In this document: positions 1 to 64,000 of the stretch, piece by piece
How the letters are laid out: the number at the start of each line of letters is the position of its first letter
How positions within the stretch are numbered: the first letter of the stretch is position 1
DNA from: a virus
Lineage: Duplodnaviria > Caudoviricetes
Strand: one strand, 5' to 3'
DNA length: 64,000 nt
Virus record (IMG/VR): IMGVR_UViG_3300020045_004441
Location: 13,056-77,055 of that record
Notes under the pieces: model-generated
Database searches by the model: none
The model's input: only the letters and a program-made list of their open reading frames with translations
Told to the model about the DNA's origin: nothing
Position numbers and translations under genes: made by a program

Positions 1-2
1 TA

Positions 3-2804
3 GATGTAGTTGGTCAAGACGCCCTGTTATCATTAGCATCAACATTGCGTGACATGAAGAGCTTTAGCGACTCATATTTACCAATGGCTAAGGAAATTCA
101 AGCTGAAGTTAATGATATTTTAGATGAAGAGCCAGATAATGCTGAGTATAAAAAGATAGATGAAATTATATCTGAGGTAGTTAAGAAAGCTGAGAAACTC
201 GATAGAACTTACTTAGATATGGCTAGACCATTGTGGGCTAAGTACTTAACTCCATTTTTATATGACGGGCCAATCACTGAAGAGAATTTATTAGAGTCAC
301 TTAAAGAAGGTGGCAAAGATATTACTTTCGTACAGAGATTTGTCGATAGCATGGCGGCTTCAGGAATGCCAATATTACAAATATTAGACGTTGCTGTTAA
401 GGATGCAAAATCTGAGGCAAAAGATGAATCATACAATTCTATTAAGGATCTTATTCTGGCTAGAATGGATCTTGAGAAGTCTGGCATTAAAGATACCAAG
501 TGGATGTATGAATTAAAGAAAGACAAGTCTTTATCTGGAAATAATGTTTACGAATATAACTATGGTGATTGGCAGGATGCTAAAGAAGCTGAAGGCAAAA
601 AAATATTAGCTACAATTAGATCGGCCAATAAAGGTATAGAACTTGCTGTTGATGATAGAGACCTGCTAGATCAGATTGCTGGAAATGAAATACTATCTAC
701 TCAATATAAGCGTATGTGGGCATATTGGTTTAGAAAAAACAGCCAAGAAGATCCATATGCAGAAGATATTATTAGAGATAAAAGAATACACTTAGGTCAG
801 GAAGAGTTTGATGATTGGTTTGAAGAAAACACTCACACCACTCCAGAAGGCGTTATATATTATATAAGAGAGCTATCTGTCCCTGCAAATAAATATAAAA
901 ACCCACAATACGCAGAGATTCAGGCTAACTCAGCCAAAAGGAAATATTATGATCTTTGGTCAATATTAAAAGATGAGCATGATCAGAAGCTTCCAGCAAA
1001 TCAAAGGTTAGGTAGATTGGCCCCACAGACTCGTACTGATTTTGTGGAGAAAATTAAGCGGTCACAATCTTTAGGTGAAGCTGGCAGAAATGTTAAACAA
1101 TCATTTCAGGAAACATTCCAGAATGTTGAGGATGACACTGATATTGGTAGTAAATTTAAGGTTACTGATGAGAATGGCAAGATGGTATATTTCCTTCCGA
1201 TACACTTTACTGGGAAATTGAAGGATATGCGTGATTTATCTACCGACTCAGCTGAATCATTGGCTGCGTTCATATCAACTACAAACGATTATTCTAAGAT
1301 GTCTAAGATTATAGATATTCTAGAGTTGGGTAGGGATGTCATTTCTAATGTGCAATTGCAGGAGTTTGATTCTAATGGCAATGTAATTAAAGAGAGTATT
1401 AACATTCTTGGTAAGAAAGTAGCTAAGAACCTAAAGATTGATCCTAAAACTTCAAATATGAAGGCTAGGTTAGATGACTATTTTAAGATGAACATATATG
1501 GTCATACTAGAGTTGAAGGAACTGATTTTAACATTTTAGGATTCAAAATGAATTCCGAGAAAATGTGGGATGCTCTTGGTAAATATACATCGTTAAATAA
1601 TCTAGCTTTAAATATATATGCAGGGATTCAAAATCCGCTTATAGGTAACGCTAACATACGCATTGAAGCTATTTCTAAGCAGTTTTTTGGACAGAAGGCA
1701 CTTGCCATTGCTGATGCTAAATTCTGGTCTGAATTGCCTAAAAACATGGCAAATCTAGGTGCTAGGAATGCTACTGACTTCATTAGCTTGTGGGGCGAAA
1801 AACTTGAGGTTATGCAGGACTTTTCTCGTGATATGAGAGAGTTAAATATGGACAGAACTAATTTAGTTCAGAAATTATCGTCAAGCAGTTCTTTATATGT
1901 AACGTCGAGCGCTGGAGAGAAACAAATGCAATTTAGATCATCATTTGCTCTAGCTTATGAGACTAAGCTTAAGGATTCTAAAGGCAAGGAAATAACATTA
2001 TTAGAAGCGTTTGACGTTTTAAATAATAAACTAGTATTAAAAAGTGGATTAACCGATGCTAACGGGAAGCCATTCACAGAGGTTAGTCTGAGGGCATGGA
2101 AGCGTAAGCAAAATGCTATTAATAATAGTTTACATGGTATTTATAATGACCAGGATTTACTTGCAATTCAACAATACGGAGCCCTTAGACAAGTGCTTAT
2201 GTTTAGGAAGTTTATGAGACCAGGATTTAATCGTAGATTTAGATCAAAAATGTATGACTACGAGAAACAATCATGGATTGAAGGTTATTATAGAACGTTT
2301 GGTAGATTCTCTGGACAAATGCTCAAAGACTTAAAACGTGGTCAGTTTTTATTAGCTGCTCATTGGAATGAATTATCGCCAATGGAACGCCAAAATATGA
2401 TGAGAGCAATTGCAGATTTGGGATATATGGCTGCAACAATGGCGTTAATAAGCGCTTTAACGATGATGGGCGCTGGGGATGATGAGGATGATTGGAGAAT
2501 GAATATGGCGCTTTATCAAAGTAATCGCCTCCTCGTCGAGCTTTCATTTTATATAGATCCTCGCCAAACTCTGACCATATTAAAATCGCCCGCTGCCGGA
2601 ATTGACCAGCTTAATAGGGTAATCAACTTAATAACTACAATTGCAAATCCCTGGTACGCTACTGAAATTATAGAGCGTGGAAAATGGGCCGGGTACAGCA
2701 GATTTCACAAAGCAGCAGTTGGGACTATACCTCTCTACAAGACGACTACAGATTGGATGACACCGAACGATAAGCTCACATTCTTTAAGTTGCAGAATAA
2801 GTGA
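3..2804 (+). CDS. C-terminal part of a very large virion/ejection-type protein (5'-truncated)
   Basis: The frame is open upstream of the track start at 45 back to the window edge (DVVGQDALLSLASTL...). More than 930 aa, mostly helical; resembles the giant internal virion proteins of crAss-like phages. No catalytic motif recognised. Confidence 0.55.
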   Translation, partial: DVVGQDALLSLASTLRDMKSFSDSYLPMAKEIQAEVNDILDEEPDNAEYKKIDEIISEVVKKAEKLDRTYLDMARPLWAKYLTPFLYDGPITEENLLESLKEGGKDITFVQRFVDSMAASGMPILQILDVAVKDAKSEAKDESYNSIKDLILARMDLEKSGIKDTKWMYELKKDKSLSGNNVYEYNYGDWQDAKEAEGKKILATIRSANKGIELAVDDRDLLDQIAGNEILSTQYKRMWAYWFRKNSQEDPYAEDIIRDKRIHLGQEEFDDWFEENTHTTPEGVIYYIRELSVPANKYKNPQYAEIQANSAKRKYYDLWSILKDEHDQKLPANQRLGRLAPQTRTDFVEKIKRSQSLGEAGRNVKQSFQETFQNVEDDTDIGSKFKVTDENGKMVYFLPIHFTGKLKDMRDLSTDSAESLAAFISTTNDYSKMSKIIDILELGRDVISNVQLQEFDSNGNVIKESINILGKKVAKNLKIDPKTSNMKARLDDYFKMNIYGHTRVEGTDFNILGFKMNSEKMWDALGKYTSLNNLALNIYAGIQNPLIGNANIRIEAISKQFFGQKALAIADAKFWSELPKNMANLGARNATDFISLWGEKLEVMQDFSRDMRELNMDRTNLVQKLSSSSSLYVTSSAGEKQMQFRSSFALAYETKLKDSKGKEITLLEAFDVLNNKLVLKSGLTDANGKPFTEVSLRAWKRKQNAINNSLHGIYNDQDLLAIQQYGALRQVLMFRKFMRPGFNRRFRSKMYDYEKQSWIEGYYRTFGRFSGQMLKDLKRGQFLLAAHWNELSPMERQNMMRAIADLGYMAATMALISALTMMGAGDDEDDWRMNMALYQSNRLLVELSFYIDPRQTLTILKSPAAGIDQLNRVINLITTIANPWYATEIIERGKWAGYSRFHKAAVGTIPLYKTTTDWMTPNDKLTFFKLQNK

Positions 2805-2845
2805 TAGTTACGCAATAGAATAAAAAAAACGAATAGCAATTATTT

Positions 2846-2886
2846 AAAAAGAGAGCTCCTACTATTAGGTCAGCTCTCTTTCTTTT
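2846..2886. terminator. Bidirectional intrinsic terminator between convergent blocks
   Basis: AAAAA-GAGAGCT...AGCTCTC-TTTCTTTT hairpin with A and T tracts on both sides, between a + gene ending at 2804 and a - gene ending at 2911. Confidence 0.75.
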
Positions 2887-2910
2887 AAACAAAAACAAAA
2901 ACAAAATGAA

Positions 2911-3363
2911 TTATTTCTTTAATTTTTTAATATAGTCATCAAAATATCTATCTACATCTTCATAATGAAATCCACAATATCTCGTAAATGATAGTATATC
3001 TTTCTTTGAATATTGAGGTTTATTTTCATGAATATAATTTGATGCCTTTTGCTGTGTTGAGAATATTTTATGCGATACTAAGTAATCTTTATTATATGGA
3101 TTATCTACAAAGTACGTCCACAATGAAAAATCATATCCAACTCCATAACATTTATCTCCTTTAATTAAATTTACTCCATCTACCGTCGTAAATAAAATAG
3201 TATCATCCACTTTTTCCCAAAACTCAGGATATAACTTTGGATTAAACCAATTATGATTATAATAATGACAATTCTCATCTGTTTTTGGCTGAACTTTATG
3301 TGGTTTTGATATATATCCAACGTCTGGGCCACCGGGATAATTGTGGGTGCATTTGTAATTCAT
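2911..3363 (-). CDS. Hypothetical phage protein
   Basis: 150-aa ORF, last gene of the minus-strand block. Confidence 0.6.
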   Translation of the reverse strand: MNYKCTHNYPGGPDVGYISKPHKVQPKTDENCHYYNHNWFNPKLYPEFWEKVDDTILFTTVDGVNLIKGDKCYGVGYDFSLWTYFVDNPYNKDYLVSHKIFSTQQKASNYIHENKPQYSKKDILSFTRYCGFHYEDVDRYFDDYIKKLKK

Positions 3364-3479
3364 ATTATTTCTTTTTGTTAGGTACTACTCTATTTCCATC
3401 AACATAACTATCACAATCTGGACAATATGCTGGTGCGTTTTCATGAAAATAATGCGCATTCTTATGTTTGCATTTAAGT

Positions 3480-3914
3480 CTATCCTTCATTTAATTTCTT
3501 TTTAATTAATCTTTCGCATTTATGTCTCCAATTTGACCCATTAGCGCACGATATCGCCACTGTTTTGGTATTCTGGTTGATTTCCCTACACTCAACGTAA
3601 TCGTCGTCTAGATGCCATAAAAAGCCCTCGTTTCGCTGAAAGAAATGGTATTTATTAACCATGTCCATAAAGTGAATATTTTCAGGTTTAATACCACATT
3701 TTTTAGCAACTGTAAACAGATGTTTGTGATCGTGGATTAAGTTAGTTATTCCATATTGATCGCAAAACTCTTTGGTATAATTATTGATATCAGAATATCT
3801 TCTTGTTACAATCCAGACTTCGTAGCCCTTTTGGACTAATTCTAATGCATATCTTTGTAATGACTCTCGTTCGATTGAGCCGTCAAAATCAAAGCTTAAT
3901 TTTAATCCTTGCAT
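3480..3914 (-). CDS. HAD-superfamily phosphohydrolase
   Basis: Motif I SFDFDGS, motif II WIVTRR, motif IV HLDDD. Confidence 0.7.
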   Translation of the reverse strand: MQGLKLSFDFDGSIERESLQRYALELVQKGYEVWIVTRRYSDINNYTKEFCDQYGITNLIHDHKHLFTVAKKCGIKPENIHFMDMVNKYHFFQRNEGFLWHLDDDYVECREINQNTKTVAISCANGSNWRHKCERLIKKKLNEG

Positions 3915-5087
3915 GTAATTTGTTTTGATTTAGGCCAATGTTCTATTTGAAATTTAACTTCACTCCAAAATGCATATCCACGATCAGCGCCCATATCGCT
4001 CAAGACTTCATTACAACACTCTATTGCCAATAATCTGCCAAACTTTAGAATTAATTTTCTAGCTTTTTCTTTTGGTGTTATCATTTAATTTAATGTTTAT
4101 TTCTTTAATGCACTCTGGAATTAGCTTCTTATAATATTCAATCTTCTCTTCGCCAAGAGTATCGCTATATTTATCCAATAGACTAAATGACGTTAAAATC
4201 AATCCAATCCTACCGTGAATATAGTGTATATTTGATCCACTAGTCTTAGATAAAATCTCTAATCTATGTGGTTCAAATTCTTCTCTAGTTATCATTCCGG
4301 CATCTGTATTACATCCTTAACTGGCTCTGGAATTTCAAATTCTGGTTCATATGCTTTCTTGCAAGCGTAATATCCGGATGCATAAGCATTTACAAAAGCA
4401 TTCTTCACTGCTAACTTATATGATCCTTCCCATGGTTTAAAGAATTGCATCCTACTCTCAGCATATTCTTCTCCAAGTGCTATAATTTTCTCTTCATCTA
4501 GTTCTTCCATTATATTTTCTGTATTAAATCTAATATAGAATGTTTATTTACAGCTGCTCTTTTGCCTTCATTTATGCTATTCTGAATAACATATGCTTTA
4601 GCTTCATTTGCAGATTCAGTAATTGCTTCTTTCATTGCAATCTTAATCGCCTCAACAATCACATCCTCAGATAATGGTTCTCCGGATAGTTCTTCGTTAA
4701 AGATATTTTGTGCTGTTCTCATGATTTACCACTTAATAGATACTGAATAGTTTCTAACTGATTAAGAATGTCTTTATATGTTGGGTCTATTTTATTATAG
4801 CTGTAGCTCAAGATAATTCCTCTAAAGGTATCAATTTCTCTACGGTTTAATTTAGGACACAACCATTTGATTCTAGATGAATCTTTTATCTTAGAATTAA
4901 ATTCATCTGTAATCATCGCTAGATCTTTTCTGAGTTGGTCTAATTTAAAAGATTGATTAGATAATTTAGAATAAAAATCTCTCGTCAAGTCAACAAAAAC
5001 ACCTTTATTGTATTCGGATTCTTTTTGTTTAGCTTTATTTTGTAATTCTATAAAGTCACTTTCTCTTATTGTTATATATTTCTCCAT
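3902..5087 (-). other. Run of five small hypothetical CDS (3902-4084, 4059-4295, 4292-4510, 4510-4722, 4719-5087)
   Basis: Tightly packed ORFs with overlapping stop/start codons (ATGA-type coupling). Confidence 0.65.
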
Positions 5088-5306
5088 AATTTTAAATTTT
5101 AAAGGCCAGTGTCCGTGATCAGCGGTCTTTGCCTTAGTGTCTTATCTTGCCCACATAAGGCTTGATTACCGATAAGAACCACTCTGAGCGCCCTTCAATT
5201 TTATGTGTCGAGAGGGGGAGTGATTACTTTCATTTTTAAAAATCTCTCCGCAGGGTTGCTCCTTAATTGCGCTACTACCAACCCTTATTCGCTTTATATA
5301 GCAATC

Positions 5307-5783
5307 CTATGAGCATATACTTGTGGGTATTGGAGAGATTATTGTTTGTTTACTTAATATCTTAATATACACTCCAGGATTCGTTTTGTCAACAGAGAAA
5401 TGTTTACCATCAATCCATAGTACTTGTGGGTAGCAAATGTTCATATTGTCATCCTCAATTATATCGAAGGCTGTAAATAAGTCCATTATAAGTGAATTTG
5501 CATTATTAAAGTCAAATGATCTATTTGAGTCTCTAACAAAATGCATTCCAATAACAATTGGATAACTTGCTCTATCAAATAATTTTCTAAGCTCATCTAC
5601 TGGGAAGGTCATTGGTATTGTTTTATATGTAGTAATTGTTTTTTTACTACAAGAATAATGTTGAATACCATGCTTTCTTAGATATTTCTGAACAGTTTTT
5701 GATGAAAATACTCCTCTCGATGTTGCAATCTTTCCGTTCTTTAAAGACGGCGTATTAAAATTTATAAATACCACATCCTCCAT
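5307..5783 (-). CDS. RusA-like Holliday junction resolvase
   Basis: TPSLKNGK N-terminal motif, DFNNANSLIMDLFTAFDIIEDDN acidic catalytic segment, C-terminal DKTNPGVYIKI. Likely start MEDVV at 5783, just after a TATCTTTG -7 element. Confidence 0.65.
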   Translation of the reverse strand: MEDVVFINFNTPSLKNGKIATSRGVFSSKTVQKYLRKHGIQHYSCSKKTITTYKTIPMTFPVDELRKLFDRASYPIVIGMHFVRDSNRSFDFNNANSLIMDLFTAFDIIEDDNMNICYPQVLWIDGKHFSVDKTNPGVYIKILSKQTIISPIPTSICS

Positions 5784-5828
5784 AATAATAGTTTTAATTA
5801 TTATACAAAGATATGGATTTATAACCAA

Positions 5829-6002
5829 TTATTCCTCAGAAATAGAAATATTATTACCAGAATGATCACAATCAACGCAATATTCATTATCAAATATTTC
5901 ATCAACTACATAATCTTGTTTTTCTGAGTCCCAAATTACCCATGCGTCAACCTTAACGTTTTCTGATCCGCAATATTTACATTTATATTTAACATTCATC
6001 AT
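5829..6002 (-). CDS. Small Zn-ribbon protein
   Basis: CKYC...CVDC. Likely start MMNVK at 6002, because the longer track start overlaps the neighbouring gene. Confidence 0.55.
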   Translation of the reverse strand: MMNVKYKCKYCGSENVKVDAWVIWDSEKQDYVVDEIFDNEYCVDCDHSGNNISISEE

Positions 6003-7884
6003 CCCAATTTTCTTTAAGTAAAGTTTGTGCTTGACGACATAATTCTCTTCCTGAATATTGATTTGTATTGCGCTGTATAGATAGATTAAATGGGATTTTC
6101 CAAAAGTATCTATTATTATACATTGCATATACAACTCGCCAAGAACATCCTAATTTAACTCTACAATATTTAACGTAAATCGCTTGGAATCTCGTCATCG
6201 TAAATAAAATCAACATGTTCTTCACAATCTCTGCACCAATTATTACCAACACTCTGATCCTCCTCAAATGCAATATCTAGCACTGTATCGTCATTTGGAT
6301 CAATCCAAGCTAATTGCTCTATATTAAATCCATTACATTTAGCGCATCTAATCATCTGATTTAACTTTAGGTGAACATCCTAGACATATGCATGCACTAT
6401 ATTGTCCTGCCATATATTTATTAATTTTATATCTTTTGATAAATGATTGGATAATTGAGTCCATTGATTCCTTAGAAATAATGTAATCGTCAAATGGGAT
6501 AACTTTCTCTCCACGATCATTTATAGTAGCATTTGCAACTAGCTCGTCAAAATCAGCTTTAGGTTCTGCATTATTGTATAATTCAACATAAGTATCATGA
6601 ATTATTTTCTGCCAATTAAGTTTTCTCATAACAAATAATTCTTATCCCAAGTTGATTCTTTGGTTTTACAATCTACCCAGCCCCAAGTATTCTCGGCAAT
6701 TATAATATCTTTCTTACTCTTATATAGATAATGTAATATCATTTCATAATACTTATCATTATTACCGTCTGGAGCAGTCCACCAAATACAAAATTGCCAA
6801 TTTAAGAAAAATATATAAAATGCTGGTGGCCATTCAAATCTCACAGAATCATATTTATATTTCCAACCAAGTTCATTCCAACAAATATATATCGGCCATC
6901 CAATTTGCACCCACCACCAGATGCCAAATAATTCAAATGTCCATTCGGTAGCTCTGTGAACCATCGGCATATTAGAAAACATATAATTATTATTACGAGT
7001 CCCAGCATATGGATACTGCTCTTTATATTTAGCAATTTGCTCTGGCGTTTTGAGCTTTAATTTTCTAAATGCAATAATTGTTGACACAAAGTTTATCGGC
7101 CAAAAATAAGGAGTGCCGTGCTTTAACTTTCCAATATAATACCTCTTTTTAGGTTGCACAAATACTCCTTTAATTTCCTTAAATAATTTAAACATTTAGC
7201 CTCCTTTTCTTCGATTTAACTCATTATTAAATGCTTTTAGATAGTTAGGATGTTTAGTCCAATTACCGCCTAAAATCGCCTGTATATGGTCTGTTTCGAG
7301 GTCACATATAAATCTATAATCCGTTTCTGGAAGACGATTCATATCTTTATCGAAATTAACTCCCCATAGCATTATCATAGCAGAATCAACACCTTGTTGT
7401 TCTAGAATATCATCCTCTTCATCAAAATACCAAAATCCTGGATAATTTGGTATAATACCCATATTAACCAAGACTTGAGAATATCTTAAATCTGGATTAT
7501 TGTGCCAAAATTCAGCAATCTCTTTATCTTTAACTGCAATTAACGATAATACAGCCCTAAGATTTCCATTATCTAATGGTAGCTTCCAGATATTAGCCAA
7601 TAAATTTTCATTATTGACTAATTCTAGAAATCTATCAATACGCTTTATATTACGCATTATTTCTTTTTAAGTTTTAAAATTGATTCTTTATCAACTCCTG
7701 TTGTTGGCTTATAATCGTATTTTGTACCAATACAATATCCAGCACTGATACATTTAACATTTTTAACAGCATCATCAATTGCCTGATTATACGCTTCTAT
7801 TTGAATGGATTTTATTAGTTCTGATACACTTATATTTGTATGATTACCATAATACCAATCTTTTATTTCTTCTGCTGATCTCAT
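5989..7884 (-). other. Run of small hypothetical CDS (5989-6198, 6170-6355 Zn-ribbon, 6348-6629, 6626-7195, 7196-7657 with a DUF1040-like N-terminus, 7657-7884)
   Basis: Coupled ORFs. 7196-7657 has an RIDRFL...W..NPDLRYSQVL pattern. Confidence 0.6.
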
Positions 7885-8666
7885 TTATATGTAATTTCAA
7901 ATGATGTTTCTAATAGTTCATCTAAATCTTTAACGTTAGGTAGAACCATTCTTAATTTAGCTTTAATAATATCTTTATAATCTTGACACAAATATGTCTT
8001 TCCAAGATATTCTACATTAACAGAATTAATATAGTTTATATTTGAGAATATGTCTATCTTAACATCATTAAAAGCTACTGGAGTTCTCTCTACGCCGCTT
8101 GGATCTGGTGGATATTTACATCCATAAGGATTGTCATAAATATCATCATCGAGCATATATTCCCCCACACAAACTATATCTAAATCTTTAAACATAGTTC
8201 TAGTGATTTTGCCTTGAAGATATAGGGCTACTGATCCAGTTAAATAAATATCACCAATCTCCTTCTTGCATAGATTATCAAATGCATCCAAGCATTCTTG
8301 AAGCGTATATTCTTCCTTAAGATTGTATCGAACTTCAGCCTTCTGCATCTTCTGCTCCATAGATAATCCACGTCTAGGCTTAATAGATTTCGGAATTTTT
8401 GATTCACCAGGTTTATATGCCTTAAAAGCATCTCTCATTGATTTTACGTGTTCAGAATAAAAATCATCAACTTCATATGGAGACTTCTTTCTTGAATCAT
8501 ATTTATCTGAAGCAGTATTTATTTTTGGTGGATCAATATAGTCTACTACAGATGTGTATCTACCTGGATCTATTGAGGTTCCCGGAGAATTGTATCTACT
8601 TCCAGGAACTATTACATTCCAAGAGAAATCTACATCTCCAATTTTAGGTTCTTCGCTTTTACTCAT
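7881..8666 (-). CDS. Pol-beta-superfamily nucleotidyltransferase with an N-terminal extension
   Basis: hGS...DxD signature (YLTGSVALYLQG...KDLDIV) plus a third acidic residue in VKIDIF. Confidence 0.65.
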   Translation of the reverse strand: MSKSEEPKIGDVDFSWNVIVPGSRYNSPGTSIDPGRYTSVVDYIDPPKINTASDKYDSRKKSPYEVDDFYSEHVKSMRDAFKAYKPGESKIPKSIKPRRGLSMEQKMQKAEVRYNLKEEYTLQECLDAFDNLCKKEIGDIYLTGSVALYLQGKITRTMFKDLDIVCVGEYMLDDDIYDNPYGCKYPPDPSGVERTPVAFNDVKIDIFSNINYINSVNVEYLGKTYLCQDYKDIIKAKLRMVLPNVKDLDELLETSFEITYK

Positions 8667-8668
8667 AG

Positions 8669-8953
8669 TTAATCTTTAAATTCTTCAAATGATAACCAAT
8701 CTTTAGATGCACAATATAATAAAATATATCCAGCCAAATCTATGAGATCATTTTTACGTAACTCACTGGAATTCATTATTCTGGCGGTCTTGTCGTCCAT
8801 TCTCAAGGCAATGCTATTATCTGCATCTAATTTACTAAATATCTTTATTGGGCTTAAAGCTGAATCGCCATATTTTTCATTCTTATATTTAAGTAATGAA
8901 TTCAACGATCCAGTTATTTGATCAATTTTCCATGCTGTATTTTTATCTGTCAT
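8669..8953 (-). CDS. Nmad1/DUF1599-like all-alpha NTP pyrophosphohydrolase-related protein
   Basis: KNEKYGDS...RMDDKTARI...DLIDLAGY pattern. Confidence 0.65.
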   Translation of the reverse strand: MTDKNTAWKIDQITGSLNSLLKYKNEKYGDSALSPIKIFSKLDADNSIALRMDDKTARIMNSSELRKNDLIDLAGYILLYCASKDWLSFEEFKD

Positions 8954-9714
8954 TTACTTACAGTTAAATTATTAATTAATTCTTTTATGTCACAATAATT
9001 TTCTTCGGTAAAATTAATCTTATAAGGAGCGTTAAATTCACTCCCTTTGTATTGTAGAATAAGATTATATTGTGATCCAATCATCCTACTAAATACATAT
9101 CCTCTAAGCAAAACCATAGATTCTGGATCTTTAATATCTAAGATTATTGTACTAACGCTATCAGTGATTTCTATGTCCTCAATGGCCTTAAAATTGACGA
9201 TTAAGAGACTTTCTTTATCTTTATTGTACGAACACTCACATAAATAATATCGCCCCTTAAAAGCCTTAGAAATGAGCTTTTGATATTGCTCTCCAAATAA
9301 GAACATTCTACATTCGCTATCTGAATCCTTCCACAGAATTCTGGCATAATTATTGCCAGCTAAAGATGTACAATATTCTATCGTATCAATTCTAGCAATA
9401 AATACAATTTTACCTTGGCTTTCCGACAATTCATTAATTGATCTAAGAGTGTTATTGCAAAATCTCTTTGAATGTAAAATATATCTATCCTGAATATTAT
9501 ACGTAAGAGCTACTCCCATTAAATCAACCTCGCGTTGTAATAATTCTTCATAGTTAACATTTTGAGGTGTTTTAAGATCTATGGTTTCATTCTTAGTCTC
9601 TGCAAATAACGATAGTTGATCTTTATTATTACGAGAACAACTTTTAATCAAGGATTCTGAGTTCTCGACTATAGTTGCTCTCCATAATAATTCATCTCTA
9701 ATTTTCTGATTCAT
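8950..9714 (-). CDS. Stand-alone C-terminal region of DNA polymerase III alpha (clamp-binding motif, OB fold, tau-binding CTD); no catalytic core
   Basis: QLSLF, ELLQREVDLMGVALT and TSLAGNNYARILWKDSDSECRMFLFGEQY align by eye to the DnaE segments QADMF, VVLDGERETLGLYLT and [29 protein letters not shown]. Confidence 0.75.
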   Translation of the reverse strand: MNQKIRDELLWRATIVENSESLIKSCSRNNKDQLSLFAETKNETIDLKTPQNVNYEELLQREVDLMGVALTYNIQDRYILHSKRFCNNTLRSINELSESQGKIVFIARIDTIEYCTSLAGNNYARILWKDSDSECRMFLFGEQYQKLISKAFKGRYYLCECSYNKDKESLLIVNFKAIEDIEITDSVSTIILDIKDPESMVLLRGYVFSRMIGSQYNLILQYKGSEFNAPYKINFTEENYCDIKELINNLTVSK

Positions 9715-10592
9715 TAGAAGTGTTCAGCATTATATTCAGCTTGTTTAGCTTCTTCATTTGGATCAACACCAAAGTCTACGTGATATGGATTTGCAAATTT
9801 AATTTGTTCCATAATTCCACGGCCATGAGCAATTACTCTTCCGCCTCTAGTTGCTTCTGATATTCGTGTAGAATCTGCCACTGGCTGAGTGTCGCCATCT
9901 AATATGGCTTGTGCTTCAACTATTGCACGCATTTCACTGACGGCATATCTTATTTCAAGAGCATCGTCCTCCTCTTCATCCTCATCATGCTCGCCATTAG
10001 GTTCTTCATCTTCAGTCTCATCATCACTAAATTCCATACTTTGCCAACCTGACTCGGTTGATTTTTCCAATAGATCAATTTCAAATCCAATTAATGTATT
10101 GCCAGAACGTTTATTTCTAAATGGATCTAAAATTGTTATTCCATTGATTAATTGAAATAATCTATCTCCAGTAGAACCGGTATTGGTATAGAATAATACT
10201 TTTGAATATCTATCATTCTTTTTAATGTCAGCTAGAAATTGATCCATAGCATTAAGAAAATCTGCTTTTGACATATCGCCATTAGCAGAGAAATTCTTAA
10301 TGATTGCGATTCCACAGCATTCTGGGAACGGTATTTGATCAAATCTCATAGCTGTCTCACCGTTGATTTTGTAACGATAAACCCTACTGTCACCATAAGA
10401 TCTATTTCTATCAGTAATATCAATATCTAATTCATTTCCTTTCATTATTTCAGTTGATTTTGTTTTTATTTCATCAAAATATGATTCTTTAATCCAACTT
10501 CTTGGGATTGTTGTATTGCCGCCAATAAAAATATCTCTCATTATGGAATCTAGTCTTTCTATAGTGAGATTTTGATATGTAAATTCATTCAT
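9714..10592 (-). CDS. Hypothetical protein with a CCG-type (possibly GNAT-like) domain and an acidic tract
   Basis: FPECCGIAII...FRNKRSGNTLIGFEIDL, followed by a D/E-rich stretch. Confidence 0.5.
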   Translation of the reverse strand: MNEFTYQNLTIERLDSIMRDIFIGGNTTIPRSWIKESYFDEIKTKSTEIMKGNELDIDITDRNRSYGDSRVYRYKINGETAMRFDQIPFPECCGIAIIKNFSANGDMSKADFLNAMDQFLADIKKNDRYSKVLFYTNTGSTGDRLFQLINGITILDPFRNKRSGNTLIGFEIDLLEKSTESGWQSMEFSDDETEDEEPNGEHDEDEEEDDALEIRYAVSEMRAIVEAQAILDGDTQPVADSTRISEATRGGRVIAHGRGIMEQIKFANPYHVDFGVDPNEEAKQAEYNAEHF

Positions 10593-10598
10593 ATTAAG

Positions 10599-11183
10599 TT
10601 ACTTCACATCCATTTCCACCAGACATGACTCGTGCTTGTTATTTTCTGAAATCATCGTGCATATTTTTATAAAATAATCATTGTTAAATACATTCTTCAT
10701 TCTGTTGATATCTTTATGAACCCATTGTACATTTCCATCTACATACCCCAATGAAGAGTCTATTCTATCTAGAGAGGCTGTTCCTGATCTATCTTTTGAC
10801 CTGGTTGGAAAATGTAATTCTATTCCAGACAATGCACACTTTTTATTCTGTTTCAAGAATAAATCCCAAATATATTCTTTAGATATAGATAATTCAACTG
10901 GAGCCCGGCTCCCTTTATCTCCATTGGCACTTCTTTCTATGCTGTGTCTCCAAAAGTTTCCAGAAATGTCTCCAATTCCAGTCCATTTGGGATGTGATTT
11001 CCCAACCGGCCTATCACATCCACAAGACTTAGTATTGCCCTGAATTAAATGGGTTCCAAGAACGTCGGTTTTATTTCCACACTCACATAGACATCTATAT
11101 CGTATGTGTCCATTTCTGGTCTTTGAGTTTATCTCTTCTACTATAAGCTTACCAAATTTTAATCCTCTTAAATCTTTTCTCAT
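10599..11183 (-). CDS. HNH homing endonuclease (free-standing)
   Basis: DLRGLKFGKL, CLCECG, SCGC, SLDRIDSSLGYVDGNVQWVHKDINRMK. Likely start MRKDL at 11183. Confidence 0.8.
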   Translation of the reverse strand: MRKDLRGLKFGKLIVEEINSKTRNGHIRYRCLCECGNKTDVLGTHLIQGNTKSCGCDRPVGKSHPKWTGIGDISGNFWRHSIERSANGDKGSRAPVELSISKEYIWDLFLKQNKKCALSGIELHFPTRSKDRSGTASLDRIDSSLGYVDGNVQWVHKDINRMKNVFNNDYFIKICTMISENNKHESCLVEMDVK

Positions 11184-11203
11184 ATACTCACATTTTATTA
11201 ATG

Positions 11204-11234
11204 CAAATATAGTAAAAATATGCGAGAATGCAAA
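11204..11234 (-). promoter_or_regulatory. Bacteroidota sigma-A type promoter for the HNH gene
   Basis: TTTG-N19-TATATTTG on the minus strand, 20 nt before the ATG at 11183. Confidence 0.7.
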
Positions 11235-11235
11235 A

Positions 11236-13113
11236 TCAGATAACCTCACACGAACCGCTTCCTCCACAAGCAACCTCTCCCATTAAAGATGTTTCATCAT
11301 ACCCTTCGATAACTTTAGTTAAATCTACATTTTTAAGATTAACTATTGCTGCATCATACTCTTCTTTAGTGCAAGATTCAAATGGAGCCTGAATATATGA
11401 ATGATTATCATGTGGCAATACAGCAATTCCACTGTATGTTTTACGATTATTCCACATCCATCCAGCAACCTCATCCCATTCATTGTCTCTGATAGATACA
11501 GTACAACTCACATTATGCTGATTATATCCACTTCTAAATCCAGGATTAACCCATTGTTCTGTAACAGCTTTAACTCTAGTAAGTAAATCTATCGCAGATT
11601 CATTTCTAATAATAGAACCTTCTGGAGCTTTTTGTGGGATCTTAATAATTGCAGTTGTTGATGCATTAAAGAAATCATCTTCAAGTAATTCTGGATTATT
11701 ATTAAGTAAATATCCATAAATACTTTCATTTTTATTCACTCGCATTCTTCTCCAATAGTAATTATCGTGCCAAGCATGAATTCCGCTAGAAGTTCCCAAT
11801 ACTAAGCTAGTTGTACCGGCCGGCTTAACGGTCGTTATTCTTGCAGCTCGCCTAATGCCAATTCTATCAGCATATTCAGCGTTTGTATCGACGGCAATAG
11901 AGGCCGCTTCTTCAAGATTATAATTAAACACTTTCATCGAAGCAATTCCAGTCATTGAAACGCCCAGTAAAGCATCTTTCTCGCAATTAGTCTTCCAAGA
12001 ATCTCGCAAATAATGAAAATCTGTATATGAAGCCTGTAATGTTCCAATTATAGATGCGGCCCTAACTCGATCATTCAAATCTTGTTGAGATTCAATATTT
12101 GAAACATTAACTTCAGTCAAATTGCAACATGCTGTGTCTCTGAGACTTATCTCGTGGCACGGGTTGAATCCCATCTCTGGATTATTAGTCCAAGATATTC
12201 CTGGCTCCCCTGCGCCTGAAGCTTTAATATAATTCCATAACTTCAAGAAGTCTTCTTTTTTAACTCTAGATCTAACAACTACTGCACTGTTATTTGCTAA
12301 TCTAAAGTGAGGATTTGTGTCCCACCAATTGCCAGATTTACATGAAAGCATGTCTGTATCATCAATTGTAAACAATGCTATTAGCGATGCTCTTCTTATT
12401 CCACCCGACAATACTGCATCTGCGATGTGACACATAATTGAATGTGCCTCCAGTGTTGATAATTGATCTCCATCATTTTTAGACTCAAGAATTCCTTGAA
12501 TTTTGACCAAGCACTCTCTTAGCGGCCTAGCTCCAGGAGCTTTTCCACCTGATGTAATTAATAATGAGCCCTTAGCTCTAATTTCTCTAAAATCAAAATC
12601 TATAGATGAATTTGATAATCCAAAATACGATTTTATCAAAACCTTAACTGCATCTGCCCACCCCTGAATACTATCAGATATAACATATCTACGGCGTCTG
12701 TTGATATTAGGCTTTCTAATTAATGGAAGCTTGGCTACGTGATGCTTCTGTACAGAATATCCCAGCCCACAGCCGCTTAGCAATAAAAACATTGCTTCCT
12801 GAAATATTCTTATATCGTTAACTGCGGCATAAGAGCAGTTATACAATCTTGCTGGGTTGATTTTGGCTGCCTTACCAGCAAACTGAAGACTCCTCATCGA
12901 CGGAAGAACCTTCTTGTCATACACGTATTGATACGCATCTCGAATGTCTTTTTGTAATGATGGAAACTTCTCAATATGCATTTCCATATTACGAGTAACT
13001 ATTTCACTCCAAGACTCTCGCCTATTCTTTTCGGGTAAAAACCTAGCATATTTATTAAAAATAGTGATTTCACTCAATATCTCTCTGCTCACATCTCTCT
13101 CACTATCGCTCAT
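11236..13113 (-). CDS. nrdJ: Class II (adenosylcobalamin-dependent) ribonucleotide reductase
   Basis: PSMRSLQFAG, LYNCSY, NPCHEISL, CNLTEVN, TTVKPAGTTSL, C-terminal ACGGSGSCEV. No beta-subunit gene nearby. Confidence 0.9.
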   Translation of the reverse strand: MSDSERDVSREILSEITIFNKYARFLPEKNRRESWSEIVTRNMEMHIEKFPSLQKDIRDAYQYVYDKKVLPSMRSLQFAGKAAKINPARLYNCSYAAVNDIRIFQEAMFLLLSGCGLGYSVQKHHVAKLPLIRKPNINRRRRYVISDSIQGWADAVKVLIKSYFGLSNSSIDFDFREIRAKGSLLITSGGKAPGARPLRECLVKIQGILESKNDGDQLSTLEAHSIMCHIADAVLSGGIRRASLIALFTIDDTDMLSCKSGNWWDTNPHFRLANNSAVVVRSRVKKEDFLKLWNYIKASGAGEPGISWTNNPEMGFNPCHEISLRDTACCNLTEVNVSNIESQQDLNDRVRAASIIGTLQASYTDFHYLRDSWKTNCEKDALLGVSMTGIASMKVFNYNLEEAASIAVDTNAEYADRIGIRRAARITTVKPAGTTSLVLGTSSGIHAWHDNYYWRRMRVNKNESIYGYLLNNNPELLEDDFFNASTTAIIKIPQKAPEGSIIRNESAIDLLTRVKAVTEQWVNPGFRSGYNQHNVSCTVSIRDNEWDEVAGWMWNNRKTYSGIAVLPHDNHSYIQAPFESCTKEEYDAAIVNLKNVDLTKVIEGYDETSLMGEVACGGSGSCEVI

Positions 13114-13123
13114 ATCAATCTCC

Positions 13124-14520
13124 TTAATTAGTTATGTGATCCATTAAATCTAAAATTATCTCCTCTGGAGTCTTATTATCCTGATTAAGCACTTCCAGTA
13201 ATTCATTTTTAGAAAACTTAGGTTTATCATCTGGCAGCAATTCTGGCTCTGGAATATACCTTTCAAATTGACTAAAATGAAATCCAAGCGCCTTATCATC
13301 TCCATGATCATTTCTACTAGTCACAACATCGTAACCTCTGTAATTAGGATCTGTAACTCTAAGCCTTTTATCGCGATATGTACTATTCTTATCTGTTACG
13401 AGAATTATATCTCCAACAGCATATTTTTCATTAGCTTTCACTGGAATTGGTCTCATTGGCTTCTGTTGTTTAATTTTAACTGGCTCTTGTGCAGAATAAG
13501 CATCCTCGTTGCCAGAATTGTAAAAATCTTGAATTGTAGCCACTTCAACGCCATCTAATCCAATTAGGAATGCCTCATATGACGAGTCTAATATCGTGAG
13601 AATTGTAGTCCCAGAAAAATTAGGATGACTTTGTTCTTTGACAACTCTATAAAATTTATCTCTAATTGGTAATACATTGTTTGTTATATTAGCTCCCCAA
13701 AATCCCGCGTCAAGCGTTGCCCCTAAAGTTGGATATGTACATCCAGGATCTATTACTTTAACGTAATCCATATTTAAATGTAAAATGTTTCTAATATTTT
13801 ATCTGGTATAGAGCTTAACTCCATATCCTTATCAATAGTTAATGCTAATCGTTTCTCCAGGTCTTTTCTAAGGAGTTCATCCTTATCTAAGACTCGCTTA
13901 ACTCTATCAGCATCTTTATATTTATGAATATCCAATATGTATTTAACTATTAAATCCTTAGCTTCTTGTCTAAACTCAGAGAATTTGCCTCGTTGATAAC
14001 AATTATATTCATGTAAATATTCATCTGGGAATTTAAATACAATAGAAGCCGTATCATCTTCCTCTATGTAATCCTGACAATATTCATTTGCCTTAAGCTC
14101 TTGAATATATGCCAAGAATCCTTCATTATCATTAGATAGGTATGAAATTATAATGATATTGCCAACGTCGCCACCGAAATGATGAGTATAAACATTATCA
14201 AGCATTACATAATAATCTCCATCTATCTTGCAATATTCATTTAGTAGTGGTATTAAATAACTATAACTTTTATTCAGCATATCTTTCTCTCCAATCTTTA
14301 CGTCGCTTAATATAGTTATAAATCATATATGGATACTATCAATTGTAAATTGAGGCGTTATGTCGTCTTTATTTAATCTCATTGGAACCGACAGCTCATC
14401 GTTATCATACCTCAACTTTAACATGTCGATTATGTCATCTTCAAATAATTTTAAATGTTGTATTGATACAATCTTGCCTTCTTTGTCTTTGAGCCAATAA
14501 TCTATATCTATTTGTAGCAT
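13124..14520 (-). other. Three hypothetical CDS (13124-13771, 13774-14280, 14323-14520)
   Basis: Closely packed ORFs with no recognised motif. Confidence 0.6.
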
Positions 14521-14521
14521 A

Positions 14522-15520
14522 TTATAATTCTAATATTTTATTTTCAATAAATTTTCTATCAACCTCAACCTCTGGATTCTGAGAATAAAACATATAATCA
14601 TCTAATAATTCATATACACCTTTTTCTTTCTCGCCAAAGACATTTTCAAAGCCATATAGCCCCTTTTTATGCCATTCTGAGCCCATATTCCAAATGAATG
14701 GGAATTTGTCTGACCTAGAATAAACAATGAATTTAAAGTCCTCTAATGCATATCCAAGCTGAAGTTCATCTCGCATCCAATTTGATAGAGCCTCTTTGTA
14801 AAGGCTACCCTGTAGGTAATATCCCATTTTAACAAAATGATGTTTAAACGCTGGCATATGCATCTCAGTAGCCTTAAGATCGTATGGAGTTACTGTTTTG
14901 TTTAAATTATCAATAATTACTAAATCGAGCATAGTCTTCACTTGAACGCCATTAATTTCAGCTATAATCATCACTTGAGTCAAAACTTCAATATCTTTAC
15001 TAGGATTAAATATCCACGAAGTATTTGGATGTGATTTAATGATCATTTCAGCATCACAACATTCAGCTAGTGTATCTGGAGTGAATATGGTTTTTCCAGC
15101 AGAGTCAACTCTTGCTTGAATATAATTCCAGAATAAATCTGTATCAAACTTAGCTATACGCTTGTCGTAATCTTTAACTCCACCGAATAGTCCTAATGCT
15201 TGAGATACAGCCTCAACGCTCACATTATTTTTAATATAATTATTGAGTTCTTCAGGTTCGTTTTTAATTAGGTAATCTGCCAGCTCTAATAACTGTGCTG
15301 TTGGCTTCTCTGCTGCATCAAAATAGAACTTATTATCGAACTCATGTGCTGTAATTAATTTACAATCTAGTAAGCTACCAAAATCTATTGCTTCAGAGTC
15401 ATACTTTTTAGAGTACTTTAAGGCTCTTGGGCCACTCTCATCTATCCTTTTGAGCAATGAATAAGAGGGCATTGGTAGCCCCCTATATTCACTCTCAGAT
15501 ATATTAAGTCTTTCTGTCAT
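14522..15520 (-). CDS. PD-(D/E)XK exonuclease (RecE/ExoVIII-like)
   Basis: SYSLLK, FGSLLDC, KTMLDLVIID...YDLKAT, YYLQGSLY. Confidence 0.75.
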   Translation of the reverse strand: MTERLNISESEYRGLPMPSYSLLKRIDESGPRALKYSKKYDSEAIDFGSLLDCKLITAHEFDNKFYFDAAEKPTAQLLELADYLIKNEPEELNNYIKNNVSVEAVSQALGLFGGVKDYDKRIAKFDTDLFWNYIQARVDSAGKTIFTPDTLAECCDAEMIIKSHPNTSWIFNPSKDIEVLTQVMIIAEINGVQVKTMLDLVIIDNLNKTVTPYDLKATEMHMPAFKHHFVKMGYYLQGSLYKEALSNWMRDELQLGYALEDFKFIVYSRSDKFPFIWNMGSEWHKKGLYGFENVFGEKEKGVYELLDDYMFYSQNPEVEVDRKFIENKILEL

Positions 15521-15890
15521 TAATTTCTATGCATTTATCTAAATTAATTTTTACCAAACATAAAACCATATTACTTCCATTCGTACTGATATACTCAATC
15601 TTTTGAATATCCTTACATAATGGTTTTAATTTTGGTAATATTTTTTCTGCCATTATATACTGTAGGTCAATAACCATCTGGGTTTTATCTGTAACCCTAC
15701 ATGCCGTTTCGAGAAATAAACTTAACTCAGGATCACTTAAATGTCGCAATTGTTTGGCCTGCATTAGGCTGAATGTTTGACAATTACCAAATGGGCTGTG
15801 CACTATTTGAATAGTATCACATAATCCATCATAGTCAACAGCCCATATTTTAGGATGTACCCTGCTTATTAGTTCTACTTTAAATTCCAT
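15504..15890 (-). CDS. Hypothetical protein (CCG-like domain family)
   Basis: PFGNCQTFSL...YISTNGSNMVLCLVKINL; resembles 9714-10592 and the C-terminus of 33140-34366. Confidence 0.5.
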   Translation of the reverse strand: MEFKVELISRVHPKIWAVDYDGLCDTIQIVHSPFGNCQTFSLMQAKQLRHLSDPELSLFLETACRVTDKTQMVIDLQYIMAEKILPKLKPLCKDIQKIEYISTNGSNMVLCLVKINLDKCIEINDRKT

Positions 15891-15892
15891 AA

Positions 15893-16126
15893 CTATGAAT
15901 TAAGTTCATAATACTCCATTGTTTTATTATACAGATTATCAGCAATTTCTTCAGCCTTTGAATTATCCATCTCAGCAAAGTAATCAACGAGTTCATCGCT
16001 GATTATCCTTGCCGTATCAAGATTATTAGAATTGATGTTCTTCTTATATATATTAATGACATCTTTATTGTTTTTAGACATTAAGACCATTAACATATCT
16101 GCAATTCTAAATAGTTCGTCTTTCAT
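15893..16126 (-). CDS. Hypothetical protein
   Basis: 77-aa ORF coupled to the amidoligase stop codon. Confidence 0.55.
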   Translation of the reverse strand: MKDELFRIADMLMVLMSKNNKDVINIYKKNINSNNLDTARIISDELVDYFAEMDNSKAEEIADNLYNKTMEYYELNS

Positions 16127-17562
16127 CCTAAAACACTATAAGGTGGCACAATTAAATCCTCAAGAAGTTCTTTATCTCCCTGAGCATCCATATTAACCAT
16201 ATAATCCTTCCGCCATTGCACATATCCACTTAAAATTGTTGCCAATTCTGGTAAATATACGTCGCTGAATATAGAATTTAAGTTAACAGTTCTCAAATCA
16301 CTAAAATTAGCAATCTCATCTTTATGTTTTTCAACATAAGCCATTACAGCATTACAGATAAATAGCCAATTAAGCATTTTGTGAGGGTTCTGAGTGATTG
16401 TATGAAGTCTGAATTCATGCGTGCCCGATCCACCCCAAATCATTGGTATACAGTTAGTTATGAAATATCTCTGAGAAATATTCCATTTCTGTCTGTTCTC
16501 TCTATCTAGAGGATGATTCTTTACACCAAATCCTTCAAAATGACCATTACCTCCAGAATAAAAATTATATAATGCTTCAAAATTCTGATCAACAGTATTA
16601 TTTTTCAATAATCTAATGTTCTTAATTGGAGCACAATAATCTTTCTCTTTGAATTTATTTTCAGATGTGAACTGATAATTACTTGGAAACATACTATAAA
16701 GCTCATCCTGAATTCTCAGCATAACTCTATGCATTGCTACAACAAACGCTTTAGATGGAGCATATCCGCCAATATGTAAATGAAGAGAACATTTCTTACC
16801 TATAGTGGTATATTTCTGAATTAAATCAGCAATATCAACCATAGTATGAACACCTTTCTCTCCACTTAATGGGATTGTTGTGAATTCAAATGGCTCAATA
16901 CCATCGTGTCTTAAACTGCCATCTCTAAGTGGAATTAATCCATTCTTAAAGCATTTCTGTTCAGGTATATAACCATCAGCAGTCTCCACTTCAAAGCCAA
17001 ACGTCTTGTCATTCAGCTCTTTAGCGAATTTGGCTAGTTTTGGAAGATACTTACTTGGCGTATAAGCCTTATCATAAGCTTCTTTGAATTGCTTAATCTT
17101 AGGCCCAGCACTGTAAGATAAATCAAATGAATATCTAGCGCCAATGCCTTTCTTATTAAGTCGCTCGTTAGATAGCTTGCCTTTAGGATAGAATGTTCCG
17201 GTGGAAATCTCTTCAACGAATCCAAGTTTATTTGGAATCTCATCAGAAATACATATTACATCATTCATCCTAACGTTCTTTAGTGGATTTGGAGAGAAAT
17301 AACCATTAATGGCAACTCCCTTATCGTCAACTCCAACAATGCCCTCATATAGCTCAGTGTTTTCTAATAGAACCCACCTCTGAGCCTCATGGTCAAATGC
17401 GATTAATCCATTGTTAATTCTGTGCCATTTATTATCTGGCATCAAAAAACAATCTACATTAATCTCATAATATTCATTTTTAATATAACGACATTTATTT
17501 CTTGGAACTAATTTACCATTAACAGTTGTTACTGTAAAATCTTTTGTATTAGAAATTGTCAT
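16123..17562 (-). CDS. Putative amidoligase (COOH-NH2 ligase, Amidoligase_2-like)
   Basis: FGFEVET, RDGSL...EFTTIPL, CSLHLHIG, DYC, RY...N, THEFRLHTITQN..K..NW. Confidence 0.8.
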   Translation of the reverse strand: MTISNTKDFTVTTVNGKLVPRNKCRYIKNEYYEINVDCFLMPDNKWHRINNGLIAFDHEAQRWVLLENTELYEGIVGVDDKGVAINGYFSPNPLKNVRMNDVICISDEIPNKLGFVEEISTGTFYPKGKLSNERLNKKGIGARYSFDLSYSAGPKIKQFKEAYDKAYTPSKYLPKLAKFAKELNDKTFGFEVETADGYIPEQKCFKNGLIPLRDGSLRHDGIEPFEFTTIPLSGEKGVHTMVDIADLIQKYTTIGKKCSLHLHIGGYAPSKAFVVAMHRVMLRIQDELYSMFPSNYQFTSENKFKEKDYCAPIKNIRLLKNNTVDQNFEALYNFYSGGNGHFEGFGVKNHPLDRENRQKWNISQRYFITNCIPMIWGGSGTHEFRLHTITQNPHKMLNWLFICNAVMAYVEKHKDEIANFSDLRTVNLNSIFSDVYLPELATILSGYVQWRKDYMVNMDAQGDKELLEDLIVPPYSVLG

Positions 17563-19465
17563 ATCCTGTAACTAGGGTGAATTTTTTAAATTTATTTTCT
17601 TCGAGTAAAATATCTTCCAACTTGGATAGATTATTAATAGACATAGCTGCATCTTGTGTTGAAATACCAGACACTTCAATGTCATTACGACAAGCATCAA
17701 TTGCCATCAGAATAGCACTTAACCCATCATTTAAAGCTGTTTTAAGCAAGGAAGCATCGGAACTTATTGCGTCATCAATATAACCCAATCCTCTGCATAG
17801 CGAGCAAACGTTCATATTTGCATCATCGCCAGTACCATTGCAGTCTGGACATAATATACAATTTTCAGGCAAATCATCATCGCTTGGCCCAGCCTCAGAT
17901 GCAACTTCAATTTCTTCCTTGAGTTTATTATGCTTATCTAAGATGGCATCCATCTCATCTTCACATTGTTTACATGTGCATGTTGTTGGATGTTGAATTA
18001 AATCACCAGCTTTTTCTGTATAAACTACTGGTAATGTAATAATCTTAGTCTCAGTCTTTTCGTGAACTGGCTTATTTATGACAGCAAGAAACTCAACACT
18101 TATTAAACTACCACCAGCAAATCTATACTTCTTTGTACTAAATAATGGTGTTACATTTCCAGTAAATAATGGAGCCTTGCATTGCATTGCTGCTGGATTT
18201 TTAAGCCATACTCTAGCGTTATCATATGTTGGTAGCTCATGATCTAATGTACATACTGGATATTCAGCATATTCACATATTTTCATTACGTTCATTTCAG
18301 TGTCATTGAAATGCCTAGCTTTACCAAGATTACGTCTACACTTATCAAATGCATCTTTATCTTTAAGCATTATTCCACGATAGAAATAATATGGCTTTTC
18401 ATCAGAAGCACATGCATATTCGCCTTTAACGCCACTCTCATCAAGATTAATAATACCATTAGCATAAGTTGGAGTTACGCCATCAAACATAAAGTAATAC
18501 CTCAATCTTGCGCAAATAATCTTTTTAGGATTAAAGTTTTTACAGATCATGTCTTTCTTGATGCTTAATTTAAATGTCTCTTTAACTTGTGGATACGCTG
18601 ATTCGTAATAAGCTGCAATTGCCTCTGCATTACCATAGCCATCATCCCAATCGTCAGTTCTACCATAACCATAATGCTTAGTACTAGAATTATTGGCAGT
18701 ATTTACATATGTTGTTGTTGGCCATATTTTATTCTGAGAACAATCTTTTCTATCGAACACTTGCTCGCTAATTATCTGACCACCAAAAATTGTATATAAT
18801 TTATTTGGCTCAAAATCCACCACGTTATCAGCATCACCACCAATAAAATATAATCCATCACACTTTGATGAAATATACATTGAGGTTTCTGACTCTTGAT
18901 AATAACACAATGGACGCTCTTCTTCAACTTTGACTCCATATGTTTTAGATAAACCTTTAAATACCTTTAAAGTATCAGGCTCTCTATCGTCCTTAATAAT
19001 TATTGCAGCTGCACCATTGTATTCAAGCAATACTCCAAAACCATAATTCATAATAATTTCAGCAAATACCATTGAGTCAGATTTTCCTTTCTTATCAATA
19101 TTGTATTTCTTAGCAAGCTCTTCCCAATTATGGAGAGTGCCATTATGAATCATTATGAATCTACCTGAACCATCTGGTAAATCAAGTACTACCGGCTGAG
19201 CTGTAGCTTCTGATATCTCACCAACACTAGCTTTTCTAGTGTGACCCAAGGCGATGTGCGATGGGTCACTATTCTTCGTGTTGATAACATAATCTTGATA
19301 TGTTGTTTTAGCTTTCTTTGATACAAATTTATCAATCGTCTCTCCAACAATTCTACCAATGGAATCACCTCCACGCTCATCGTTGTCTAATCCAAGATGA
19401 TTAAATTTATCCCAATTGAAGTTGTGATTATTTCTTAAACTGTTGTAGGCCCAAAGTCCACACAT
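17549..19465 (-). CDS. Class II (Ntn) glutamine amidotransferase with a long C-terminal extension
   Basis: N-terminal MCG nucleophile, ERGGDSIG, LGHTRKASVG, AQPV, HNGTLHNW, SDS. C-terminal CPDCNGTG/CSLCRGLG. Confidence 0.85.
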   Translation of the reverse strand: MCGLWAYNSLRNNHNFNWDKFNHLGLDNDERGGDSIGRIVGETIDKFVSKKAKTTYQDYVINTKNSDPSHIALGHTRKASVGEISEATAQPVVLDLPDGSGRFIMIHNGTLHNWEELAKKYNIDKKGKSDSMVFAEIIMNYGFGVLLEYNGAAAIIIKDDREPDTLKVFKGLSKTYGVKVEEERPLCYYQESETSMYISSKCDGLYFIGGDADNVVDFEPNKLYTIFGGQIISEQVFDRKDCSQNKIWPTTTYVNTANNSSTKHYGYGRTDDWDDGYGNAEAIAAYYESAYPQVKETFKLSIKKDMICKNFNPKKIICARLRYYFMFDGVTPTYANGIINLDESGVKGEYACASDEKPYYFYRGIMLKDKDAFDKCRRNLGKARHFNDTEMNVMKICEYAEYPVCTLDHELPTYDNARVWLKNPAAMQCKAPLFTGNVTPLFSTKKYRFAGGSLISVEFLAVINKPVHEKTETKIITLPVVYTEKAGDLIQHPTTCTCKQCEDEMDAILDKHNKLKEEIEVASEAGPSDDDLPENCILCPDCNGTGDDANMNVCSLCRGLGYIDDAISSDASLLKTALNDGLSAILMAIDACRNDIEVSGISTQDAAMSINNLSKLEDILLEENKFKKFTLVTGYDNF

Positions 19466-19493
19466 AAGTTGTTGATTATTAGTTAATTACTAT

Positions 19494-19856
19494 TTATTTT
19501 ATTAATTTAAGTGCAGCTAACAGTCCAGCTTCTAATGCAAGCTCGTAAGATTCAAATTTACCCCAATTAGTTGACTCTTCGTGATATGGCAGTGAATAAT
19601 GATATATTTTGGTTTGACCATTAAACATTCCAGATCTTATTGTTATATTAATTTTATGAACTTCTCGGAGCCAACGTTGTAATAGACTTTGAGTTGGAGC
19701 TGAAATAAAATCTATACAATTTTGAGAGTTCCAATCATACATTAATGAAGTTCTATCGGTCAGTATTTCTTGACGATACATTTGATAGACCTTCCAGTCA
19801 AAATCTTTATCCTTGGCTAGTCTCGCAGTTTGCAGTGACACTAATTGCTCTTGCAT
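19494..19856 (-). CDS. Hypothetical phage protein
   Basis: VSLQTARLAK...SAPTQSLLQRWLRE pattern, common in Bacteroidota phages. Confidence 0.6.
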   Translation of the reverse strand: MQEQLVSLQTARLAKDKDFDWKVYQMYRQEILTDRTSLMYDWNSQNCIDFISAPTQSLLQRWLREVHKINITIRSGMFNGQTKIYHYSLPYHEESTNWGKFESYELALEAGLLAALKLIK

Positions 19857-20673
19857 CTTCTTTAATTAATTGTTCATTTAAATCAATACCAAGCACCATA
19901 TATTGGTTCATAGTAAATTCAGCATTTTCAGTTACTGGAGCTTTAACATAATCCAATAGTCTAAGATTTTCATAATTAGCACAATATTGCACAGCTTTGA
20001 TAGTTTGTTCGTAAGTCCAAGCCAAATGTTCTTCAGCGGTAAAATGTCCACCTAAAGCGCGACACTCAATTCCATAGGCTGGACAATCACGATATACGCC
20101 ATAATTACCATAATATTTAGCCCTAAATTCATCATTGTGATGTTGTCTAGCTGGATACACTACGAAGTAATCAAATGCCTTAGCAATATAACGATTCATC
20201 TGACGCTTATCCAAAACCCCTGCAACCATATGATAACCAACATGATGGTGATGACCAGCTACTCGAACTGGCATAAAACTCATATTCTCAGCAGAAAAAC
20301 TACCTAACTCCCAAGCGTTTTTATACGCTGAGCAGCCAAACACATTTGCCTCTGGATGCTCTAAAAATCTAGGTTTGAATCGCATTGAATCAGCTGAATG
20401 AAGTTGTAATCCTGCAATAGCAAGAACACTATTCATCATTGATTTAAGGGTCTTCATAGACGCTACAAACTCATCAACATTCTTGGCTGGTGGAATGTTC
20501 CCCTCAACTAAAACATTGTCTTTAAGGAGCGCAAAACCACCTCCTTGGTCTTCTGGAGACTCTTTGGTTCCGTTAAATATTCCAATTGATGGAAATGCAT
20601 CACCTTTTTTATCTACAATGAAAAATTCTGGATCTGATCCAATTGTTATATTATCTAAATCAATTAAATTCAT
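19807..20673 (-). CDS. phiEco32-like COOH-NH2 ligase type 2
   Basis: IGSDPEFF, KDNVLVEGNIPP, FGCS, AGHHHHVGY, R..YYG..G.YR, YGIECRALGG. Confidence 0.85.
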   Translation of the reverse strand: MNLIDLDNITIGSDPEFFIVDKKGDAFPSIGIFNGTKESPEDQGGGFALLKDNVLVEGNIPPAKNVDEFVASMKTLKSMMNSVLAIAGLQLHSADSMRFKPRFLEHPEANVFGCSAYKNAWELGSFSAENMSFMPVRVAGHHHHVGYHMVAGVLDKRQMNRYIAKAFDYFVVYPARQHHNDEFRAKYYGNYGVYRDCPAYGIECRALGGHFTAEEHLAWTYEQTIKAVQYCANYENLRLLDYVKAPVTENAEFTMNQYMVLGIDLNEQLIKEDARAISVTANCETSQG

Positions 20674-20960
20674 TATTGTTGTTTTTGTTTGTTGTAATAT
20701 TTTATGAATTCAACTACTGTTCTCCAAAGAGAATTAATATTAACCTCAATCAATGCATCATTAAGTTTAAATTGATGATTAGATAAATTATTTTCAATTA
20801 AATCATATTTTTCAAAACATCTCTCAACTACTGGCATTAACCAATCCCAAGATTTATTATATTTTAATGATTGTAAACACAATAAATCTTTATTACCTTT
20901 TGATACTTTCATGAAGTTATCAATCAATTTATTTCCTTTAATTATCTCCGTTGAATTCAT
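20673..20960 (-). CDS. Hypothetical phage protein
   Basis: KYNKSWDWLMPVVE motif. Confidence 0.6.
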   Translation of the reverse strand: MNSTEIIKGNKLIDNFMKVSKGNKDLLCLQSLKYNKSWDWLMPVVERCFEKYDLIENNLSNHQFKLNDALIEVNINSLWRTVVEFIKYYNKQKQQ

Positions 20961-20968
20961 GATTTAAT

Positions 20969-22054
20969 TTATACTACTTTAAAATGTGTTTTTAATAAAT
21001 GTCTTTTACAATAATCATCATTCTTAACTATATAAAGATTATCATACATCGAGAATTCAGCTTGATATTTATTACCTTTAGTTAGCGTTTTAAGCCTATC
21101 TGTAATACATTCTACTTCAAATGGCTTTCCAGACACCTCTTTAAATACATCAATTGCTGCCTTAAAATTTGAGACATTCATTAAAGTGAAATTACTTTTC
21201 TTTGCATTTGAGAATGATAGATTAATACTCTCGCCTTTTGGTAATCTAGTTTTAACATCTTCCATACTAACATATCCTGTTTGGTATAATAATCCATAAT
21301 ATCCAGAATAATTGGTTTTAGATAAAGCATAGTATAATGCATCCCAGGGGTCAATTGTAGTGTCTGATTTAATAATTCTCAACGTATCTGCAACTAATCC
21401 ATCAAAATGACAGCTCCATAAAAATCTGTAGAATGTTAAGATTGCTAATTTATGATTAGTACTCAATGCTTTAGAGCAATCAATGGTTACTATATATGCA
21501 TTAAATTCAGGAATTGGCATAACCATTTTGGCATCTTCTTGCTCTTTGAGAATTCTTTCAACATAAAGATCTAAGCATTCTCCAGTTTCATAAACCTGAT
21601 GATCAGAGGCATATCCATTCCAATTTGAGAACATTTTATTCCCATTAAATTTATCAGTTCTATATACAGAGCAATGTGTTTGCAATCTACTAAAATTGCC
21701 ATCTATTGAATTTATTACTCCAAATACATTTTTATTTGCATCATTCTGTCTGTACCTATAATTCTTTTTACAGGTAATTCTCAATCCTTTGAATTGTTCT
21801 AATCTTGGATCGTATGACGAATTATTGCTACTTAAATCAATATTTACTTTCTCTAATGCAGCTGGAAATAATGTTTCATTACCAATTTTATTCCACAATG
21901 TAACATCATCATCTGAAATCCCTGTATTCAACCATGTGAATGGAATGTAAATATCAATTGGAATAGTTTTATTACGAATATCCATCATACATTGTGTTTG
22001 CTGAATGCCGTAACCTTGATGATAATCGTATTTAGTGTTATTATGATCTGCCAT
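20969..22054 (-). CDS. Unknown 361-aa protein within the amidoligase cluster
   Basis: ORF coupled to the ATP-grasp gene; no recognised motif. Confidence 0.6.
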   Translation of the reverse strand: MADHNNTKYDYHQGYGIQQTQCMMDIRNKTIPIDIYIPFTWLNTGISDDDVTLWNKIGNETLFPAALEKVNIDLSSNNSSYDPRLEQFKGLRITCKKNYRYRQNDANKNVFGVINSIDGNFSRLQTHCSVYRTDKFNGNKMFSNWNGYASDHQVYETGECLDLYVERILKEQEDAKMVMPIPEFNAYIVTIDCSKALSTNHKLAILTFYRFLWSCHFDGLVADTLRIIKSDTTIDPWDALYYALSKTNYSGYYGLLYQTGYVSMEDVKTRLPKGESINLSFSNAKKSNFTLMNVSNFKAAIDVFKEVSGKPFEVECITDRLKTLTKGNKYQAEFSMYDNLYIVKNDDYCKRHLLKTHFKVV

Positions 22055-22868
22055 AATTTGCTATTTTGTCATTAATAATCTTGGGTAATTCCTCTCTATA
22101 TTTAACTTCAGTTACACTTCCGAGCGATGCGGCGCTGTTAATTTCAAGAATTATAAATTCTGGTACAAAATCTTCACGGCGTCCTTTCTCGGACTGCACC
22201 TTAACGTCACAAGCACCCAAGTCTAACCCAACTGCATTTAATGCCTTTACGCACTCAGATACAATATCATCCCAATTCTTAGGCTTTTCAAATAGAGGAT
22301 TTTCTTCCATCATCCAAACTGAATTAGAATCATGACGATGCCAACGATCTTCAGCATCTTGTTTTAACATTTTACGACAAGTATAGAAACAACCATCTTT
22401 AGTTACATGCAAGCGATACTCTTTAGTCATGCTTGAAGCGAAAACTTCCACGATATAATTAGAATGATCTCTATGTTCGGATATAAAATTATCCAAATCA
22501 GACTGAGATAATATTAGATAAATTCCTTCACCTTTGCATGAGTTTTTATGCTTAATGATTGCTGGGAATGTTGTCCAATCAGCACCATCAACATCAGTTA
22601 TATCTTCAAGTTTGCTCCATTGTGCTGTTTTAACTCCAATCTCATCAAACTTTTGCTTCATAATAATTTTATTACCACTGTTATGACAAGCTTCAACTGT
22701 ATTTACTTCAATAACTGGTCGTCCCTGTGGCATCCTAGGAAATGCCTCTGTAACAGTAGTTCTACTACCTAGACGTATAATACAACGCATAGCAAACTCC
22801 CCTAGAGAATTTCTAAGAGGAGCTGCTGTATGATTCTTGGTTCTAATTTGTGGCTTCCAGGTCTTCAT
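22041..22868 (-). CDS. RimK-like ATP-grasp peptide/amide ligase
   Basis: IRLGS, NSGNKIIMKQ, IIKHKNSCKGEGI, KEYRLHV, LDLGACDV, ILEINSAASLG. Confidence 0.85.
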   Translation of the reverse strand: MKTWKPQIRTKNHTAAPLRNSLGEFAMRCIIRLGSRTTVTEAFPRMPQGRPVIEVNTVEACHNSGNKIIMKQKFDEIGVKTAQWSKLEDITDVDGADWTTFPAIIKHKNSCKGEGIYLILSQSDLDNFISEHRDHSNYIVEVFASSMTKEYRLHVTKDGCFYTCRKMLKQDAEDRWHRHDSNSVWMMEENPLFEKPKNWDDIVSECVKALNAVGLDLGACDVKVQSEKGRREDFVPEFIILEINSAASLGSVTEVKYREELPKIINDKIANYGRS

Positions 22869-23085
22869 CTCTAAATATTAAATTAGCACAATAAATTACA
22901 AAAATTACAAATAGTATGACTGCAAATTCAATCAAATAAACAATCCCCATATTTACCATAAACGAGTGGTGATTATCCGTTAAGAATCCCACTATACCAG
23001 TAAAAACTGGCAATATAGACAAAAGAAGAGCAGACCCTACTATTTGTCTAGTCTTGATATGCATATCTTCTTTTGTAAAATTCAT
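22843..23085 (-). CDS. Small two-TM membrane protein
   Basis: Two hydrophobic segments; fills the gap between the GGCT and ATP-grasp genes and overlaps both slightly. Confidence 0.5.
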   Translation of the reverse strand: MNFTKEDMHIKTRQIVGSALLLSILPVFTGIVGFLTDNHHSFMVNMGIVYLIEFAVILFVIFVIYCANLIFRDEDLEATN

Positions 23086-23437
23086 TCCAATCACCACTCT
23101 CTACCGAATCGTACCCAGATTGATATCTAGGACTTTCTAAAACATAAACTTCAACTTCTCCGAGAGATGTTGGCACTAATGCTTTTTGGTAAAAACTTGG
23201 CCAGCCCTCCAGGCACTCAACGCTACGATATGTATAATCATTAACTTCCCATATTTCTACGGTAATGTCATGATTTTCTGGTGATGGTATTAATCCGGGG
23301 AAGCCGCCCAGCGACACCATGCGATATGGAATATTAATTACCTCTGTTGATTTAAGCTCGCTATCTCGTAGTAACCTATTGTTGCCGTGACCTTTACGCA
23401 AAGACCCGTATGTTACGATTAATCTTTTATTGCTCAT
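23048..23437 (-). CDS. Gamma-glutamylcyclotransferase (GGACT/AIG2-like)
   Basis: VTYGSLRKGHGNN, FPGL, VEIWEV, LEGWPSFY. Confidence 0.85.
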   Translation of the reverse strand: MSNKRLIVTYGSLRKGHGNNRLLRDSELKSTEVINIPYRMVSLGGFPGLIPSPENHDITVEIWEVNDYTYRSVECLEGWPSFYQKALVPTSLGEVEVYVLESPRYQSGYDSVESGDWNEFYKRRYAYQD

Positions 23438-23876
23438 TTGTTTTGTTTTTATAAATTTCTAACAATGAATTCCATGAATATCCATCAATAAGACTTGTCT
23501 TTCCGGTATCATTCCATCTATTATTTTGGCTATTTTCAATGGTATATTCCCAATATGTTGGATGTACTTCACTACTGTAAAATACAAGCTTATGTTTATT
23601 TTGACAAAATAAACATCTAACTACATGATCGTTGTCAAGAAGCTTAATTAAATCTATCAACATTACAATTAAGTCGTCTTCTTTTGTTTCAGTCTTAAAT
23701 GCACCATCTAGTAACATTTTAAGGTCGCCAATGGATCTAGATTTTCTGGGTCTACATTGCATGTCTGTGCATTCAGGATCGTTGAATGTTGCTGGAGTAC
23801 ATTTAACAAAATAATCTAATAGAAAATTCTTTTTAGATTGTCTATTTAATTGTTGGGCACAATATATTTTATTCAT
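23427..23876 (-). CDS. Hypothetical protein, paralog of 31646-32074
   Basis: AT....QC...K.RS..DL..L...F pattern. Confidence 0.55.
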   Translation of the reverse strand: MNKIYCAQQLNRQSKKNFLLDYFVKCTPATFNDPECTDMQCRPRKSRSIGDLKMLLDGAFKTETKEDDLIVMLIDLIKLLDNDHVVRCLFCQNKHKLVFYSSEVHPTYWEYTIENSQNNRWNDTGKTSLIDGYSWNSLLEIYKNKTNEQ

Positions 23877-24588
23877 CTTGTAATACTGATTTTTTAGTTC
23901 GCATAATTCTATTAACCATATTTTCCATCAAAACAATTGTGTCATAATCAACGCAATCTTCAATGTGACTTTGTATTCCTATGATTGGCAGTGTGTTGTG
24001 AGCAATTAACTCAATTGTATTATCTTTCTCATGTGTTGCTAGTACCGATAACCCCTCACCTAAAAATCTAGGATCAATTGCTTGATGATGCCTACTGTTA
24101 ACACCATAAACTCTCTGAGGCTGCCTATTTTGCATTACTGGTGCAAATTCTGAGAAATTCCAGAAGTCAATAGCATTAATTTTAATGTTGTGCATTGTCT
24201 TATATGGATCTTCAGGTTTATTGGTCTCATGAGACATATGCTGAATTAACTTACTTCCAAAGTGAACTGCTATTGATTGTAATCCGCGGCAGATACATAG
24301 GATTGGAGTTTCAGTCTCTACATATGCTGGCAATATATTTAAGTCAAAATATTCTTTATGAATATCTGGCTTGCCTGTAAAATATGATGGAACTTCGTTA
24401 TAGCGGTCTACTGAGACGTCGGCGCCTCCAGTTAATAATAGCAAATCTAAATCTGGTTTAAACGAGCTATCTGGAAGCAATAATATTGGTTCTCCAAATT
24501 GTGATGCATATTCTAAGTAACTTAGAGTTAATCCAACTGAATTTTCTCCAAGCTTACTGATTGGAATTCCTATTTTTTTTCGTGTCAT
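23869..24588 (-). CDS. Peptidase C26 / gamma-glutamyl hydrolase (class I GATase fold)
   Basis: LLLTGGADV, ICRGLQ (catalytic Cys), VNSRHHQAI, GIQSHIE (His-x-Glu). Confidence 0.85.
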   Translation of the reverse strand: MTRKKIGIPISKLGENSVGLTLSYLEYASQFGEPILLLPDSSFKPDLDLLLLTGGADVSVDRYNEVPSYFTGKPDIHKEYFDLNILPAYVETETPILCICRGLQSIAVHFGSKLIQHMSHETNKPEDPYKTMHNIKINAIDFWNFSEFAPVMQNRQPQRVYGVNSRHHQAIDPRFLGEGLSVLATHEKDNTIELIAHNTLPIIGIQSHIEDCVDYDTIVLMENMVNRIMRTKKSVLQDE

Positions 24589-25054
24589 ATTTTGTTTGTT
24601 TTCGATATTTTAGCTTCCAAGCACTTTCTGTATGCACTACAGCCCTCCATGTCTTGTGGATGGAATCCGCTTATTTTTATTTTGTATTTATTTCTGCTTG
24701 TGGAATACAATAAAGTACATCGACACGTTTTAGGCTGCGATTCACTTTTAAATTCTCTACCGCTTTGAATATATACCTGATGCGTGTCATAGGTAGATGT
24801 TTCAGACTTAATTACAACCCAATCGTTTGGTTTAAATAAATTAAATATCATTTTGTCGTTGTTTTAAATGTCATTTTCATTATTGTTTCATTAAGAAACT
24901 TTCTAAATTCTCTAAGCTCCTCTAAATTTAAATACTCATAGTTATTATCCCAAATACCAACCTGTACAAAATCCTTAATTGGACTACCTGGTGGCTCTAT
25001 AAGTCTAGTCATAAAGAAGCTCCTGATCTTTATTGAATGTGGATTTTTAGTCAT
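24585..25054 (-). other. Two small hypothetical CDS (24585-24851, 24848-25054)
   Basis: ATGA-coupled ORFs. Confidence 0.55.
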
Positions 25055-25182
25055 AGTTTATTAGTTCTCCAATCATAATTCTTTGGATAATTCTCGTATC
25101 CTTTAGTAGATTGCAATATTTTACATGAAGATAATAGAATTACCACAAGCAATGCTGCTGCATATAATATTTTAGGTTTCAT
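25051..25182 (-). CDS. 43-aa putative lipoprotein (below the track cutoff)
   Basis: Hand translation MKPKILYAAALLVVILLSS|CKILQSTKGYENYPKNYDWRTNKL; lipobox LSSC; stop overlaps the next ATG. Confidence 0.5.
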   Translation of the reverse strand: MKPKILYAAALLVVILLSSCKILQSTKGYENYPKNYDWRTNKL

Positions 25183-25348
25183 CTCTTGACCAATTTATAA
25201 TAATAACCATTCTTGCCTGAATAATTACAAACATCGTAATCTGTTGCAGTAGCAAACATTAAAAATCCAACATCCATATTGCGTTTGTGGCAAATAATAT
25301 CACCTTCTTGAAACTTTCTACAAAGCTTTAATTCGTATTGTTGTATTT

Positions 25349-25687
25349 TCATTGTATTAGTTTTTGTAATTCAAAAATAAAGTTATTATTTCCAGAATAC
25401 TGAATAGCCAATACCCTAATTGGCACTTCAATCTCAATGTAACTTCCGCCCATTTGTTTATCTATTGCATTCCATGGATATACAGGAGATCCTTCAATCC
25501 AAGGATACCATTTTTTTTCATAGACGCAAGGTTTTTCTCTTAATAATGCAGAATAAACCTTCGAACCTCTATTAACCTCAATAAAAAACGAAGCATCATT
25601 AGATCGCTTGATATTTAAATCAATATCTTCAGGAGTAATTGTAACTTCTTTTTTATTAGAGATGGCAATATTTGTAGTGTTAAACAT
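25349..25687 (-). CDS. Hypothetical protein
   Basis: 112-aa ORF. Confidence 0.55.
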   Translation of the reverse strand: MFNTTNIAISNKKEVTITPEDIDLNIKRSNDASFFIEVNRGSKVYSALLREKPCVYEKKWYPWIEGSPVYPWNAIDKQMGGSYIEIEVPIRVLAIQYSGNNNFIFELQKLIQ

Positions 25688-25753
25688 TTATTAGTTTTTG
25701 TAGTTGATAATTAAACTCTCTTAATCCATGTGCCTTGACGCAATATACTATAA

Positions 25754-26353
25754 TTAGTTGGAATACCTCCATACGAATCCTCCAGATGTTTTATATCTTT
25801 TTGAGCAGCAATTAGAGATGTTTCCATTGCGAATTCCGGTAACCCTTTCGGCATCTTTTAAAGAATAAAATTCTCTAATGAGATTTCCATCCAAATCATA
25901 TTGTTTTATTGATTTACTCATTTTATTGTTTATTCCATTCTTTGCATCAGAATGAGCTTTATGGATGTTTTCTATAGTTGATAATATTTGAATATTATCC
26001 AAAGAGTATGTTTTATAATCATTAAGTCTATCAACAGACGGAGTGAATTTGAATCCATAATTAGACTCTTCCCATATTTTAAATTGAACGTGATATTTAT
26101 CTTGAGATAAACACCAGCTCCGCAATTCATCTAGCGAATATTCTGGATATTCATAATTTCTTTTTCTACAATTATCTCTCTGATGTGAATAGATTCTAGT
26201 TACGAGTCCTTCTTTAGTTCTATTATATTGAGTTGTTTTTTCATTTGCGCACTTTCTGCATATATAAGACACATACCCACGACTATCTATATAAAAATCA
26301 ATCAACTCTTTATCTTCCTTGCAACAATTACATTTCTTTGTTTTAATTTCCAT
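25754..26353 (-). CDS. HNH-type homing endonuclease with a NUMOD1 DNA-binding domain
   Basis: CNCC..CRKC, SVDRLNDYKTYSLDNIQ, QYDLDGNLIREFYSLKDAER...NISNCC...GGFVW. Confidence 0.7.
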   Translation of the reverse strand: MEIKTKKCNCCKEDKELIDFYIDSRGYVSYICRKCANEKTTQYNRTKEGLVTRIYSHQRDNCRKRNYEYPEYSLDELRSWCLSQDKYHVQFKIWEESNYGFKFTPSVDRLNDYKTYSLDNIQILSTIENIHKAHSDAKNGINNKMSKSIKQYDLDGNLIREFYSLKDAERVTGIRNGNISNCCSKRYKTSGGFVWRYSN

Positions 26354-27395
26354 TTTCTAGTTTATATTTTAACAATCCATTAAATTCTCTCAATCCATAT
26401 TTAGCCACTAATTCCGCAGGATCTTTAGCCCTATAAATATATGGATTGTAAAGATACTCAATGTTATACATACTAGAAAATTTTTTAGCATTTATTATTC
26501 CACTATTGTAATCTTTTTCATAATCATTGTCAAACCAAATTACAATTCGATTCCATCTTGGCCTTAATTTTTTATAGAAAATTTCTGGCAAAATGAACGA
26601 TCCCTCATTGTTCGGGGCGATCGCATTGCAATAATGTCCATTAAGTCTCCAGAAAATTCCCGCATCTTTCTTACTACTTGTAATATATAGCGTATCTCCA
26701 CCGCCTTTGGGTAATAAATCCCAATTCTGAATAACAGTATTATCTACATTAGAAATCCATTTGTGCTTACCATCGCGTTCTGGGAAATATAGTTTTCTCC
26801 TATAAATACCATTATGCCTATAATAATCATAACTATAAGCCAATTCATGTGGCACTGCATATGGCATCTTAATCATACCCTTGTGCTCCATTGTTAGCCA
26901 GAAGTAGTCTATTGGCCTAATAGAAGCCATCTGAAGCATTTCTTCAGTCCAGCCATATTGTTGCCAGTATTCTAAGTCGTAATCCTTATATGGAGCGTAT
27001 GACACATTTATGACAGTTGTAGATTTCTCCTTAAAATGCGGTGTTGGATTAATCTTAGATATAATAGTTCTTACATATCTGAAATCTCTATCAGAATTAT
27101 CTATTAATTGTAATCCAAAATCTAGATTAATCTTTCTAATAGCATCCCTAAAATCTAAATTAAACTTACGCATCACATATTCAATAGCCCTGTAAGATCC
27201 CTCTCCAAAATCTGTGTACAAAAGGTCTCCGCCAATATGTTCTATCATACACGATGGAGACTTTTCATCTCTAAACTCTGATTTAAAAGGCTGTGATATT
27301 TTCTTAAAATTCCTACAGTAAGCTTGAAATATTTGATATGTTGAAATCACATCTAATAAATTGCTCTTAGTAAGAATATTTCTAGTTGTGATCAT
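26343..27395 (-). CDS. dnaG: DNA primase (Toprim)
   Basis: SEFRDEKSPSC, YTDFG, ITSSKKD, WFDND (DxD), KDPAEL. Confidence 0.8.
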   Translation of the reverse strand: MITTRNILTKSNLLDVISTYQIFQAYCRNFKKISQPFKSEFRDEKSPSCMIEHIGGDLLYTDFGEGSYRAIEYVMRKFNLDFRDAIRKINLDFGLQLIDNSDRDFRYVRTIISKINPTPHFKEKSTTVINVSYAPYKDYDLEYWQQYGWTEEMLQMASIRPIDYFWLTMEHKGMIKMPYAVPHELAYSYDYYRHNGIYRRKLYFPERDGKHKWISNVDNTVIQNWDLLPKGGGDTLYITSSKKDAGIFWRLNGHYCNAIAPNNEGSFILPEIFYKKLRPRWNRIVIWFDNDYEKDYNSGIINAKKFSSMYNIEYLYNPYIYRAKDPAELVAKYGLREFNGLLKYKLENGN

Positions 27396-27563
27396 TTTGT
27401 TTATTTAATTTCTGTCTAACACTTCCAATTGATAAATTTCCTTAATGTGTTTATACATTAATTCTGGTACATTATATTCAGATAATAAATCCATTCTCTT
27501 TTCGTCTGATAATGAATTCCACCAGTCTTCAACTATTTGTCTTGCATTCATAACTTAATTTTT

Positions 27564-27593
27564 AAAAGAAAGGGCCATCATTTCTGACAGCCC
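27564..27593 (-). terminator. Intrinsic terminator after the SSB gene
   Basis: GGGCTGTCA-GAAA-TGATGGCCC followed by TTTCTTTT on the minus strand. Confidence 0.8.
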
Positions 27594-27628
27594 AATCATA
27601 CAACTATTTATAAAACAACAATTTTATC

Positions 27629-28267
27629 TTACCAAGGCATTTCATCCTCTGGAGCCTGTGTTTTAAAGTCAGGATCTGCTGATGGTAGCGCCACTGGTTT
27701 GTAATCATATTTATTACCTTTATCAAAAGGCTTAATATGATCTGGATTAGCTTTCATCTCTTCATTAGAAGCGATAAATCCGTAACGACGTTTACCTAAA
27801 GAATAGCCGATTTTGTCCTGGCCATCTTTCACATAAACATATTCTTCAGCTGTTAAAGCCCATGTAGCAAATTTGCCACGAATAATAGGCATCAACTTAT
27901 TGAGATAATCCTCTACGTTATCAGCCTCGATAGCATCAACTTTTTCAGAAACATCAAGCTTCTTAGCAATTAATGCAATATCTGAGATAAACTGATCCAT
28001 CTGAGTTTTATCTTCCTTGCCAAAATAAATACTGAAATTTACACGACCTACACGACCGCCAAATTTAGCTTTTTCATCTGGCTCAAAACCAGCATCCACA
28101 ACTTTTGGACTCTCAATCAACAAAACTACTAATTGTTTATCACTCTTGGATGACTTTTTAAGTTCAAATCCAACAATTGCAGCCTCCTGCACACCATATG
28201 ACAGATATTTAGATCCACCATTACCACCTGTCGCAATTACGACTCCTTTCGTACTAAATCCACTCAT
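27629..28267 (-). CDS. Putative single-stranded DNA-binding protein
   Basis: Lies between the AAA ATPase and the primase; beta-rich core; acidic/aromatic C-terminal tip PEDEMPW. Confidence 0.55.
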   Translation of the reverse strand: MSGFSTKGVVIATGGNGGSKYLSYGVQEAAIVGFELKKSSKSDKQLVVLLIESPKVVDAGFEPDEKAKFGGRVGRVNFSIYFGKEDKTQMDQFISDIALIAKKLDVSEKVDAIEADNVEDYLNKLMPIIRGKFATWALTAEEYVYVKDGQDKIGYSLGKRRYGFIASNEEMKANPDHIKPFDKGNKYDYKPVALPSADPDFKTQAPEDEMPW

Positions 28268-28277
28268 ATATTTAATT

Positions 28278-28535
28278 TTAATTGTTACTACTTAATTCCA
28301 ATTCGTCTTCTTGTTGATATTTGCGAGCCAATATGTGCCAGTCTACATGAAACATCTCCCAATAATAATGACGCTGGGGTGAATTCTCCCAATCAAAAGC
28401 TGATGTTACCCATCTATCATTAGATTGCCATGTTCTATTGCAATAAACATCAAAGTCTTCATTACCTCTAATGTTTTTCTTAAATTGCTCTAGACAATTA
28501 TTCTTAGTTAGAAATTCTATAAATCTTTCTTTCAT
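28278..28535 (-). CDS. Hypothetical protein
   Basis: 85-aa ORF. Confidence 0.55.
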   Translation of the reverse strand: MKERFIEFLTKNNCLEQFKKNIRGNEDFDVYCNRTWQSNDRWVTSAFDWENSPQRHYYWEMFHVDWHILARKYQQEDELELSSNN

Positions 28536-28568
28536 TTTAAATAAATTCTATCCCAAAAGGTTGTAATG

Positions 28569-29282
28569 TTAATTATAGTATTCATGCACACATTTAGAAA
28601 CATACCCTAAATCATTTGGTATTCTAATTGACGGGAATGTACCCTGTGGCGATTTGGCTGGATAATCATTGGTTCTGTTTGTTACGAAGAAATAATTACC
28701 CTTTTGAGTTTTATCGTCCCATTCTGAAACTGCATATAACACAATATTAAACAATCCCTCAAGAGTTATCTTAGAGTCCAACATATTGCCAAGTGTTTTC
28801 ATTTTGCGGACAACCTCAAAATCTTTATGGATCTCTTCGCTGTGACAAATGAAATACACCTGTAAATCATCTCTTAGATTGCGAGCCATATCAATGATCT
28901 CAAAATAATCCTTACCAAGCTCATTGAATTTTTCATAACCCTTCTCCATTGCCTTACGCATGAACGCGAACGCTAAACTATAATGGGCGTCGTCGATCAC
29001 AATATATTTGATGTGAGGCATAGTTGTATTGATCCGGCTAAGTGCATTTTTTATATTTGCAGCTTTATCGCTAGAAAACCAATTCCCATCAGGACTTTCT
29101 GTTGGGTGAAATGGTTTATAGTGCTGTTTCCATCCTTTTGTTGGTAATCCCTTGCCAGCTACTGAGATTATAAATGTTTCCTTTGGTGGCAATCCAATAA
29201 TTCCAAGTTCTGGATTTCCCAATATTGCAGTTGATTTACCAACTCCACTCTCTCCCGTTATTCCTATTAATTCTCCTGCCAT
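28569..29282 (-). CDS. AAA_24/Sak4-like P-loop ATPase (recombination)
   Basis: Walker A GESGVGKST, Walker B IVIDD, ICHSEE, EGLFNIVLYA. Confidence 0.75.
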   Translation of the reverse strand: MAGELIGITGESGVGKSTAILGNPELGIIGLPPKETFIISVAGKGLPTKGWKQHYKPFHPTESPDGNWFSSDKAANIKNALSRINTTMPHIKYIVIDDAHYSLAFAFMRKAMEKGYEKFNELGKDYFEIIDMARNLRDDLQVYFICHSEEIHKDFEVVRKMKTLGNMLDSKITLEGLFNIVLYAVSEWDDKTQKGNYFFVTNRTNDYPAKSPQGTFPSIRIPNDLGYVSKCVHEYYN

Positions 29283-29291
29283 ATATTATTA

Positions 29292-30122
29292 TTATTTTAT
29301 TATTTCTTTGTGTTTCCAATAAAATCCGTATTTTAATATTTCTTTATCCATCCAGCTACGAATTCCTTCTTTTATTATGCCATTTTCTCTCTCAGCTTCA
29401 CCTCTAGATCTATATGTATTTATTAGGTTGTAATCCTTATCATACTGATACACTTTTTTACCTAGTCGTTTAATATTAAATTCAGATATTTTTCTTTTGT
29501 GCTCTAAGGTTAATGGAGTTCCGTTAGCCCACCATTTGTCATATATATAGGATTTATTTGCGTCATAATCCTTTTGATAACAAAATGTAAAATCTTGAAG
29601 AAAATTTTTCTTGTGACCCAAGCAGCATTGTGACACATTTGTACTAGAAGACTTTATAAATCTAGCGGCATCTGATACTGAATCAAATTCATATTGTAAT
29701 TCTCCCGTAAACCTATTGAAGACAAAAACTGGCTTAGAAGTTCGTTTCTTATTGTCCTCAATAGACTTTCTGCTTTTGTTCCAAGCTGTAATGTGTGTGG
29801 AATTATTAAGCATTTGATTGTATCCATTATTAATTACATCTAGTGAAATTATGTATTTTTCTTCTAGTTTTAGTAATTCATTTCTGTCTATTGAATCAAA
29901 TTGTTCTAATATTTCTACCTCAAAAGCAGTTGTCCCATATTTATCGAATGATTTTTGCAAATGAACATTACAATGAACATTATTTATTAGCTCATAATAA
30001 TGCCTCTGAAGTCTTAACTTTAAATTTACTGCTGATCCAATGTAGGATAAGTTTGTTTGATTGTTTGTAATTTTGTAGATCCCAAATGTTTTTGGGAATT
30101 CTTTAAAATCTAATGTATTCAT
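29292..30122 (-). CDS. GIY-YIG homing endonuclease with NUMOD1 repeats
   Basis: GIYKITN...SYIGSAVNLKLRLQRH, GYN, two NUMOD1-like repeats. Likely ATG at 30122, since the track TTG start overlaps the promoter. Confidence 0.85.
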   Translation of the reverse strand: MNTLDFKEFPKTFGIYKITNNQTNLSYIGSAVNLKLRLQRHYYELINNVHCNVHLQKSFDKYGTTAFEVEILEQFDSIDRNELLKLEEKYIISLDVINNGYNQMLNNSTHITAWNKSRKSIEDNKKRTSKPVFVFNRFTGELQYEFDSVSDAARFIKSSSTNVSQCCLGHKKNFLQDFTFCYQKDYDANKSYIYDKWWANGTPLTLEHKRKISEFNIKRLGKKVYQYDKDYNLINTYRSRGEAERENGIIKEGIRSWMDKEILKYGFYWKHKEIIK

Positions 30123-30146
30123 AACGGCTATCTGTTTATTAGATAG

Positions 30147-30177
30147 CAAAGATATACATTATTATTTAATTTACAAA
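30147..30177 (-). promoter_or_regulatory. Bacteroidota sigma-A type promoter for the GIY-YIG gene
   Basis: TTTG-N19-TATCTTTG. Confidence 0.7.
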
Positions 30178-30227
30178 ATCACAACTTTTCTTCACTCACT
30201 TATCTTTCTCCTATATTTAAATTATTA

Positions 30228-30500
30228 CTACTTCTCGTATTTAGATATAAAATTTGAATCTTTGCTAAGTTTCTTAAATGTAGATTTATTATATTTCATA
30301 ATACTATTGGTATTTGCAAAATACACACCATTATTAAAAAACCTAGCTAATTTATTTGCATCTAAATCTATATACATAATTTTCATTGGCCTGACACCCC
30401 ATTTATTATTTGCATATAGACACTCAGCACAAACAATATCTCCAACCTTAAATACCTTGTTGTCAGAATCCCTTCTTACTGCGCATATTTTAACCTTCAT
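30228..30500 (-). CDS. Hypothetical protein
   Basis: AVRRDSDNKVFKVGD motif. Confidence 0.55.
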   Translation of the reverse strand: MKVKICAVRRDSDNKVFKVGDIVCAECLYANNKWGVRPMKIMYIDLDANKLARFFNNGVYFANTNSIMKYNKSTFKKLSKDSNFISKYEK

Positions 30501-30509
30501 ATCAATTAA

Positions 30510-31646
30510 TTATATGGTATTTTTGTTGTAATTCGCTATCTGCTCATAAACTCTTTCTGATGGTTCCCTAGGTAATTCTGCAAAGTAATTACATGCACCT
30601 AGGAACATAAGATCTATGGATGCGCTAGATATTCCATTACGATTAAGGTTAATTAGCAATTCTCTATGATTCATACCAATTCTAGCTAAATCCCAGCCAT
30701 TATATGATGGAATCTTATAATTATAGGGCCAAAACAGACTAATCATTAAATTTGCATCATTCTTGGTTGATTTATTATCAGCTAATCCTTCTGGGTTGGG
30801 TTTCAATCGTTCAATCATTACATCTCCACGATTAGTATATTGCGCATCCGTGGAATTCGCAGTTTGTTGCTGGATGAGTACTGGTGAATATCCCCATCTA
30901 TCTCTAAGTTTAAGAAATATTTTGGATGATAATTCCCCAATTGCTTCATATAGAGAGCTTTGATCCTTCTGTGGAGAAATCAAACCACAGTGATCAACAA
31001 GAACGACTACATATTCATCGGGTTTATTTGGAATATATCTATCAACAACCTTTTTAACAGTTGAGCTGCCATCATCTTCCTGCCAAGCAACATCCTTATA
31101 TTCATAATGACCATTAGCTTCAGCATAGGATTTCATTGTAAGTAATATGCCAGTAGTATTTCTAATATCATCATGAATTGTCACAATTGATTGAAATTCC
31201 ATTAACCATTGTTGAAATTCTCTAGAATCAATAATCTTCAACAATCTATCATCAAGAGTATACCCAGCAAATACAGATTGTAAATTATCTGGACTAATTA
31301 TAATCCCATACGATTTAAATAACTTATAACTAATTGCAGATATGATCAACAAGTCTGCACTAATTTCAAGACTAAAGTAGAATATCTTAAGAGTTATGTT
31401 TGTTGAATCTCTATTTGTAAGATACCAGTCAATTGGTTCAAACATATATAAGTAATTGGCTAACTGAGACTTACCTCCTTTACTTTGGGCCGAAATTATT
31501 GTAAATTGCTTTTGTCTAACTCCTGGAAGTATTGATGAAAGTCTTGGTAGACTCCATGGTATCGCTATTAGGTCTCCATTTAATTTACGCTCTCTGTTTT
31601 GTTTAAGCTGATCAACAACTCTTTTAATCCTATCTTTCTCTTCCAT
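30510..31646 (-). CDS. dnaB: DnaB-like SF4 replicative helicase
   Basis: AQSKGGKSQL (Walker A variant), FSLEIS, VLVDH, IQQQ, DNKST..DA, RNG. Confidence 0.8.
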   Translation of the reverse strand: MEEKDRIKRVVDQLKQNRERKLNGDLIAIPWSLPRLSSILPGVRQKQFTIISAQSKGGKSQLANYLYMFEPIDWYLTNRDSTNITLKIFYFSLEISADLLIISAISYKLFKSYGIIISPDNLQSVFAGYTLDDRLLKIIDSREFQQWLMEFQSIVTIHDDIRNTTGILLTMKSYAEANGHYEYKDVAWQEDDGSSTVKKVVDRYIPNKPDEYVVVLVDHCGLISPQKDQSSLYEAIGELSSKIFLKLRDRWGYSPVLIQQQTANSTDAQYTNRGDVMIERLKPNPEGLADNKSTKNDANLMISLFWPYNYKIPSYNGWDLARIGMNHRELLINLNRNGISSASIDLMFLGACNYFAELPREPSERVYEQIANYNKNTI

Positions 31647-32074
31647 TAATCATCTATCATTTCCGCTAATTCCTTAAACGACCACTGAGACTCTCCACCA
31701 CCATTATTAATATAATCTTTATATACGATGCCTTTAATGGTGTCATAGTCACCTATATTTAGTAATCCACAATAAAGCCTTATCTTTCCAATCGTTGGAC
31801 AGTAACAAAACAATAGTGTCTTCCTGGAACTTTCATTGTAATCATCTGATATAGATCTATATGCATTCATCATTTCCTTAATGGTCGTGCCTGGAAAATA
31901 ATGATTAGCTAATAATAATAAATCATCTGGAGATCTGTGTTTATATTTGCCACATTGTTCTTCATTGGTATCACTCCAATATGTAGCTCTACTGCCTTTG
32001 TCAAAATAATCCTTAAGCAATACTTTTAATGACTCTGGATTTTCTGGTGCTTCTTTATAATATATAGTTCTCAT
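31646..32074 (-). CDS. Hypothetical protein, paralog of 23427-23876
   Basis: RATY...QCGKYKHRSPDDLLLL..YF. Confidence 0.55.
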   Translation of the reverse strand: MRTIYYKEAPENPESLKVLLKDYFDKGSRATYWSDTNEEQCGKYKHRSPDDLLLLANHYFPGTTIKEMMNAYRSISDDYNESSRKTLLFCYCPTIGKIRLYCGLLNIGDYDTIKGIVYKDYINNGGGESQWSFKELAEMIDD

Positions 32075-32280
32075 TGTTTAACTTCTTTATTTAATCCCCA
32101 TAAGCAAAAGGCTGTATATACTAAAAACATAAATGATAGCTGATATTGCCCAATTAAATAGTTAGACACACACCAAAATGTATTAGATGCTAACCATAAC
32201 CAATATGATAATTCTTTCTTACCTTTAATATTAGCTATATATCCAGCAATTGCTATTAATGCAAATAGAAGTTTAATCAT
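32071..32280 (-). CDS. Three-TM PnuC-like (half-size) membrane protein
   Basis: Three hydrophobic helices; YWLWLASNTFW matches the PnuC W..W...N pattern. Confidence 0.45.
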   Translation of the reverse strand: MIKLLFALIAIAGYIANIKGKKELSYWLWLASNTFWCVSNYLIGQYQLSFMFLVYTAFCLWGLNKEVKQ

Positions 32281-33135
32281 CTAACTATAATTTTAACATT
32301 GCGAAGAACTTTCTTTTTAACCTCATCTCTAAATTTTGCTGGACAATCTCCACAATAACATTTATAATTACCGTGATCTGGATTTTTAGTCCAATACTCA
32401 CATTTTTTACATTCTGGCTTCATTATATTAATCCAATTAAGTGCATCATTGTTACTCCACACATTATATGATAGAATAACCAAATTGCGGTTTTTATTTC
32501 CTGAAGAGAAGGTTTAATTTGTTTTGGAGGTCTTACTAGTGGAATGAAAACTCCAATAATTGGAATCCAATATATTAATTCAATCATAACCTAATCTCCA
32601 TTGATTTAGTTGTTGTTATTGCTTCATCTTCTTTCTCTAACCATGCCATAAGAGTGCTATTGCCATCTTTTTCTATAAAATATGGTGCAATTTGCATCCC
32701 TCTATCCATGGTCATATGATTAAATTGATTAACATATTCTCTACAAACATCAATGATTTGATCATTAGTATAATCGCCCATTCCATGCCCTTTATCGAGC
32801 TTTCTGAGCTTATCTACAATGATCTTGATAGTTCCTCTCCATGGATATTTGCCGTCTTTAGAACCTCTAGGAAAGCACTCTCTGATGTCTGTGGATAATT
32901 GTGTATAATCTCTACCAATTCCTTCAATTAAATATAGAGATCTTGGAAGCAAGCTAACCATCGCCCCATCTAAAGACAAATAGCCCTTAGATTGAAGCGA
33001 TAGATAGTCTGACTTTCTTTCTGTATAATCAATTGATTTGTTATTCTGTTGAGAATAAATAGATAATAACAATAAATATTCATTGATGTTTATTCCTCTC
33101 CTACTCAATCTCTCGGTATCAATGATTATCTGCAT
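32277..33135 (-). other. Hypothetical CDS 32277-32483 (Cys-rich) and 32584-33135 (possible HTH/replication protein near the helicase)
   Basis: ORFs in replication-gene context; function inferred only. Confidence 0.45.
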
Positions 33136-33139
33136 ATTA

Positions 33140-34366
33140 TTATAAATTAATTACAAACACCTTAATGTTATTGCTAGAAGATGTGCTCCTACGATATTCT
33201 GTTTGGACTCCACCGCGTTCTGTCAATATTTCCTGCATTAATGTATCAATGGCATCGTGGCCAGATACTAATGTAAAAATCCTGAATGCTCCTCTATTCT
33301 CTTCTATAGCATTATTTACAAGAGTTTTAAATACAAGATCTTTTAATCTCTGTTGATTTACATTGTCTTCAAGTAAATCAAATCTACAACTTACTTCGAT
33401 AGATCTATGTAGGCTCTGTATGCCGTCTATTTCATCTAATCCGCAGCATCGCATATCCTCATTAATACTAAGCCCATCCTCATTGTCGTAGATAATATGT
33501 TCCTCATCATTAAAATAAAGAACAACTTCTTTATTGTCATTAACTTGTATGCCCAGTTCTATTTGCTCCCATGTTGGGAATTGTGGTCTTGGTGGTGGTG
33601 GCGGTGTAGGCGTAGTAAATAAAGCCAATTTATACTTAGCTTCAATACCATTATTATTCACACACCTGAAATGTGTTGCTTCTCTTAATGTGTCAACCTG
33701 AGTGTCATCTGAATCAATCAGAATTCCAGTATAATCACGATCTACTGTGATATTTTTAGCCTTCTGCGGGGCTGTAATACATTTTAATGTAATTTCTCCT
33801 GACATAATTTCTTCGGTTGTTGTGTTATTGATTGTTGATTGTAATTGCATTATTTGTGCAACTGTTAGTTCTTTTTCTGGTAATTGATTGAAATACTGTT
33901 CAGTTCCAACCATTGTTGTTCTACCATCACGAATAAGAACATAACTTGGCCGATCATTATCTCTTAATGATTCATAATGTAGGCTTCTGATTGGGCTTAA
34001 TATTGGTGAATATGGGTTTCTTAGTTGATATCCTTTAACACCAAGCGATAATAGCTTCTCATTCAGCAATGCCAAATCATCAACCCATGATAACCTAATC
34101 TTACAATTATTTACATCAATTTCTCCTATTCTTAGAAAATCTTGATATGAGATTTCAATCGTACCTAATCTATAATCTTCAAAGAATCTTCCACCCATAC
34201 CCAATTCTGTAGACCATCCAATTCTATTCCAAAGAATATATAACGCTACAACATCGGTTACATTATTATATAAATATTCATTCTTTGAATAACCAAGCTC
34301 AATTGCCTTATCTTGTACTTGCCTTGCTATGTCTTGATTAGGTATTCTTATTTTATAATCTTGCAT
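33140..34366 (-). CDS. Modular hypothetical protein (tandem N-terminal repeat, Pro-rich linker, CCG domain)
   Basis: Two KIR(I/L)...K...LG(Y/V) repeats, TPTPPPPPRP linker, MRCCGLDEIDGI...SSSNNIKVFVINL. Confidence 0.55.
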   Translation of the reverse strand: MQDYKIRIPNQDIARQVQDKAIELGYSKNEYLYNNVTDVVALYILWNRIGWSTELGMGGRFFEDYRLGTIEISYQDFLRIGEIDVNNCKIRLSWVDDLALLNEKLLSLGVKGYQLRNPYSPILSPIRSLHYESLRDNDRPSYVLIRDGRTTMVGTEQYFNQLPEKELTVAQIMQLQSTINNTTTEEIMSGEITLKCITAPQKAKNITVDRDYTGILIDSDDTQVDTLREATHFRCVNNNGIEAKYKLALFTTPTPPPPPRPQFPTWEQIELGIQVNDNKEVVLYFNDEEHIIYDNEDGLSINEDMRCCGLDEIDGIQSLHRSIEVSCRFDLLEDNVNQQRLKDLVFKTLVNNAIEENRGAFRIFTLVSGHDAIDTLMQEILTERGGVQTEYRRSTSSSNNIKVFVINL

Positions 34367-36403
34367 ATTGTTTAATGCTTAGTTGTTCATAATCTTCAGG
34401 TTTATTAGTCCTGTAAGCTAATAATGATGATTTTGCATCATCTATATTAACCTCAAAATATTTAGCCATTAACTCAGCTAAAGTATCATCATCTTTTGCT
34501 CCATATTGAAATTCTAGAGCAGAGATCATAACCTCTAGCTGAGCTGTGGTCTTTTGAATCTTAGTGAAATACATACCAATACCATGGTTTTAAGTGAATT
34601 TCTCTTGCCATATCAAGAATAGCTTTACGTCTGCGATTTACAGCATTGCCGTAATTCTCATAGATAGGCTTTTTCTTAGATGTTAATACTGGCTTATAAT
34701 TAAACTTACCAAACTTAACAACTTGAACTTTCTTATCATGCCTTTGAGCTGGAAATCCATATGAATTGAGGATCATTATATCCTCTCTACATTTATGTAA
34801 TAGAATTGCTTTCATTTTTTATGTTTTGTAATTCTAATATATGGAAGAATTAATTCTGGATGCTGCTTGCCAAAGAATACTCCATTAAAATCTTGATATC
34901 TAACCTCTATGGATTTTATATCTGGATTACTTAAAGACTTTTCTATTAATTCTACTAATTCTTTCATACAGTCAATCTTGCTCTAGTGTGATAAACAACT
35001 TCCTCTTCTTTGCGTACAACAACTCTACCAATAGGTGTGATTGTTTTAGTTAATTCAAGACAGAATATATGTAATGGTTTATTAATGAAGGTAATTACCT
35101 TTTCTCCATGCACTATCTGTCCTTGAACTTTAATTGGTTCTATTCGTGGTCTCATAAGAAAAATATTTTAAATGTCCAGTAAAATGCTTCAAAAATTAAA
35201 TACATTATCAAAGCTGTTAATGCATATGGAATATACCATTTAGATATTTCAAGTTTTACTAATTTAATTCCAAGCATCATCCACAGGTAAATTACCAATG
35301 CCACTAATTCAAGCGCAATTAATACTCCAATGTGATTTAATAGTGTCATAATTATTTATAAATTAATAAACATGTTAGCATTGGGCCTCCACCAGCATTA
35401 TATTCATAACAAATATAATCTTTGATGCGACCTTTAGTTTTATATATTGTAACATTGTGTAAAAATTGGGCCCTTCCACTACATTTAGGGGCATTTTCTT
35501 TGTCAATTATTGCGTTGGATACAAATGACCCTAATACTCCAAATATTGGTTTTAAATAGCATTCTAGTGGCCTTGGAACTGATGATCTCAACCCAAACGA
35601 GAATATAAATGCTTTATTTGAAGCTGATGTGCTCTGTATGTCAATTTGCTTTAATAAACTACTTTTAATTACTTCTAGGTTAGAAGTGCATGTTAGGTCG
35701 CAATCAATAAACATAGATCCAAATAGATCAATTGATTTATTTACAACCTTGACACTTTTAAGATTCCTACATCCCCTGAATATATCAGTAAATATTGTAG
35801 GTTCTATCTCACAAATCTTCAAAGCGCTTGAATCACAAATGTATTTTCTGTAGTTATCAATATGCCTCTGATAATCTGGGCCTGTTACAATAGTTGCAGA
35901 TTTAACTTTTTGAGTCAGCGCCTCACCAGCTTTTTGATAAAACTCAGCTTCTATAATGTGTTTTATAGAAGCCGAGCTAAAATCATGTGTGTATTTAGGA
36001 TTCATTATTCTCCCAAGATTTGAAATGAAAATTCAGCATCTCTGCCATAAAGATCCCAAACATACTGCTGAACAGCCATTTTAAGCTTGTTTTTAGGGCT
36101 TAATTTGTTCCACCATGGCACGCTAACAGTTTTCTTTGGTCTTGCATCATCAGACACTGCCCAGGCGCAAAATGCTCCATTAAGCGTTGTGTGTTGCTCG
36201 CAATTGTGAAATCGCGGTAATTGTACGGTTTTAAGTTGAAATACTGGCAATTTCTCACGAGTTTCGTCATATGGATTTTTCCATAATTCAAAACATTTAT
36301 GTCCATTGTCATCAACTTTTTGTGTTGCTTCAAATTTACCCAATAGGGCTTGGCTTCCTCCGATGTTCACGGTCAGATGCACTTCTGTGTTTTTATAGTC
36401 CAT
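34353..36403 (-). other. Run of small hypothetical CDS (34353-34574, 34561-34815, 34964-35155, 35152-35349 two-TM, 35352-36005, 36005-~36403)
   Basis: Coupled ORFs. The last probably starts at MDYKN, because the track start lies inside the tmRNA terminator. Confidence 0.55.
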
Positions 36404-36421
36404 AATAATATAGATTCTAAC

Positions 36422-36460
36422 TAAAAGGGTGTTGACGTACACCCTAGGAAACGTTCCTAA
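36422..36460 (-). terminator. Post-tag hairpin plus terminator ending the tmRNA gene
   Basis: TAGGAA-CGT-TTCCTA, then AGGGTGT-ACGTCA-ACACCCT-TTT. Confidence 0.7.
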
Positions 36461-36735
36461 TTAAGCTGCAATAGCAACCTCACGGAATAAATTGATAGTT
36501 TTGCCTGTTATGGCAATTAAATTCTACTCTAATCTACTAACATCGCTGTCAAAACCAGTCAGCCCCGTAAAACAATGAGTTATTGGTTCAATTAAATAAG
36601 TTATACTCATCCGTTCCATCTTTAACTCACTGTAAAACCGTACTAACGCGACGGGTTAGCGCAACTCAATTGGCTTGAGCGAGTGGAGCTGAGGGGAATC
36701 GAACCCCTGTCCAAACAACTGTATAATTAGCATCA
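36424..36735 (-). ncRNA. ssrA: Circularly permuted (two-piece) tmRNA: acceptor piece ~36735-36684, intervening segment 36683-36567, coding piece 36566-~36424
   Basis: Minus strand reads GGAC-AGGGG-TTCGATT-CCCCT-CAGCTCC-A first, then 117 nt, then GGGGCTG-ACTGGTTTTGAC-AGCGAT. The 7-bp acceptor stem has G3.U70; helix 2 pairs across the pieces. Tag ORF 36505-36461 = GKTINLFREVAIAA*. Confidence 0.9.
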
Positions 36736-36750
36736 AACGAATTTAATTTG

Positions 36751-36830
36751 TACGCAGAGATGGATTTGAACCACCGATCTTTCCGTAGCCGTAGCCCGCC
36801 GGAGTGCTTTAACCGCTAAGCTATCTGCGA
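36751..36830 (-). tRNA. tRNA-like gene with an abnormal 14-nt anticodon loop (isotype unassignable; contains CT-ACG-GC)
   Basis: Acceptor CGCAGA/TCTGCG (1:72 mismatch), D-arm GCTT-AGCGGTTA-AAGC, 5-nt variable loop, T-arm GGTGG-TTCAAAT-CCATC. Anticodon stem TCCG/CGGA encloses GCGGGCTACGGCTA. No encoded CCA. Confidence 0.7.
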
Positions 36831-36837
36831 ATATTAA

Positions 36838-37472
36838 TTACACTTTAACCCCTCTAGTCCAAATTACTGACCAAATCTCAGTGCGTGTGGCTTTATCTAG
36901 TCCAGATTTAGCCAATACTCTTGATAATGTCAGTTTACGACCAGCCTTGCGACTGAATTGATCACCATGGCCACATTTAGCAATAGCAATATTTTCAGTG
37001 CCATTAACTGTTAATACACATGATGTAGTTTTATTTGGCACATCATGATGCCAATCAATTTTAATGCTGTCAGTGATTTTCATTTTGTTGTTTTATTAAA
37101 GTATTAACTATAATTTTTCTCTAGAGTTCTTCTTCGTTCATAAAAATCAGTTGAATTTTGTAGAATATCAGAATCTGTTTTGCTCATATAAAAATATGAA
37201 TGAAATCTACCAAACCCATTTGGCCTTGAATTTACCATCCTATCACCAAAATCACAAGTGCCAAGATCATAGTACATTTTTAAAGTGGCCCATCCATGGC
37301 TTCCACCTCCATGCTTATGATCCTGAAGCAATTTGCCACAACTACATTTATGTTCAAATAATTCTTTTAATGATGGTTGTTGTTTTAATCCAACACATGA
37401 AACTATTTTAACTTTCTTAATAATCTTTTTTATATTAAACAAAGATATAATTTTACATAGCAATTTCTTCAT
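36838..37472 (-). other. Two hypothetical CDS (36838-37083, 37104-37472)
   Basis: ORFs directly upstream of the RNA genes. Confidence 0.55.
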
Positions 37473-37582
37473 ATTTATTAATTTTAAAGCTAGCCCAATT
37501 TCTCAGACTAGCTTATTTGTAATAGCCTTGATTCGATACTATCAAGTCTTCAGTCATTCCTACTCTCTGACACTCTATTGCA

Positions 37583-37669
37583 TTATTTTTCTGATGTTAC
37601 TACAGATCCACACATTGGACATTTGATACCATTATAGTGAGATCCACATGATGCACATTTATATTTCAT
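37583..37669 (-). CDS. 28-aa Zn-ribbon microprotein
   Basis: Hand translation MKYKCASCGSHYNGIKCPMCGSVVTSEK*; A-rich upstream region. Confidence 0.5.
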   Translation of the reverse strand: MKYKCASCGSHYNGIKCPMCGSVVTSEK

Positions 37670-38330
37670 ATTAATATTGTTTTAAGTTAAATAATTACCT
37701 GTCCATTTCTAAGTGGAATATTAATAATTAAAAGAGGTCTTTTGCCATTCATGTGAATCCAAGAGAAACCAATATACTATTAAACATTCTAAAAATCAAT
37801 ATCTTACAACAAACAACGTCATCTTAGCATGACTATAATATCTATGATTTCCTTACATTTCTGCGGAGTAAAGCTTTGAGAACTCCAATCATTTTTGATA
37901 TTAATATTTATCTTCAGCAGGTAACTATTATATTTTTAAAAACTACCAGAAGTCTTAACCTCTAAAACTCTGAACAATCTAATCAATTAACCACTAAAAC
38001 TCTAAATCTATGAAAAATTGACTTCTGGTAGTATAAGTAGCAATGGTTGGAATCGAACCAACATTACCCAATCTTACTATTAACGCATATCTATTCACTC
38101 GAAAGTACAAGAGGCTATTAATAATTTACATCACCGCCATTTTATTGTAAAAAAGGATTGCAGCATATCATTATTGAAGTCTGCAATCCTTAAATATTTA
38201 TTATATTCTATGTTATATCTAATTGAATCTTATTATAATGCTAGTAGGGCATACCATACTTACGCTGAATAGTGTTACACAATGGTTGTCTTTTCAATAG
38301 ACCTAACTTATGCTACGAGCTTCCTCTGAG

Positions 38331-38410
38331 TTGCCCGCAGTAGGATTGAATACCTATATCGGATGGGTTGTGAGCCCTCTGCACTATTAGTCTATTATTC
38401 GACAGTTATA
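38331..38410 (-). pseudogene. Degenerate initiator-tRNA-like element with a CAC anticodon
   Basis: GGG-CTCACAA-CCC anticodon arm (three G-C pairs), broken T-arm, 3' GCGGGCAA; D-arm and acceptor pairing are poor. Confidence 0.3.
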
Positions 38411-38502
38411 GAATACCTATAATATTTATTTATTAAATCTATTTGTTTGTAATCTAAGATAATTTAAGCCTTTTTATATCAATGCTTAGGATATTTTCAT
38501 TA

Positions 38503-38931
38503 TTATGCTGGCACTTCAGATCCAACCGAGGTAGCAATAGCTTCAGCTTCAGTTGCTTCGCTTACAATTTCGCGAGTTGATGTAAGATTGCTCAAATGAT
38601 CAACACCGCCAATTGCATCACGAGCCATCAGCTTGGCTTTCTCTTGAAGGATGTATGTATCCAACTGAGCTTCCTGGCTTAACACTTTATTTAAATCATC
38701 TGCAACAACACGACCAGTGGTTGTAATTGTCAGCGGAATTAACTCATTGCGATTTGTGCTCAATGGACGAATACTGAAAAACAATGGCTCACCAGCCTCG
38801 TTGTTACGAAGATTTGCACCTTGAGCTGCTGCATATTTAGCCAACTCTTCAACTGTACCTAACACTAGGTACACAAATACCATCAAACCACCAGCTTTGC
38901 GGTAGTAATTACTTAATTTTGCTTTTAACAT
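38503..38931 (-). CDS. Hypothetical early protein
   Basis: 142-aa ORF with strong A-rich initiation context. Confidence 0.65.
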   Translation of the reverse strand: MLKAKLSNYYRKAGGLMVFVYLVLGTVEELAKYAAAQGANLRNNEAGEPLFFSIRPLSTNRNELIPLTITTTGRVVADDLNKVLSQEAQLDTYILQEKAKLMARDAIGGVDHLSNLTSTREIVSEATEAEAIATSVGSEVPA

Positions 38932-38970
38932 TTTGTTTATTTATTAATTGTTTTTGTTTAAAACTTTAAC

Positions 38971-40058
38971 TCAATTCCAAGGTTTAATAATGAATATTAC
39001 AACCAAGGCCATAAATGTGTATAATGGCCCACTAATGATTGCAAATAATGTCTCTAATATATCAGCACCTTGCGAAGACTGATATATTTTATAGAGATTA
39101 AAGGCTCCAAATAAAAGCCATATTAATGCTATTATGTATATTGTCATGATTTAGTGTTATGTATAAAGTTTAAGAAAACTCCAAGCAATATCAATTCTGC
39201 CAATGCAGACACATAAGCTTGGTGATAAATCAGAATAGCCATACATATAGACATAAATACGCCAATAATCAAAGCTAATCTGATTTTAGTTTTCATACTC
39301 GCTGTGATTTAATTGCTTGAACTTTACGATAGCCAAAGAAGGCTAAAATTGACTTATTTGCCTGAGATTTTGAAGTGGCAAATGTATCATACTCTATTGC
39401 AGTCTTATCTGATAAGCATACAATTGTGTGAAATTTAACTGACATTTAATTTGTGTTTAATAATCGTAATCACTACCACCATTAACCCCGTGATTGTCAT
39501 CTGTGATGATATCGAAATCATCATCTAATGTGCTCTGAATTACTGTAAGTTTTTTCATATTGTTATTTAATTAAGTTTAATTGATAAGACTGGCTTGGTT
39601 GCCACTATCCACATATTAAATGTGCTACAGTACCAGTCCTTGAGGCTCTTGTATTACTAGTAATATTGTTAACAACTAATAGTCTGACTATACAGGAACA
39701 CTGAGTTACCAGACAGTACTTTAAGTTAATCCTATAGCTTAGGTAGTAACAGATGTGGATAGTATTAGTTGTTATATTATAACTCCAATGAGATTTCGTA
39801 CTCATATCTTCTAGCGGTTAGCAATCTGTCCTGTGAATATTAGACGATGGAGCAATATTTTAATAAATACAACCAGCTTGAGATCCATAACTTTCATTAA
39901 AGATAGCTGGCTGCATTATTTGTGTGTTATCGTGGCATTAGATTGCCTGTCCTAAAACTTTAAGGTAAAGGCATAAACCAATCAGCGAAGATTACTCCAA
40001 ACGTGATGATAATAGCACCGATAACAATTGCACATGTGTATCTTAGAAAGCGTTTCAT
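38971..40058 (-). other. Cluster of hydrophobic microproteins (38971-39147, 39144-39296, 39960-40058)
   Basis: Hand translations MTIYIIALIWLLFGAF..., MKTKIRLALIIGVFMSICM..., MKRFLRYTCAIVIGAIIITFGVIFADWFMPLP; the first two are ATGA-coupled. Confidence 0.5.
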
Positions 40059-40206
40059 ATAAAGCTTTTAAGTTGATGTAATACTATTAATTGCGTAATC
40101 CAATCATATCTAGCTCTAATGCGGTTATATTTAGCATGAGAATAGTGTTGAAGGGAAATTATAGCAAGATGACAGGTTGAGATGGTTAGGGAAAGGTTAA
40201 TTAAGT

Positions 40207-40708
40207 TCATTTTGGTTGATTATTAACAATCTCCTTAATATAAACCATCTCAATATCATACTCATCTAAGTCCATGAGACATGTTTGTCCAGAACTAAAA
40301 TGTTTGCGAAATATGGGCAGTCTATCTCTAAGTGATATTTCTCGCCACCATTGCAAAGCTAAGCTTCGTTGATCTAATGTTAATGTTGAATTAGCCATAA
40401 TTCTAGGTTGTATAAATTGTTAATACTTGAGATAGGTGGAATATGAGGGTGTTAGGATAGTCTTATTCAATCACTCAATCATTCAATCACTAATCATTAC
40501 TAAGCGTCACTGAACCTTCGAAGTCTTTGAATGAATCTTCAATCCAGTCCTCTCTGTGATCGCCAATATAATATGATGCATTCTTAAGCCTAGCAACAAC
40601 AACTCCGTCGCGTTTTGACTTAAACAAAACTACATGTGATGACGATGCCATTAGTTTTGGAAATGACTTTGATTGAACATCTGATGTATTATTTACTATT
40701 GATTTCAT
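40207..40708 (-). other. Two small hypothetical CDS (40207-40398, 40490-40708)
   Basis: ORFs in the early region. Confidence 0.5.
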
Positions 40709-41480
40709 AATTAGTTATTTATAAGTTTGGCATGATTATTGTTACGCGCGCGTACATTATCATATAGATATATTTAGTGCAATGCTCCGTGAATACTAAG
40801 AGCATTGCTAATGTCTAATAAGCCACATAGTCTCCTAGAGTCAATGTGGTAATAATGTAACTCATCGCATGGCGCAAGATTTAATTGTTAATATATTGGT
40901 GCTAAATAGCGTCAAACATATCCTTAGACGAACTTGATGTATGCGAATTTATGAAGCATACAACTAGGGAGTCTTATAAGAGTATTATTAATTGTTATTG
41001 CAATACAGGACTATATCCCCTAAATATATGGATATAGATATTAATTATAATAGAAGCGAATATCTAGCTTAAACTCGTCGGCCCGCAGATCATCTGCACT
41101 TAGTTTAATTTAATGCCACTAGTATATATATCGACAACTAGTATTCACTTAATATTAATTCAAGGCTCGATTCTTCCGATGCCCTGGCAATCCAGCTTTA
41201 GCATATGGTGTAACCTTAGCTACCTTAGTGCTACTGAATAACTCTGACTGTACTCCAGCCATAATACGCTTGATTCTACGTGATTGTGATTGCATGATAT
41301 AAATCTTTAGGTATTAATAAATAATGTCTATAATGGCTTGGTATTGTAATAATACAGGCTGCTGCAATGGCTTAATGGCGCTATTATAGTGGTTAGCTAG
41401 CCGATAGCATTTAAGTGCGGTAATCACACCTGTAATATTATATCTATATACAGCACCTTGGTATATATAGATTATTATGT

Positions 41481-41548
41481 CCAACATTGGCACATCAACG
41501 ACTGTTGATATTTAATTATACGATAGCAACCGTATTAACCAATGTTGA
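41481..41548 (-). repeat. 68-nt structured repeat, copy B (three-way junction)
   Basis: 58/68 identical to 41915-41982 with no indels; every difference is compensatory, a wobble, or in a loop. Confidence 0.8.
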
Positions 41549-41615
41549 TCCAGAAATATTATAGAGCCCTCAAGGTGATCAGCATTACGCGTTATTCAAG
41601 GGCTCTATTTAATTC

Positions 41616-41879
41616 TTAGCAAGGAATTGCCCTTACATATTTAACGTCAATGTTTTGGCCGTCTTTGTTGAATGAATACTCAACATCTTCAAAGCGAAGG
41701 TTGCGATCCATTTCAGTGCCAACGATGGCTGCATCAGGTGTTGTTTCAGACTGTATAACGAACTCTCTGCCTTGGCATATGCCAAACAAAGCGTCCATTA
41801 CAATCTCTTGACAACGGATGTTAGAACCGCCTGTGCGAGTCTTAGAAGCTGCTACTTGTAATACTTTAAACTTAGTCAT
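41616..41879 (-). CDS. Hypothetical early protein flanked by the two structured repeats
   Basis: 87-aa ORF; downstream hairpin TAGAGCCCT...AGGGCTCTA at ~41562-41607. Confidence 0.6.
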   Translation of the reverse strand: MTKFKVLQVAASKTRTGGSNIRCQEIVMDALFGICQGREFVIQSETTPDAAIVGTEMDRNLRFEDVEYSFNKDGQNIDVKYVRAIPC

Positions 41880-41914
41880 GATTGTATGTTTTAGATTGTT
41901 AGAGTTCAGTTATG

Positions 41915-41982
41915 TCAACATAGGCACATCAACTACTGTTGATATTTAATTATGCAATAGCAATTGCATTAACCTATGCTGA
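41915..41982 (-). repeat. 68-nt structured repeat, copy A (three-way junction)
   Basis: P1 10 bp, P2 7 bp with UGCU loop, P3 8 bp with AGUA loop; lies 35 nt upstream of the ATG at 41879. Confidence 0.8.
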
Positions 41983-42390
41983 TCTAGTTAGATAGATACT
42001 AGTGGGTGCTAGACTTATGAGTTATCTTACTGCTAGCACACTGTATCATTAGCTGTGTTGTGTTGATATATTATTGGCGCTAATCCCAACAAACAACATC
42101 CGTGACTATACGTGGTCGCACGACAAACCCCATGGACTTACAACATCAGTAAACTGATGAATGCCAAGAGTTAGTGAAGGTGAAAGATCCCCTTGCTGGC
42201 AGCTGATGAGAGCGATAATCTCAAAGACCCAGGGGTGATGCCCAAAGCGATAACGATGAGGGGGATCAGTGTGGTATTATCCCATCCTCTCATTAATATC
42301 CAAATTTTCAGAATTTTTATTATAAAATTTTTCAACTAAATTTTTAGTCATCTGACTATGTTTATAGTCAATTAGCCATGCTAAGATAGA

Positions 42391-42422
42391 TTTGGTAGTG
42401 TCAAAATAATGTTGTATATTTG
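42391..42422 (+). promoter_or_regulatory. Bacteroidota sigma-A type promoter opening the + strand block
   Basis: TTTG-N20-TATATTTG, right after an AT-rich tract (42300-42350) at the strand switch. Confidence 0.75.
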
Positions 42423-42807
42423 TTGATTAATAGCGTGCTCTGCTGGGTATATTGCGTGCAAGACTTTCTCAGTAATTCACTCCGAGTGTTAAATCGTGTA
42501 GGAGTTAGACGTCGGGTTTCTATTAAGGCAAGTTGAGATTAACAGATTGTCCCCGATAGAGCGAAAATGACCTTAAGGTGTTTAATAAAATTGATCGGGT
42601 GTTTGGGGCCATGAGTGATTGGTAAGGATTGACTCAAACCTAGTCTGATTCGTCAGATAGCAGGGATTAAATGATCGTTCTCGATTAGAATTTAGTAAAT
42701 ATTGTAAGGTTAAATCGGACTTTGGCAACACAGTCTCAAGGCGGTACTTAGGTGGCGTATATGAGATGGGTTTGTCTGGATTGAATCATTAATTTAAATT
42801 ATATAAT

Positions 42808-43371
42808 ATGGGTTATCAAAATTACAGTAGAGGTAGAGAAAAGAAAGCTAGAGTATCAAAGTCCATCACTAGGGATTCGATGTTATTATTTAGACAAGAA
42901 GGCATCAAAAAATTACTGGGTATGGTTACGTCAGCAGCAGTAAAGGATTTTATATTGCAGAACGTAAGTAGCAAGAAGGATGACATTATTAATCGTTTTA
43001 GGGTTAATGCTCCAGGACTAGTGCAAAGTGCGGAGGCAAATCGTAATGGAAATATTATTAATGCAACTCCACAGGAAATGAAGATGAAGATTATCATGAA
43101 AGAGCTTGGGGTTGTATATGAATTTCAGAAGGTTTATTATACTGGGATGACATATTATATTGTAGACTTCTTTTTGCCACATTATAACGTCGTAGTTGAA
43201 TTAGATGGATCACAGCATTACGATGGATTTGCTAGGGAATACGATGCACTAAGAACCGAAAATCTATTATATCTACACAAAATTAATAGGGTTATTAGAT
43301 TTGATAATAAGGAGTTGATTGTAGATACTGATATTAAATCTAAACTAACTAAAGAACTTAATATTAAATAA
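42808..43371 (+). CDS. DUF559/Vsr-like endonuclease
   Basis: ATPQE, FQKV, YIVDFF, VVELDGSQH, D..RT..L, VIRFDN.EL. Confidence 0.8.
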   Translation: MGYQNYSRGREKKARVSKSITRDSMLLFRQEGIKKLLGMVTSAAVKDFILQNVSSKKDDIINRFRVNAPGLVQSAEANRNGNIINATPQEMKMKIIMKELGVVYEFQKVYYTGMTYYIVDFFLPHYNVVVELDGSQHYDGFAREYDALRTENLLYLHKINRVIRFDNKELIVDTDIKSKLTKELNIK

Positions 43372-43372
43372 C

Positions 43373-43911
43373 ATGAACACTCCCGAACACTTTATGCTAC
43401 CTGGGTTTGTTGCTTTAAATCAAGCTCGACAGAATTTTGAACAAGCTTTACCTTTATATATAGCCCGTAATGATGACAGCAAGGCCGACTCCTATAATGC
43501 CGACAATGTTAAACGTGCAATAAAACTATTATCTCAGGCTTACGACGAAATTTCTGCAATCTGGGAAAATGACATTAATATATGACAATAGACAACTATT
43601 ACGACAATCTCGATATAGATTCTACTATTATCTGGGAATGTAAAGATTGGCAAATAAATTATTGATTTTACTTTTATATTCAGATTATTGTTTGTACCTT
43701 TGCAACAGAAACTAATAAAGAATATTATATGGAGACTAATGCAAAGGTTAAGTTTGAGAATGATCAGGATTTTACAGATGGTGTTATTTCAATGGGTAAT
43801 ATGCTAGAGACATGGCAGAAAACCTCAGATGAAGGTTATAAACGAGAGTTTACGCTAACACCAAATAGAGAGAGTTTATCTCTAGAGATTTTATTGAAAG
43901 TTACTAAATAG
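43373..43911 (+). other. Small hypothetical CDS (43373-43585, 43729-43911)
   Basis: ORFs; TACCTTTG -7 element at 43695. Confidence 0.5.
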
Positions 43912-43967
43912 ACCTCCCACCTATCTAGATAGTATACTGTGATTCGGCAACTTACGATAGCAGTTTG

Positions 43968-43999
43968 ATCCCTGGCAGATATTCTGTTGGGGATTTTTT
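43968..43999 (+). terminator. Intrinsic terminator
   Basis: ATCCCTGGCAGA-TAT-TCTGTTGGGGAT then TTTTT (12-bp stem with G.U pairs). Confidence 0.7.
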
Positions 44000-44077
44000 A
44001 TTAAAGATAATTAACAAATTTGTATTTTAATATAAATATAGTATGTATCTTTGTATTAAATATTTAATAATAAAAGT

Positions 44078-44758
44078 ATGAGATTTTTAATTCAAACAAT
44101 TGACGGTAAGGTTAAGCACGATTTTAGTTTTACGTTATTACAAGCTATTGATTTTCATAAATGGACTGGCAATGATATTAAATTTAGATTATCAGATGGA
44201 TATATGCCATCTAATTACATCCCGGTTGGTAGTGTAGAATTCGTATCTGAGTATATTAATAAATTTTATGGAGTTATTCCTAAGCCTATTAATATTCCAG
44301 CAGAATTAATTTGTCAAGAATTTTGCGGTAGAAATATTATCAATGGTACTAATCTTGATATAGATGGATTAAGGTTTGTTAAGTCCAATAATAAAATAAA
44401 GTCATTCACAGAAATATGCGATTCGGCCCCAATCGGTAATTATCAAATATCAGACTTAATCAATATACAAAGCGAATATAGATGTTTTATATATAAGCAA
44501 AAATTAGTTGGCATTAATAACTACTCTGGAGATTTTACAATATTCCCAAATATAGATAAGATTAATAAAATGATAGAATCGTTTAAATCTGCTCCAGTTG
44601 CATACACATTAGATGTTGCCATTTACGATGGAGACACTGTTGTAATAGAGGTGCATGATTTCTTTAGTTGTGGATTGTATGGATTCTCAGATTTAAAGAT
44701 ATTGCCGTATATGTTTTCGCAATGGTATTATGAATATATTAGAAAAATAAATAGATAA
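44078..44758 (+). CDS. ATP-grasp protein, R2K/DUF4343-like
   Basis: IPVGSVEFV, PINIP, FVKS..KIK, SEYRCFI, YTLDV, IEVHDFFSCGLYG; TATCTTTG element at 44046. Confidence 0.75.
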   Translation: MRFLIQTIDGKVKHDFSFTLLQAIDFHKWTGNDIKFRLSDGYMPSNYIPVGSVEFVSEYINKFYGVIPKPINIPAELICQEFCGRNIINGTNLDIDGLRFVKSNNKIKSFTEICDSAPIGNYQISDLINIQSEYRCFIYKQKLVGINNYSGDFTIFPNIDKINKMIESFKSAPVAYTLDVAIYDGDTVVIEVHDFFSCGLYGFSDLKILPYMFSQWYYEYIRKINR

Positions 44759-44761
44759 ATC

Positions 44762-44793
44762 CTTGTCAGATTGAATTATAAGTTTTATCTTTG
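44762..44793 (+). promoter_or_regulatory. Bacteroidota-type promoter
   Basis: CTTG-N20-TATCTTTG upstream of the ATG at 44809. Confidence 0.55.
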
Positions 44794-44808
44794 TAGTGTA
44801 ATTAAAAT

Positions 44809-47077
44809 ATGAGAGGTATGATTGCATACAAATTATTTAGAGAGTTAAAGGATGGTTCAATTTCGCCGCTGTTTATTAATAAGAAGTTGAGATTAAAGTT
44901 AAACGAATGGTTAAATGCAGAATCTCATCCAACAAGAGGATTTGCATTCAGACCGGGGTGGCATTGCACAGAAGAGCCAATAGCTCCACATTTAAGTACT
45001 AATGGAAGAGCTTGGTATAAGATTGAAGTTGAAGATTATAAGAAATATAATAGGCCCGAATCTCAAGGTGGGACTTGGGTATTAGCAAATAAAATGAAAA
45101 TATTAAATAGATTATATGAGAGTAATTGAATTAAATGAAGGAGAGATTCCATTTAGGAATGCAGCTGGATATCCAAATATAGGATTGAAGATTGCAAGAT
45201 TAAAGCACAGTGAGACAAATATTGAAATTATAATAGGGTCTGATTTTTTCGTAAAAATTAATAGAAATGGATTTGATTATTTAATTAGAATAGTTGTAAA
45301 AAATTCTACGTTTAGTGAATCTAAATTAACCGATGCTATAAATTCAGTTGTTGCTGAGTCAAATGTTATTGCAGAAAAAACAATGATGTATTATATTATA
45401 GATGAAAATATTTCTGGCGATTTAGGTAATGGATTAGATATAGTAATTTATAAATATAAAAAAAAGTAATTATGCCGAAGTATAGATGCACAAATCAAAC
45501 TTGCTCACAGTATAATGAGATTGAAAATATTAGTGGTACTAGAATTACCATAGTCAACGGAACGGCTTTAGATAGAAACGCCTATTGCAAAATTTGTGGT
45601 GATAAGAGGGAGGTTGTTCGCGAGGAAGGAATGACCATTAATATTGCTGGAACTAATGATCAACGTTTAAGGATGGAGAGATAATAATGAATATAACTAC
45701 TAAATTTGACTTTGGTGACACTGTTTATTTAAAGACTGATCCAGATCAACTAGAAAGGATTGTAACTGGATTTAGTGTTAAACCAAATAGTTTATGCTAC
45801 AGTTTATGTCACTCAACAACCGAGAGTTGGCACTGGGATTTTGAGATAACAAAAGATAGAGATATATTAAAAACAACAACAAATTAATATGACAGAACTT
45901 GAAATTACACAAGATAAATACATTAAGTTACTAGAGAAAGCGTGTAATGATATGGTTGTTCTTGCTAATATAATTGGGTATTTAGGCCCAGATGAAGATG
46001 TTAGACTTGGAATAGATCTTAGAAATAAAATTAAAGAATTAAAACAATATGGCAACTAAAGAAGAATATAATTCAGTACCGGTTGAGTTTTGTAGCAAGG
46101 CAACATGCTGTTCTCTAAACATCAAAGAGGATGAAGATGGCAGTGTTTATTGCGATGACTGTGGTGGAATGAAAGTTAGTAAAGCTCCAATTGTTGAATG
46201 GGAAGAATACTGGATGATGGCACATGGTGAGAAATTACTTAATATTAAGCGCAATGTTGAATAATTGGGAGTTGCAATCAGACGAAGAGCTTACTGTTAT
46301 TTTCAATAAAATATTAGAGGATAAGAAGCTTGGCGATTTCATAACATATATTGGGAATGGAATATATAAAGTTGATTATGGTAATGGCAATATATTATAC
46401 ACTGGAATAAATGGAGTCAATGATATTGAAGCTTCATTAAATAAAGAATTTTTAACTGATGACACAACCACAGAAACCAATTAACACAAATAGAGCGGTC
46501 ATTTCTTGCACAAAGGAAACTCTGTGTGAGCAATGGCTAAGATTTACCAGGGAATTACATGGCCTTTCAGATGGTGAGATTGTATTGGCTGGCAAGTTCC
46601 TAGATAAGCGTATTGAGTTAAAAGAGAAGATTACAGACGATGAATTGCTTGATGAATACTTACAGTCCACTAAGGTCAGACAAGGCGTTAAAGAGGCTGC
46701 AAACGTTAAGAATTCGGCTGTATTTCAGAACATGTTAAGTAGTTTGCGTAAGAAGAAATTCTTTCTAGCTGGGGATAGGATTAACAAAGCATTTATACCA
46801 AACTTAGATGATCCTAGTAAAAAGTATTTTAAGGTTGAAATAATATTTAAGATAGATGGATAAAGTTGACACGATAAAAGATCTAGCAATAGAGTTTGCA
46901 AAACATTTAATGCAGACGAAAGTTTCCAAGGCTAGATATGGTAGTATTGAAAAAACAGAGGTTGACAGTTATGTGCCAAATGAGTATAAACTTATGCACG
47001 GAAATTTAATAAAACATGGAGTTGAAATGTTTGATGAGTTTTACGAGAAGCATTGTAACGACTATTATGCAGAATAA
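44809..47077 (+). other. Run of small hypothetical CDS (44809-45129, 45116-45469, 45472-45684 Zn-ribbon, 45687-45887, 46049-46264 Cys-rich, 46224-46484, 46459-46863, 46856-47077)
   Basis: Coupled + strand ORFs. Confidence 0.6.
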
Positions 47078-47079
47078 CT

Positions 47080-47346
47080 ATGGATAAAGTTTTAACTGGA
47101 ATAGTTGCGGATGTAGCACTGAAATATAATACCAATATTCAGGAGGTAGAGAAAGTGTTAAATATGCCGTATAAGATGATGAGAGAAAATATTCAGGCGT
47201 TAGAGTTAAGAGGACATTTATACGAAGAGATTAAAGATCAGAAACTTAACTTCAACATGCCGATACTGTTTAAGTTACATTTAAATAAATATAAACTAGA
47301 TAAATTTAATTCAAAGAAAGATGACACAGAAAGTACAGAAGATTGA
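47080..47346 (+). CDS. Possible HU/IHF-like DNA-binding protein
   Basis: Helix-helix N-terminus (VADVALKYNTNIQEVEKVL), then FNMPILFKLHL where HU/IHF has a beta strand; weak. Confidence 0.3.
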   Translation: MDKVLTGIVADVALKYNTNIQEVEKVLNMPYKMMRENIQALELRGHLYEEIKDQKLNFNMPILFKLHLNKYKLDKFNSKKDDTESTED

Positions 47347-47689
47347 GGCTTGTTTGCCATTTAACTACATGTTTTTAACTTGCAATAAAAAGAGTAATGT
47401 TAGCAAGAGTGGAATTATAACCAATGCAAAAGATGTTATTGATGTTAGGCAGGATGTAATTAAGGTTGGAGATTCTGTTAGAACATTTAAACCTGGATAT
47501 ACTGTTGAGATAGACCCACGACCATACTTTGTTAAAGACTGGGTAGACCAACAGAGCCCAACAATTAATGAGGAATTGCACAAAAAAACAGTTCGCATTG
47601 CATGGCCAATTGAGGAGGTTGATGGATTTGAGGTAATGGTAGTACCAGATAATCATATTAGATTTTATTGGAAAAATGGATTAGAATAA
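47321..47689 (+). CDS. GroES-like co-chaperonin
   Basis: LPFNYMFL...SKSGII...VIKVGDSVRTFKPGYTV resembles the GroES mobile-loop and strand pattern. Confidence 0.45.
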   Translation: MTQKVQKIEACLPFNYMFLTCNKKSNVSKSGIITNAKDVIDVRQDVIKVGDSVRTFKPGYTVEIDPRPYFVKDWVDQQSPTINEELHKKTVRIAWPIEEVDGFEVMVVPDNHIRFYWKNGLE

Positions 47690-47707
47690 TAATTTAAAAT
47701 AATAATT

Positions 47708-48321
47708 ATGAGTACATTTTTAGAGAGATTGAATGAAGAGGCCAATGATTTGGCTAGTAAAATGTTGAAACTTGGAGATTTCATCGGTAGTGAGAATTTT
47801 GGAAATATAGATGAAGTCCAGCAGATTTTGTTGCAAGTTCAAATTAAGGCAATGGACACATACCTACAGTGCTTAAGAGAACGGCTCTATCAACTAAGCG
47901 AATAACCACTCTTTATATAGTATATTTAGACCAACGCTTATGCGTTTCAACTCAGGCTCCTTAATTGGGGCCTTTGTTGTTTTGATAATTATGCCTATCT
48001 TTGTCTACACAATTTAAGAATAATGAGATGATCTCAAGTAATGAAATAGAATCGTTAGGATTCACTAAGGTAGACGACTGGTCTACAGATGTAACTGACT
48101 CTTATGTATATAGAGTTAATAGATACGATAAGCCTAGAAATACTATCAATCAATATAGATTAGATAGATTAATTGATACAGATTATATGGAGTTGAAGTC
48201 AACACTTCAAAGAGAGACTGATTTTAATATGGCATTGATGTCCTTTAATGGAGAGATGACTACAATTGAAGATTTATTCGATCTATTTGAAATGTTTAGA
48301 GAAAACGCCAGGAAAATTTAA
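47708..48321 (+). other. Hypothetical CDS 47708-47905 and 48001-48321, separated by a terminator-like hairpin (~47953-47985)
   Basis: AGGCTCC-TTAATT-GGGGCCT followed by TTGTTGTTT. Confidence 0.5.
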
Positions 48322-48344
48322 TATTATATATAGGGAATAAAGAT

Positions 48345-48908
48345 ATGCAATTACTGCAATTTAAAAAGGATTCATATGATGTAATATTTACTGAGGAGTG
48401 TACGATGCTTGCTCCATTTAAAAAGATATTAGATCGAGATAAATCTAAAGATAAAGACATTGCAACAAAAGAAATAACCTTCATATGGTTTTACTCTGAC
48501 ATAACAAGTCCTTATCAAAGTATATTAGTAGACGCTGATAGGTGTGAAGAAATTAGACGTGATATTGAACTTCCAGCTAAATGGAAGATTGATTCAGTTA
48601 TACAAGACGCTGTTAAGTTTTATATTGAGAGATCTAAAACTGCTGTATATTATATGTATGAGGCTGCTATGGCTAGTGCGTCTGCGTGTAATGAGATACT
48701 TAAGGATACTAAATCTCTAATAGCTTTGTATGATGATAAAATAGGAGCCTTACAAAAGGTTCTTGGAGCGCTAGAGAAAGTACCAAAAGTTATGGAATCA
48801 TTAAGAAATGTTGAGAAAGAGCTTATCCGTCAGATTGAAGATAAGGAAGGCAAGAAGATTGGAAGCAAATCATTTGCCGTATATGAAGAGGGATTAACAA
48901 TTGACTAA
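48345..48908 (+). CDS. Conserved protein coupled to TerL (candidate small terminase)
   Basis: TAATG overlap with terL; function inferred from position only. Confidence 0.4.
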   Translation: MQLLQFKKDSYDVIFTEECTMLAPFKKILDRDKSKDKDIATKEITFIWFYSDITSPYQSILVDADRCEEIRRDIELPAKWKIDSVIQDAVKFYIERSKTAVYYMYEAAMASASACNEILKDTKSLIALYDDKIGALQKVLGALEKVPKVMESLRNVEKELIRQIEDKEGKKIGSKSFAVYEEGLTID

Positions 48909-51190
48909 TGAGTGAAGAGAAAATAACTAACTATATAAAAGTAAACAAATATCAAACTCCAATTAATGAGGAATTAAAGAATTCTTTATCTAAGGAAGTA
49001 TTCTCGGATTTGCTAGAGTTCTGTGAATCAGTGGGTTTCATTAAATGGCTAATCTCGCCGGAAGAGGTTCGCGGTTTTGCTAAAGATAGAGAGCGAGACG
49101 AATCTGGTAAGATTAAGGTTGATATAACTAAACCTCATATTCTTGAGGATATGGATTTTTTTAGAGAAAGAGCTTTATATCATGAGAAGCATGGTAGATA
49201 TACTCATTTACGGCCCAACCCTAATCCTAAATCAGAATATACAGCCTTTTGGAAGGAAGAGTTGCGTAGATGGAGAGATGGATTAGTTAGACCTAGTGAT
49301 GGAGAGTGGATTCCAGGTGGATATTATTTTTATTTAAACTACAGTCCAATCTGGATAAATGTTGAAGCATCAACTACTGGAGGCAAGAAGAGTCGCGGTA
49401 AGCGTAGTAAACACTTTCCAAATGTGTGGCAAGGTGATTATCTATTCTTTCATTATATAGAGCAAGCTAGAAATAACGGAGCTCACTGTAAATTATTAAA
49501 ATGTCGTGGTGTAGGGTTCAGCTATAAATTAGCATCTCTATCTCCACGTAATATGTATATAGAGCCGGGATTACCAAACTTTCACTTAGCATCTGATAAG
49601 ACATTCTTAGATGGAGAGAAGGGAGTGTTCGGTAAGGTTCTTGACGTCTTAGACTGGATAGCAGATAGTACTCCACTGCCTAAAATGAGGCTTGTTAACG
49701 GTATTAGATCGAGAGAAATACAGTTAGGTTACCAAGATGAGTACGGAGTTAAAAAGGGGCTTAAATCGTCTGTATATGGCATTAGTTTGAAGGACAATCC
49801 AGATAAAGCTCGTGGGGTGCGTGGCCCATTAATTCACTATGAAGAAGATGGATTATTCCCAAATCTGGAGAAAGCTTGGGGTGTTAATAGAAAGGCTGTA
49901 GAGGATGGAGATATTGTTTATGGACTCATGCTTGCCGGTGGTACTGGTGGTACTGAAAACGCTGATTTTGAGGGTTCAGAGAAATTATTTAGAACTCCAT
50001 TAGCTTATAATATATATGGCATTCCAAATGTATTTGATAAAAACTCCAACGGAGAGACTGTTTGTGGATTCTTCTGGGGAGCATATATGAATCGAGCAAA
50101 GTGTTATGATCCAATCAATGGAGAGTCAGATGTAGTTAAAGCTTTAGTTCAGGTTTTAGAAGATAGATTTATCGTAAAATATAATTCATCTGATCCAGGA
50201 GTCATAACACAAAAGCTTGCAGAGGAGTGTATTACTCCATCTGAGGCTGTCATGAGAACGTCTGGAACAATATTTCCAGTAAGTGATTTAAAAGATTATA
50301 GGGATTCTGTTAAGATTCAAGGGGCTAGATTCTTTGATACACATTATGTAGGTAACCTAATATTAAATCAACACAATATAGAATGGAAACCAGATGCAGA
50401 TTTGTATCCAATAAGAAAGTTTCCACTTGGAACAGATAGGCCAGAGGGTGCTTTAGAAATATATGAAATGCCTAAATATGGTGTTGATGGAAAGATAGAT
50501 CCACATCGATATATATCTGGAATTGACCCTGTTGATGACGATGAAGCTAAAACAACATCACTCACATCAATATTTATATTTGATTTATATACAGATCGTA
50601 TAGTAGCCGAATACACAGGTAGAACAAAGTTCGCCAATGATTTCTATGAAATGTGCCGAAGGTTACTTATATTCTATAATGCTAAGGCTAATTACGAAAA
50701 CAACAAGAAAGGTATATTTAATTACTTTGATCAGAAGCGTTGCTTAAATTTATTGTGCGAAACTCCACAGATTCTTAGAGATATGGAATACGTTAAGGGT
50801 TCTGGCTTTGGAAATAAAAGCCTCGGTACTAACGCTACCTTACCAATTAATACGTGGGGTAGAAGACTTCAAAGAGATTACTTGATGAGTAAAGCTTTTA
50901 TGCAGGATGTTGACACTGATGGAAATCAAATTGGCGAAAAACTTAATATGCACACTGTCAGATCAATGGGGTACATAGATGAGCTGATTGCTTGGAACTC
51001 AGATATAAATGCAGATAGAATTTCAGCAATGGGTATGTTGATGATATACAGAGAAGATAGGTTAAAATATATTCAGCAACGTGACAATAAAACAACTGAT
51101 GACGATTACGATGAATATATAGATAAGAATTTTCAGAATGCATATCAAGGGCAAAACAGCTATGGAGTATCTGCATCGTCAGATTGGTAG
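48908..51190 (+). CDS. terL: Terminase large subunit
   Basis: LKCRGVGFSY (Walker A), ARGVRGPLIHYEEDG (Walker B), GTGG coupling motif, nuclease SGIDPVD, YENN, NADRISAMG. Confidence 0.9.
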   Translation: MSEEKITNYIKVNKYQTPINEELKNSLSKEVFSDLLEFCESVGFIKWLISPEEVRGFAKDRERDESGKIKVDITKPHILEDMDFFRERALYHEKHGRYTHLRPNPNPKSEYTAFWKEELRRWRDGLVRPSDGEWIPGGYYFYLNYSPIWINVEASTTGGKKSRGKRSKHFPNVWQGDYLFFHYIEQARNNGAHCKLLKCRGVGFSYKLASLSPRNMYIEPGLPNFHLASDKTFLDGEKGVFGKVLDVLDWIADSTPLPKMRLVNGIRSREIQLGYQDEYGVKKGLKSSVYGISLKDNPDKARGVRGPLIHYEEDGLFPNLEKAWGVNRKAVEDGDIVYGLMLAGGTGGTENADFEGSEKLFRTPLAYNIYGIPNVFDKNSNGETVCGFFWGAYMNRAKCYDPINGESDVVKALVQVLEDRFIVKYNSSDPGVITQKLAEECITPSEAVMRTSGTIFPVSDLKDYRDSVKIQGARFFDTHYVGNLILNQHNIEWKPDADLYPIRKFPLGTDRPEGALEIYEMPKYGVDGKIDPHRYISGIDPVDDDEAKTTSLTSIFIFDLYTDRIVAEYTGRTKFANDFYEMCRRLLIFYNAKANYENNKKGIFNYFDQKRCLNLLCETPQILRDMEYVKGSGFGNKSLGTNATLPINTWGRRLQRDYLMSKAFMQDVDTDGNQIGEKLNMHTVRSMGYIDELIAWNSDINADRISAMGMLMIYREDRLKYIQQRDNKTTDDDYDEYIDKNFQNAYQGQNSYGVSASSDW

Positions 51191-51245
51191 ATAGAAGAGC
51201 CAATCTTATTTAACTAAATTTGTAAACTTATATAAGTAATAATAT

Positions 51246-53624
51246 ATGTCAACACAATCATCTGGATTTCCCAGACAAAAATTACCATCTTCAAAGAAAA
51301 ATCTAGAGTGGAGAAAGTCTCATTTAGATTGGGCGGACAAGAATAGTTATCTTTTTAATAATAATGTACGCAGATCATTGCGTGGCAAGAAGATTAATTA
51401 CGACTTGTTTAACGGCATATTGCATGAAGAAGATATGAAGAAGACTCTTAACCCGATGAATAAACGGGTTGGTCTTATACCAAGTCAAATACAGCATTTC
51501 CCAATTATTAACAATCCATTAAACGTTTTAATAGGTGAGGAATCTCGTAGAAAACATGATTACATTGTTAAGGTGTGTAATGATGATGCTATATCTGCAA
51601 TTGAAATTGATAAGGTTAAGGACGCTCAGGAAAGGATACTTCAAATTATCACAGCTGAATATCCAGATGAGAAAGAGGCTGAAAAAGAAATAGAAAGATT
51701 ACAACAATATTTTAATTATAATTGGCAAGATCTACGAGAGAAGAGAGCTAATTGGTTGCTAAAACATTATATCAAGGAGTTAGACTTTAACTTCAAAATG
51801 AATCAGGGGTTTAAGGACGTTCTTATCGCAGCTGAAGAGATATATCAATTCGATATATGCAGCGGTGAACCTACAATGGAATGCTTAAATCCAAGAAAAG
51901 TATATACCCTTAGAAGTGGTTATTCATCTAAAATAGAAGATGCTGACATTATTATTCTTGACGATTATTGGTCGCCAGCGAGAATTATTGATAATTACTA
52001 TGAAGACCTTAAAGATAAAGATATTGAATATATTGAGTCTATATCAAACCAAAATCTTGTACAGACTGATGAGATGGGTAATATGGACGAAAGGAGCGCT
52101 TTTTTATATTCTCCCCTCATAACCGAAGACAACCTAGAGAACAACACGGTTGATTCGTTTGTATGGATGGGAAATAACTTTGCTGGACTTCCAAATTCAT
52201 CATATGTAGACAATATGGGTAACGTTAGAGTTCTTCGTATATACTGGAAATCTAAGCGTAAAATTAAATCAGTTAAAGCATATGATCCGCAGACTGGTGA
52301 GGAGATGTATTCATTTAAGGATGAGACTTATAAAGTAGACCAATTTGCTGGAGAAGAATCAGAAGACCTCTGGGTTAATGAAATCTGGGAAGGTATTAAG
52401 ATAGGAAAGGAAGTATATATAAATATGCGTCCTAAGAAAGTACAATATATGCGCCTAAATAATCCAGCTCAATGTCATGCTGGTATTATTGGTCAAATAT
52501 ATAATACAAATCAGGCAAAAGCTGTATCTCTTGTAGATAGGATGAAGCCATATCAATATCTGTTTGATGCAGTTAAAGATAGGCTTAATAAGACTATTGC
52601 AAAGAACTATGGTAAAATTCTAGAATTAGATAAAGCTAGAATGCCAGCTGGTTGGGATTATCAAAAATGGTTGTATTTTATTGAGCAAGATAACATATCT
52701 GTAGTTGATAGCTTTAAGGAAGGAACTAAAGGGGCTGCTACTGGAAAGATAGCTGGCAACTTTAACACTTCTGGAAGACCATTAGACTTAGAGGTTGGAA
52801 ATTCAATTCAATTATATATTAATCTACTTGAATATCTCAAAGGTGAGATGTTTGAGATATCTGGTGTCTCTAAGCAGCGCCAGGGTCAGGTTGACAATCG
52901 TGAGACAGTGGGTGGCGTAGAGCGTGCAATTTCAAGTAGCTCCCATAGCACTGAAGAGCTTTTTATGATACATGACAATGTTCGTAAGCGCGCATTGATT
53001 GCGTTGCTAGAAACGGCTAAAATTGCCCTAAAAGGACGCAATAAGAAATTGCAATATATTACTGATGATAAGATAATGACAATGCTTGATGTAGACGGAG
53101 ATGAATTTGCAGAAATGGATTATGATATCATGGTTGATAATGATATGGGAGATATGGAGCTTAAGCAAAAATTAGAACAATTAGCTCATGCTGGACTCCA
53201 GAATCAAATGCTGTCATTCTCTACTGTAATGAAGATATTTACAGATTCATCATTAACATCCGTAATGCGTAGAATTGAGCAAGATGAGAACGCAATGAAA
53301 CAAAGTAAATCCGAAGAAGGTCAGGCTCAAAATGAAGCAATGCAAGCTCAGGTACGGTCTAATGAAAAGATGAAGCAATTAGAACTTCAATTGCAAGATT
53401 TAATTAGCCAACGTGAAAACGAGACCAGACTTCAGATCGCATTAATTGGTAAGGAAGGAGATTACACCGAAGAGGATGCATCTGATATGGAGAAAATTAA
53501 ATTACAGAGAGATAAATTAGAGCAGGATTATAAGCTGAAAATGAAAGACTTAGATGAGAAGTCTCGTCATAATATGGCACAAGAATCTATTGCTAAAAAT
53601 AAACCGCAAACATCTAAAAAATAA
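51246..53624 (+). CDS. Portal protein
   Basis: 792 aa directly after terL; IQHFPIINNPLNVLIGEE, SLVDRMKPYQY, ISGVSKQRQGQ, C-terminal coiled coil; crAss-like size. Confidence 0.85.
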   Translation: MSTQSSGFPRQKLPSSKKNLEWRKSHLDWADKNSYLFNNNVRRSLRGKKINYDLFNGILHEEDMKKTLNPMNKRVGLIPSQIQHFPIINNPLNVLIGEESRRKHDYIVKVCNDDAISAIEIDKVKDAQERILQIITAEYPDEKEAEKEIERLQQYFNYNWQDLREKRANWLLKHYIKELDFNFKMNQGFKDVLIAAEEIYQFDICSGEPTMECLNPRKVYTLRSGYSSKIEDADIIILDDYWSPARIIDNYYEDLKDKDIEYIESISNQNLVQTDEMGNMDERSAFLYSPLITEDNLENNTVDSFVWMGNNFAGLPNSSYVDNMGNVRVLRIYWKSKRKIKSVKAYDPQTGEEMYSFKDETYKVDQFAGEESEDLWVNEIWEGIKIGKEVYINMRPKKVQYMRLNNPAQCHAGIIGQIYNTNQAKAVSLVDRMKPYQYLFDAVKDRLNKTIAKNYGKILELDKARMPAGWDYQKWLYFIEQDNISVVDSFKEGTKGAATGKIAGNFNTSGRPLDLEVGNSIQLYINLLEYLKGEMFEISGVSKQRQGQVDNRETVGGVERAISSSSHSTEELFMIHDNVRKRALIALLETAKIALKGRNKKLQYITDDKIMTMLDVDGDEFAEMDYDIMVDNDMGDMELKQKLEQLAHAGLQNQMLSFSTVMKIFTDSSLTSVMRRIEQDENAMKQSKSEEGQAQNEAMQAQVRSNEKMKQLELQLQDLISQRENETRLQIALIGKEGDYTEEDASDMEKIKLQRDKLEQDYKLKMKDLDEKSRHNMAQESIAKNKPQTSKK

Positions 53625-53629
53625 ATATT

Positions 53630-53914
53630 ATGGCAAGCGAAATTACTGGTCAATTAAAGAAAATTAAAGAAGCAATAGATAGTCTAGGTTCTGTCAGTTC
53701 ACCTGGATTTGGTATATTTTTAGTAACTGGAGCGAATGATGTTGAAACAGATTGGCAGTTGCCAGACGATGCAAATATGGATAAAGCTTTCGTTGCCCTA
53801 AATCCAATGCAAGTTGAGGTTACTGCATTAACACTTAGTGGAGTTAAAACAATTAGATTTGCAATTGCTCCAGCAACTGGAGATTTTCCAAATGTAATTT
53901 ATAATAAAATTTAA
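53630..53914 (+). CDS. Small virion-associated protein
   Basis: 94-aa ORF after the portal. Confidence 0.5.
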   Translation: MASEITGQLKKIKEAIDSLGSVSSPGFGIFLVTGANDVETDWQLPDDANMDKAFVALNPMQVEVTALTLSGVKTIRFAIAPATGDFPNVIYNKI

Positions 53915-53916
53915 AT

Positions 53917-54801
53917 ATGAAAAAAATAATTTTAATATTCTGCCTATTAGGAATAATCTTAATATCAGCAGTTACAAGTCTAAAATGGAGACAGATCTCA
54001 GATGTTACCACAACATTAACTGAGATAAATTTTGTTCATGGATTAACTTCAGCAATTCAAACTCAATTAAATTCTAAATTAGACACAGCCATCGCTGACG
54101 CTCGTTATATACAAATAGCCAACGGAGATACGGCTGATTATTATACTGCTGCTGAAACAAAAGCAGTGGCGCAAACAAAAGTTGACAGCCTTCACGCAGT
54201 TGTCGGAAATAATTTATATGATCAGATTAATTTAATTGGTAGCAATAATGGGGGGAAAAAGTTTAAGTACTTCCCCGTAATGGTATCACAGCCGGTTCAG
54301 ACACAATTAACACTTGTCGATGGACGACCTTATGCAGCTTTATTTACAGTATTTAACACAGATACGATTACAGGTGTATCTTATGTAATGTCAACTCCTG
54401 GTATATTTACTGCGAATGGTTACAATGGATTCAAATTATATTCCGTAAATGCGACAACAAATGTAGCGTCTGTTATTGATTCTACTTTGACAGATGATGG
54501 GTTGTGGAAGGTTTCTGCTTATATTCAACAATCAAAAGCATTTACATCACCTAGAATTTTAACAAGAGGTGTGTATTTAGTTAGGGCTATTTGGAATACA
54601 TCTGATGGTGTTCCTAACACAGTTCCAGTAGTGTATAATCATATAACTCCAGCTAATTCATCTACATATCTTAATGGTGTTCTTCGTTCAGGATCATATC
54701 AAACAACTAATACATCGCTTTGGTTATCTAATACATTTGATTTCGATCTAGTTCCACACACAAATACAACAAGTATTCCCGGAATTTGGCTATATAAATA
54801 A
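53917..54801 (+). CDS. Tail-fibre-like protein with an N-terminal signal peptide
   Basis: MKKIILIFCLLGIILISA signal-like start; VTTTLTEINFVHGLTSAIQTQLNSK fibre motif; beta-rich C-terminal domain. Confidence 0.55.
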   Translation: MKKIILIFCLLGIILISAVTSLKWRQISDVTTTLTEINFVHGLTSAIQTQLNSKLDTAIADARYIQIANGDTADYYTAAETKAVAQTKVDSLHAVVGNNLYDQINLIGSNNGGKKFKYFPVMVSQPVQTQLTLVDGRPYAALFTVFNTDTITGVSYVMSTPGIFTANGYNGFKLYSVNATTNVASVIDSTLTDDGLWKVSAYIQQSKAFTSPRILTRGVYLVRAIWNTSDGVPNTVPVVYNHITPANSSTYLNGVLRSGSYQTTNTSLWLSNTFDFDLVPHTNTTSIPGIWLYK

Positions 54802-54802
54802 G

Positions 54803-56779
54803 ATGAAAAAACTATTTACTATTCTGTTGATGCTGATTATATCAGCTAATATACAGGCAGCAATTTACTATGTCAGTGATTCAGATGGGTCTGATTTTGA
54901 TTCTGGACTTACAACCGATTTCGCATGGAAAACATTGTCAAAAGTTAATGGGTTTACATTCGCTTCCGGTGATCAAATATTGTTCAAAAGAGGAGATACG
55001 TTTTACGGATCAATTACTGTCCCTCGATCTACTCTTACCTTTGGTGCTTATGGTACAGGTAATAATCCTATCATAAGTGGATTTCAAACTGTTTCAGGGT
55101 GGACTAATCAAGGTGATGGAATTTACAGAGCAACAACAGCAGCAACAGCTTCATGCAATATGGTTACGGTAAATGGGGTGAATACACCAATGGGAAGATA
55201 CCCAAATACCGGATATTTAACATTTGAATCTTTTGTAACTACAACTTCAATTACAGATACTCAATTAACAAACACTCCAAATTGGACGGGTGCCGAAGTT
55301 GTTATTAAAAAAAACAACTGGACGTTAGACAGGAGTTTGATAACAAATCATACAAACAGTACGATTACTTATACTTCTGGTTCAACATATACCCCAAACG
55401 TAGTGGATGGTGTTTATTCATATTTTATTCAGAACGATATTAAAACACTTGATACATTTGGGGAATGGTATTGTGATGGAACATATTTGTATATGTATTT
55501 TGGTGCTGCAAATCCTTCTTCCTATACCATTAAGGCAAGCGTTGTGGATACTATTATTGCAGTAACTAATGATGCAATTACTATTGAAAATTTAACCATT
55601 GAGGGCGGAAATATATATGGGGCATACATTTACTTATGTGCAAATACCTCAATATCAAATGTAATTTTCAGATTTAACGGATTGACTGGTATTTATGGGG
55701 ATTCTGGAAGTATTATCACAATTGATGGTTGTAATGTTAATAATAATAATGGGTTTGGAGTTTATGTAAGTGCAACATCAACTACTCTAAAGAATAGTAT
55801 CATTGATGCAAGCGGATTGTTTCCCGGAATGGGTGCTGCCAATGGATATTCGTTTATTGGGGCGCGTATAAGAAGTACTGGCGGATTGATTGAATATAAT
55901 GAAATAACAAACTCTGGGTACAATGGAATTGCTTTTTACAATAACAATTTCATTGTACGTTATAATAAAGTTGATGGATTTTGTTCAACACTAACCGATG
56001 GGGCAGGAATATATACATTTATTGGTGAGCCAACTACTCCTAATGTCGGTCAAAAAGTATATAATAATATTATAATGAACGGTGGTGCGAATGGACTATA
56101 CAATGATAACGCAGCAAACAATATCGAATGGTATAACAATACCGTTATCAATGTTGATAAGCATGGATTTCATTCAAATTTTCCGTATAGCTCAAATATT
56201 CATAACAATGTATTTTATAACACCAAAGGTCTTAGTATTCAAAACGGAGCATCTGCACAGGAAATAGCACACGACAACATATTTAGTTATAATATCGTTG
56301 TCCAGGGTGAAATAGATCAAACATTGTTCATACTAAGGGATTTGGGAACATGGAGGGTTCATAATTTTGGGACAAGTGATAACAATAGTTTCTATGTATT
56401 AGGGAGCTTGACAAGTACTGCTTATTTCTATGATCTATATGTAAGTCCGGGGTATAATTTGACTTATCGAAATTTTACTGATTGGAAAACATTAACATCA
56501 AAAGAAGCAAATACTACACTAAATGCAACAATTTTATCTGAAACTCATATAGCCTATAATGATACAAATGTTGCCAAATCAATACCATTGCCTTGGAATG
56601 CAGTTGATTTAAATGGAAATTATAAAGGATCATCTATTTATTTGCAGCCATATACTAGCATGGTATTGTTTTATTCTTCGCCAACAAATCTAGGCGGATT
56701 CAATAAAGCAAGAATACTACCAAGTGGGAAAGTACCTATCAATTCCCGTAATGGGTATAGGGTAATGGTAAAAGAATAA
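54803..56779 (+). CDS. Right-handed parallel beta-helix (pectate-lyase-like) protein with a signal peptide
   Basis: MKKLFTILLMLIISANIQA|AIYYVSDSDGSD..GD.ILFKRGDTF, repeated N..I.NN/DG.GIY rungs. Confidence 0.75.
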   Translation: MKKLFTILLMLIISANIQAAIYYVSDSDGSDFDSGLTTDFAWKTLSKVNGFTFASGDQILFKRGDTFYGSITVPRSTLTFGAYGTGNNPIISGFQTVSGWTNQGDGIYRATTAATASCNMVTVNGVNTPMGRYPNTGYLTFESFVTTTSITDTQLTNTPNWTGAEVVIKKNNWTLDRSLITNHTNSTITYTSGSTYTPNVVDGVYSYFIQNDIKTLDTFGEWYCDGTYLYMYFGAANPSSYTIKASVVDTIIAVTNDAITIENLTIEGGNIYGAYIYLCANTSISNVIFRFNGLTGIYGDSGSIITIDGCNVNNNNGFGVYVSATSTTLKNSIIDASGLFPGMGAANGYSFIGARIRSTGGLIEYNEITNSGYNGIAFYNNNFIVRYNKVDGFCSTLTDGAGIYTFIGEPTTPNVGQKVYNNIIMNGGANGLYNDNAANNIEWYNNTVINVDKHGFHSNFPYSSNIHNNVFYNTKGLSIQNGASAQEIAHDNIFSYNIVVQGEIDQTLFILRDLGTWRVHNFGTSDNNSFYVLGSLTSTAYFYDLYVSPGYNLTYRNFTDWKTLTSKEANTTLNATILSETHIAYNDTNVAKSIPLPWNAVDLNGNYKGSSIYLQPYTSMVLFYSSPTNLGGFNKARILPSGKVPINSRNGYRVMVKE

Positions 56780-56820
56780 TATAATTTCATTAAAAGAAAT
56801 ATTAATTTCAGTCTTAAATT

Positions 56821-57252
56821 ATGAGTGAAGATTCTATAAAAACAGCAGAAGAACAACTGCACGCTCTGATAAATGAGAGTAATCTCGTTTTGACAAAAAT
56901 GAAAAGTGAGAGCAGTTTAATATTTACTAAACTTAGAAAGACTATTAATGTACTTATATATGTTGGTTCTGGTATATTTTTAGCATTCTTACTTTCGTTT
57001 GTTGATGTTAGATCCAGAATGGCCACAATAGAATCAGAAAAGATATCTAAAGTTGAAGTTGATACTAAACTGGAAAAATACTCACTTAAAACTGGGGTTA
57101 TATTTTTTCAAAATAATATGTATGACATGAATAATGCTTATTTTCAACGCAAGCCAATGATGTCGGAGCAAAATATGGAACTAACATATATAAAAGCATT
57201 AAAGGAATTTAATGGAGATGTTAGTCGTGGAATCGAAAAACAATCAAATTAA
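56821..57252 (+). CDS. Single-TM protein with coiled coil (possible lysis or membrane protein)
   Basis: One hydrophobic helix INVLIYVGSGIFLAFLLSFV. Confidence 0.45.
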   Translation: MSEDSIKTAEEQLHALINESNLVLTKMKSESSLIFTKLRKTINVLIYVGSGIFLAFLLSFVDVRSRMATIESEKISKVEVDTKLEKYSLKTGVIFFQNNMYDMNNAYFQRKPMMSEQNMELTYIKALKEFNGDVSRGIEKQSN

Positions 57253-57258
57253 ATAACT

Positions 57259-58414
57259 ATGGCAAATATTATAATTCTAGCTACTTCAAATGTAGCTCAA
57301 GACGGATTAATTATCACTGACAGTACTGACTGGACATCTCTAGGAGTTCCTAGAAGCACTCTAACTAGTTTAACTATTAATTTATATGAGGCAATGGTTC
57401 ACATTGCTCCAGCATATAGTGCATATACGCTTAGTGTTTCTGAACTTTCGTCGTTTGTAACAGATGGAGTTGTTGAAATTCCATTTTTAAGTTTAGCTGG
57501 AGTAATATATTTGGAAGACTCGTGGTGGGAAGCCGTTGCATCTGGCAATTCTGGAACGTACGTAAGTAACTATGCTGGATTTGGCATATATGCAAGTATA
57601 ACCTATGCAGTGTTTAATCAAATTAATTGGATTCATGCTCCAGAAGAAATTAAATTTAATGCTGAAAAGTATGCAACTTCAGTGTTTTTCCTTGAAGGAC
57701 TTGGGAACCTAGATACTACAAATGTAAATTCAAGGGATGTAAAGTTTCAGAAAAGATTAATATCTTTGCAGAAAATGCTATTAAACATTTAATATGGTTA
57801 CACAATCTCAATTAAATACAGAAATTGATCTAGCAAAGAGAATATATTTATATTACTTTGATAAATACGCTACATATTTAACTATAGGTAGTGATAAATA
57901 CTTGCAATGGTACAAGGATTTATGTATATTATATTTTCTTGTCAGGGGGTTAAAATCTGTAAGAATAGTAGATGATTTGCTTTATATTGGAGATACTGAA
58001 ATAGATGAAACAATGTATGCAAAATTTGGATCTCTAGTTAGAGAATATGTTACATCTGATATTGGCGACATTGTATATGCAGAATTAGATATATATGGCA
58101 ACATTAAAGATATATCTAGCCCATCTACTCCGCCAGTAATTGTAACGTATCAAGGATTCAATAAAGAACCAATGGTTGCACTTGTTGATGTAGTAATGGA
58201 CAATACAACTGCAATTACAGTTCCATTCAATATTAATAACATAGACACGGATAGTATTGTAATTACAACTAGTACGGATGGAGATCCAATACCAATGGTC
58301 GCACCAGAAGAAGAGGGCGTACATTTTGTTGGAACCACAATGTATTGGCATACTTATTACGAATTAAAGGCTGGAGATAAAGTAAGAATAGTTTATTTAT
58401 TAAACGTATCTTAA
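57259..58414 (+). other. Two putative structural proteins (57259-57792, 57794-58414)
   Basis: 177- and 206-aa ORFs in the late block; function inferred from context. Confidence 0.45.
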
Positions 58415-58415
58415 T

Positions 58416-59552
58416 ATGGAATTTAGGACAATAAGGCAGACGTCTCACATAGATGGTGTTAATCGAAATCCTGGGATTGGAGAGCACGATAAATTAATGT
58501 CATGGGATAATAATGCTCAGAAAGTAAAGTACGTTTTAGTTAATGGATTAAATCCAAATTCAAAAACAGTTGCTGGATATGTATCTAAGGGAGACGATGC
58601 ATCTGCTGCAAATTATATATGGAAGCTTGATGGATCAAAAAATCCAGCATGGAGATTAGAGGAATATCTGGCATCTATCGCAAGGGTTGGAAACTCTGCA
58701 ATATTTACAATGAATGGCGGTGGAACTAAAACATTAGCGTTAGGATCGCTTGCTTGGGAGGATTCTATTGCTGGGGCCGTAACGACTGTTTTTGGGCGAT
58801 CTGGCAATGTTTTGGCGCTGAGTGGAGATTATACTGCTGACAAGATAACAAACGCATTTGACAAGCTTAATGACACCTTGGATGACATAACAGAGGGAGA
58901 TTCTAATAAGCATTTCACCTCTGACTATAAATCTCAGGTTGATTCAAATACATTAGCTAGGCACAGTCATTTAAATAAAGCACAATTAGATTTAATTACA
59001 GATGCTGGAGATGGAGTTATTCCTACTGCTGCTCAAATATCTGAATGGGACACTTATTCTTCTGGCGATGCTCAAAATGTAATGGACACAGTTGCTTCGT
59101 TTATTCAGGCAAATACTGGTATCTCTTGGGTGTATGACGATGCATTAAATCTATTTACTCCCACGATTAATTTAGGAGAATTCACTACTGATGACTTACC
59201 AGAGAGTGACACTAAGAAGTATTTCACCACGGCAAATCAACCTTTGATTGAAATATCATTACCATATGCATCCACTGTGGCTGGGCGCGTAGCAGGAGCG
59301 GTTGAGGGAGTTGACTATCCAACTGGGTGGGTTTTATCTGCTGGAATTAGCGCTGTAGATTTATCAATATCACATGGATTAAATAGGAGAGTTGCACAAG
59401 TGTCTATATGTGCAGTTACTGGAACCGAAGAGCAAGCGTTGTTTAATACAGCAGCTTACAATGGCTGGAAAACTCCAGATGCAAATTCACTACTTATTCA
59501 GTCTCTAGCAACAATTCCAAAACAAATAAAAATTTATATGATTTTTAAGTAA
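58416..59552 (+). CDS. Putative tail/fibre-associated structural protein
   Basis: VTTVFGRSGNVLALSGDY and DDITEGDSNKHFT fibre-type motifs. Confidence 0.6.
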   Translation: MEFRTIRQTSHIDGVNRNPGIGEHDKLMSWDNNAQKVKYVLVNGLNPNSKTVAGYVSKGDDASAANYIWKLDGSKNPAWRLEEYLASIARVGNSAIFTMNGGGTKTLALGSLAWEDSIAGAVTTVFGRSGNVLALSGDYTADKITNAFDKLNDTLDDITEGDSNKHFTSDYKSQVDSNTLARHSHLNKAQLDLITDAGDGVIPTAAQISEWDTYSSGDAQNVMDTVASFIQANTGISWVYDDALNLFTPTINLGEFTTDDLPESDTKKYFTTANQPLIEISLPYASTVAGRVAGAVEGVDYPTGWVLSAGISAVDLSISHGLNRRVAQVSICAVTGTEEQALFNTAAYNGWKTPDANSLLIQSLATIPKQIKIYMIFK

Positions 59553-59553
59553 C

Positions 59554-62500
59554 ATGAAGAAATTACTATTTATAATATTTTGGATAATAAGCATATTTGG
59601 ATATTCTCAAAGTACGCACGATGAGTATTATCGCATTGTAGACTGGAAGTTTTATCCAGGAAATATCACTCAGCTAACAGACTCTACATATGAAACCTAT
59701 GCTAATCCGTTTGACTACAACGATCCCGGTGCTATCAATAGGATAGTTGGTGATTATGTTGTAGACTTTGTTGGGCATAGGTACTTAGTGATTGATTCTA
59801 CATCAGTAACGATAACTCTTTTAGATATTTATCACACAGGACAAGCTCCTCAAACAGATCAAATAGCTAGGTGTTATAGATCTGTATATAACGGAGATTC
59901 AAAATATATCGGAAGTGTTGACTACTCACCATTGGACGAGTCTGCTAGATGGAAACTGAATGGCTCAGATAACGAACTATTATGGAGACATGGTATAGAC
60001 TATTGGCTACCATTTAAACGGTTAGTCTTAGATACTACTTACGTACATGATGGCTCTGAAGTTAAGGGTACTGTGGCTTGGAATGAAGCAACTCAGTCCA
60101 TAGAAACCCATATAGCAGATGATCTTCATCTAAATAATGGAGAGGAGCTTTGGGTTCCTCTTTGTATTAATAATAGTGGTGTTGATATATTGAATGGTCA
60201 GCCTGTCTATATAAATGGAGCAAGTGGATCAAGTCCAACGATATTATTAGCATCCAATATTACTTATGACGAGTCTAGACTTATTGGTGTGGCTACCCAA
60301 GATATCCCCAATGGCGCCTCTGGCAGGGTAACTAGATTTGGTTTTGTGAATGATATAAATCTAAGTGGCTGTACTGCTGGCAGCAATGTTTATTTAGGGG
60401 ATAAGGTGCTTACGCATATCAGGCCTACTGGTGGATTATTCCCAGTGGTTATAGGGAAAGCTATTGTCTGTTCAACAACCGGAAGATTATTGGTTTATCC
60501 ACAGACTGCTGAATATACTTCAGAAGTAAATAGAGCAGATGGCTGGGCTTCTTATCTACAAGGAGATCAAACAAACATATCTTTTGTTGATGGGACTAGA
60601 GTATTCTCAATCGCTCCAGTGGCGTCTACATTCTATTTTTATCAAGCAGGATTAAAATATATTAAGACTGGAACTCAGTCGATAACAATATCAGACGTTG
60701 AAGGTCTTCACATTATTTACTATAATCTTGGGGTATTATCTGAAATGGTGAATCCTTCTAATAGTCAGATAATAGAGGCCATTAGGAATAACGTAATAAC
60801 TTCTGTTATTTATTGGGATGCAACAAATAAAACGTCAATATACGTGTCTAATGAGAGGCATACTTTTCATTGGCCCTCATGGGTACATGCTTACGCGCAT
60901 TCATCATTTGGAACTCAATATAACTCAGGACTGGCTTTAACTAACATTACATTGGGATTAGGCACAACAAATGCCGATGCTCAGTTTGGATCAGACTCTG
61001 GAACTATTTCGGACGAAGACATTGTTACTACTACTGACGCAGTTTTAAGCACAGCAGGAATACCTATTTATTACAGGCTTGGCTCTGGCCTTGGAAACTG
61101 GCGAAGAGTTACTAGAGCTGGATATGCCTTCTTGAATGACGGCACTACAGGACTAGCTATGTATAATTTATATTCAGGAGGCACTTGGTCAATAACAACA
61201 ATGACCAATAATTATTATAGATTGGTTCATGTATTTGCAACAAATGACATTAGTACTCCAAATAAGATCATTGCCATGTCTGGTGTTGCCCAATATTCTT
61301 CTGCTACTTTAGCAGAAGCTGCTGTAAATAATGAGATAGCAAACATCTATAATAGTAATCTTCCTTTTGCGGAAGTAAAACACATAGGGAGTTTGATCCT
61401 ACACACAAAAACTGGTCTTGGAAATACAGTAAATGCGAGATATGTAGCTATTCCTTCGAAGCCATCAGGAGCAAACTTTTATTTAGACTTCAGGAAATCT
61501 AATATAATTGGTTCTGGCGGTGGAGGTTCCAGTGCGACTAGCTTTCTAGGACTTAGTGATACTCCAGATTCATATGCAGGACAAACTAATAAAATGGTTG
61601 GTGTTGACTCTGGTGAAACTGGCACTGAATTTAAAGCGGTAACAGCAACAGCAGCAGGAACGTTAAATATACCTACAGGACAACAATATCAAATAAACGG
61701 AGGTTCTGTTGTTGTTGATGCTATTAACGATGCTGTTACAACAACTGCTTCTAGTCAGAATGCTGTATTTGATGCTTTAGCCTTAAAGGAGACTGCAAAT
61801 GCAAATATTCAGCAACATATCACTAACGATGGTGATTTAAGTTCCACTAATGAAATTCAAGATTTATCTCTTTTAGGCAACACACTATCTCTTTCTGGAG
61901 ATGTAACAACAGTTGATATTTCTCAGGCAACAGCAGTACTAGCAAATACAGCTAAAATAACCAATGCCACTCACTCAGGAGACGCAACAGGAGCAACAGC
62001 GTTAACTCTAGCCACAGTAAATAGTAATATTGGCACGTATAACAACGTAACTATAAATGCTAAAGGATTAGCAACAGCGGGGTCAAACGTGGCTTATTCA
62101 ACAGATATTCATTCAAATATAACTGCTTTGAATGCTGTTTCAGGAGTTAATACGGGTGATCAAACCTTACCTACCGCTCTGCCAACACCAAACGCACTAA
62201 CAATGAATAATAGTGGAATTGGCGATGCAAGTGGTTCAACGTTTAACGGAAGTACTGCAAAGATAATAAGCTATAATACAATAGGATCCGCCCCAGCGAG
62301 TGGTTCTGCTAATTATATATGGAATGGAACTGAATCACAGACCGCAAATTATAATATAAATGGGAATGGTTATGCCAATTCATTTTCAACTTTAAAAGGT
62401 TATAAATGGATGGTTTTCGGAGACTCTTTTGCAGACGAAACGGGTGAATATCCAGATTACGTTGATGATCTTATAGGATGGACAGGTACTATTAGAAAAG

Positions 62501-64000
62501 CTGTATCAGGACAAGGAATCCAATCTCTTGTTACTAATTTAAAGGCAGATTTAATGAGTAACCCTAGTTTGTTGGATAATATAAATGTAGTATCAATTTT
62601 AATTGGAATAAACGATCTTAGTGGGGGAACTGCATTAGGCAATGTTGAATCTTTAGTTGATTCTGAAAACTATGCCGGGAAATTAAAATATTTTATTCAA
62701 ACAATACATTCAGAAAATCCAAATATAAAAATATTTGTCTGCACTCCACTAGAGTCTAACACAGTAGAACGTCCATATAAATTTACAAACACGCAAGGAT
62801 GGAGCCTATCAATGCTTAGGAATTTAATTGTTAATATTTGCGATTATTATGGGGTTTCAGTTATTGACTTATATTCTAAGTCTGGATTTAATTTACAAAC
62901 AATACCAACATTAACATTTGATAATTTGCACCCCAACTCATTAGGGAAGTCTGTTATTGCAAAAATAATAGCAGAATCGTTCCTTATAGGAAAATCAGAT
63001 TCATATTCCAGAACGGTAAACTCGACAGATTTAGATGATGGTAGTCTATTGGTTAAAAATATAGGTTCTATTCCAGTTGATAATTCATTAGTTAGATTTG
63101 ATGGAATAACAGGTAAGATTATTAAAAACAGCCCATCTACATTAGATGATAGTGGACTACTCACAACAACAACATTAAAGTTGACTGGTTTAACTCCACT
63201 GTACTTCCCAATAACAAAATATGGAACAAATTATTTGGGGAATAGTACGCTATATTCAGATGGAGAAGCGTTTGGGTTTAATACAACCTCATTATTTTCG
63301 CCAAAAGGAATAAATATTAATACTGTTGGTGGTGGATTAGCTGCTGTATTTGGAGACTTTAATACTCCATCAAATGCCGTTGATATTTATTTACGATCAA
63401 ACGGATCAACAGCAACTAAATTTTATACCGCTGGAAGTCCCTTGTCTTTTGGTTCTTCAGTTGAATCGGAGGATTTAATAATTAACACTGACAGGACAGT
63501 AACACTACCATATCTTGCATCAACAAAACCAAGGCTGATTTTATCAGCAATAGATGGGGAATTAACCCCAATCACTAACGCTGTTGGTTATGCCAAAAAT
63601 GATGGAGATGGAAATATAATATTTGACACACCAATAAACTCGACTAACTTATCATATACGCCAAACGCAGCTTATGGTACAATAAATAGCGATAATGGAA
63701 CCGCTGCAATCGTTCCGGCAGCAACAGGGGTATATGCAGGGTTAATGCTTCCTGCTGACAAAACAAAACTAGACGGTGTTGTAGCAAATACAATGACTAC
63801 CGGATGGGTTGGCAAGTGGGATGGAACTAAATTTGTTGATTTTTATAATCCATCAGTTCAGCAATTAAGCGGAACAACCCCAACGTGGAATGTAAATAAC
63901 GGAGTTGATGCAACCCTGACCATTTCGGGCAACACAACAATCACATTATCTAATCTCATTGCAGGAATGGTAGGCACAATTACTGTTTTTAATCCGACAA
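59554..64000 (+). CDS. Very large tail-fibre/spike protein (>1480 aa, 3'-truncated, absent from the ORF track) with a signal peptide and an SGNH esterase domain
   Basis: ATG at 59554; frame 1 translated and spot-checked open to the window end. Begins MKKLLFIIFWIISIFGYS|QSTHDE; fibre repeats THSGDATG and SGVNTGDQT; SGNH blocks FGDSF, SGQG, GINDL, DNLH at ~62404-62985. Confidence 0.8.
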   Translation, partial: MKKLLFIIFWIISIFGYSQSTHDEYYRIVDWKFYPGNITQLTDSTYETYANPFDYNDPGAINRIVGDYVVDFVGHRYLVIDSTSVTITLLDIYHTGQAPQTDQIARCYRSVYNGDSKYIGSVDYSPLDESARWKLNGSDNELLWRHGIDYWLPFKRLVLDTTYVHDGSEVKGTVAWNEATQSIETHIADDLHLNNGEELWVPLCINNSGVDILNGQPVYINGASGSSPTILLASNITYDESRLIGVATQDIPNGASGRVTRFGFVNDINLSGCTAGSNVYLGDKVLTHIRPTGGLFPVVIGKAIVCSTTGRLLVYPQTAEYTSEVNRADGWASYLQGDQTNISFVDGTRVFSIAPVASTFYFYQAGLKYIKTGTQSITISDVEGLHIIYYNLGVLSEMVNPSNSQIIEAIRNNVITSVIYWDATNKTSIYVSNERHTFHWPSWVHAYAHSSFGTQYNSGLALTNITLGLGTTNADAQFGSDSGTISDEDIVTTTDAVLSTAGIPIYYRLGSGLGNWRRVTRAGYAFLNDGTTGLAMYNLYSGGTWSITTMTNNYYRLVHVFATNDISTPNKIIAMSGVAQYSSATLAEAAVNNEIANIYNSNLPFAEVKHIGSLILHTKTGLGNTVNARYVAIPSKPSGANFYLDFRKSNIIGSGGGGSSATSFLGLSDTPDSYAGQTNKMVGVDSGETGTEFKAVTATAAGTLNIPTGQQYQINGGSVVVDAINDAVTTTASSQNAVFDALALKETANANIQQHITNDGDLSSTNEIQDLSLLGNTLSLSGDVTTVDISQATAVLANTAKITNATHSGDATGATALTLATVNSNIGTYNNVTINAKGLATAGSNVAYSTDIHSNITALNAVSGVNTGDQTLPTALPTPNALTMNNSGIGDASGSTFNGSTAKIISYNTIGSAPASGSANYIWNGTESQTANYNINGNGYANSFSTLKGYKWMVFGDSFADETGEYPDYVDDLIGWTGTIRKAVSGQGIQSLVTNLKADLMSNPSLLDNINVVSILIGINDLSGGTALGNVESLVDSENYAGKLKYFIQTIHSENPNIKIFVCTPLESNTVERPYKFTNTQGWSLSMLRNLIVNICDYYGVSVIDLYSKSGFNLQTIPTLTFDNLHPNSLGKSVIAKIIAESFLIGKSDSYSRTVNSTDLDDGSLLVKNIGSIPVDNSLVRFDGITGKIIKNSPSTLDDSGLLTTTTLKLTGLTPLYFPITKYGTNYLGNSTLYSDGEAFGFNTTSLFSPKGININTVGGGLAAVFGDFNTPSNAVDIYLRSNGSTATKFYTAGSPLSFGSSVESEDLIINTDRTVTLPYLASTKPRLILSAIDGELTPITNAVGYAKNDGDGNIIFDTPINSTNLSYTPNAAYGTINSDNGTAAIVPAATGVYAGLMLPADKTKLDGVVANTMTTGWVGKWDGTKFVDFYNPSVQQLSGTTPTWNVNNGVDATLTISGNTTITLSNLIAGMVGTITVFNPT

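Follow-up and report, generated by a model that had tools for sequence, protein, structure and literature searches.

Three parts of the Pol III alpha subunit of E. coli and T. aquaticus (Taq) are of interest here: an internal motif that binds to the beta clamp, an OB fold in contact with single-stranded template, and a C-terminal domain that is the binding site of tau, a subunit of the clamp loader. It is this tau-binding C-terminal domain that separates DnaE1 from DnaE2. Among the phages, the SPP1 helicase G40P contacts the host tau, and ORFs of the staphylococcal phages G1 and Twort encode short, unrelated polypeptides which bind to the beta clamp of the host and bring replication to a halt. 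The Bacillus phage SPP1 has its own helicase and uses the host Pol III (PMC3561973). The architecture of bacterial DnaE is given in a passage of PMC3919608 as PHP-Pol3-(HhH)2-OB-CTD. The clamp-binding consensus is QL(S/D)LF, in which Gln1, Leu4 and Phe5 matter most, and in E. coli peptide studies this consensus was the strongest binder, above QADMF, the internal motif of alpha (PMC11139829). Crassvirales frequently swap their DNA polymerase (DNAP) genes and occasionally lack one; crAss-like phages without a DNAP include the epsilon group and some environmental genomes, as described by Yutin et al. 2021 (PMC7886860). In the main text of PMC7886860 neither 'polymerase III' nor 'clamp' occurs.

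The window that was analysed here is a stretch of 64,000 nucleotides, from base 13056 to base 77055 of an IMG/VR virus record; this record is linear, 77 kb long and, by the CheckV estimate, 76% complete. The window carries a small gene, referred to below as the DnaE-tail gene, whose product resembles the three alpha parts named above and no other part of the replicase.

Homology of the gene product to the C-terminal region of DnaE

The DnaE-tail gene is part of a leftward block (2911-42731) that is densely packed and in which no signs of recoding or decay were seen. Its features and those of the overlapping upstream gene are, in window coordinates:

8950..9714, minus strand: the whole DnaE-tail gene, 254 aa with an ATG start, a free-standing homologue of the C-terminal part of DnaE1
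9640..9708, minus strand: N-terminal helix of the AF2 model, residues 3-25, matching the DnaE helix that precedes the clamp motif
9604..9618, minus strand: QLSLF beta-clamp-binding motif, residues 33-37, within a disordered linker
9460..9552, minus strand: helical segment ahead of the OB fold, residues 55-85, with a DnaE-like E..E..LG motif
9184..9408, minus strand: OB fold, residues 103-177, seen as strands in the AF2 model (pLDDT 85-92)
8956..9150, minus strand: C-terminal alpha/beta domain, residues 189-253, predicted to correspond to the domain with which Pol III alpha binds tau (pLDDT above 90)
9714..10592, minus strand: the overlapping gene on the upstream side, 292 aa, with no relation to DnaE and with a possible GNAT-like fold and an acidic tail

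An earlier note on this DNA had described the ORF as intact, as free of an intein-C sequence at its start, as preceded by an unrelated gene and as matching only the tail of DnaE, with a consensus clamp motif. Each of these points was borne out. The ORF is uninterrupted over its 254 codons and overlaps both of its neighbours, at TAATG, where the 292-aa gene stops and the ORF begins, and at ATGA, where a downstream gene of 94 aa begins and the ORF stops. At the N-terminus Pfam gave no intein match, and the residues there align to DnaE's own helix. The upstream gene product had no match in Pfam, PHROGs or NCBIfam, and in a low-confidence Atlas model its nearest folds were GNAT acetyltransferases. 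This gene was also considered as a hidden piece of DnaE and as a T7 gp2.5-like SSB; neither idea found support, and the GNAT-like fold is the only lead.

The NCBIfam model NF004226 (DNA polymerase III subunit alpha) matched residues 12-195 of the DnaE-tail protein with an E of 6e-11 (profile positions 888-1078 of 1146); Pfam and PHROGs gave no match to the ORF. The six-frame ORFs of the 77-kb contig, 562 in all, were searched with an HMM built from 40 full-length flavobacterial DnaE sequences, and the DnaE-tail ORF was the only one that it matched (E 6e-9, HMM positions 1213-1337 of 1461). The profile comparison with DnaE proposed in the earlier note was made by hhalign. A profile of 28 phage members only aligned with the full-length DnaE profile at 99.3% probability (E 2.8e-20). 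The alignment begins at family column 20 and spans DnaE positions 1201-1460 of 1461, starting with the helix ahead of the motif and ending at the last residue. Run against long proteins, the phage-only profile retrieved genuine DnaE (PHP + Pol3 + HHH_6) exclusively, with a best E of 5.8e-14. Phmmer and profile searches of PDB sequences with the DnaE-tail protein returned nothing meaningful.

The comparison at the level of structure, likewise proposed in the earlier note, gave the same answer. The AF2 model (pLDDT 77) consists of the N-terminal helix, a disordered stretch at residues 24-51, helices, the OB fold at 103-177 and the alpha/beta domain at 189-253. Pol III alpha came first when this model was submitted to Foldseek, the best match being the T. 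aquaticus alpha-tau_c structure 4iqj_D (E 4e-6), followed by PolC and other alphas. VIA-align superposed the OB fold on M. tuberculosis DnaE1 (7pu7_A, residues 992-1099) with a Z of 12 and an rmsd of 3.0 over 105 residues, and aligned model residues 72-254 with residues 1012-1200 of Taq alpha. The whole protein aligns to DnaE, and no extra domain obviously suited to contacting phage proteins is present.

When the C-terminal domain was folded alone its pLDDT was 90. Among 48,161 PDB representative chains this isolated domain ranked Taq alpha 1124-1200 first and E. coli alpha 1078-1155 second, with Z values of 5.6 and 4.6 that are modest to low in absolute terms for what is a small and common fold. 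The top three Foldseek matches of the isolated domain were all Taq alpha (TM 0.58-0.61). Because of these ranks and the collinear hhalign alignment, the best reading of the predicted domain is that it is the counterpart of the tau-binding domain of alpha by both fold and homology.

Taken together, the NCBIfam match, the hhalign alignment and the fold searches show that the ORF is truly homologous to DnaE1 and that the homology is confined to the final ~260 residues of that protein. The remainder of the polymerase was not encountered. The Pol3 catalytic core (PF07733) is absent from the protein, and from the whole contig, in profile searches. No Pfam match to the PHP domain (PF02811) was obtained in the ORF, and the DnaE HMM, which spans PHP, matched no other ORF of the contig. 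The (HhH)2 domain (PF14579) was found nowhere on the contig; the phage proteins begin downstream of that domain.

A metagenome-only family and its clamp motif

A phmmer search with the single sequence against 1.84 billion representatives gave 61 matches. Most are proteins of 220-290 aa that share a common N-terminal start, and the rest are fragments, a few proteins of 300-380 aa and partial bacterial DnaE. Among the latter, the DnaE fragments P0065 (E 2.4e-7), P0071 and P0079, which carry HHH_6 and OB domains, stand at the weak end of the list. The close homologues (n=21) are 48-96% identical and 253-261 aa long, except for one fragment of 183 aa. In all, the family comprises ~60 stand-alone phage proteins of ~250 aa, and all of them come from metagenomes. 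No match was found when three members were compared by tblastn with 50,697 GenBank phage records, and pattern scans of IMG/VR and genome contigs with the close-family alignment did not reveal relatives. A literature search for a stand-alone DnaE tail in phages found no description. We conclude that this is a new, conserved and metagenome-only phage family derived from the tail of the replicase.

In a six-frame scan QLSLF was the sole strict clamp motif of the window that lies inside a real ORF. It fits the QL(S/D)LF consensus and is aligned with the QVSLF of DnaE both by the flavobacterial HMM and by hhalign. The linker that holds it (residues 24-51) has a pLDDT below 50 and is predicted to be disordered, the kind of segment in which clamp-binding motifs are expected. 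In 21 aligned close sequences (the query and 20 homologues) QLSLF is invariant. Across 28 more divergent members, with 20-67% identity to the query, five residues are invariant. These are R12 in the N-terminal helix, Q33 and F37 in the motif, and E62 and G67 in the helical segment 55-85, which aligns with the EKEvvGiYiSgHP segment of DnaE; S35 and L36 are kept in at least 90%. The motif is thus retained, with its Q and F unchanged, while its flanks vary between members that are merely 20-30% identical. A Qxx[LIMF]F pattern near position 35 occurs in 66 of the 73 members other than DnaE, most often as QLSLF (41), then as QMSLF (13) and QLDLF (4). The seven members without a motif are five short fragments, one protein of 227 aa and one of 379 aa.

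A subfamily of ~227-aa proteins has kept the motif and the OB fold and has no C-terminal domain. Tau binding can therefore not be the universal function of the family. Judged from the sequences of this subfamily, it is suggested that clamp binding together with the OB fold would form the common core.

Genomic setting and the search for a polymerase

The setting of the gene is that of a member of the Crassvirales. The TerL is 43% identical to those of IAS virus and crAss001, PHROGs for the portal and TerL were found, and giant virion ORFs, one of more than 3479 aa and one of 1361 aa, run opposite to the leftward replication block, which holds a module of DnaG-like primase and DnaB-like helicase. 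The primase is encoded at 26343-27395 and the helicase at 30510-31646. Besides these two the block encodes an AAA_24 ATPase, a PD-(D/E)XK exonuclease, a RusA-like resolvase, a ribonucleotide reductase (RNR), homing endonucleases and an amidoligase/glutamine-amidotransferase cluster. The unseen 24% of the genome is flanked by two plus-strand genes, that of a tail fibre and the giant virion gene.

In IAS virus the helicase gene is followed, in this order, by primase, exonuclease, RNR, dUTPase and PolA. On the contig it is followed by primase, exonuclease, RNR, an HNH gene, the 292-aa gene and the DnaE-tail gene. The DnaE tail therefore sits in the slot that is occupied by the polymerase in the relative. 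Relatives with identities of 63%, 33%, 26% and 24% keep its RNR-linked position, and for one of these the contig measures 101 kb; in the fetched regions of the 51%-identical relative L005 and of one short-subfamily member RNR was not seen. The loci L005 and L006 belong to relatives of 95-101 kb. No polymerase domain was recorded among the neighbour genes in the loci of relatives that were examined. The 292-aa gene is a recurrent but not a universal neighbour: a 41% identical homologue has the same position in the relative locus L002 and a weak similarity is found in L010, and the gene is absent from L006 and L008.

A polymerase was sought on the contig by several routes. No DnaE core, HHH_6, PolA or PolB was recognised on the 77-kb contig (76% of the genome), and among the ORFs scanned with Pfam, PHROGs, NCBIfam and others there was no polymerase of any family. 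A search with PF03175 had no match on the contig and none in its control either, and is given no weight. When IAS-virus proteins were used as queries by way of control, helicase, primase and exonuclease had collinear orthologues (E 1e-53, 1e-10 and 5e-9, and 6e-13), and in this same search the PolA of IAS virus found nothing on the contig. By comparison with IAS virus, the unseen 24% should be made up of structural and tail genes. A polymerase could nevertheless be encoded there, or a very divergent one could be present among the unannotated ORFs, of which the largest are 408, 361 and 292 aa. The 408-aa and 361-aa ORFs were considered as polymerases and had no family matches. The lineage is apparently a polymerase-less crAss-like phage.

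Proposed function, alternatives and comparison with known systems

The phage brings a helicase, a primase, a recombination exonuclease and an RNR, and no polymerase, clamp or clamp loader was recognised, so that its DNA would be copied by the host Pol III holoenzyme. In such a phage the DnaE tail is probably the handle on the host replication machine. By analogy with alpha, QLSLF would bind the host beta clamp and the C-terminal domain would probably bind the host tau. The protein would then replace one alpha on the clamp and on the tau arm, and host clamp and clamp-loader assemblies would be captured or re-wired for phage forks. The contacts with clamp and tau are inferred from the roles that the three parts have in alpha, and their effect may be either recruitment to phage forks or displacement of host alpha. 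The two roles suggested in the earlier note, a decoy for clamp and DnaX or an adaptor by which the host replisome is redirected, would both fit this anatomy. If the protein competed with alpha for clamp and tau, this could be harmful to a phage that itself needs Pol III. With moderate confidence we favour the reading that the protein is a mimic of the alpha tail which would dock on the host sliding clamp, and probably on tau, in a polymerase-less Crassvirales lineage. It may, more speculatively, go further and act as a viral 'pseudo-alpha' that would occupy one tau arm and the host clamp and so couple host Pol III to the helicase-primase fork of the phage; this extension is tentative and we regard it as somewhat doubtful.

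Could the protein serve host shutoff only, titrating the clamp, tau or both off the host alpha and arresting the chromosome with no part in the phage fork? Belley et al., writing in 2006, are said to have found that small clamp-binding proteins of staphylococcal phages arrest host replication. In favour of this, QLSLF, as a consensus motif, would be expected to win over the weaker internal motifs that natural alphas carry (PMC11139829), the protein has no catalytic part, and its full length is accounted for by DnaE with no domain appended for contact with phage proteins. However, in a phage seemingly devoid of polymerase, clamp and clamp loader, blocking the coupling of Pol III, clamp and tau would hit the phage as well. 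Moreover, an OB fold and a C-terminal domain kept over a deep family exceed the needs of a clamp-blocking peptide, and the gene lies within the block for replication and nucleotide metabolism and not among the small genes that open the leftward block. A pure decoy is on these grounds unlikely. That the protein is instead a processivity or docking subunit acting in trans on a phage polymerase, either diverged beyond recognition or encoded in the missing 24%, would fit the occupation of the DNAP slot of crAss-like genomes, and divergent phage PolA variants that are missed by standard models do exist (PMC11348598). Against this, PolA, PolB and DnaE core signals are absent across the 77 kb, and the densely packed replication block has no unannotated ORF of the size of a polymerase. 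The upstream partner is GNAT-like and not polymerase-like, and is missing in some relatives. The phage-only profile gave no fusions to polymerases among long proteins, which argues weakly in the same direction. We consider a trans-acting subunit of this kind very unlikely.

There is also the ordinary explanation, that dnaE is split or decaying and that its N-terminal part is encoded elsewhere or was recently lost. The homology to one contiguous C-terminal block of DnaE is what such a gene would display, and one homologue was annotated by JGI as 'DNA polymerase III alpha subunit'. The earlier note, which held that the gene did not look like decay, had named an N-terminal DnaE half elsewhere in the genome as the finding that would speak for a split gene; it was sought across all 77 kb of the 76% complete genome and no other piece of DnaE was found, nor was an intein/Hint signal. 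In every context examined the neighbours are not DnaE. Furthermore, ~60 clusters, some with as little as 20% identity, have the same start and the ~250-aa length, and the motif has residues that do not vary. This indicates long purifying selection as a stand-alone gene and agrees with the note in arguing against decay. A split or decaying dnaE is scarcely credible.

Docking of an alpha-tail mimic on the host clamp, and probably on tau, would have consequences beyond this locus. Crassvirales are among the most abundant phages of the gut and the environment, and a copy of the docking module in the polymerase slot would be a testable handle on the takeover of host Pol III by such phages. If the 'pseudo-alpha' proposal holds, it would explain how polymerase-less Crassvirales replicate genomes of ~100 kb, and the protein would be the first virus-encoded, catalytically empty docking module of a replicase that is used to commandeer the replisome. 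The DnaE tail would also be a natural, evolved ligand of the beta-clamp cleft, an explored antibacterial target (PMC11139829), and possibly of the alpha-tau interface. Were it merely a shutoff factor that blocks the clamp, it would still found a new family of such factors, derived from a replicase.

Among the known systems, the C-terminal region of bacterial DnaE1 shares with the phage protein the position of the motif, the OB fold, the fold of the C-terminal domain and collinear homology. In contrast to DnaE1, the phage protein is an independent phage gene product without PHP, the palm, thumb and fingers (PF17657) of Pol3, or (HhH)2, and its motif is the ideal consensus whereas some alpha subunits carry weaker variants. 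It also differs from the split forms of DnaE, the intein-split protein of cyanobacteria and the two-piece mini-DnaE of jumbo phages, since neither an ORF for a catalytic partner nor an intein-C is present here. With the DNAP-less crAss-like phages (PMC7886860) the lineage has in common a DnaG-type primase and a DnaB-type helicase and the lack of PolA and PolB. Like the G1 and Twort polypeptides, the DnaE tail is expected, by analogy, to bind in the protein-binding cleft of the clamp; unlike them it is a module derived from alpha whose three parts are the motif, the OB fold and the C-terminal domain, and the phage that encodes it seemingly needs the host replicase. SPP1 likewise has a phage helicase and fork proteins and no polymerase, clamp or clamp loader, a condition that implies capture of the host elongation machinery. 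Whereas no SPP1 protein is reported in PMC3561973 as a copy of an alpha domain, the phage described here would approach the host replicase with a mimic of the replicase's own docking module.

Neighbours of the DnaE-tail gene

The gene for the DnaE-tail protein, which is homologous only to the C-terminal region of DNA Pol III alpha, is overlapped by a gene (window 9714-10592, minus strand) encoding a 292-aa protein for which no family match was obtained. According to a low-confidence Atlas model, residues ~45-180 of this protein are similar to GNAT acetyltransferases. Residues after the GNAT-like part form a strongly acidic stretch, and the chain terminates in Phe. A counterpart that is 41% identical occupies the same position in L002, the locus of a relative with a DnaE-tail homologue. 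An HNH endonuclease gene (window 10599-11273, minus strand) sits between the 292-aa gene and the RNR gene, the 3' end of which it overlaps by 38 nt. Because it is missing from the equivalent position in L002, it is likely to be a mobile insertion.

Further homing endonuclease genes (the prefix L001 marks numbering of the 77-kb contig)
Window 25754-26353, NUMOD1
Window 29292-30149, GIY-YIG
L001:10933-11772, GIY-YIG/NUMOD1

Helicase, modifying enzymes and tmRNA

The DnaB-like helicase (within window 30510-32074, minus strand) comprises only 378 aa, which match the C-terminal domain. Its gene is preceded and overlapped by a 142-aa ORF without family matches, which may encode the helicase N-terminal domain separately. 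The replication block also contains a cluster of enzymes that modify peptides or metabolites (window 16123-24588, minus strand), which is kept in the relatives L002, L006 and L008.

Enzymes of the cluster
16123-17562, minus strand, amidoligase
17549-19465, minus strand, class-II glutamine amidotransferase
19807-20673, minus strand, COOH-NH2 ligase
22041-22868, minus strand, RimK/S6-glutaminyl-transferase-like
23869-24588, minus strand, peptidase C26 gamma-glutamyl hydrolase

This crAss-like genome is also predicted by Rfam and ARAGORN to encode a tmRNA. At window 36461-36830 (minus strand) a permuted (two-piece) tmRNA was matched (RF04321, 70 bits, E 1.7e-11), immediately adjoined by a tRNA (RF00005, 47 bits). 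ARAGORN likewise called a permuted tmRNA, with the tag peptide GKTINLFREVAIAA.

Virion-side genes on the plus strand

Before the window, a ferritin/rubrerythrin-like gene (L001:10447-10929, plus strand; PF00210 in Pfam, E 1e-22) lies between the two giant virion genes; in L002, the gene at the syntenic position has the annotation DUF5856. The tail-fibre-like protein (window 59554-63999, plus strand, at least 1482 aa) carries at residues ~950-1140 a GDSL lipase/acylhydrolase domain, possibly a glycan or lipid deacetylase for host-surface processing.

A short subfamily of DnaE-tail proteins

In the family alignment, a subfamily of ~227 aa (P0036, P0043, P0045, P0047, P0053, P0057 and P0063) retains the clamp motif, as QLSLF, QLDLF, QLDIF or QLTLF, and the OB fold, and is devoid of the C-terminal domain. 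One member comes from a different, non-crAss-looking context, in which a Prim-Pol fragment occurs together with a 5'-3' exonuclease and a gene with a DnaA_C domain.

Follow-up and report, generated by a model that had tools for sequence, protein, structure and literature searches.

A crAss-like phage copy of the phiEco32/LUZ24-type amidoligase cassette: a core of six enzymes and a variable slot

Analysis of a 64,000-nucleotide stretch of viral DNA (IMG/VR record IMGVR_UViG_3300020045_004441, positions 13,056 to 77,055; hereafter the window) located six enzyme genes at 16123-24588 on the minus strand, encoding in transcript order Peptidase_C26, GGACT, ATP-grasp, COOH-NH2 ligase, class II GATase and Amidoligase_2. 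All eight items that an earlier sequence-only reading had listed for this block were found in place on the minus strand, although three open reading frames (ORFs) of 149, 95 and 120 aa inside the block had escaped it. The block in transcript order, followed by its neighbours, is given below.

23869-24588, minus strand: Peptidase_C26 / class I GATase-fold gamma-glutamyl hydrolase, 239 aa (PF07722 1.5e-26, 94 bits against a cutoff of 20.5)
23427-23876, minus strand: Cys-rich 149-aa ORF between the C26 and GGACT genes, lineage-specific filler
23048-23437, minus strand: GGACT / AIG2-like gamma-glutamyl(amine) cyclotransferase, 129 aa (PF06094 2.1e-14)
22843-23097, minus strand: small 2-TM ORF with two hydrophobic segments, probable ATG start at 23064 (73 aa)
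22041-22868, minus strand: ATP-grasp amide ligase, 275 aa (phrog_2599 3.4e-29)
20969-22054, minus strand: 361-aa protein in a variable slot upstream of the COOH-NH2 ligase
20673-20960, minus strand: lineage-specific 95-aa ORF
19807-20673, minus strand: phiEco32-type COOH-NH2 ligase (GCS2/GS-like carboxylate-amine ligase), 288 aa (phrog_3815 3.9e-41)
19494-19856, minus strand: 120-aa protein of the near clade only (phrog_12005, unknown function, 1.1e-26)
17549-19465, minus strand: class II (Ntn) GATase with a Met-Cys start (PF13522 8.1e-14, 52.2 bits against a cutoff of 27)
16123-17562, minus strand: Amidoligase_2 (GS-like), 479 aa with an N-terminal extension of ~185 aa (PF12224 2.7e-06, 27.9 bits against a cutoff of 22)
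26343-27395: primase, upstream of the cassette
28569-29282: Sak4, upstream
30510-31646: DnaB, upstream
14522-15520: exonuclease, downstream of the cassette
11236-13113: RNR, downstream

The window belongs to a member of the Crassvirales, as seen from its crAss-type large terminase and portal and from a similar replication-module synteny. The terminase TerL (phrog_6681 1.1e-112) is ~43% identical to that of crAss001, and its best matches listed include IAS virus, cr111_1, PhiCrAssBcn phages and crAss001 at 42-45% identity; the portal matches phrog_6547 at 2.7e-134, and the order of the replication module resembles that of phi14:2 and cr108_1. The crAss-like context proposed from the letters alone is therefore borne out by terminase and portal, though it is not new, annotated copies being already present in Cellulophaga phage phi14:2 and in cr108_1. 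The cassette lies in the early/replication arm beside the primase, as expected of the phiEco32/LUZ24 type.

The same six-enzyme order, between primase/Sak4 and exonuclease/RNR, recurs in the diverged crAss-like contigs of ~100 kb L006, L007 and L008, and again, with a duplicated C26 gene, on two further contigs seen as gene tables only; L004 and L005 are contigs that stop short of the amidoligase. Amidoligase identity falls to 33% among diverged crAss-like contigs with this order, and differently ordered cassettes occur in LUZ24, Kuravirus and other phages. Since the order recurs in diverged contigs, the arrangement is not due to chance, and the co-conservation on which the sequence-only reading depended does hold. 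The class II GATase and amidoligase genes are adjacent in 9 of the 9 loci reaching that far and overlap in the window (by 14 nt), L006 and L008. The ATP-grasp and GGACT genes share one co-directional block, as in phiEco32/LUZ24-type cassettes, and are linked to LUZ24 gp21 and gp22 by iterative jackhmmer search. Catalytic residues, described earlier as intact, are conserved in 9-11 diverged loci spanning crAss-like, LUZ24-like, Kuravirus, Alcaligenes-phage and cyanophage copies, some being lost in one sequence each. The cassette seems restricted to phage-like DNA, a genome scan of limited extent having returned just four MAG contigs (36-104 kb), of which three contain several cassette genes and one is identical with contig L008. 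The core consists of the six enzymes, and the remaining ORFs are lineage-specific filler or the variable slot.

The company kept by the cassette, which always lies among primase, exonuclease, RNR, ThyX and dUTPase genes, could point to an amino-acid-type adduct placed on nucleotides or phage DNA to evade restriction, and the folds are those of purine/pyrimidine amidotransferases and ligases; moreover, a gene of the UDG fold, its catalytic motifs often altered, sits directly 3' of the amidoligase in phi14:2, L007 and L008. We consider such a role most improbable, as the replication arm was found to hold no hydroxymethylase, kinase, glycosylase-transferase or other base-activating enzyme, the 77-kb contig of the window's phage carries no UDG-fold gene anywhere, and these ligase families are not known to take part in any pathway of DNA hypermodification.

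Among the hydrolase-type enzymes, the C26 protein (phrog_7218 2.4e-20) is assigned by its family HMM and its Cys-His-Glu triad to the Peptidase C26 / class I GATase-fold hydrolases as a predicted member; E210 is invariant, and C100 and H208 are lost in one of 11 sequences. Its best NCBIfam match is gamma-glutamyl-CDP-amidate hydrolase (8.9e-15, under the cutoff of that model), with PuuD also among the matches. Within the compared loci the gene occurs in L003, L004, L006, L007, L008, L010 and L011 and is absent from LUZ24, Bas87 and phi14:2. The GGACT protein (phrog_2520 7.6e-21) was found in 10 of the 11 compared loci, cr108_1 being the one in which it was not found, with Y10 and E61 invariant and G11, L13 and E77 lost in one sequence.

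The class II protein comprises an Ntn domain (residues 1 to ~245) followed by a C-terminal region of ~390 aa with a beta-rich domain, CxxC zinc ribbons and a helical hairpin. It is a class II (Ntn) glutamine amidotransferase by its Cys nucleophile, Gln-binding Arg/Asp, Asn-Gly oxyanion hole and Ntn fold; R77, N108, G109 and D130 are invariant, and the nucleophile C2 is lost in one sequence. The structure model, poor overall (pLDDT 64), aligned with PurF 8w7d (Z 12.3, rmsd 3.5, 179 aligned), GlmS 4amv (Z 11.6) and EgtC 4zfj (Z 11.3), and its C-terminal 390 residues matched generic helical hairpins only, with no fold assignable. The activity may be that of a glutaminase or of an EgtC-like hydrolase, both being compatible with the fold. 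The role of ammonia donor given to this protein in the sequence-only reading is accordingly not required, the fold resembling the gamma-glutamyl hydrolase EgtC as well as PurF and GlmS.

The ATP-grasp ligase is present in 11 of 11 loci, with K67, E150, R152, K166, D221, E242 and N244 invariant, and its Pfam match to CPSase_L_D2 reaches only 0.0037. RimK identity was considered but found no specific support, TIGR00768 scoring 26.2 bits against a cutoff of 143.4 with no preference over other ATP-grasp families: NCBIfam scores are alike for Ddl (29.5 bits), pseudomurein ligase (26.9), PurK (26.5) and RimK, all far under their cutoffs. Judged by these profiles, the protein is a generic predicted ATP-grasp enzyme and not specifically RimK, and the label 'RimK-like' lacks specific support.

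The COOH-NH2 ligase qualifies by its relatives as a predicted phiEco32-type enzyme despite lacking a match to the Pfam model PF14395, which its orthologues in L007 and L008 carry. It matches LUZ24 gp16 (tblastn 1e-21; 6e-17 against the whole phage database) and QDWS535 (4.9e-34), and 25 invariant residues, including E16, E57, H142, H144, E203 and R205, are common to LUZ24, Bas87 and QDWS535. Matches extend to 298 phage records; the crAss-like and cyanophage cassette copies add Bacteroidota and cyanobacteria to the host range. The amidoligase (phrog_2443 4.9e-36) has 105 homologous clusters in metagenomes, many on contigs of 85-104 kb. Aligned over 94-96% of its length, it shares 35% identity with phi14:2 g041 and 30% with its cr108_1 counterpart. 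Its residues E191, E193, H261, H263, E383 and R385 are invariant, and no fold could be assigned to its N-terminal 185 residues.

The ORFs between the enzymes behave differently. The 361-aa slot protein has 30 homologues of 42-100% identity and only 43 clusters among 1.84 billion representatives; it was not found in L007 and L008, where other proteins occupy the slot, and bears no similarity to LUZ24 gp14/gp15 or Bas87_0083. In its AF2 model (pLDDT 88) only residues ~310-361 resemble a known fold, an SH3/KOW-like barrel (Z ~7). Between L006 and the window it is 46% identical, against 56-75% for the enzymes, and thus evolves faster than they do; it is possibly an adaptor, a specificity factor or a substrate. 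The 2-TM ORF does exist with its two hydrophobic segments, as had been noted earlier, but is not a part of the system: it gave no tblastn match in any compared locus, and even in L004, L005 and L006, the closest relatives, its position is taken by unrelated soluble ORFs (in L005 also by a homing-endonuclease-like ORF). The 149-aa ORF, with no Pfam, PHROG or NCBIfam match, has a homologue only in L004 (44% identity) among the compared loci; the 95-aa ORF, with no significant family match, has as sole relative a 134-aa ORF outside the cassette in L006. Homologues of the 120-aa protein occur in L005 and L006, it shows no similarity to LUZ24 gp17, and in L007, L008, L009 and L010 the ligase and GATase genes follow each other without an intervening gene. 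A pupylation-like tagging system was also considered and is not supported, as no conserved small tag ORF was found, those of 68, 77, 88, 95, 120 and 149 aa and the 2-TM ORF not being kept beyond the nearest clade.

The slot protein bears on whether the cassette modifies proteins reversibly, the ligases attaching a glutamate or short peptide in the manner of RimK on S6 or of PafA with Pup, the hydrolases erasing it and the 361-aa protein serving as substrate or targeting subunit. The ATP-grasp and GCS2-like families do include protein modifiers (RimK, PafA/Dop), and a fast-evolving partner with an SH3/KOW-like barrel adjoins the ligase, as expected of a host-interaction component. However, neither a small tag ORF nor a substrate protein is conserved across cassettes, unrelated proteins replace the slot protein in L007, L008, LUZ24 and Bas87, GGACT enzymes act on free gamma-glutamyl amines and not on proteins, and the ATP-grasp enzyme is not specifically RimK-like. 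The write/erase protein modification of the sequence-only reading thus survives as one option, which the cassette, with no conserved tag or substrate protein, leaves unsupported and which we judge unlikely. Bolder, and quite unlikely in our estimation, is the idea that the conserved enzymes form a 'write, edit, erase' machine for proteins or metabolites, aimed at differing host targets by the fast-evolving slot protein, which is the 361-aa family with its SH3/KOW-like barrel in the window and an unrelated protein of 300-400 aa in other phages, for anti-defence or superinfection exclusion, an arms-race-selected specificity module in crAss-like phages.

Taken together, it is very probable that the window holds a crAss-like copy of a widespread phage amidoligase cassette, placed in the replication-gene arm and probably acting in the cytoplasm of a Bacteroidota-type host; cytoplasmic action is deduced because no transmembrane segment is predicted in any of the six enzymes and ATP-dependent ligases need the cytoplasm. 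Enzyme families, catalytic residues, co-conservation and gene order are observed, and the substrates and step order proposed here are deduced from them; beyond 'amide ligase' and 'gamma-glutamyl hydrolase' each step stays conditional, as members of these families act on many substrates. Two amide bonds, at least one of them probably gamma-glutamyl, would be formed by way of acyl-phosphates, one by the COOH-NH2 ligase with its GCS2/GS fold and the other by the ATP-grasp ligase. The amidoligase, presumably coupled translationally to the adjacent class II amidotransferase in the window, would amidate a carboxylate with glutamine-derived ammonia or partner an EgtC-like gamma-glutamyl hydrolase, after which GGACT and the C26 hydrolase would cut gamma-glutamyl groups off, releasing 5-oxoproline or glutamate.

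For such a scheme we favour, at roughly even chances, a small-molecule pathway in which gamma-glutamyl is a transient protecting or activating group, by analogy with BtrJ/BtrG, EgtA/EgtC and Puu. Its substrate could come from the amines or carboxylates of the host, a peptidoglycan precursor in the cytoplasm being one possibility, and the fast-evolving slot protein may be a lineage-specific adaptor or target-binding partner. Most of what is known of the GGACT, C26 and Ntn-amidotransferase families concerns gamma-glutamyl chemistry on small molecules. Points for such a pathway are the best NCBIfam match of the C26 enzyme, a small-molecule gamma-glutamyl amide hydrolase, the likeness of the GATase fold to EgtC as well as PurF/GlmS, and the lack of a conserved tag ORF or substrate protein in the cassette; a point against it is that RimK-type ATP-grasp and GCS2-like ligases (PafA) modify proteins.

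Peptidoglycan precursors come into question also in another way, namely that unusual or amidated stem linkages (gamma-D-Glu, mDAP) are made on UDP-MurNAc-peptides in the cytoplasm, leaving a wall that later phages can neither bind nor cross. Bacterial stem peptides are known to be amidated by amidotransferases of class I and class II (MurT/GatD, AsnB1/LtsA), the weak best NCBIfam matches of the ATP-grasp enzyme are D-Ala-D-Ala ligase and pseudomurein peptide ligase, and the ten commonest host genera among the phage records matching the COOH-NH2 ligase are Gram-negative. Passages of PMC5498523, PMC6256558 and PMC10580990 credit this proposal to Iyer 2009 and Hardies 2013. It seems rather doubtful nonetheless: the cassette is without a Mur-ligase-like, transpeptidase or exported component, its only membrane ORF is not conserved, the Ddl score is far under its cutoff and no better than those for PurK and RimK, and the genes are embedded in a replication and nucleotide module. 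General metabolic reprogramming, in which host glutamate, glutamine and gamma-glutamyl compounds are recycled or redirected to nucleotide synthesis, would agree with a passage of Duhaime 2017 (PMC5498523) on 'host material recycling genes' in the region and with the presence of two or three enzymes that liberate glutamate, 5-oxoproline or ammonia. Simple catabolism would not be expected to need three dedicated ligases that consume ATP, nor a partner that evolves fast, and the apparent restriction to phage-like DNA in the limited scan likewise makes it highly unlikely.

The cassette is among the most widespread phage multi-enzyme gene sets for which we found no known product, and identifying the product would explain a conserved infection step in Pseudomonas, Escherichia, marine and gut phages. 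The window raises no new question, the gene set having been recognised in many phages since 2009; what it contributes is comparative detail only, separating the six core enzymes from filler and showing that the slot protein evolves faster than the enzymes. The cultured crAss-like Cellulophaga phage phi14:2 carries a minimal five-gene version suited to genetics.

Compared with known systems, the gene set of the window is the phiEco32/LUZ24-type amidoligase cassette and not a new cluster, and its computational description by Iyer et al. 2009, named in the sequence-only reading, is confirmed. The names 'peptidoglycan-modification cassette' and seven-gene cassette stem from Iyer 2009, Hardies 2013 and Duhaime 2017 (PMC5498523), and the passages concerned in PMC5498523, PMC6256558 and PMC10580990 name the cassette and give predictions only. 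No experiment identifying its product was found in the literature searched, in keeping with the earlier statement that none is established. Five enzyme families (COOH-NH2 ligase, Amidoligase_2, class II GATase, ATP-grasp, GGCT) are common to the window and the LUZ24/phiEco32/PaP3/RIO-1-type cassette, the same core being present in LUZ24 gp16-gp22, Bas87 and QDWS535. Both have the ligase followed by adjacent amidoligase and GATase genes, a place beside the primase in the early/replication arm and, immediately before the COOH-NH2 ligase, one or two uncharacterised proteins of 300-400 aa. The order is rearranged, running GGACT, ATP-grasp, slot protein, ligase, GATase, amidoligase in the window and slot, ligase, gp17, amidoligase, GATase, ATP-grasp, GGCT in LUZ24. 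The window differs further in its extra C26 hydrolase and the ~185-aa extension of its amidoligase, its slot protein and small ORFs have no detectable homology to those of the LUZ24 type, and its enzymes are only 21-36% identical.

The annotated copies of the Crassvirales (Steigviridae, Asinivirinae) are phi14:2 g037-g041 and cr108_1 gp028-gp034. Their genes come directly after the primase and share with the window the order ATP-grasp, COOH-NH2 ligase, GATase II and long amidoligase, with GGCT first in phi14:2 only. phi14:2 is without C26 and any slot protein, whereas cr108_1 is without GGACT and has two paralogous slot proteins and a class I GATase; both carry a UDG-fold gene 3' of the amidoligase, unlike the window's phage. 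Pupylation (PafA/Dop) and RimK S6 glutamylation have ligase superfamilies in common with the window, but the cassette has no conserved gene for a Pup-like tag. The gamma-glutamyl protect/release pathways are butirosin, with BtrJ (ATP-grasp) and BtrG (GGACT-like), ergothioneine, with EgtA (GCS-type ligase) and EgtC (class II GATase-fold hydrolase), and Puu, with PuuA (GS-like) and PuuD (C26). The window's enzymes are not members of these families at sequence level, matches being far under curated cutoffs, but the pathways, like the window, combine in a single cluster a ligase fold and a fold that removes gamma-glutamyl.

A compact co-directional block, all on the minus strand, occupies 16123-24588, where gaps of less than 30 nt or overlaps separate most adjacent genes and a consensus terminator scan gave no excess of sites over shuffled sequence.

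Genes of the amidoligase block with their family matches
23869-24588, minus strand, Peptidase_C26 / class I GATase-fold hydrolase (C26; PF07722, 1.5e-26)
23427-23876, minus strand, 149-aa unknown
23048-23437, minus strand, GGACT cyclotransferase (PF06094, 2.1e-14)
22843-23097, minus strand, small ORF with two hydrophobic segments (2-TM)
22041-22868, minus strand, ATP-grasp ligase (phrog_2599, 3.4e-29)
20969-22054, minus strand, 361-aa unknown
20673-20960, minus strand, 95-aa unknown
19807-20673, minus strand, COOH-NH2 ligase (phrog_3815, 3.9e-41)
19494-19856, minus strand, 120-aa protein (phrog_12005)
17549-19465, minus strand, class II glutamine amidotransferase (GATase), 638 aa, with a Met-Cys start (PF13522, 8.1e-14)
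16123-17562, minus strand, Amidoligase_2 enzyme, 479 aa (PF12224, 27.9 bits against a cutoff of 22)

The gene list of the sequence-only reading was correct as far as it went and lacked three small ORFs. Its designation of the ATP-grasp enzyme as RimK-like found no specific support, as the NCBIfam models for Ddl, pseudomurein ligase, PurK and RimK all scored 26-30 bits, far under their cutoffs. Sequence searches of solved structures with the COOH-NH2 ligase and the amidoligase returned no match, and the N-terminal 190 residues of the latter had no Pfam match and only relatives in the Atlas. Megablast of the cassette region against phage records also returned no match.

Diverged crAss-like contigs were reached via homologues of the 361-aa protein and the amidoligase. 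The six enzymes, their order and their genomic position are unchanged in three of these contigs (L006, 98 kb; L007, 88 kb; L008, 104 kb), and two more, of 46 and 72 kb and available as gene tables only, keep the six enzymes in this order and position with C26 in two copies. Amidoligase identity falls to 33% among these contigs, and the recurrence of the same order and position at such divergence places the arrangement beyond chance. Two closer relatives, L004 and L005, were also compared, their available DNA stopping short of the amidoligase.

Catalytic residues were compared over 9-11 loci, including LUZ24, a Kuravirus, an Alcaligenes phage and a cyanophage, and were found conserved, a few being absent from one sequence of a set. 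The conserved positions are C100, H208 and E210 in C26, Y10, G11, L13 and E61 in GGACT, and C2, R77, N108, G109 and D130 in the GATase (all three sets with rare single-sequence losses), together with E242 and N244 in the ATP-grasp enzyme, E16, E57, H142, H144, E203 and R205 in the COOH-NH2 ligase, and E191, E193, H261, H263, E383 and R385 in the amidoligase.

The small ORFs follow another pattern. The 2-TM protein was rejected as a system component, being unconserved even in the closest relatives; its slot in L004, L005 and L006 holds unrelated soluble ORFs, and L005 also has a homing-endonuclease-like gene inserted between the GGACT and ATP-grasp genes. A homologue of the 149-aa ORF was found in L004 only. 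Located between the C26 and GGACT genes, this ORF encodes many Cys residues in CxxC-type spacing, and its product may therefore bind zinc. Relatives of the 120-aa ORF occur in L005 and L006, and that of the 95-aa ORF in L006 only, outside the cassette; homology of the 120-aa ORF to LUZ24 gp17 was considered and rejected.

The 361-aa ORF, which precedes the COOH-NH2 ligase gene, encodes a real protein: 30 homologues were found, 54 alignment columns are invariant, and its AF2 model has a pLDDT of 88. It has no match in Pfam, PHROG or NCBIfam, and its family is very small, 1.84 billion representatives yielding 43 clusters. Its sequence changes more quickly than those of the enzymes (46% identity in L006, where the enzymes have 56-75%). 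Fold searches of the model by PDB Foldseek, VIA-align wide and BFVD matched residues ~310-361 alone to a known fold, an SH3/KOW-like barrel (Z about 7). The same slot in L007, L008, cr108_1, LUZ24 and Bas87 holds proteins of ~300-400 aa without detectable similarity to it: the family HMM did not detect the slot proteins of L007 and L008, that of L008 being a second C26-like enzyme, and hhalign found no similarity to LUZ24 gp14, gp15 or Bas87_0083. In cr108_1 (L010:4147-6048) the slot is filled by two paralogous unknowns of 329 and 300 aa (26% identical, E 4e-10), and a further crAss-like virus, ctelJ1, has two proteins that the 361-aa model matches weakly over its whole length in BFVD. A structural relationship among slot proteins of diverged sequence is therefore possible.

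Residues 5-246 of the GATase model resemble Ntn amidotransferases in fold (PurF 8w7d, Z 12.3, rmsd 3.5, 179 aligned; GlmS, Z 11.6) and, nearly as closely, the gamma-glutamyl hydrolase EgtC (Z 11.3), so that this domain may either supply ammonia or be a third enzyme that cleaves gamma-glutamyl groups. The model as a whole is of poor quality (pLDDT 64). The C-terminal ~390 residues of the protein consist of a beta-rich part, a helical hairpin and CxxC zinc ribbons, the ribbons being absent from several orthologues; for this region Pfam gave one weak DnaJ-type zinc finger and ESM Atlas no match, and fold searches beyond the Ntn domain returned generic helical hairpins only. The GATase gene adjoins the amidoligase gene in every locus, and in the window, L006 and L008 it runs into the start of that gene, an arrangement suggesting that their products act as a pair.

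Both ends of the GATase carry further features. Most orthologues have a ~30-residue hydrophobic leader ahead of the catalytic Cys (alignment A2, columns 1-31), a sequence feature that implies propeptide removal; the window protein and the orthologue P0182 begin straight with Met-Cys. The C-terminus (17549-17570) ends in Tyr-Asp/Glu-x-Phe (YDNF, YEQF, YDKF, YERF) in 13 close orthologues, counted over P0171-P0183 with the fragment P0176 excluded. This acidic-aromatic tail is reminiscent of those of SSB and T7 gp2.5, and it may owe its conservation to overlapping the amidoligase start.

The window belongs to a 77,055-bp contig whose TerL and portal match crAss-type PHROGs (1.1e-112 and 2.7e-134, respectively), TerL being 42-45% identical to those of IAS virus, cr111_1, PhiCrAssBcn phages and crAss001. 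Terminal repeats are lacking and the relatives are longer, at ~100 kb, so the genome is probably incomplete. The cassette lies in the replication arm, with a DnaB-like helicase, Sak4 and primase upstream and a DUF3799/RecE-type exonuclease and ribonucleotide reductase downstream. Three homing-type endonuclease genes (GIY-YIG/HNH, endonuclease VII-like) are scattered in this arm, at 29292-30149, 25754-26353 and 10599-11273, and a single ORF of 3463 aa (G000:C1:51-10442) lies upstream, ahead of the window on the same contig.

By fold, the cassette combines three ATP-dependent carboxylate-amine ligases, one Ntn amidotransferase and two gamma-glutamyl-cleaving enzymes, intact and co-conserved, and the absence of predicted TM segments in them points to a cytoplasmic location. 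The ligases would form amide bonds, of which one or more would be gamma-glutamyl; the amidoligase and GATase, as a pair, would amidate a carboxylate or trim a gamma-glutamyl group; and GGACT and C26 would liberate 5-oxoproline or glutamate. Candidate substrates include a peptidoglycan precursor in the cytoplasm. The sequence-only reading had proposed a reversible peptide or glutamyl modification of a protein, cell-envelope component or small molecule; the existence of the cluster was confirmed, and this interpretation is supported in part only. By analogy, we favour a small-molecule pathway in which gamma-glutamyl groups are used transiently, because most of what is known of the hydrolase families concerns small-molecule chemistry and because the butirosin, ergothioneine and Puu pathways contain established pairs of a ligase and a gamma-glutamyl remover of the same folds. 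The cassette has no conserved tag or substrate protein, which further favours the small-molecule pathway. A protein target is possible at a lower probability. A nucleotide or DNA target is likewise possible and less probable; no thymidine-hypermodification-type enzyme set was seen in the replication arm. General glutamate recycling by the same enzymes is also a possible, less probable reading.

The phage cassette was reportedly first described computationally by Iyer et al. in 2009. As a seven-gene "peptidoglycan modification cassette" it is recorded in RIO-1, phiEco32, 7-11, PA11, tf, LUZ24, PaP3 and CW02, with a role, proposed by prediction only, in wall alteration preventing superinfection (PMC5498523, PMC6256558, PMC10580990). 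Our literature search found no paper joining crAss and amidoligase in a phage context, and none combining phage, amidoligase and glutamylation. The COOH-NH2 ligase matched 298 phage records. Few deposited crAss-like genomes carry the cassette, long amidoligase matches being confined to 4 records (two genomes) vs 151 records for TerL. When 185,579 species genomes were scanned to a limited extent with a 5-sequence ligase alignment, only four MAG contigs (36-104 kb) were obtained, one being the L008 contig and the other three carrying several cassette genes.

In phi14:2 (L009:10524-11234), L007:11485-12159, L008:11839-12540 and cr108_1 (L010:10443-11081), the gene immediately after the amidoligase encodes a UDG fold. 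One or both of its catalytic motifs, GQDPY and HPSPLS, are altered in phi14:2, L007 and this L008 copy, and both are retained in cr108_1 and a second L008 copy. Such a partner was rejected for the window's phage, the 77-kb contig having none.

The same enzyme families as in the window adjoin the primase-helicase in LUZ24 (gp16-gp22), Bas87 and QDWS535. A cyanophage, Leptolyngbya phage Lbo-JY46, carries the crAss-type version, directly beside two genes of NAD-salvage type (L011:1-3300) whose annotations are PncB (nicotinate phosphoribosyltransferase) and PrsA (PRPP synthetase). Overall, the window cluster is a crAss-like copy of a known phage amidoligase cassette and contributes only comparative detail to it, the crAss-like setting being already known from Cellulophaga phage phi14:2 (g037-g041) and crAssphage cr108_1, both Steigviridae, in which annotated cassette copies directly follow the primase.

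Follow-up and report, generated by a model that had tools for sequence, protein, structure and literature searches.

A predicted two-piece tmRNA gene of Bacteroidota type in an uncultured crAss-like phage

We were curious to know how a phage of Bacteroidota might come to carry a tmRNA gene in permuted order, and what kind of RNA such a gene would make. Two-piece tmRNA is regarded as belonging to three bacterial lineages and to mitochondria, and the two-piece tmRNAs of Alphaproteobacteria, of a betaproteobacterial lineage, and of cyanobacteria are said to have been described by Keiler and colleagues in 2000 and by Sharkady and Williams in 2004. The locus studied here lies in a stretch of viral DNA of 64,000 nt (IMG/VR record IMGVR_UViG_3300020045_004441, positions 13,056–77,055), which we call the window as a whole. 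An earlier note had read from its letters a miniaturized, permuted tmRNA gene. Taken together, the sequence comparisons described below suggest that the window probably carries a working two-piece tmRNA gene of Bacteroidota type in a crAss-like phage, derived from a one-piece gene and spread among phages of Bacteroidota.

The large terminase (48908–51190) and the portal (51246–53624) encoded in the window are 42%–51% identical to those of crAss001, IAS virus, PhiCrAssBcn phages, and other Crassvirales. Judged by these two proteins, the source phage is a member of the Crassvirales, that is, an uncultured crAss-like phage. The cultured hosts of this order named in the hits are all Bacteroidota, and we therefore infer a Bacteroidota host, as the earlier note had supposed.

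Identification of a permuted tmRNA gene

The only gene called by ARAGORN across the window was a permuted tmRNA ("tmRNA*"), on the minus strand at 36370–36776 with the tag GKTINLFREVAIAA. The Rfam 15 family RF04321 (tmRNA_permuted), a merger of the former families RF01849–RF01851, matched 36461–36743 on the same strand with 70.3 bits against a gathering score of 47 (E = 1.7e-11). The 3′ tRNA-like half precedes the 5′ half on one strand, with a spacer between them and a score above the cut-off. The permuted gene of the earlier note was thus recovered by both programs, with all of the sequence features it listed, on the minus strand. Its extent, 36424–36735, began too late, as the acceptor piece starts further upstream (∼36748) with a helix, 2d, that had been overlooked.

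Read along the minus strand, the acceptor piece (∼65 nt) occupies ∼36748–36684 according to the RF04321 alignment, cofolding, and covariation, its exact 5′ end being a prediction. It consists of the 5′ strands of helices 2d, 2b/c, and 2a, the motif GGAC, the T-arm, CAGCUCC, and a discriminator A at 36684. An intervening sequence of 117 nt, the length previously given, can be read directly at 36683–36567. The coding piece (∼148 nt) runs from 36566 to ∼36418, a 3′ end predicted from the terminator, and comprises the 5′ half GGGGCUGACUGGUUUUGAC, the 3′ strands of helices 2a–2d, a mini-hairpin, the tag frame, a helix-5-like hairpin, and the terminator. ARAGORN places the tag reading frame at 36505–36461 (minus strand), with the resume codon GGC at 36505–36503 and the stop codon TAA at 36463–36461. 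A terminator scan and folding identified a terminator-like stem-loop, AGGGUGU ACGUCA ACACCCU followed by UUUU, at 36445–36426 (minus strand); the 900 nt scanned held two such sites against 0.5 expected, and relatives of the gene have a comparable hairpin and U-run 3′ of the tag. The predicted mature RNA would amount to about 213 nt (∼65 + 148 nt). CCA is not encoded (CUCCA-CUC), again as previously described. Upstream of the tmRNA, no convincing sigma-70 or Bacteroidota-type (TAnnTTTG) promoter was found.

Just ahead of the acceptor piece is a tRNA-like gene (36830–36751, minus strand; RF00005, 46.8 bits) of noncanonical form, with 14 nt, including a GGCUAC GGCUAC repeat, in place of the 7-nt anticodon loop and a U.U at pair 1:72. 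ARAGORN found it under relaxed thresholds only, with either an 8-nt loop or a 5-nt "intron." In syntenic relatives this position is held by a normal tRNA-Ile(GAU) or tRNA-Asn. The tRNA-like gene is probably cotranscribed with the tmRNA, and the acceptor piece would gain its 5′ end through 3′ processing of this upstream RNA. As a separate matter, an alternative genetic code was considered for the ORF-poor region at 37.6–42.8 kb and rejected, reassignment of TAG or TGA opening almost nothing there.

Relatives in other phages

At least 29 distinct genes of the same build were found, in phages of different groups. Relatives were gathered from IMG/VR with the 5′ half and gapped patterns, through the neighboring protein, through a spacer motif, and from GenBank phages. 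The exact 3′-half pattern was unspecific in IMG/VR, matching many one-piece tmRNAs and att-site ends; a 35-nt 5′-half query of GenBank phages returned weak partial matches only, one of which (cr53_1) led to the copies in crAss-like phages. Apart from a homing endonuclease, no neighbor genes were common to the family loci; the phage background of the tmRNA thus varies. It was absent from a close relative of the window phage (L217) and from crAss001 and is thus dispensable. In Cellulophaga phage phi14:2, which has a glutamine amidotransferase-like protein in common with the window phage, a weak 21-bit RF04321 hit marked a lone T-arm/acceptor-like 3′ half (∼4443–4632), and a matching 5′ half was not found.

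These occurrences bear on whether the permuted order is real. The window comes from an uncultured, linear IMG/VR record of 77 kb that is 76% complete, the kind of metagenomic contig in which an assembly error or chimera could place two halves in the wrong order. Against this, dozens of independent contigs show the same order with varying spacers, as do complete RefSeq crAss-like genomes and an isolated Chryseobacterium phage. So many independent occurrences exclude an artefact, whose probability we put close to nil.

Some of the relatives were already annotated as "transfer-messenger RNA, SsrA," namely in cr60_1 (NC_055891), cr10_1 (MT774382), cr114_1, cr52_1, cr125_1, cr115_1, and Chryseobacterium phage MA9V-3 (PV245944). 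ARAGORN returned a permuted gene with a G-initial tag and a resume offset of 60–62 nt for all three of cr60_1, cr10_1, and MA9V-3. They belong to the same lineage as the window gene and to phages of Bacteroidota; compared with the window gene, the tRNA-like halves and tags of the annotated genes are more diverged (GNTSYVMDYTRLAA, GNNFVTDYTQLAVA, GNVIDINKYVAKLEVAA). Unannotated copies are present in cr53_1 and cr56_1, the latter with an antisense endonuclease gene inside its spacer, and some copies score below the Rfam cut-off. Several RefSeq crAss-like genomes thus carry the gene either unannotated or below the Rfam threshold, and the phages that harbor this lineage include relatives of the abundant human-gut crAss-like viruses. 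With Chryseobacterium sp. MA9 and its phage MA9V-3, an isolated host–phage pair with this lineage is at hand.

The annotated Crassvirales and MA9V-3 records make no comment on permutation or origin, and in the literature searched we found no paper on a crAss-like phage tmRNA or on a Bacteroidota-type two-piece form. Two-piece tmRNAs as such have been published for phages before: a 2021 survey counted 53 among its 133 unique phage tmRNAs, most of them marine and of alpha or cyano type (PMC9004378). The earlier note had warned that its novelty would fall if such genes were already cataloged. Given these publications and the RefSeq annotations, that caveat applies in part: phage two-piece tmRNAs are published and the lineage is annotated, yet we found no description of the lineage itself. 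The window gene is unexceptional within this little-described phage lineage.

Covariation and apparent selection on the tag

Across 15 genes, including that of the window, RNAalifold alone recovered the T-arm, helix 2a, and an acceptor stem whose strands lie on either side of the spacer. Within the 19 pairs of these three elements, 93.7% of cells were paired, compared with 78% after shuffling and at most 52% after sliding. Compensatory changes on both sides were seen in 12 of the 19 pairs, and none of 500 shuffles did as well; the G.U at 3:70 was kept in all 15 genes. Helices 2b–2d were examined by scripts because MAFFT fails to align them. The sequence of helix 2d differs in almost every member (GCUUUUGAAAUC, CAACGAGC, CUGAUGGU, UGAUAGUC, AUUGACU, and others) and its position is constant: one strand opens the acceptor piece, and the other stops ∼10 nt short of the resume codon. 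For this helix the combined Fisher p is about 3e-11 over 12 genes, a value to be taken as indicative rather than exact because the members are related. The arrangement of paired pieces is more than chance.

In three syntenic relatives (L216, L218, and L219), the gene occupies the corresponding position, behind a normal tRNA and next to a neighbor protein that is 57%–62% identical. Their acceptor stems include the compensatory variants GGGGGUG/CACCUCC and GGGGCGG/CCGCUCC. L216 and L218 encode the identical tag peptide GKTINLFREVAIAA, and all three nucleotide differences are synonymous (TTA/CTT, CGT/CGC); L219 has a 14-codon variant, GKTVNFSQELLIAA. From these purely synonymous differences, the tag appears to be selected as a peptide. 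In the window, the tag is a startless frame of 14 codons (GKTINLFREVAIAA) that follows a GGC resume codon and has a hydrophobic ...AA end, and in every tag of the family the frame is kept, begins with G, and ends in AA or VA.

We considered whether the RNA might be made without taking part in trans-translation, as a decoy that titrates SmpB or AlaRS against the host tmRNA or as a decaying remnant. A precedent is the CDS-less tmRNA-like RNA of mycobacteriophage DS6A, which inhibits host tmRNA in E. coli as that work is cited in PMC11915505. Such a role would also fit the missing pseudoknot 1 (see below), the absence of the gene from some close relatives, and the aberrant T-loops of others: in the syntenic L218 and L219, the T-loop has an unusual length of 6 nt and the halves are diverged, a possible sign that constraint has relaxed in some of the lineage. 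A decoy, however, would need neither the conserved resume context nor the conserved ∼10-nt spacing of the resume codon from helix 2d; the tag frame, kept in every member with its G-initial start, its AA/VA end, and synonymous-only differences between close relatives, argues the same way. We regard a decoy or remnant as improbable, and we favor a working tmRNA.

Structure of the predicted RNA

The tRNA-like domain has the parts expected of a tmRNA, with no anticodon arm. The acceptor stem, GGGGCUG/CAGCUCC, with its 5′ half starting at 36566, is perfect over 7 bp and carries the G3.U70 pair that had been pointed out before, together with the discriminator A. The T-arm (AGGGG/CCCCU) has the canonical loop UUCGAUU. 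The RF04321 alignment and two-strand folding join the pieces further through helix 2a, as CAG/UUG and CGA/UUG flanking a bulged U, and helix 2b/c, as CUAAU/AUUAG. By cofolding, the stack closes with helix 2d, in which AAUUAAAUUC (36748–36739) pairs with GAAUUUAAUU (36524–36515), both on the minus strand.

With helix 2d counted, the gap between helix 2 and the resume codon is just 9 nt (UGCCAUAAC plus A). The distance of ∼20 nt in the earlier note is thereby shortened, and its view that no pseudoknot lies in this interval stands. The resume codon is 61 nt from G1, compared with 92–99 nt in Bacteroidota one-piece tmRNAs, so pseudoknot 1 is missing; in the alignment of the window gene to RF04321, the hairpin representing part of pseudoknot 1 is deleted. 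The offset is 60–63 nt in most of the family and longer in L018 and L050. A possible mini-hairpin, UUGCC/GGCAA, takes in the resume codon itself. Nothing similar to pseudoknots 2–4 was found 3′ of the tag, where, as previously noted, one hairpin and the terminator stem (36445–36426) take their place. The window gene therefore has neither pseudoknot 1 nor pseudoknots 2–4.

Pseudoknot 1 is present in nearly all tmRNAs, and in E. coli tmRNA roughly 10 nt separate its end from the resume codon. By analogy with this spacing, the end of helix 2d may stand in for pseudoknot 1 in setting the frame. A lineage of this kind, free of every pseudoknot, would offer structural and mechanistic studies a minimal tmRNA from nature, with a bearing on how a resume codon is placed without pseudoknot 1.

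A Bacteroidota-type sequence in permuted order

The 20-nt 5′ half of the gene was found exactly in at least 120 contigs of a species-level genome collection, and Bacteroidota made up 79 of the 80 titles listed. Among 120 loci, about 100 ARAGORN calls had G-initial, Bacteroidota-style tags (e.g., GENNYALAA), and all of these were one-piece genes of 372–400 nt. The RF04321 cut-off was reached in none of 151 sampled Bacteroidota genomes; subthreshold hits there proved to be ordinary one-piece tmRNA genes and were set aside. The 2025 tmRNA database counts 24,380 standard against 48 permuted tmRNAs in Bacteroidota (PMC11915505, Supplementary Table 2). These figures bear out the statement in the earlier note that Bacteroidota use one-piece genes.

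The likeness to these host genes extends over several parts of the RNA. In the tRNA-like domain (66 nt), the family is 83%–91% identical to Bacteroidota one-piece tmRNAs, compared with 70%–77% to phage two-piece tmRNAs with AN-type tags and 55%–73% to those of cyanophage type. The window gene and Bacteroidota one-piece tmRNAs have identical first 20 nt, very similar helix 2a and T-arm/acceptor sequences, the context AUAAC(U)GGC, a G-initial tag with an ...AA end, and no encoded CCA, a trait of most Bacteroidota tmRNA genes examined. The family and Bacteroidota hosts have the resume context GCCAUAAC(U/A)GGCAA in common, and the resume region of the gut crAss-like copies matches host tmRNA at 21 of 22 positions. 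The gene differs from the Bacteroidota one-piece form in its permuted order, its mature length of ∼213 rather than ∼390 nt, its lack of pseudoknots, and its longer and different tag. It is thus of Bacteroidota type in its domain and resume region and departs from the one-piece, four-pseudoknot build of 370–400 nt.

The comparison with known two-piece tmRNAs gives the opposite pattern. The bacterial alpha, beta, and cyano forms have the same gene order as the window gene, the same joining by acceptor stem and helix 2, and the same loss of the later pseudoknots, whereas they have A-initial tags and keep pseudoknot 1; the window gene has a G-initial tag, lacks pseudoknot 1, is borne by a phage, and is of Bacteroidota type. 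The two-piece ssrA genes of aquatic myophages (OM43 phage Melnitz, pelagimyophages, and cyanophages; PMC9004378) resemble it in lacking a phage smpB and in lying in an early region beside tRNA genes, yet they are of alpha or cyano type, with tags ANDxxxALAA or AKTD... and pseudoknot 1 spacing mostly kept, features that the window gene does not have. Family tags are G-initial, as are most Bacteroidota tags examined, in contrast to the AN-initial tags of other phage two-piece genes. The resume offset is 82–90 nt in most phage two-piece genes of AN type and about 70 nt in the cyanophage type. The D-region is 1 nt shorter than in other phage two-piece genes, such that a gap is needed against the RF04321 consensus. 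In domain, tag start, and offset, then, the gene falls outside the alpha, beta, and cyano types, as represented in this comparison by their phage copies.

An import from one of these lineages, or from their phages, would require no separate permutation if the domain and the tag start had later been remodeled by selection or by recombination with host ssrA. Donors exist, since two-piece tmRNAs are common in aquatic phages (PMC9004378). A BLASTN search of GenBank phages with the whole locus returned just a 40-nt T-arm match, to cyanophage S-CAM1, and over these 40 nt the T-arm/acceptor 3′ block of the window gene is 95% identical. In addition, RF04321 was built solely from alpha, beta, and cyano sequences and detects the window gene; this family, however, models only the universal tRNA-like domain (PMC11915505). 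Remodeling would moreover have had to produce a Bacteroidota likeness in three separate parts, namely the 5′ half, helix 2a with the 3′ half, and the resume region with the first tag codons, and to start from genes with a D-region 1 nt longer, AN tags, and, in most, an offset of 82–90 nt. One member, L050, keeps a pre-resume region of host length and a tag that starts with GEN, and it aligns with host tmRNA over 96 nt that include the pseudoknot 1 region; it may be an intermediate. We consider an import unlikely.

We favor a separate permutation of a Bacteroidota-type one-piece gene over descent from the alpha, beta, or cyano lineages, on the strength of these sequence comparisons, although the host-likeness could in principle reflect recombination with host genes instead of common descent. 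A one-piece Bacteroidota tmRNA would have been permuted, with pseudoknots 2–4 lost at the break and pseudoknot 1 also lost in most members, and the gene would then have spread among phages. The independent permutation and miniaturization proposed in the earlier note are upheld to this extent, the RNA being very small and devoid of pseudoknot 1; the at least 29 phage genes speak against a single special event in one phage.

Three main permuted clades are discussed in the 2025 tmRNA database paper (PMC11915505). The evidence seems to us evenly poised on whether this is a fourth, independently permuted two-piece lineage, residing in phages of Bacteroidota and derived from the host phylum, with a pseudoknot-free rescue RNA of ∼210 nt, a helix 2 end ∼10 nt from the resume codon, and, in a subfamily to which the window gene belongs, a spacer module that possibly controls processing or piece ratio. 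If true, this would be one more independent instance of RNA gene permutation.

Predicted processing and function

The gene is expected to work through host enzymes. The tRNA-like gene and the tmRNA would be transcribed together within a leftward early/replication gene block, and the steps that follow are modeled on two-piece tmRNA and tRNA maturation, for which Caulobacter is the established two-piece model. Host RNase P would cut 5′ of G36566, a 3′ tRNA-type nuclease would cut after A36684, and the CCA-adding enzyme would supply CCA. The 117-nt spacer would be discarded, and the two pieces would be held together by the acceptor stem and helices 2a–2d, a pairing backed by the covariation.

Host AlaRS, SmpB, and EF-Tu should accept the RNA because its tRNA-like domain retains G3.U70 and is nearly identical to that of the host. 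The absence of smpB that had been noted for the window extends to the whole 77-kb record (76% complete), so function would depend wholly on host SmpB. On a ribosome stalled at a broken mRNA end, translation would resume at GGC and (A)GKTINLFREVAIAA would be added. An ...AA tag end is the usual protease signal, and tagged stalled chains would be sent to proteolysis.

The benefit to the phage may be extra ribosome-rescue capacity during infection. The roles suggested in the earlier note, rescue when host tmRNA or tRNAs are cleaved or a rerouting of tagged proteins, would be further possibilities. We speculate that rescue could be useful when host mRNAs are degraded or when defense or toxin nucleases cut mRNAs. 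One would then have to ask why these phages of Bacteroidota supply a rescue RNA themselves yet rely on host SmpB.

The intervening sequence

The window spacer (117 nt) has a fold energy of −28 kcal/mol (z = −2.0) and consists, along the minus strand, of a GCCA-loop hairpin (36679–36665), the module GCGCUAACCCGUCGCGUUAGUACGG (36662–36638), a U-run, and a long hairpin (∼36633–36572) specific to the window. Relatives with the same flanking halves have spacers of anywhere between 41 and 601 nt; in L046 and L052 the pieces are identical and the spacers measure 41 and 194 nt, respectively. A variable spacer between constant halves is as expected of a segment that is removed. At E-values up to 10, Rfam returned no known riboswitch or ribozyme in the spacer or its flanks; phage Melnitz, in comparison, has a glutamine riboswitch (PMC9004378), and no riboswitch was found in the window.

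Finally, we noted that the first 50 nt of the spacer form a conserved module (a GCCA-loop hairpin followed by GCGCUAACC-NGUC-GCGUUAGUAC-N-G), which occurs in 14 distinct tmRNA spacers of the family and makes up the whole spacer in the shortest cases (45–49 nt). Folding of this module as one H-type pseudoknot was rejected because the connecting loops would be 0 nt, and just a 4-bp helix covaries. The module has no counterpart in Rfam and may act in processing or in setting the piece ratio. The covarying helix, NNGY/RCNN, is paired in every one of the 14 spacers, with three of its four pairs changed on both sides.

A conserved module in the tmRNA spacer

The spacer between the two pieces of the window's permuted tmRNA contains a module (36634-36679, minus strand) that recurs in other phages. 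It is composed, in order, of a hairpin with a GCCA-containing loop, the string GCGCUAACC-NGUC-GCGUUAGUAC-N-G and a U-run. The module is carried by 14 distinct phage two-piece tmRNA spacers: that of the window and those of the phage loci L051, L216/L232, L229, L236, L237, L244, L246, L249, L258-L261 and L264. The shortest of these spacers consist of the module and nothing else. Its 4-bp helix, NNGY/RCNN, is paired in all 14 spacers and covaries, with two-sided changes at three of the four pairs. No family in Rfam matched the module.

Presence and divergence of the tmRNA among relatives

The tmRNA is polymorphic for presence among close relatives. It is found in the window (36400-36850) and in the syntenic relatives L216, L218 and L219 but is absent from the close relative L217, where the downstream ORF directly follows tRNA-Ile. 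L218 encodes the same tag as the window and L219 a variant of equal length, yet their tRNA-like halves have diverged and their T-loop has 6 nt. The window's own halves, unlike these, are identical to the host type and to those of L018 and L022, two otherwise unrelated phages.

Directly ahead of the tmRNA, 2 nt upstream of the acceptor piece, lies an odd tRNA-like gene (36751-36830, minus strand; 46.8 bits in Rfam), whose 7-nt anticodon loop is replaced by 14 nt (a tandem GGCUAC GGCUAC) and whose first pair is U.U. ARAGORN at default settings rejected it. The same site in syntenic relatives holds a normal tRNA-Ile(GAU) or tRNA-Asn, and the tmRNA of L018 likewise follows an unusual tRNA-like element, one whose anticodon arm is extended.

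Unannotated tmRNAs in crAss-like genomes

Permuted tmRNAs also occur, without annotation, in the records of the gut crAss-like phages cr56_1 (NC_055890.1, 6733-7521) and cr113_1 (NC_055896.1, 6525-7313). Both have a long spacer of ∼600 nt within which an endonuclease gene is annotated antisense to the tmRNA, and both also carry an altered T-loop in the acceptor piece. A further permuted tmRNA, with the tag GNTSYVMDYTGIAA, falls in a featureless part of the RefSeq record of cr53_1 (NC_055889.1, 93093-93328, minus strand); it scored 50.3 bits against RF04321, the Rfam family of permuted tmRNAs, and drew no call from ARAGORN. Cellulophaga phage phi14:2 has a tmRNA-like T-arm and acceptor 3' strand standing alone (GACGGGGGUUCGAAUCCCCCCGACUCCAC; KC821624.1, ∼4470-4500); this site is intergenic and overlaps small ORFs of the annotation. 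This element reached only 21 bits against RF04321, and a search for a matching 5' half found none.

Other features of the window

The stretch at 37600-42800 is ORF-poor, with just a few ORFs of 60-145 codons, and ends at a switch of coding strand and GC skew (∼41-42.8 kb). No tRNA or Rfam family was detected in it, and stop-codon reassignment does not account for it. Amid the replication genes is a free-standing GIY-YIG/NUMOD1 homing-endonuclease ORF (29292-30149, minus strand), adjoined by a Sak4-like annealing protein (28569-29282) and neighbored by a DnaB-like helicase (30510-31646). An amidoligase-like ORF (479 aa) and an adjoining glutamine amidotransferase-like ORF (638 aa) occupy 16123-19465 on the minus strand; the amidotransferase-like ORF also occurs in phi14:2 and in gut phage cr108_1, at 35%-37% identity over the N-terminal 240-260 residues.
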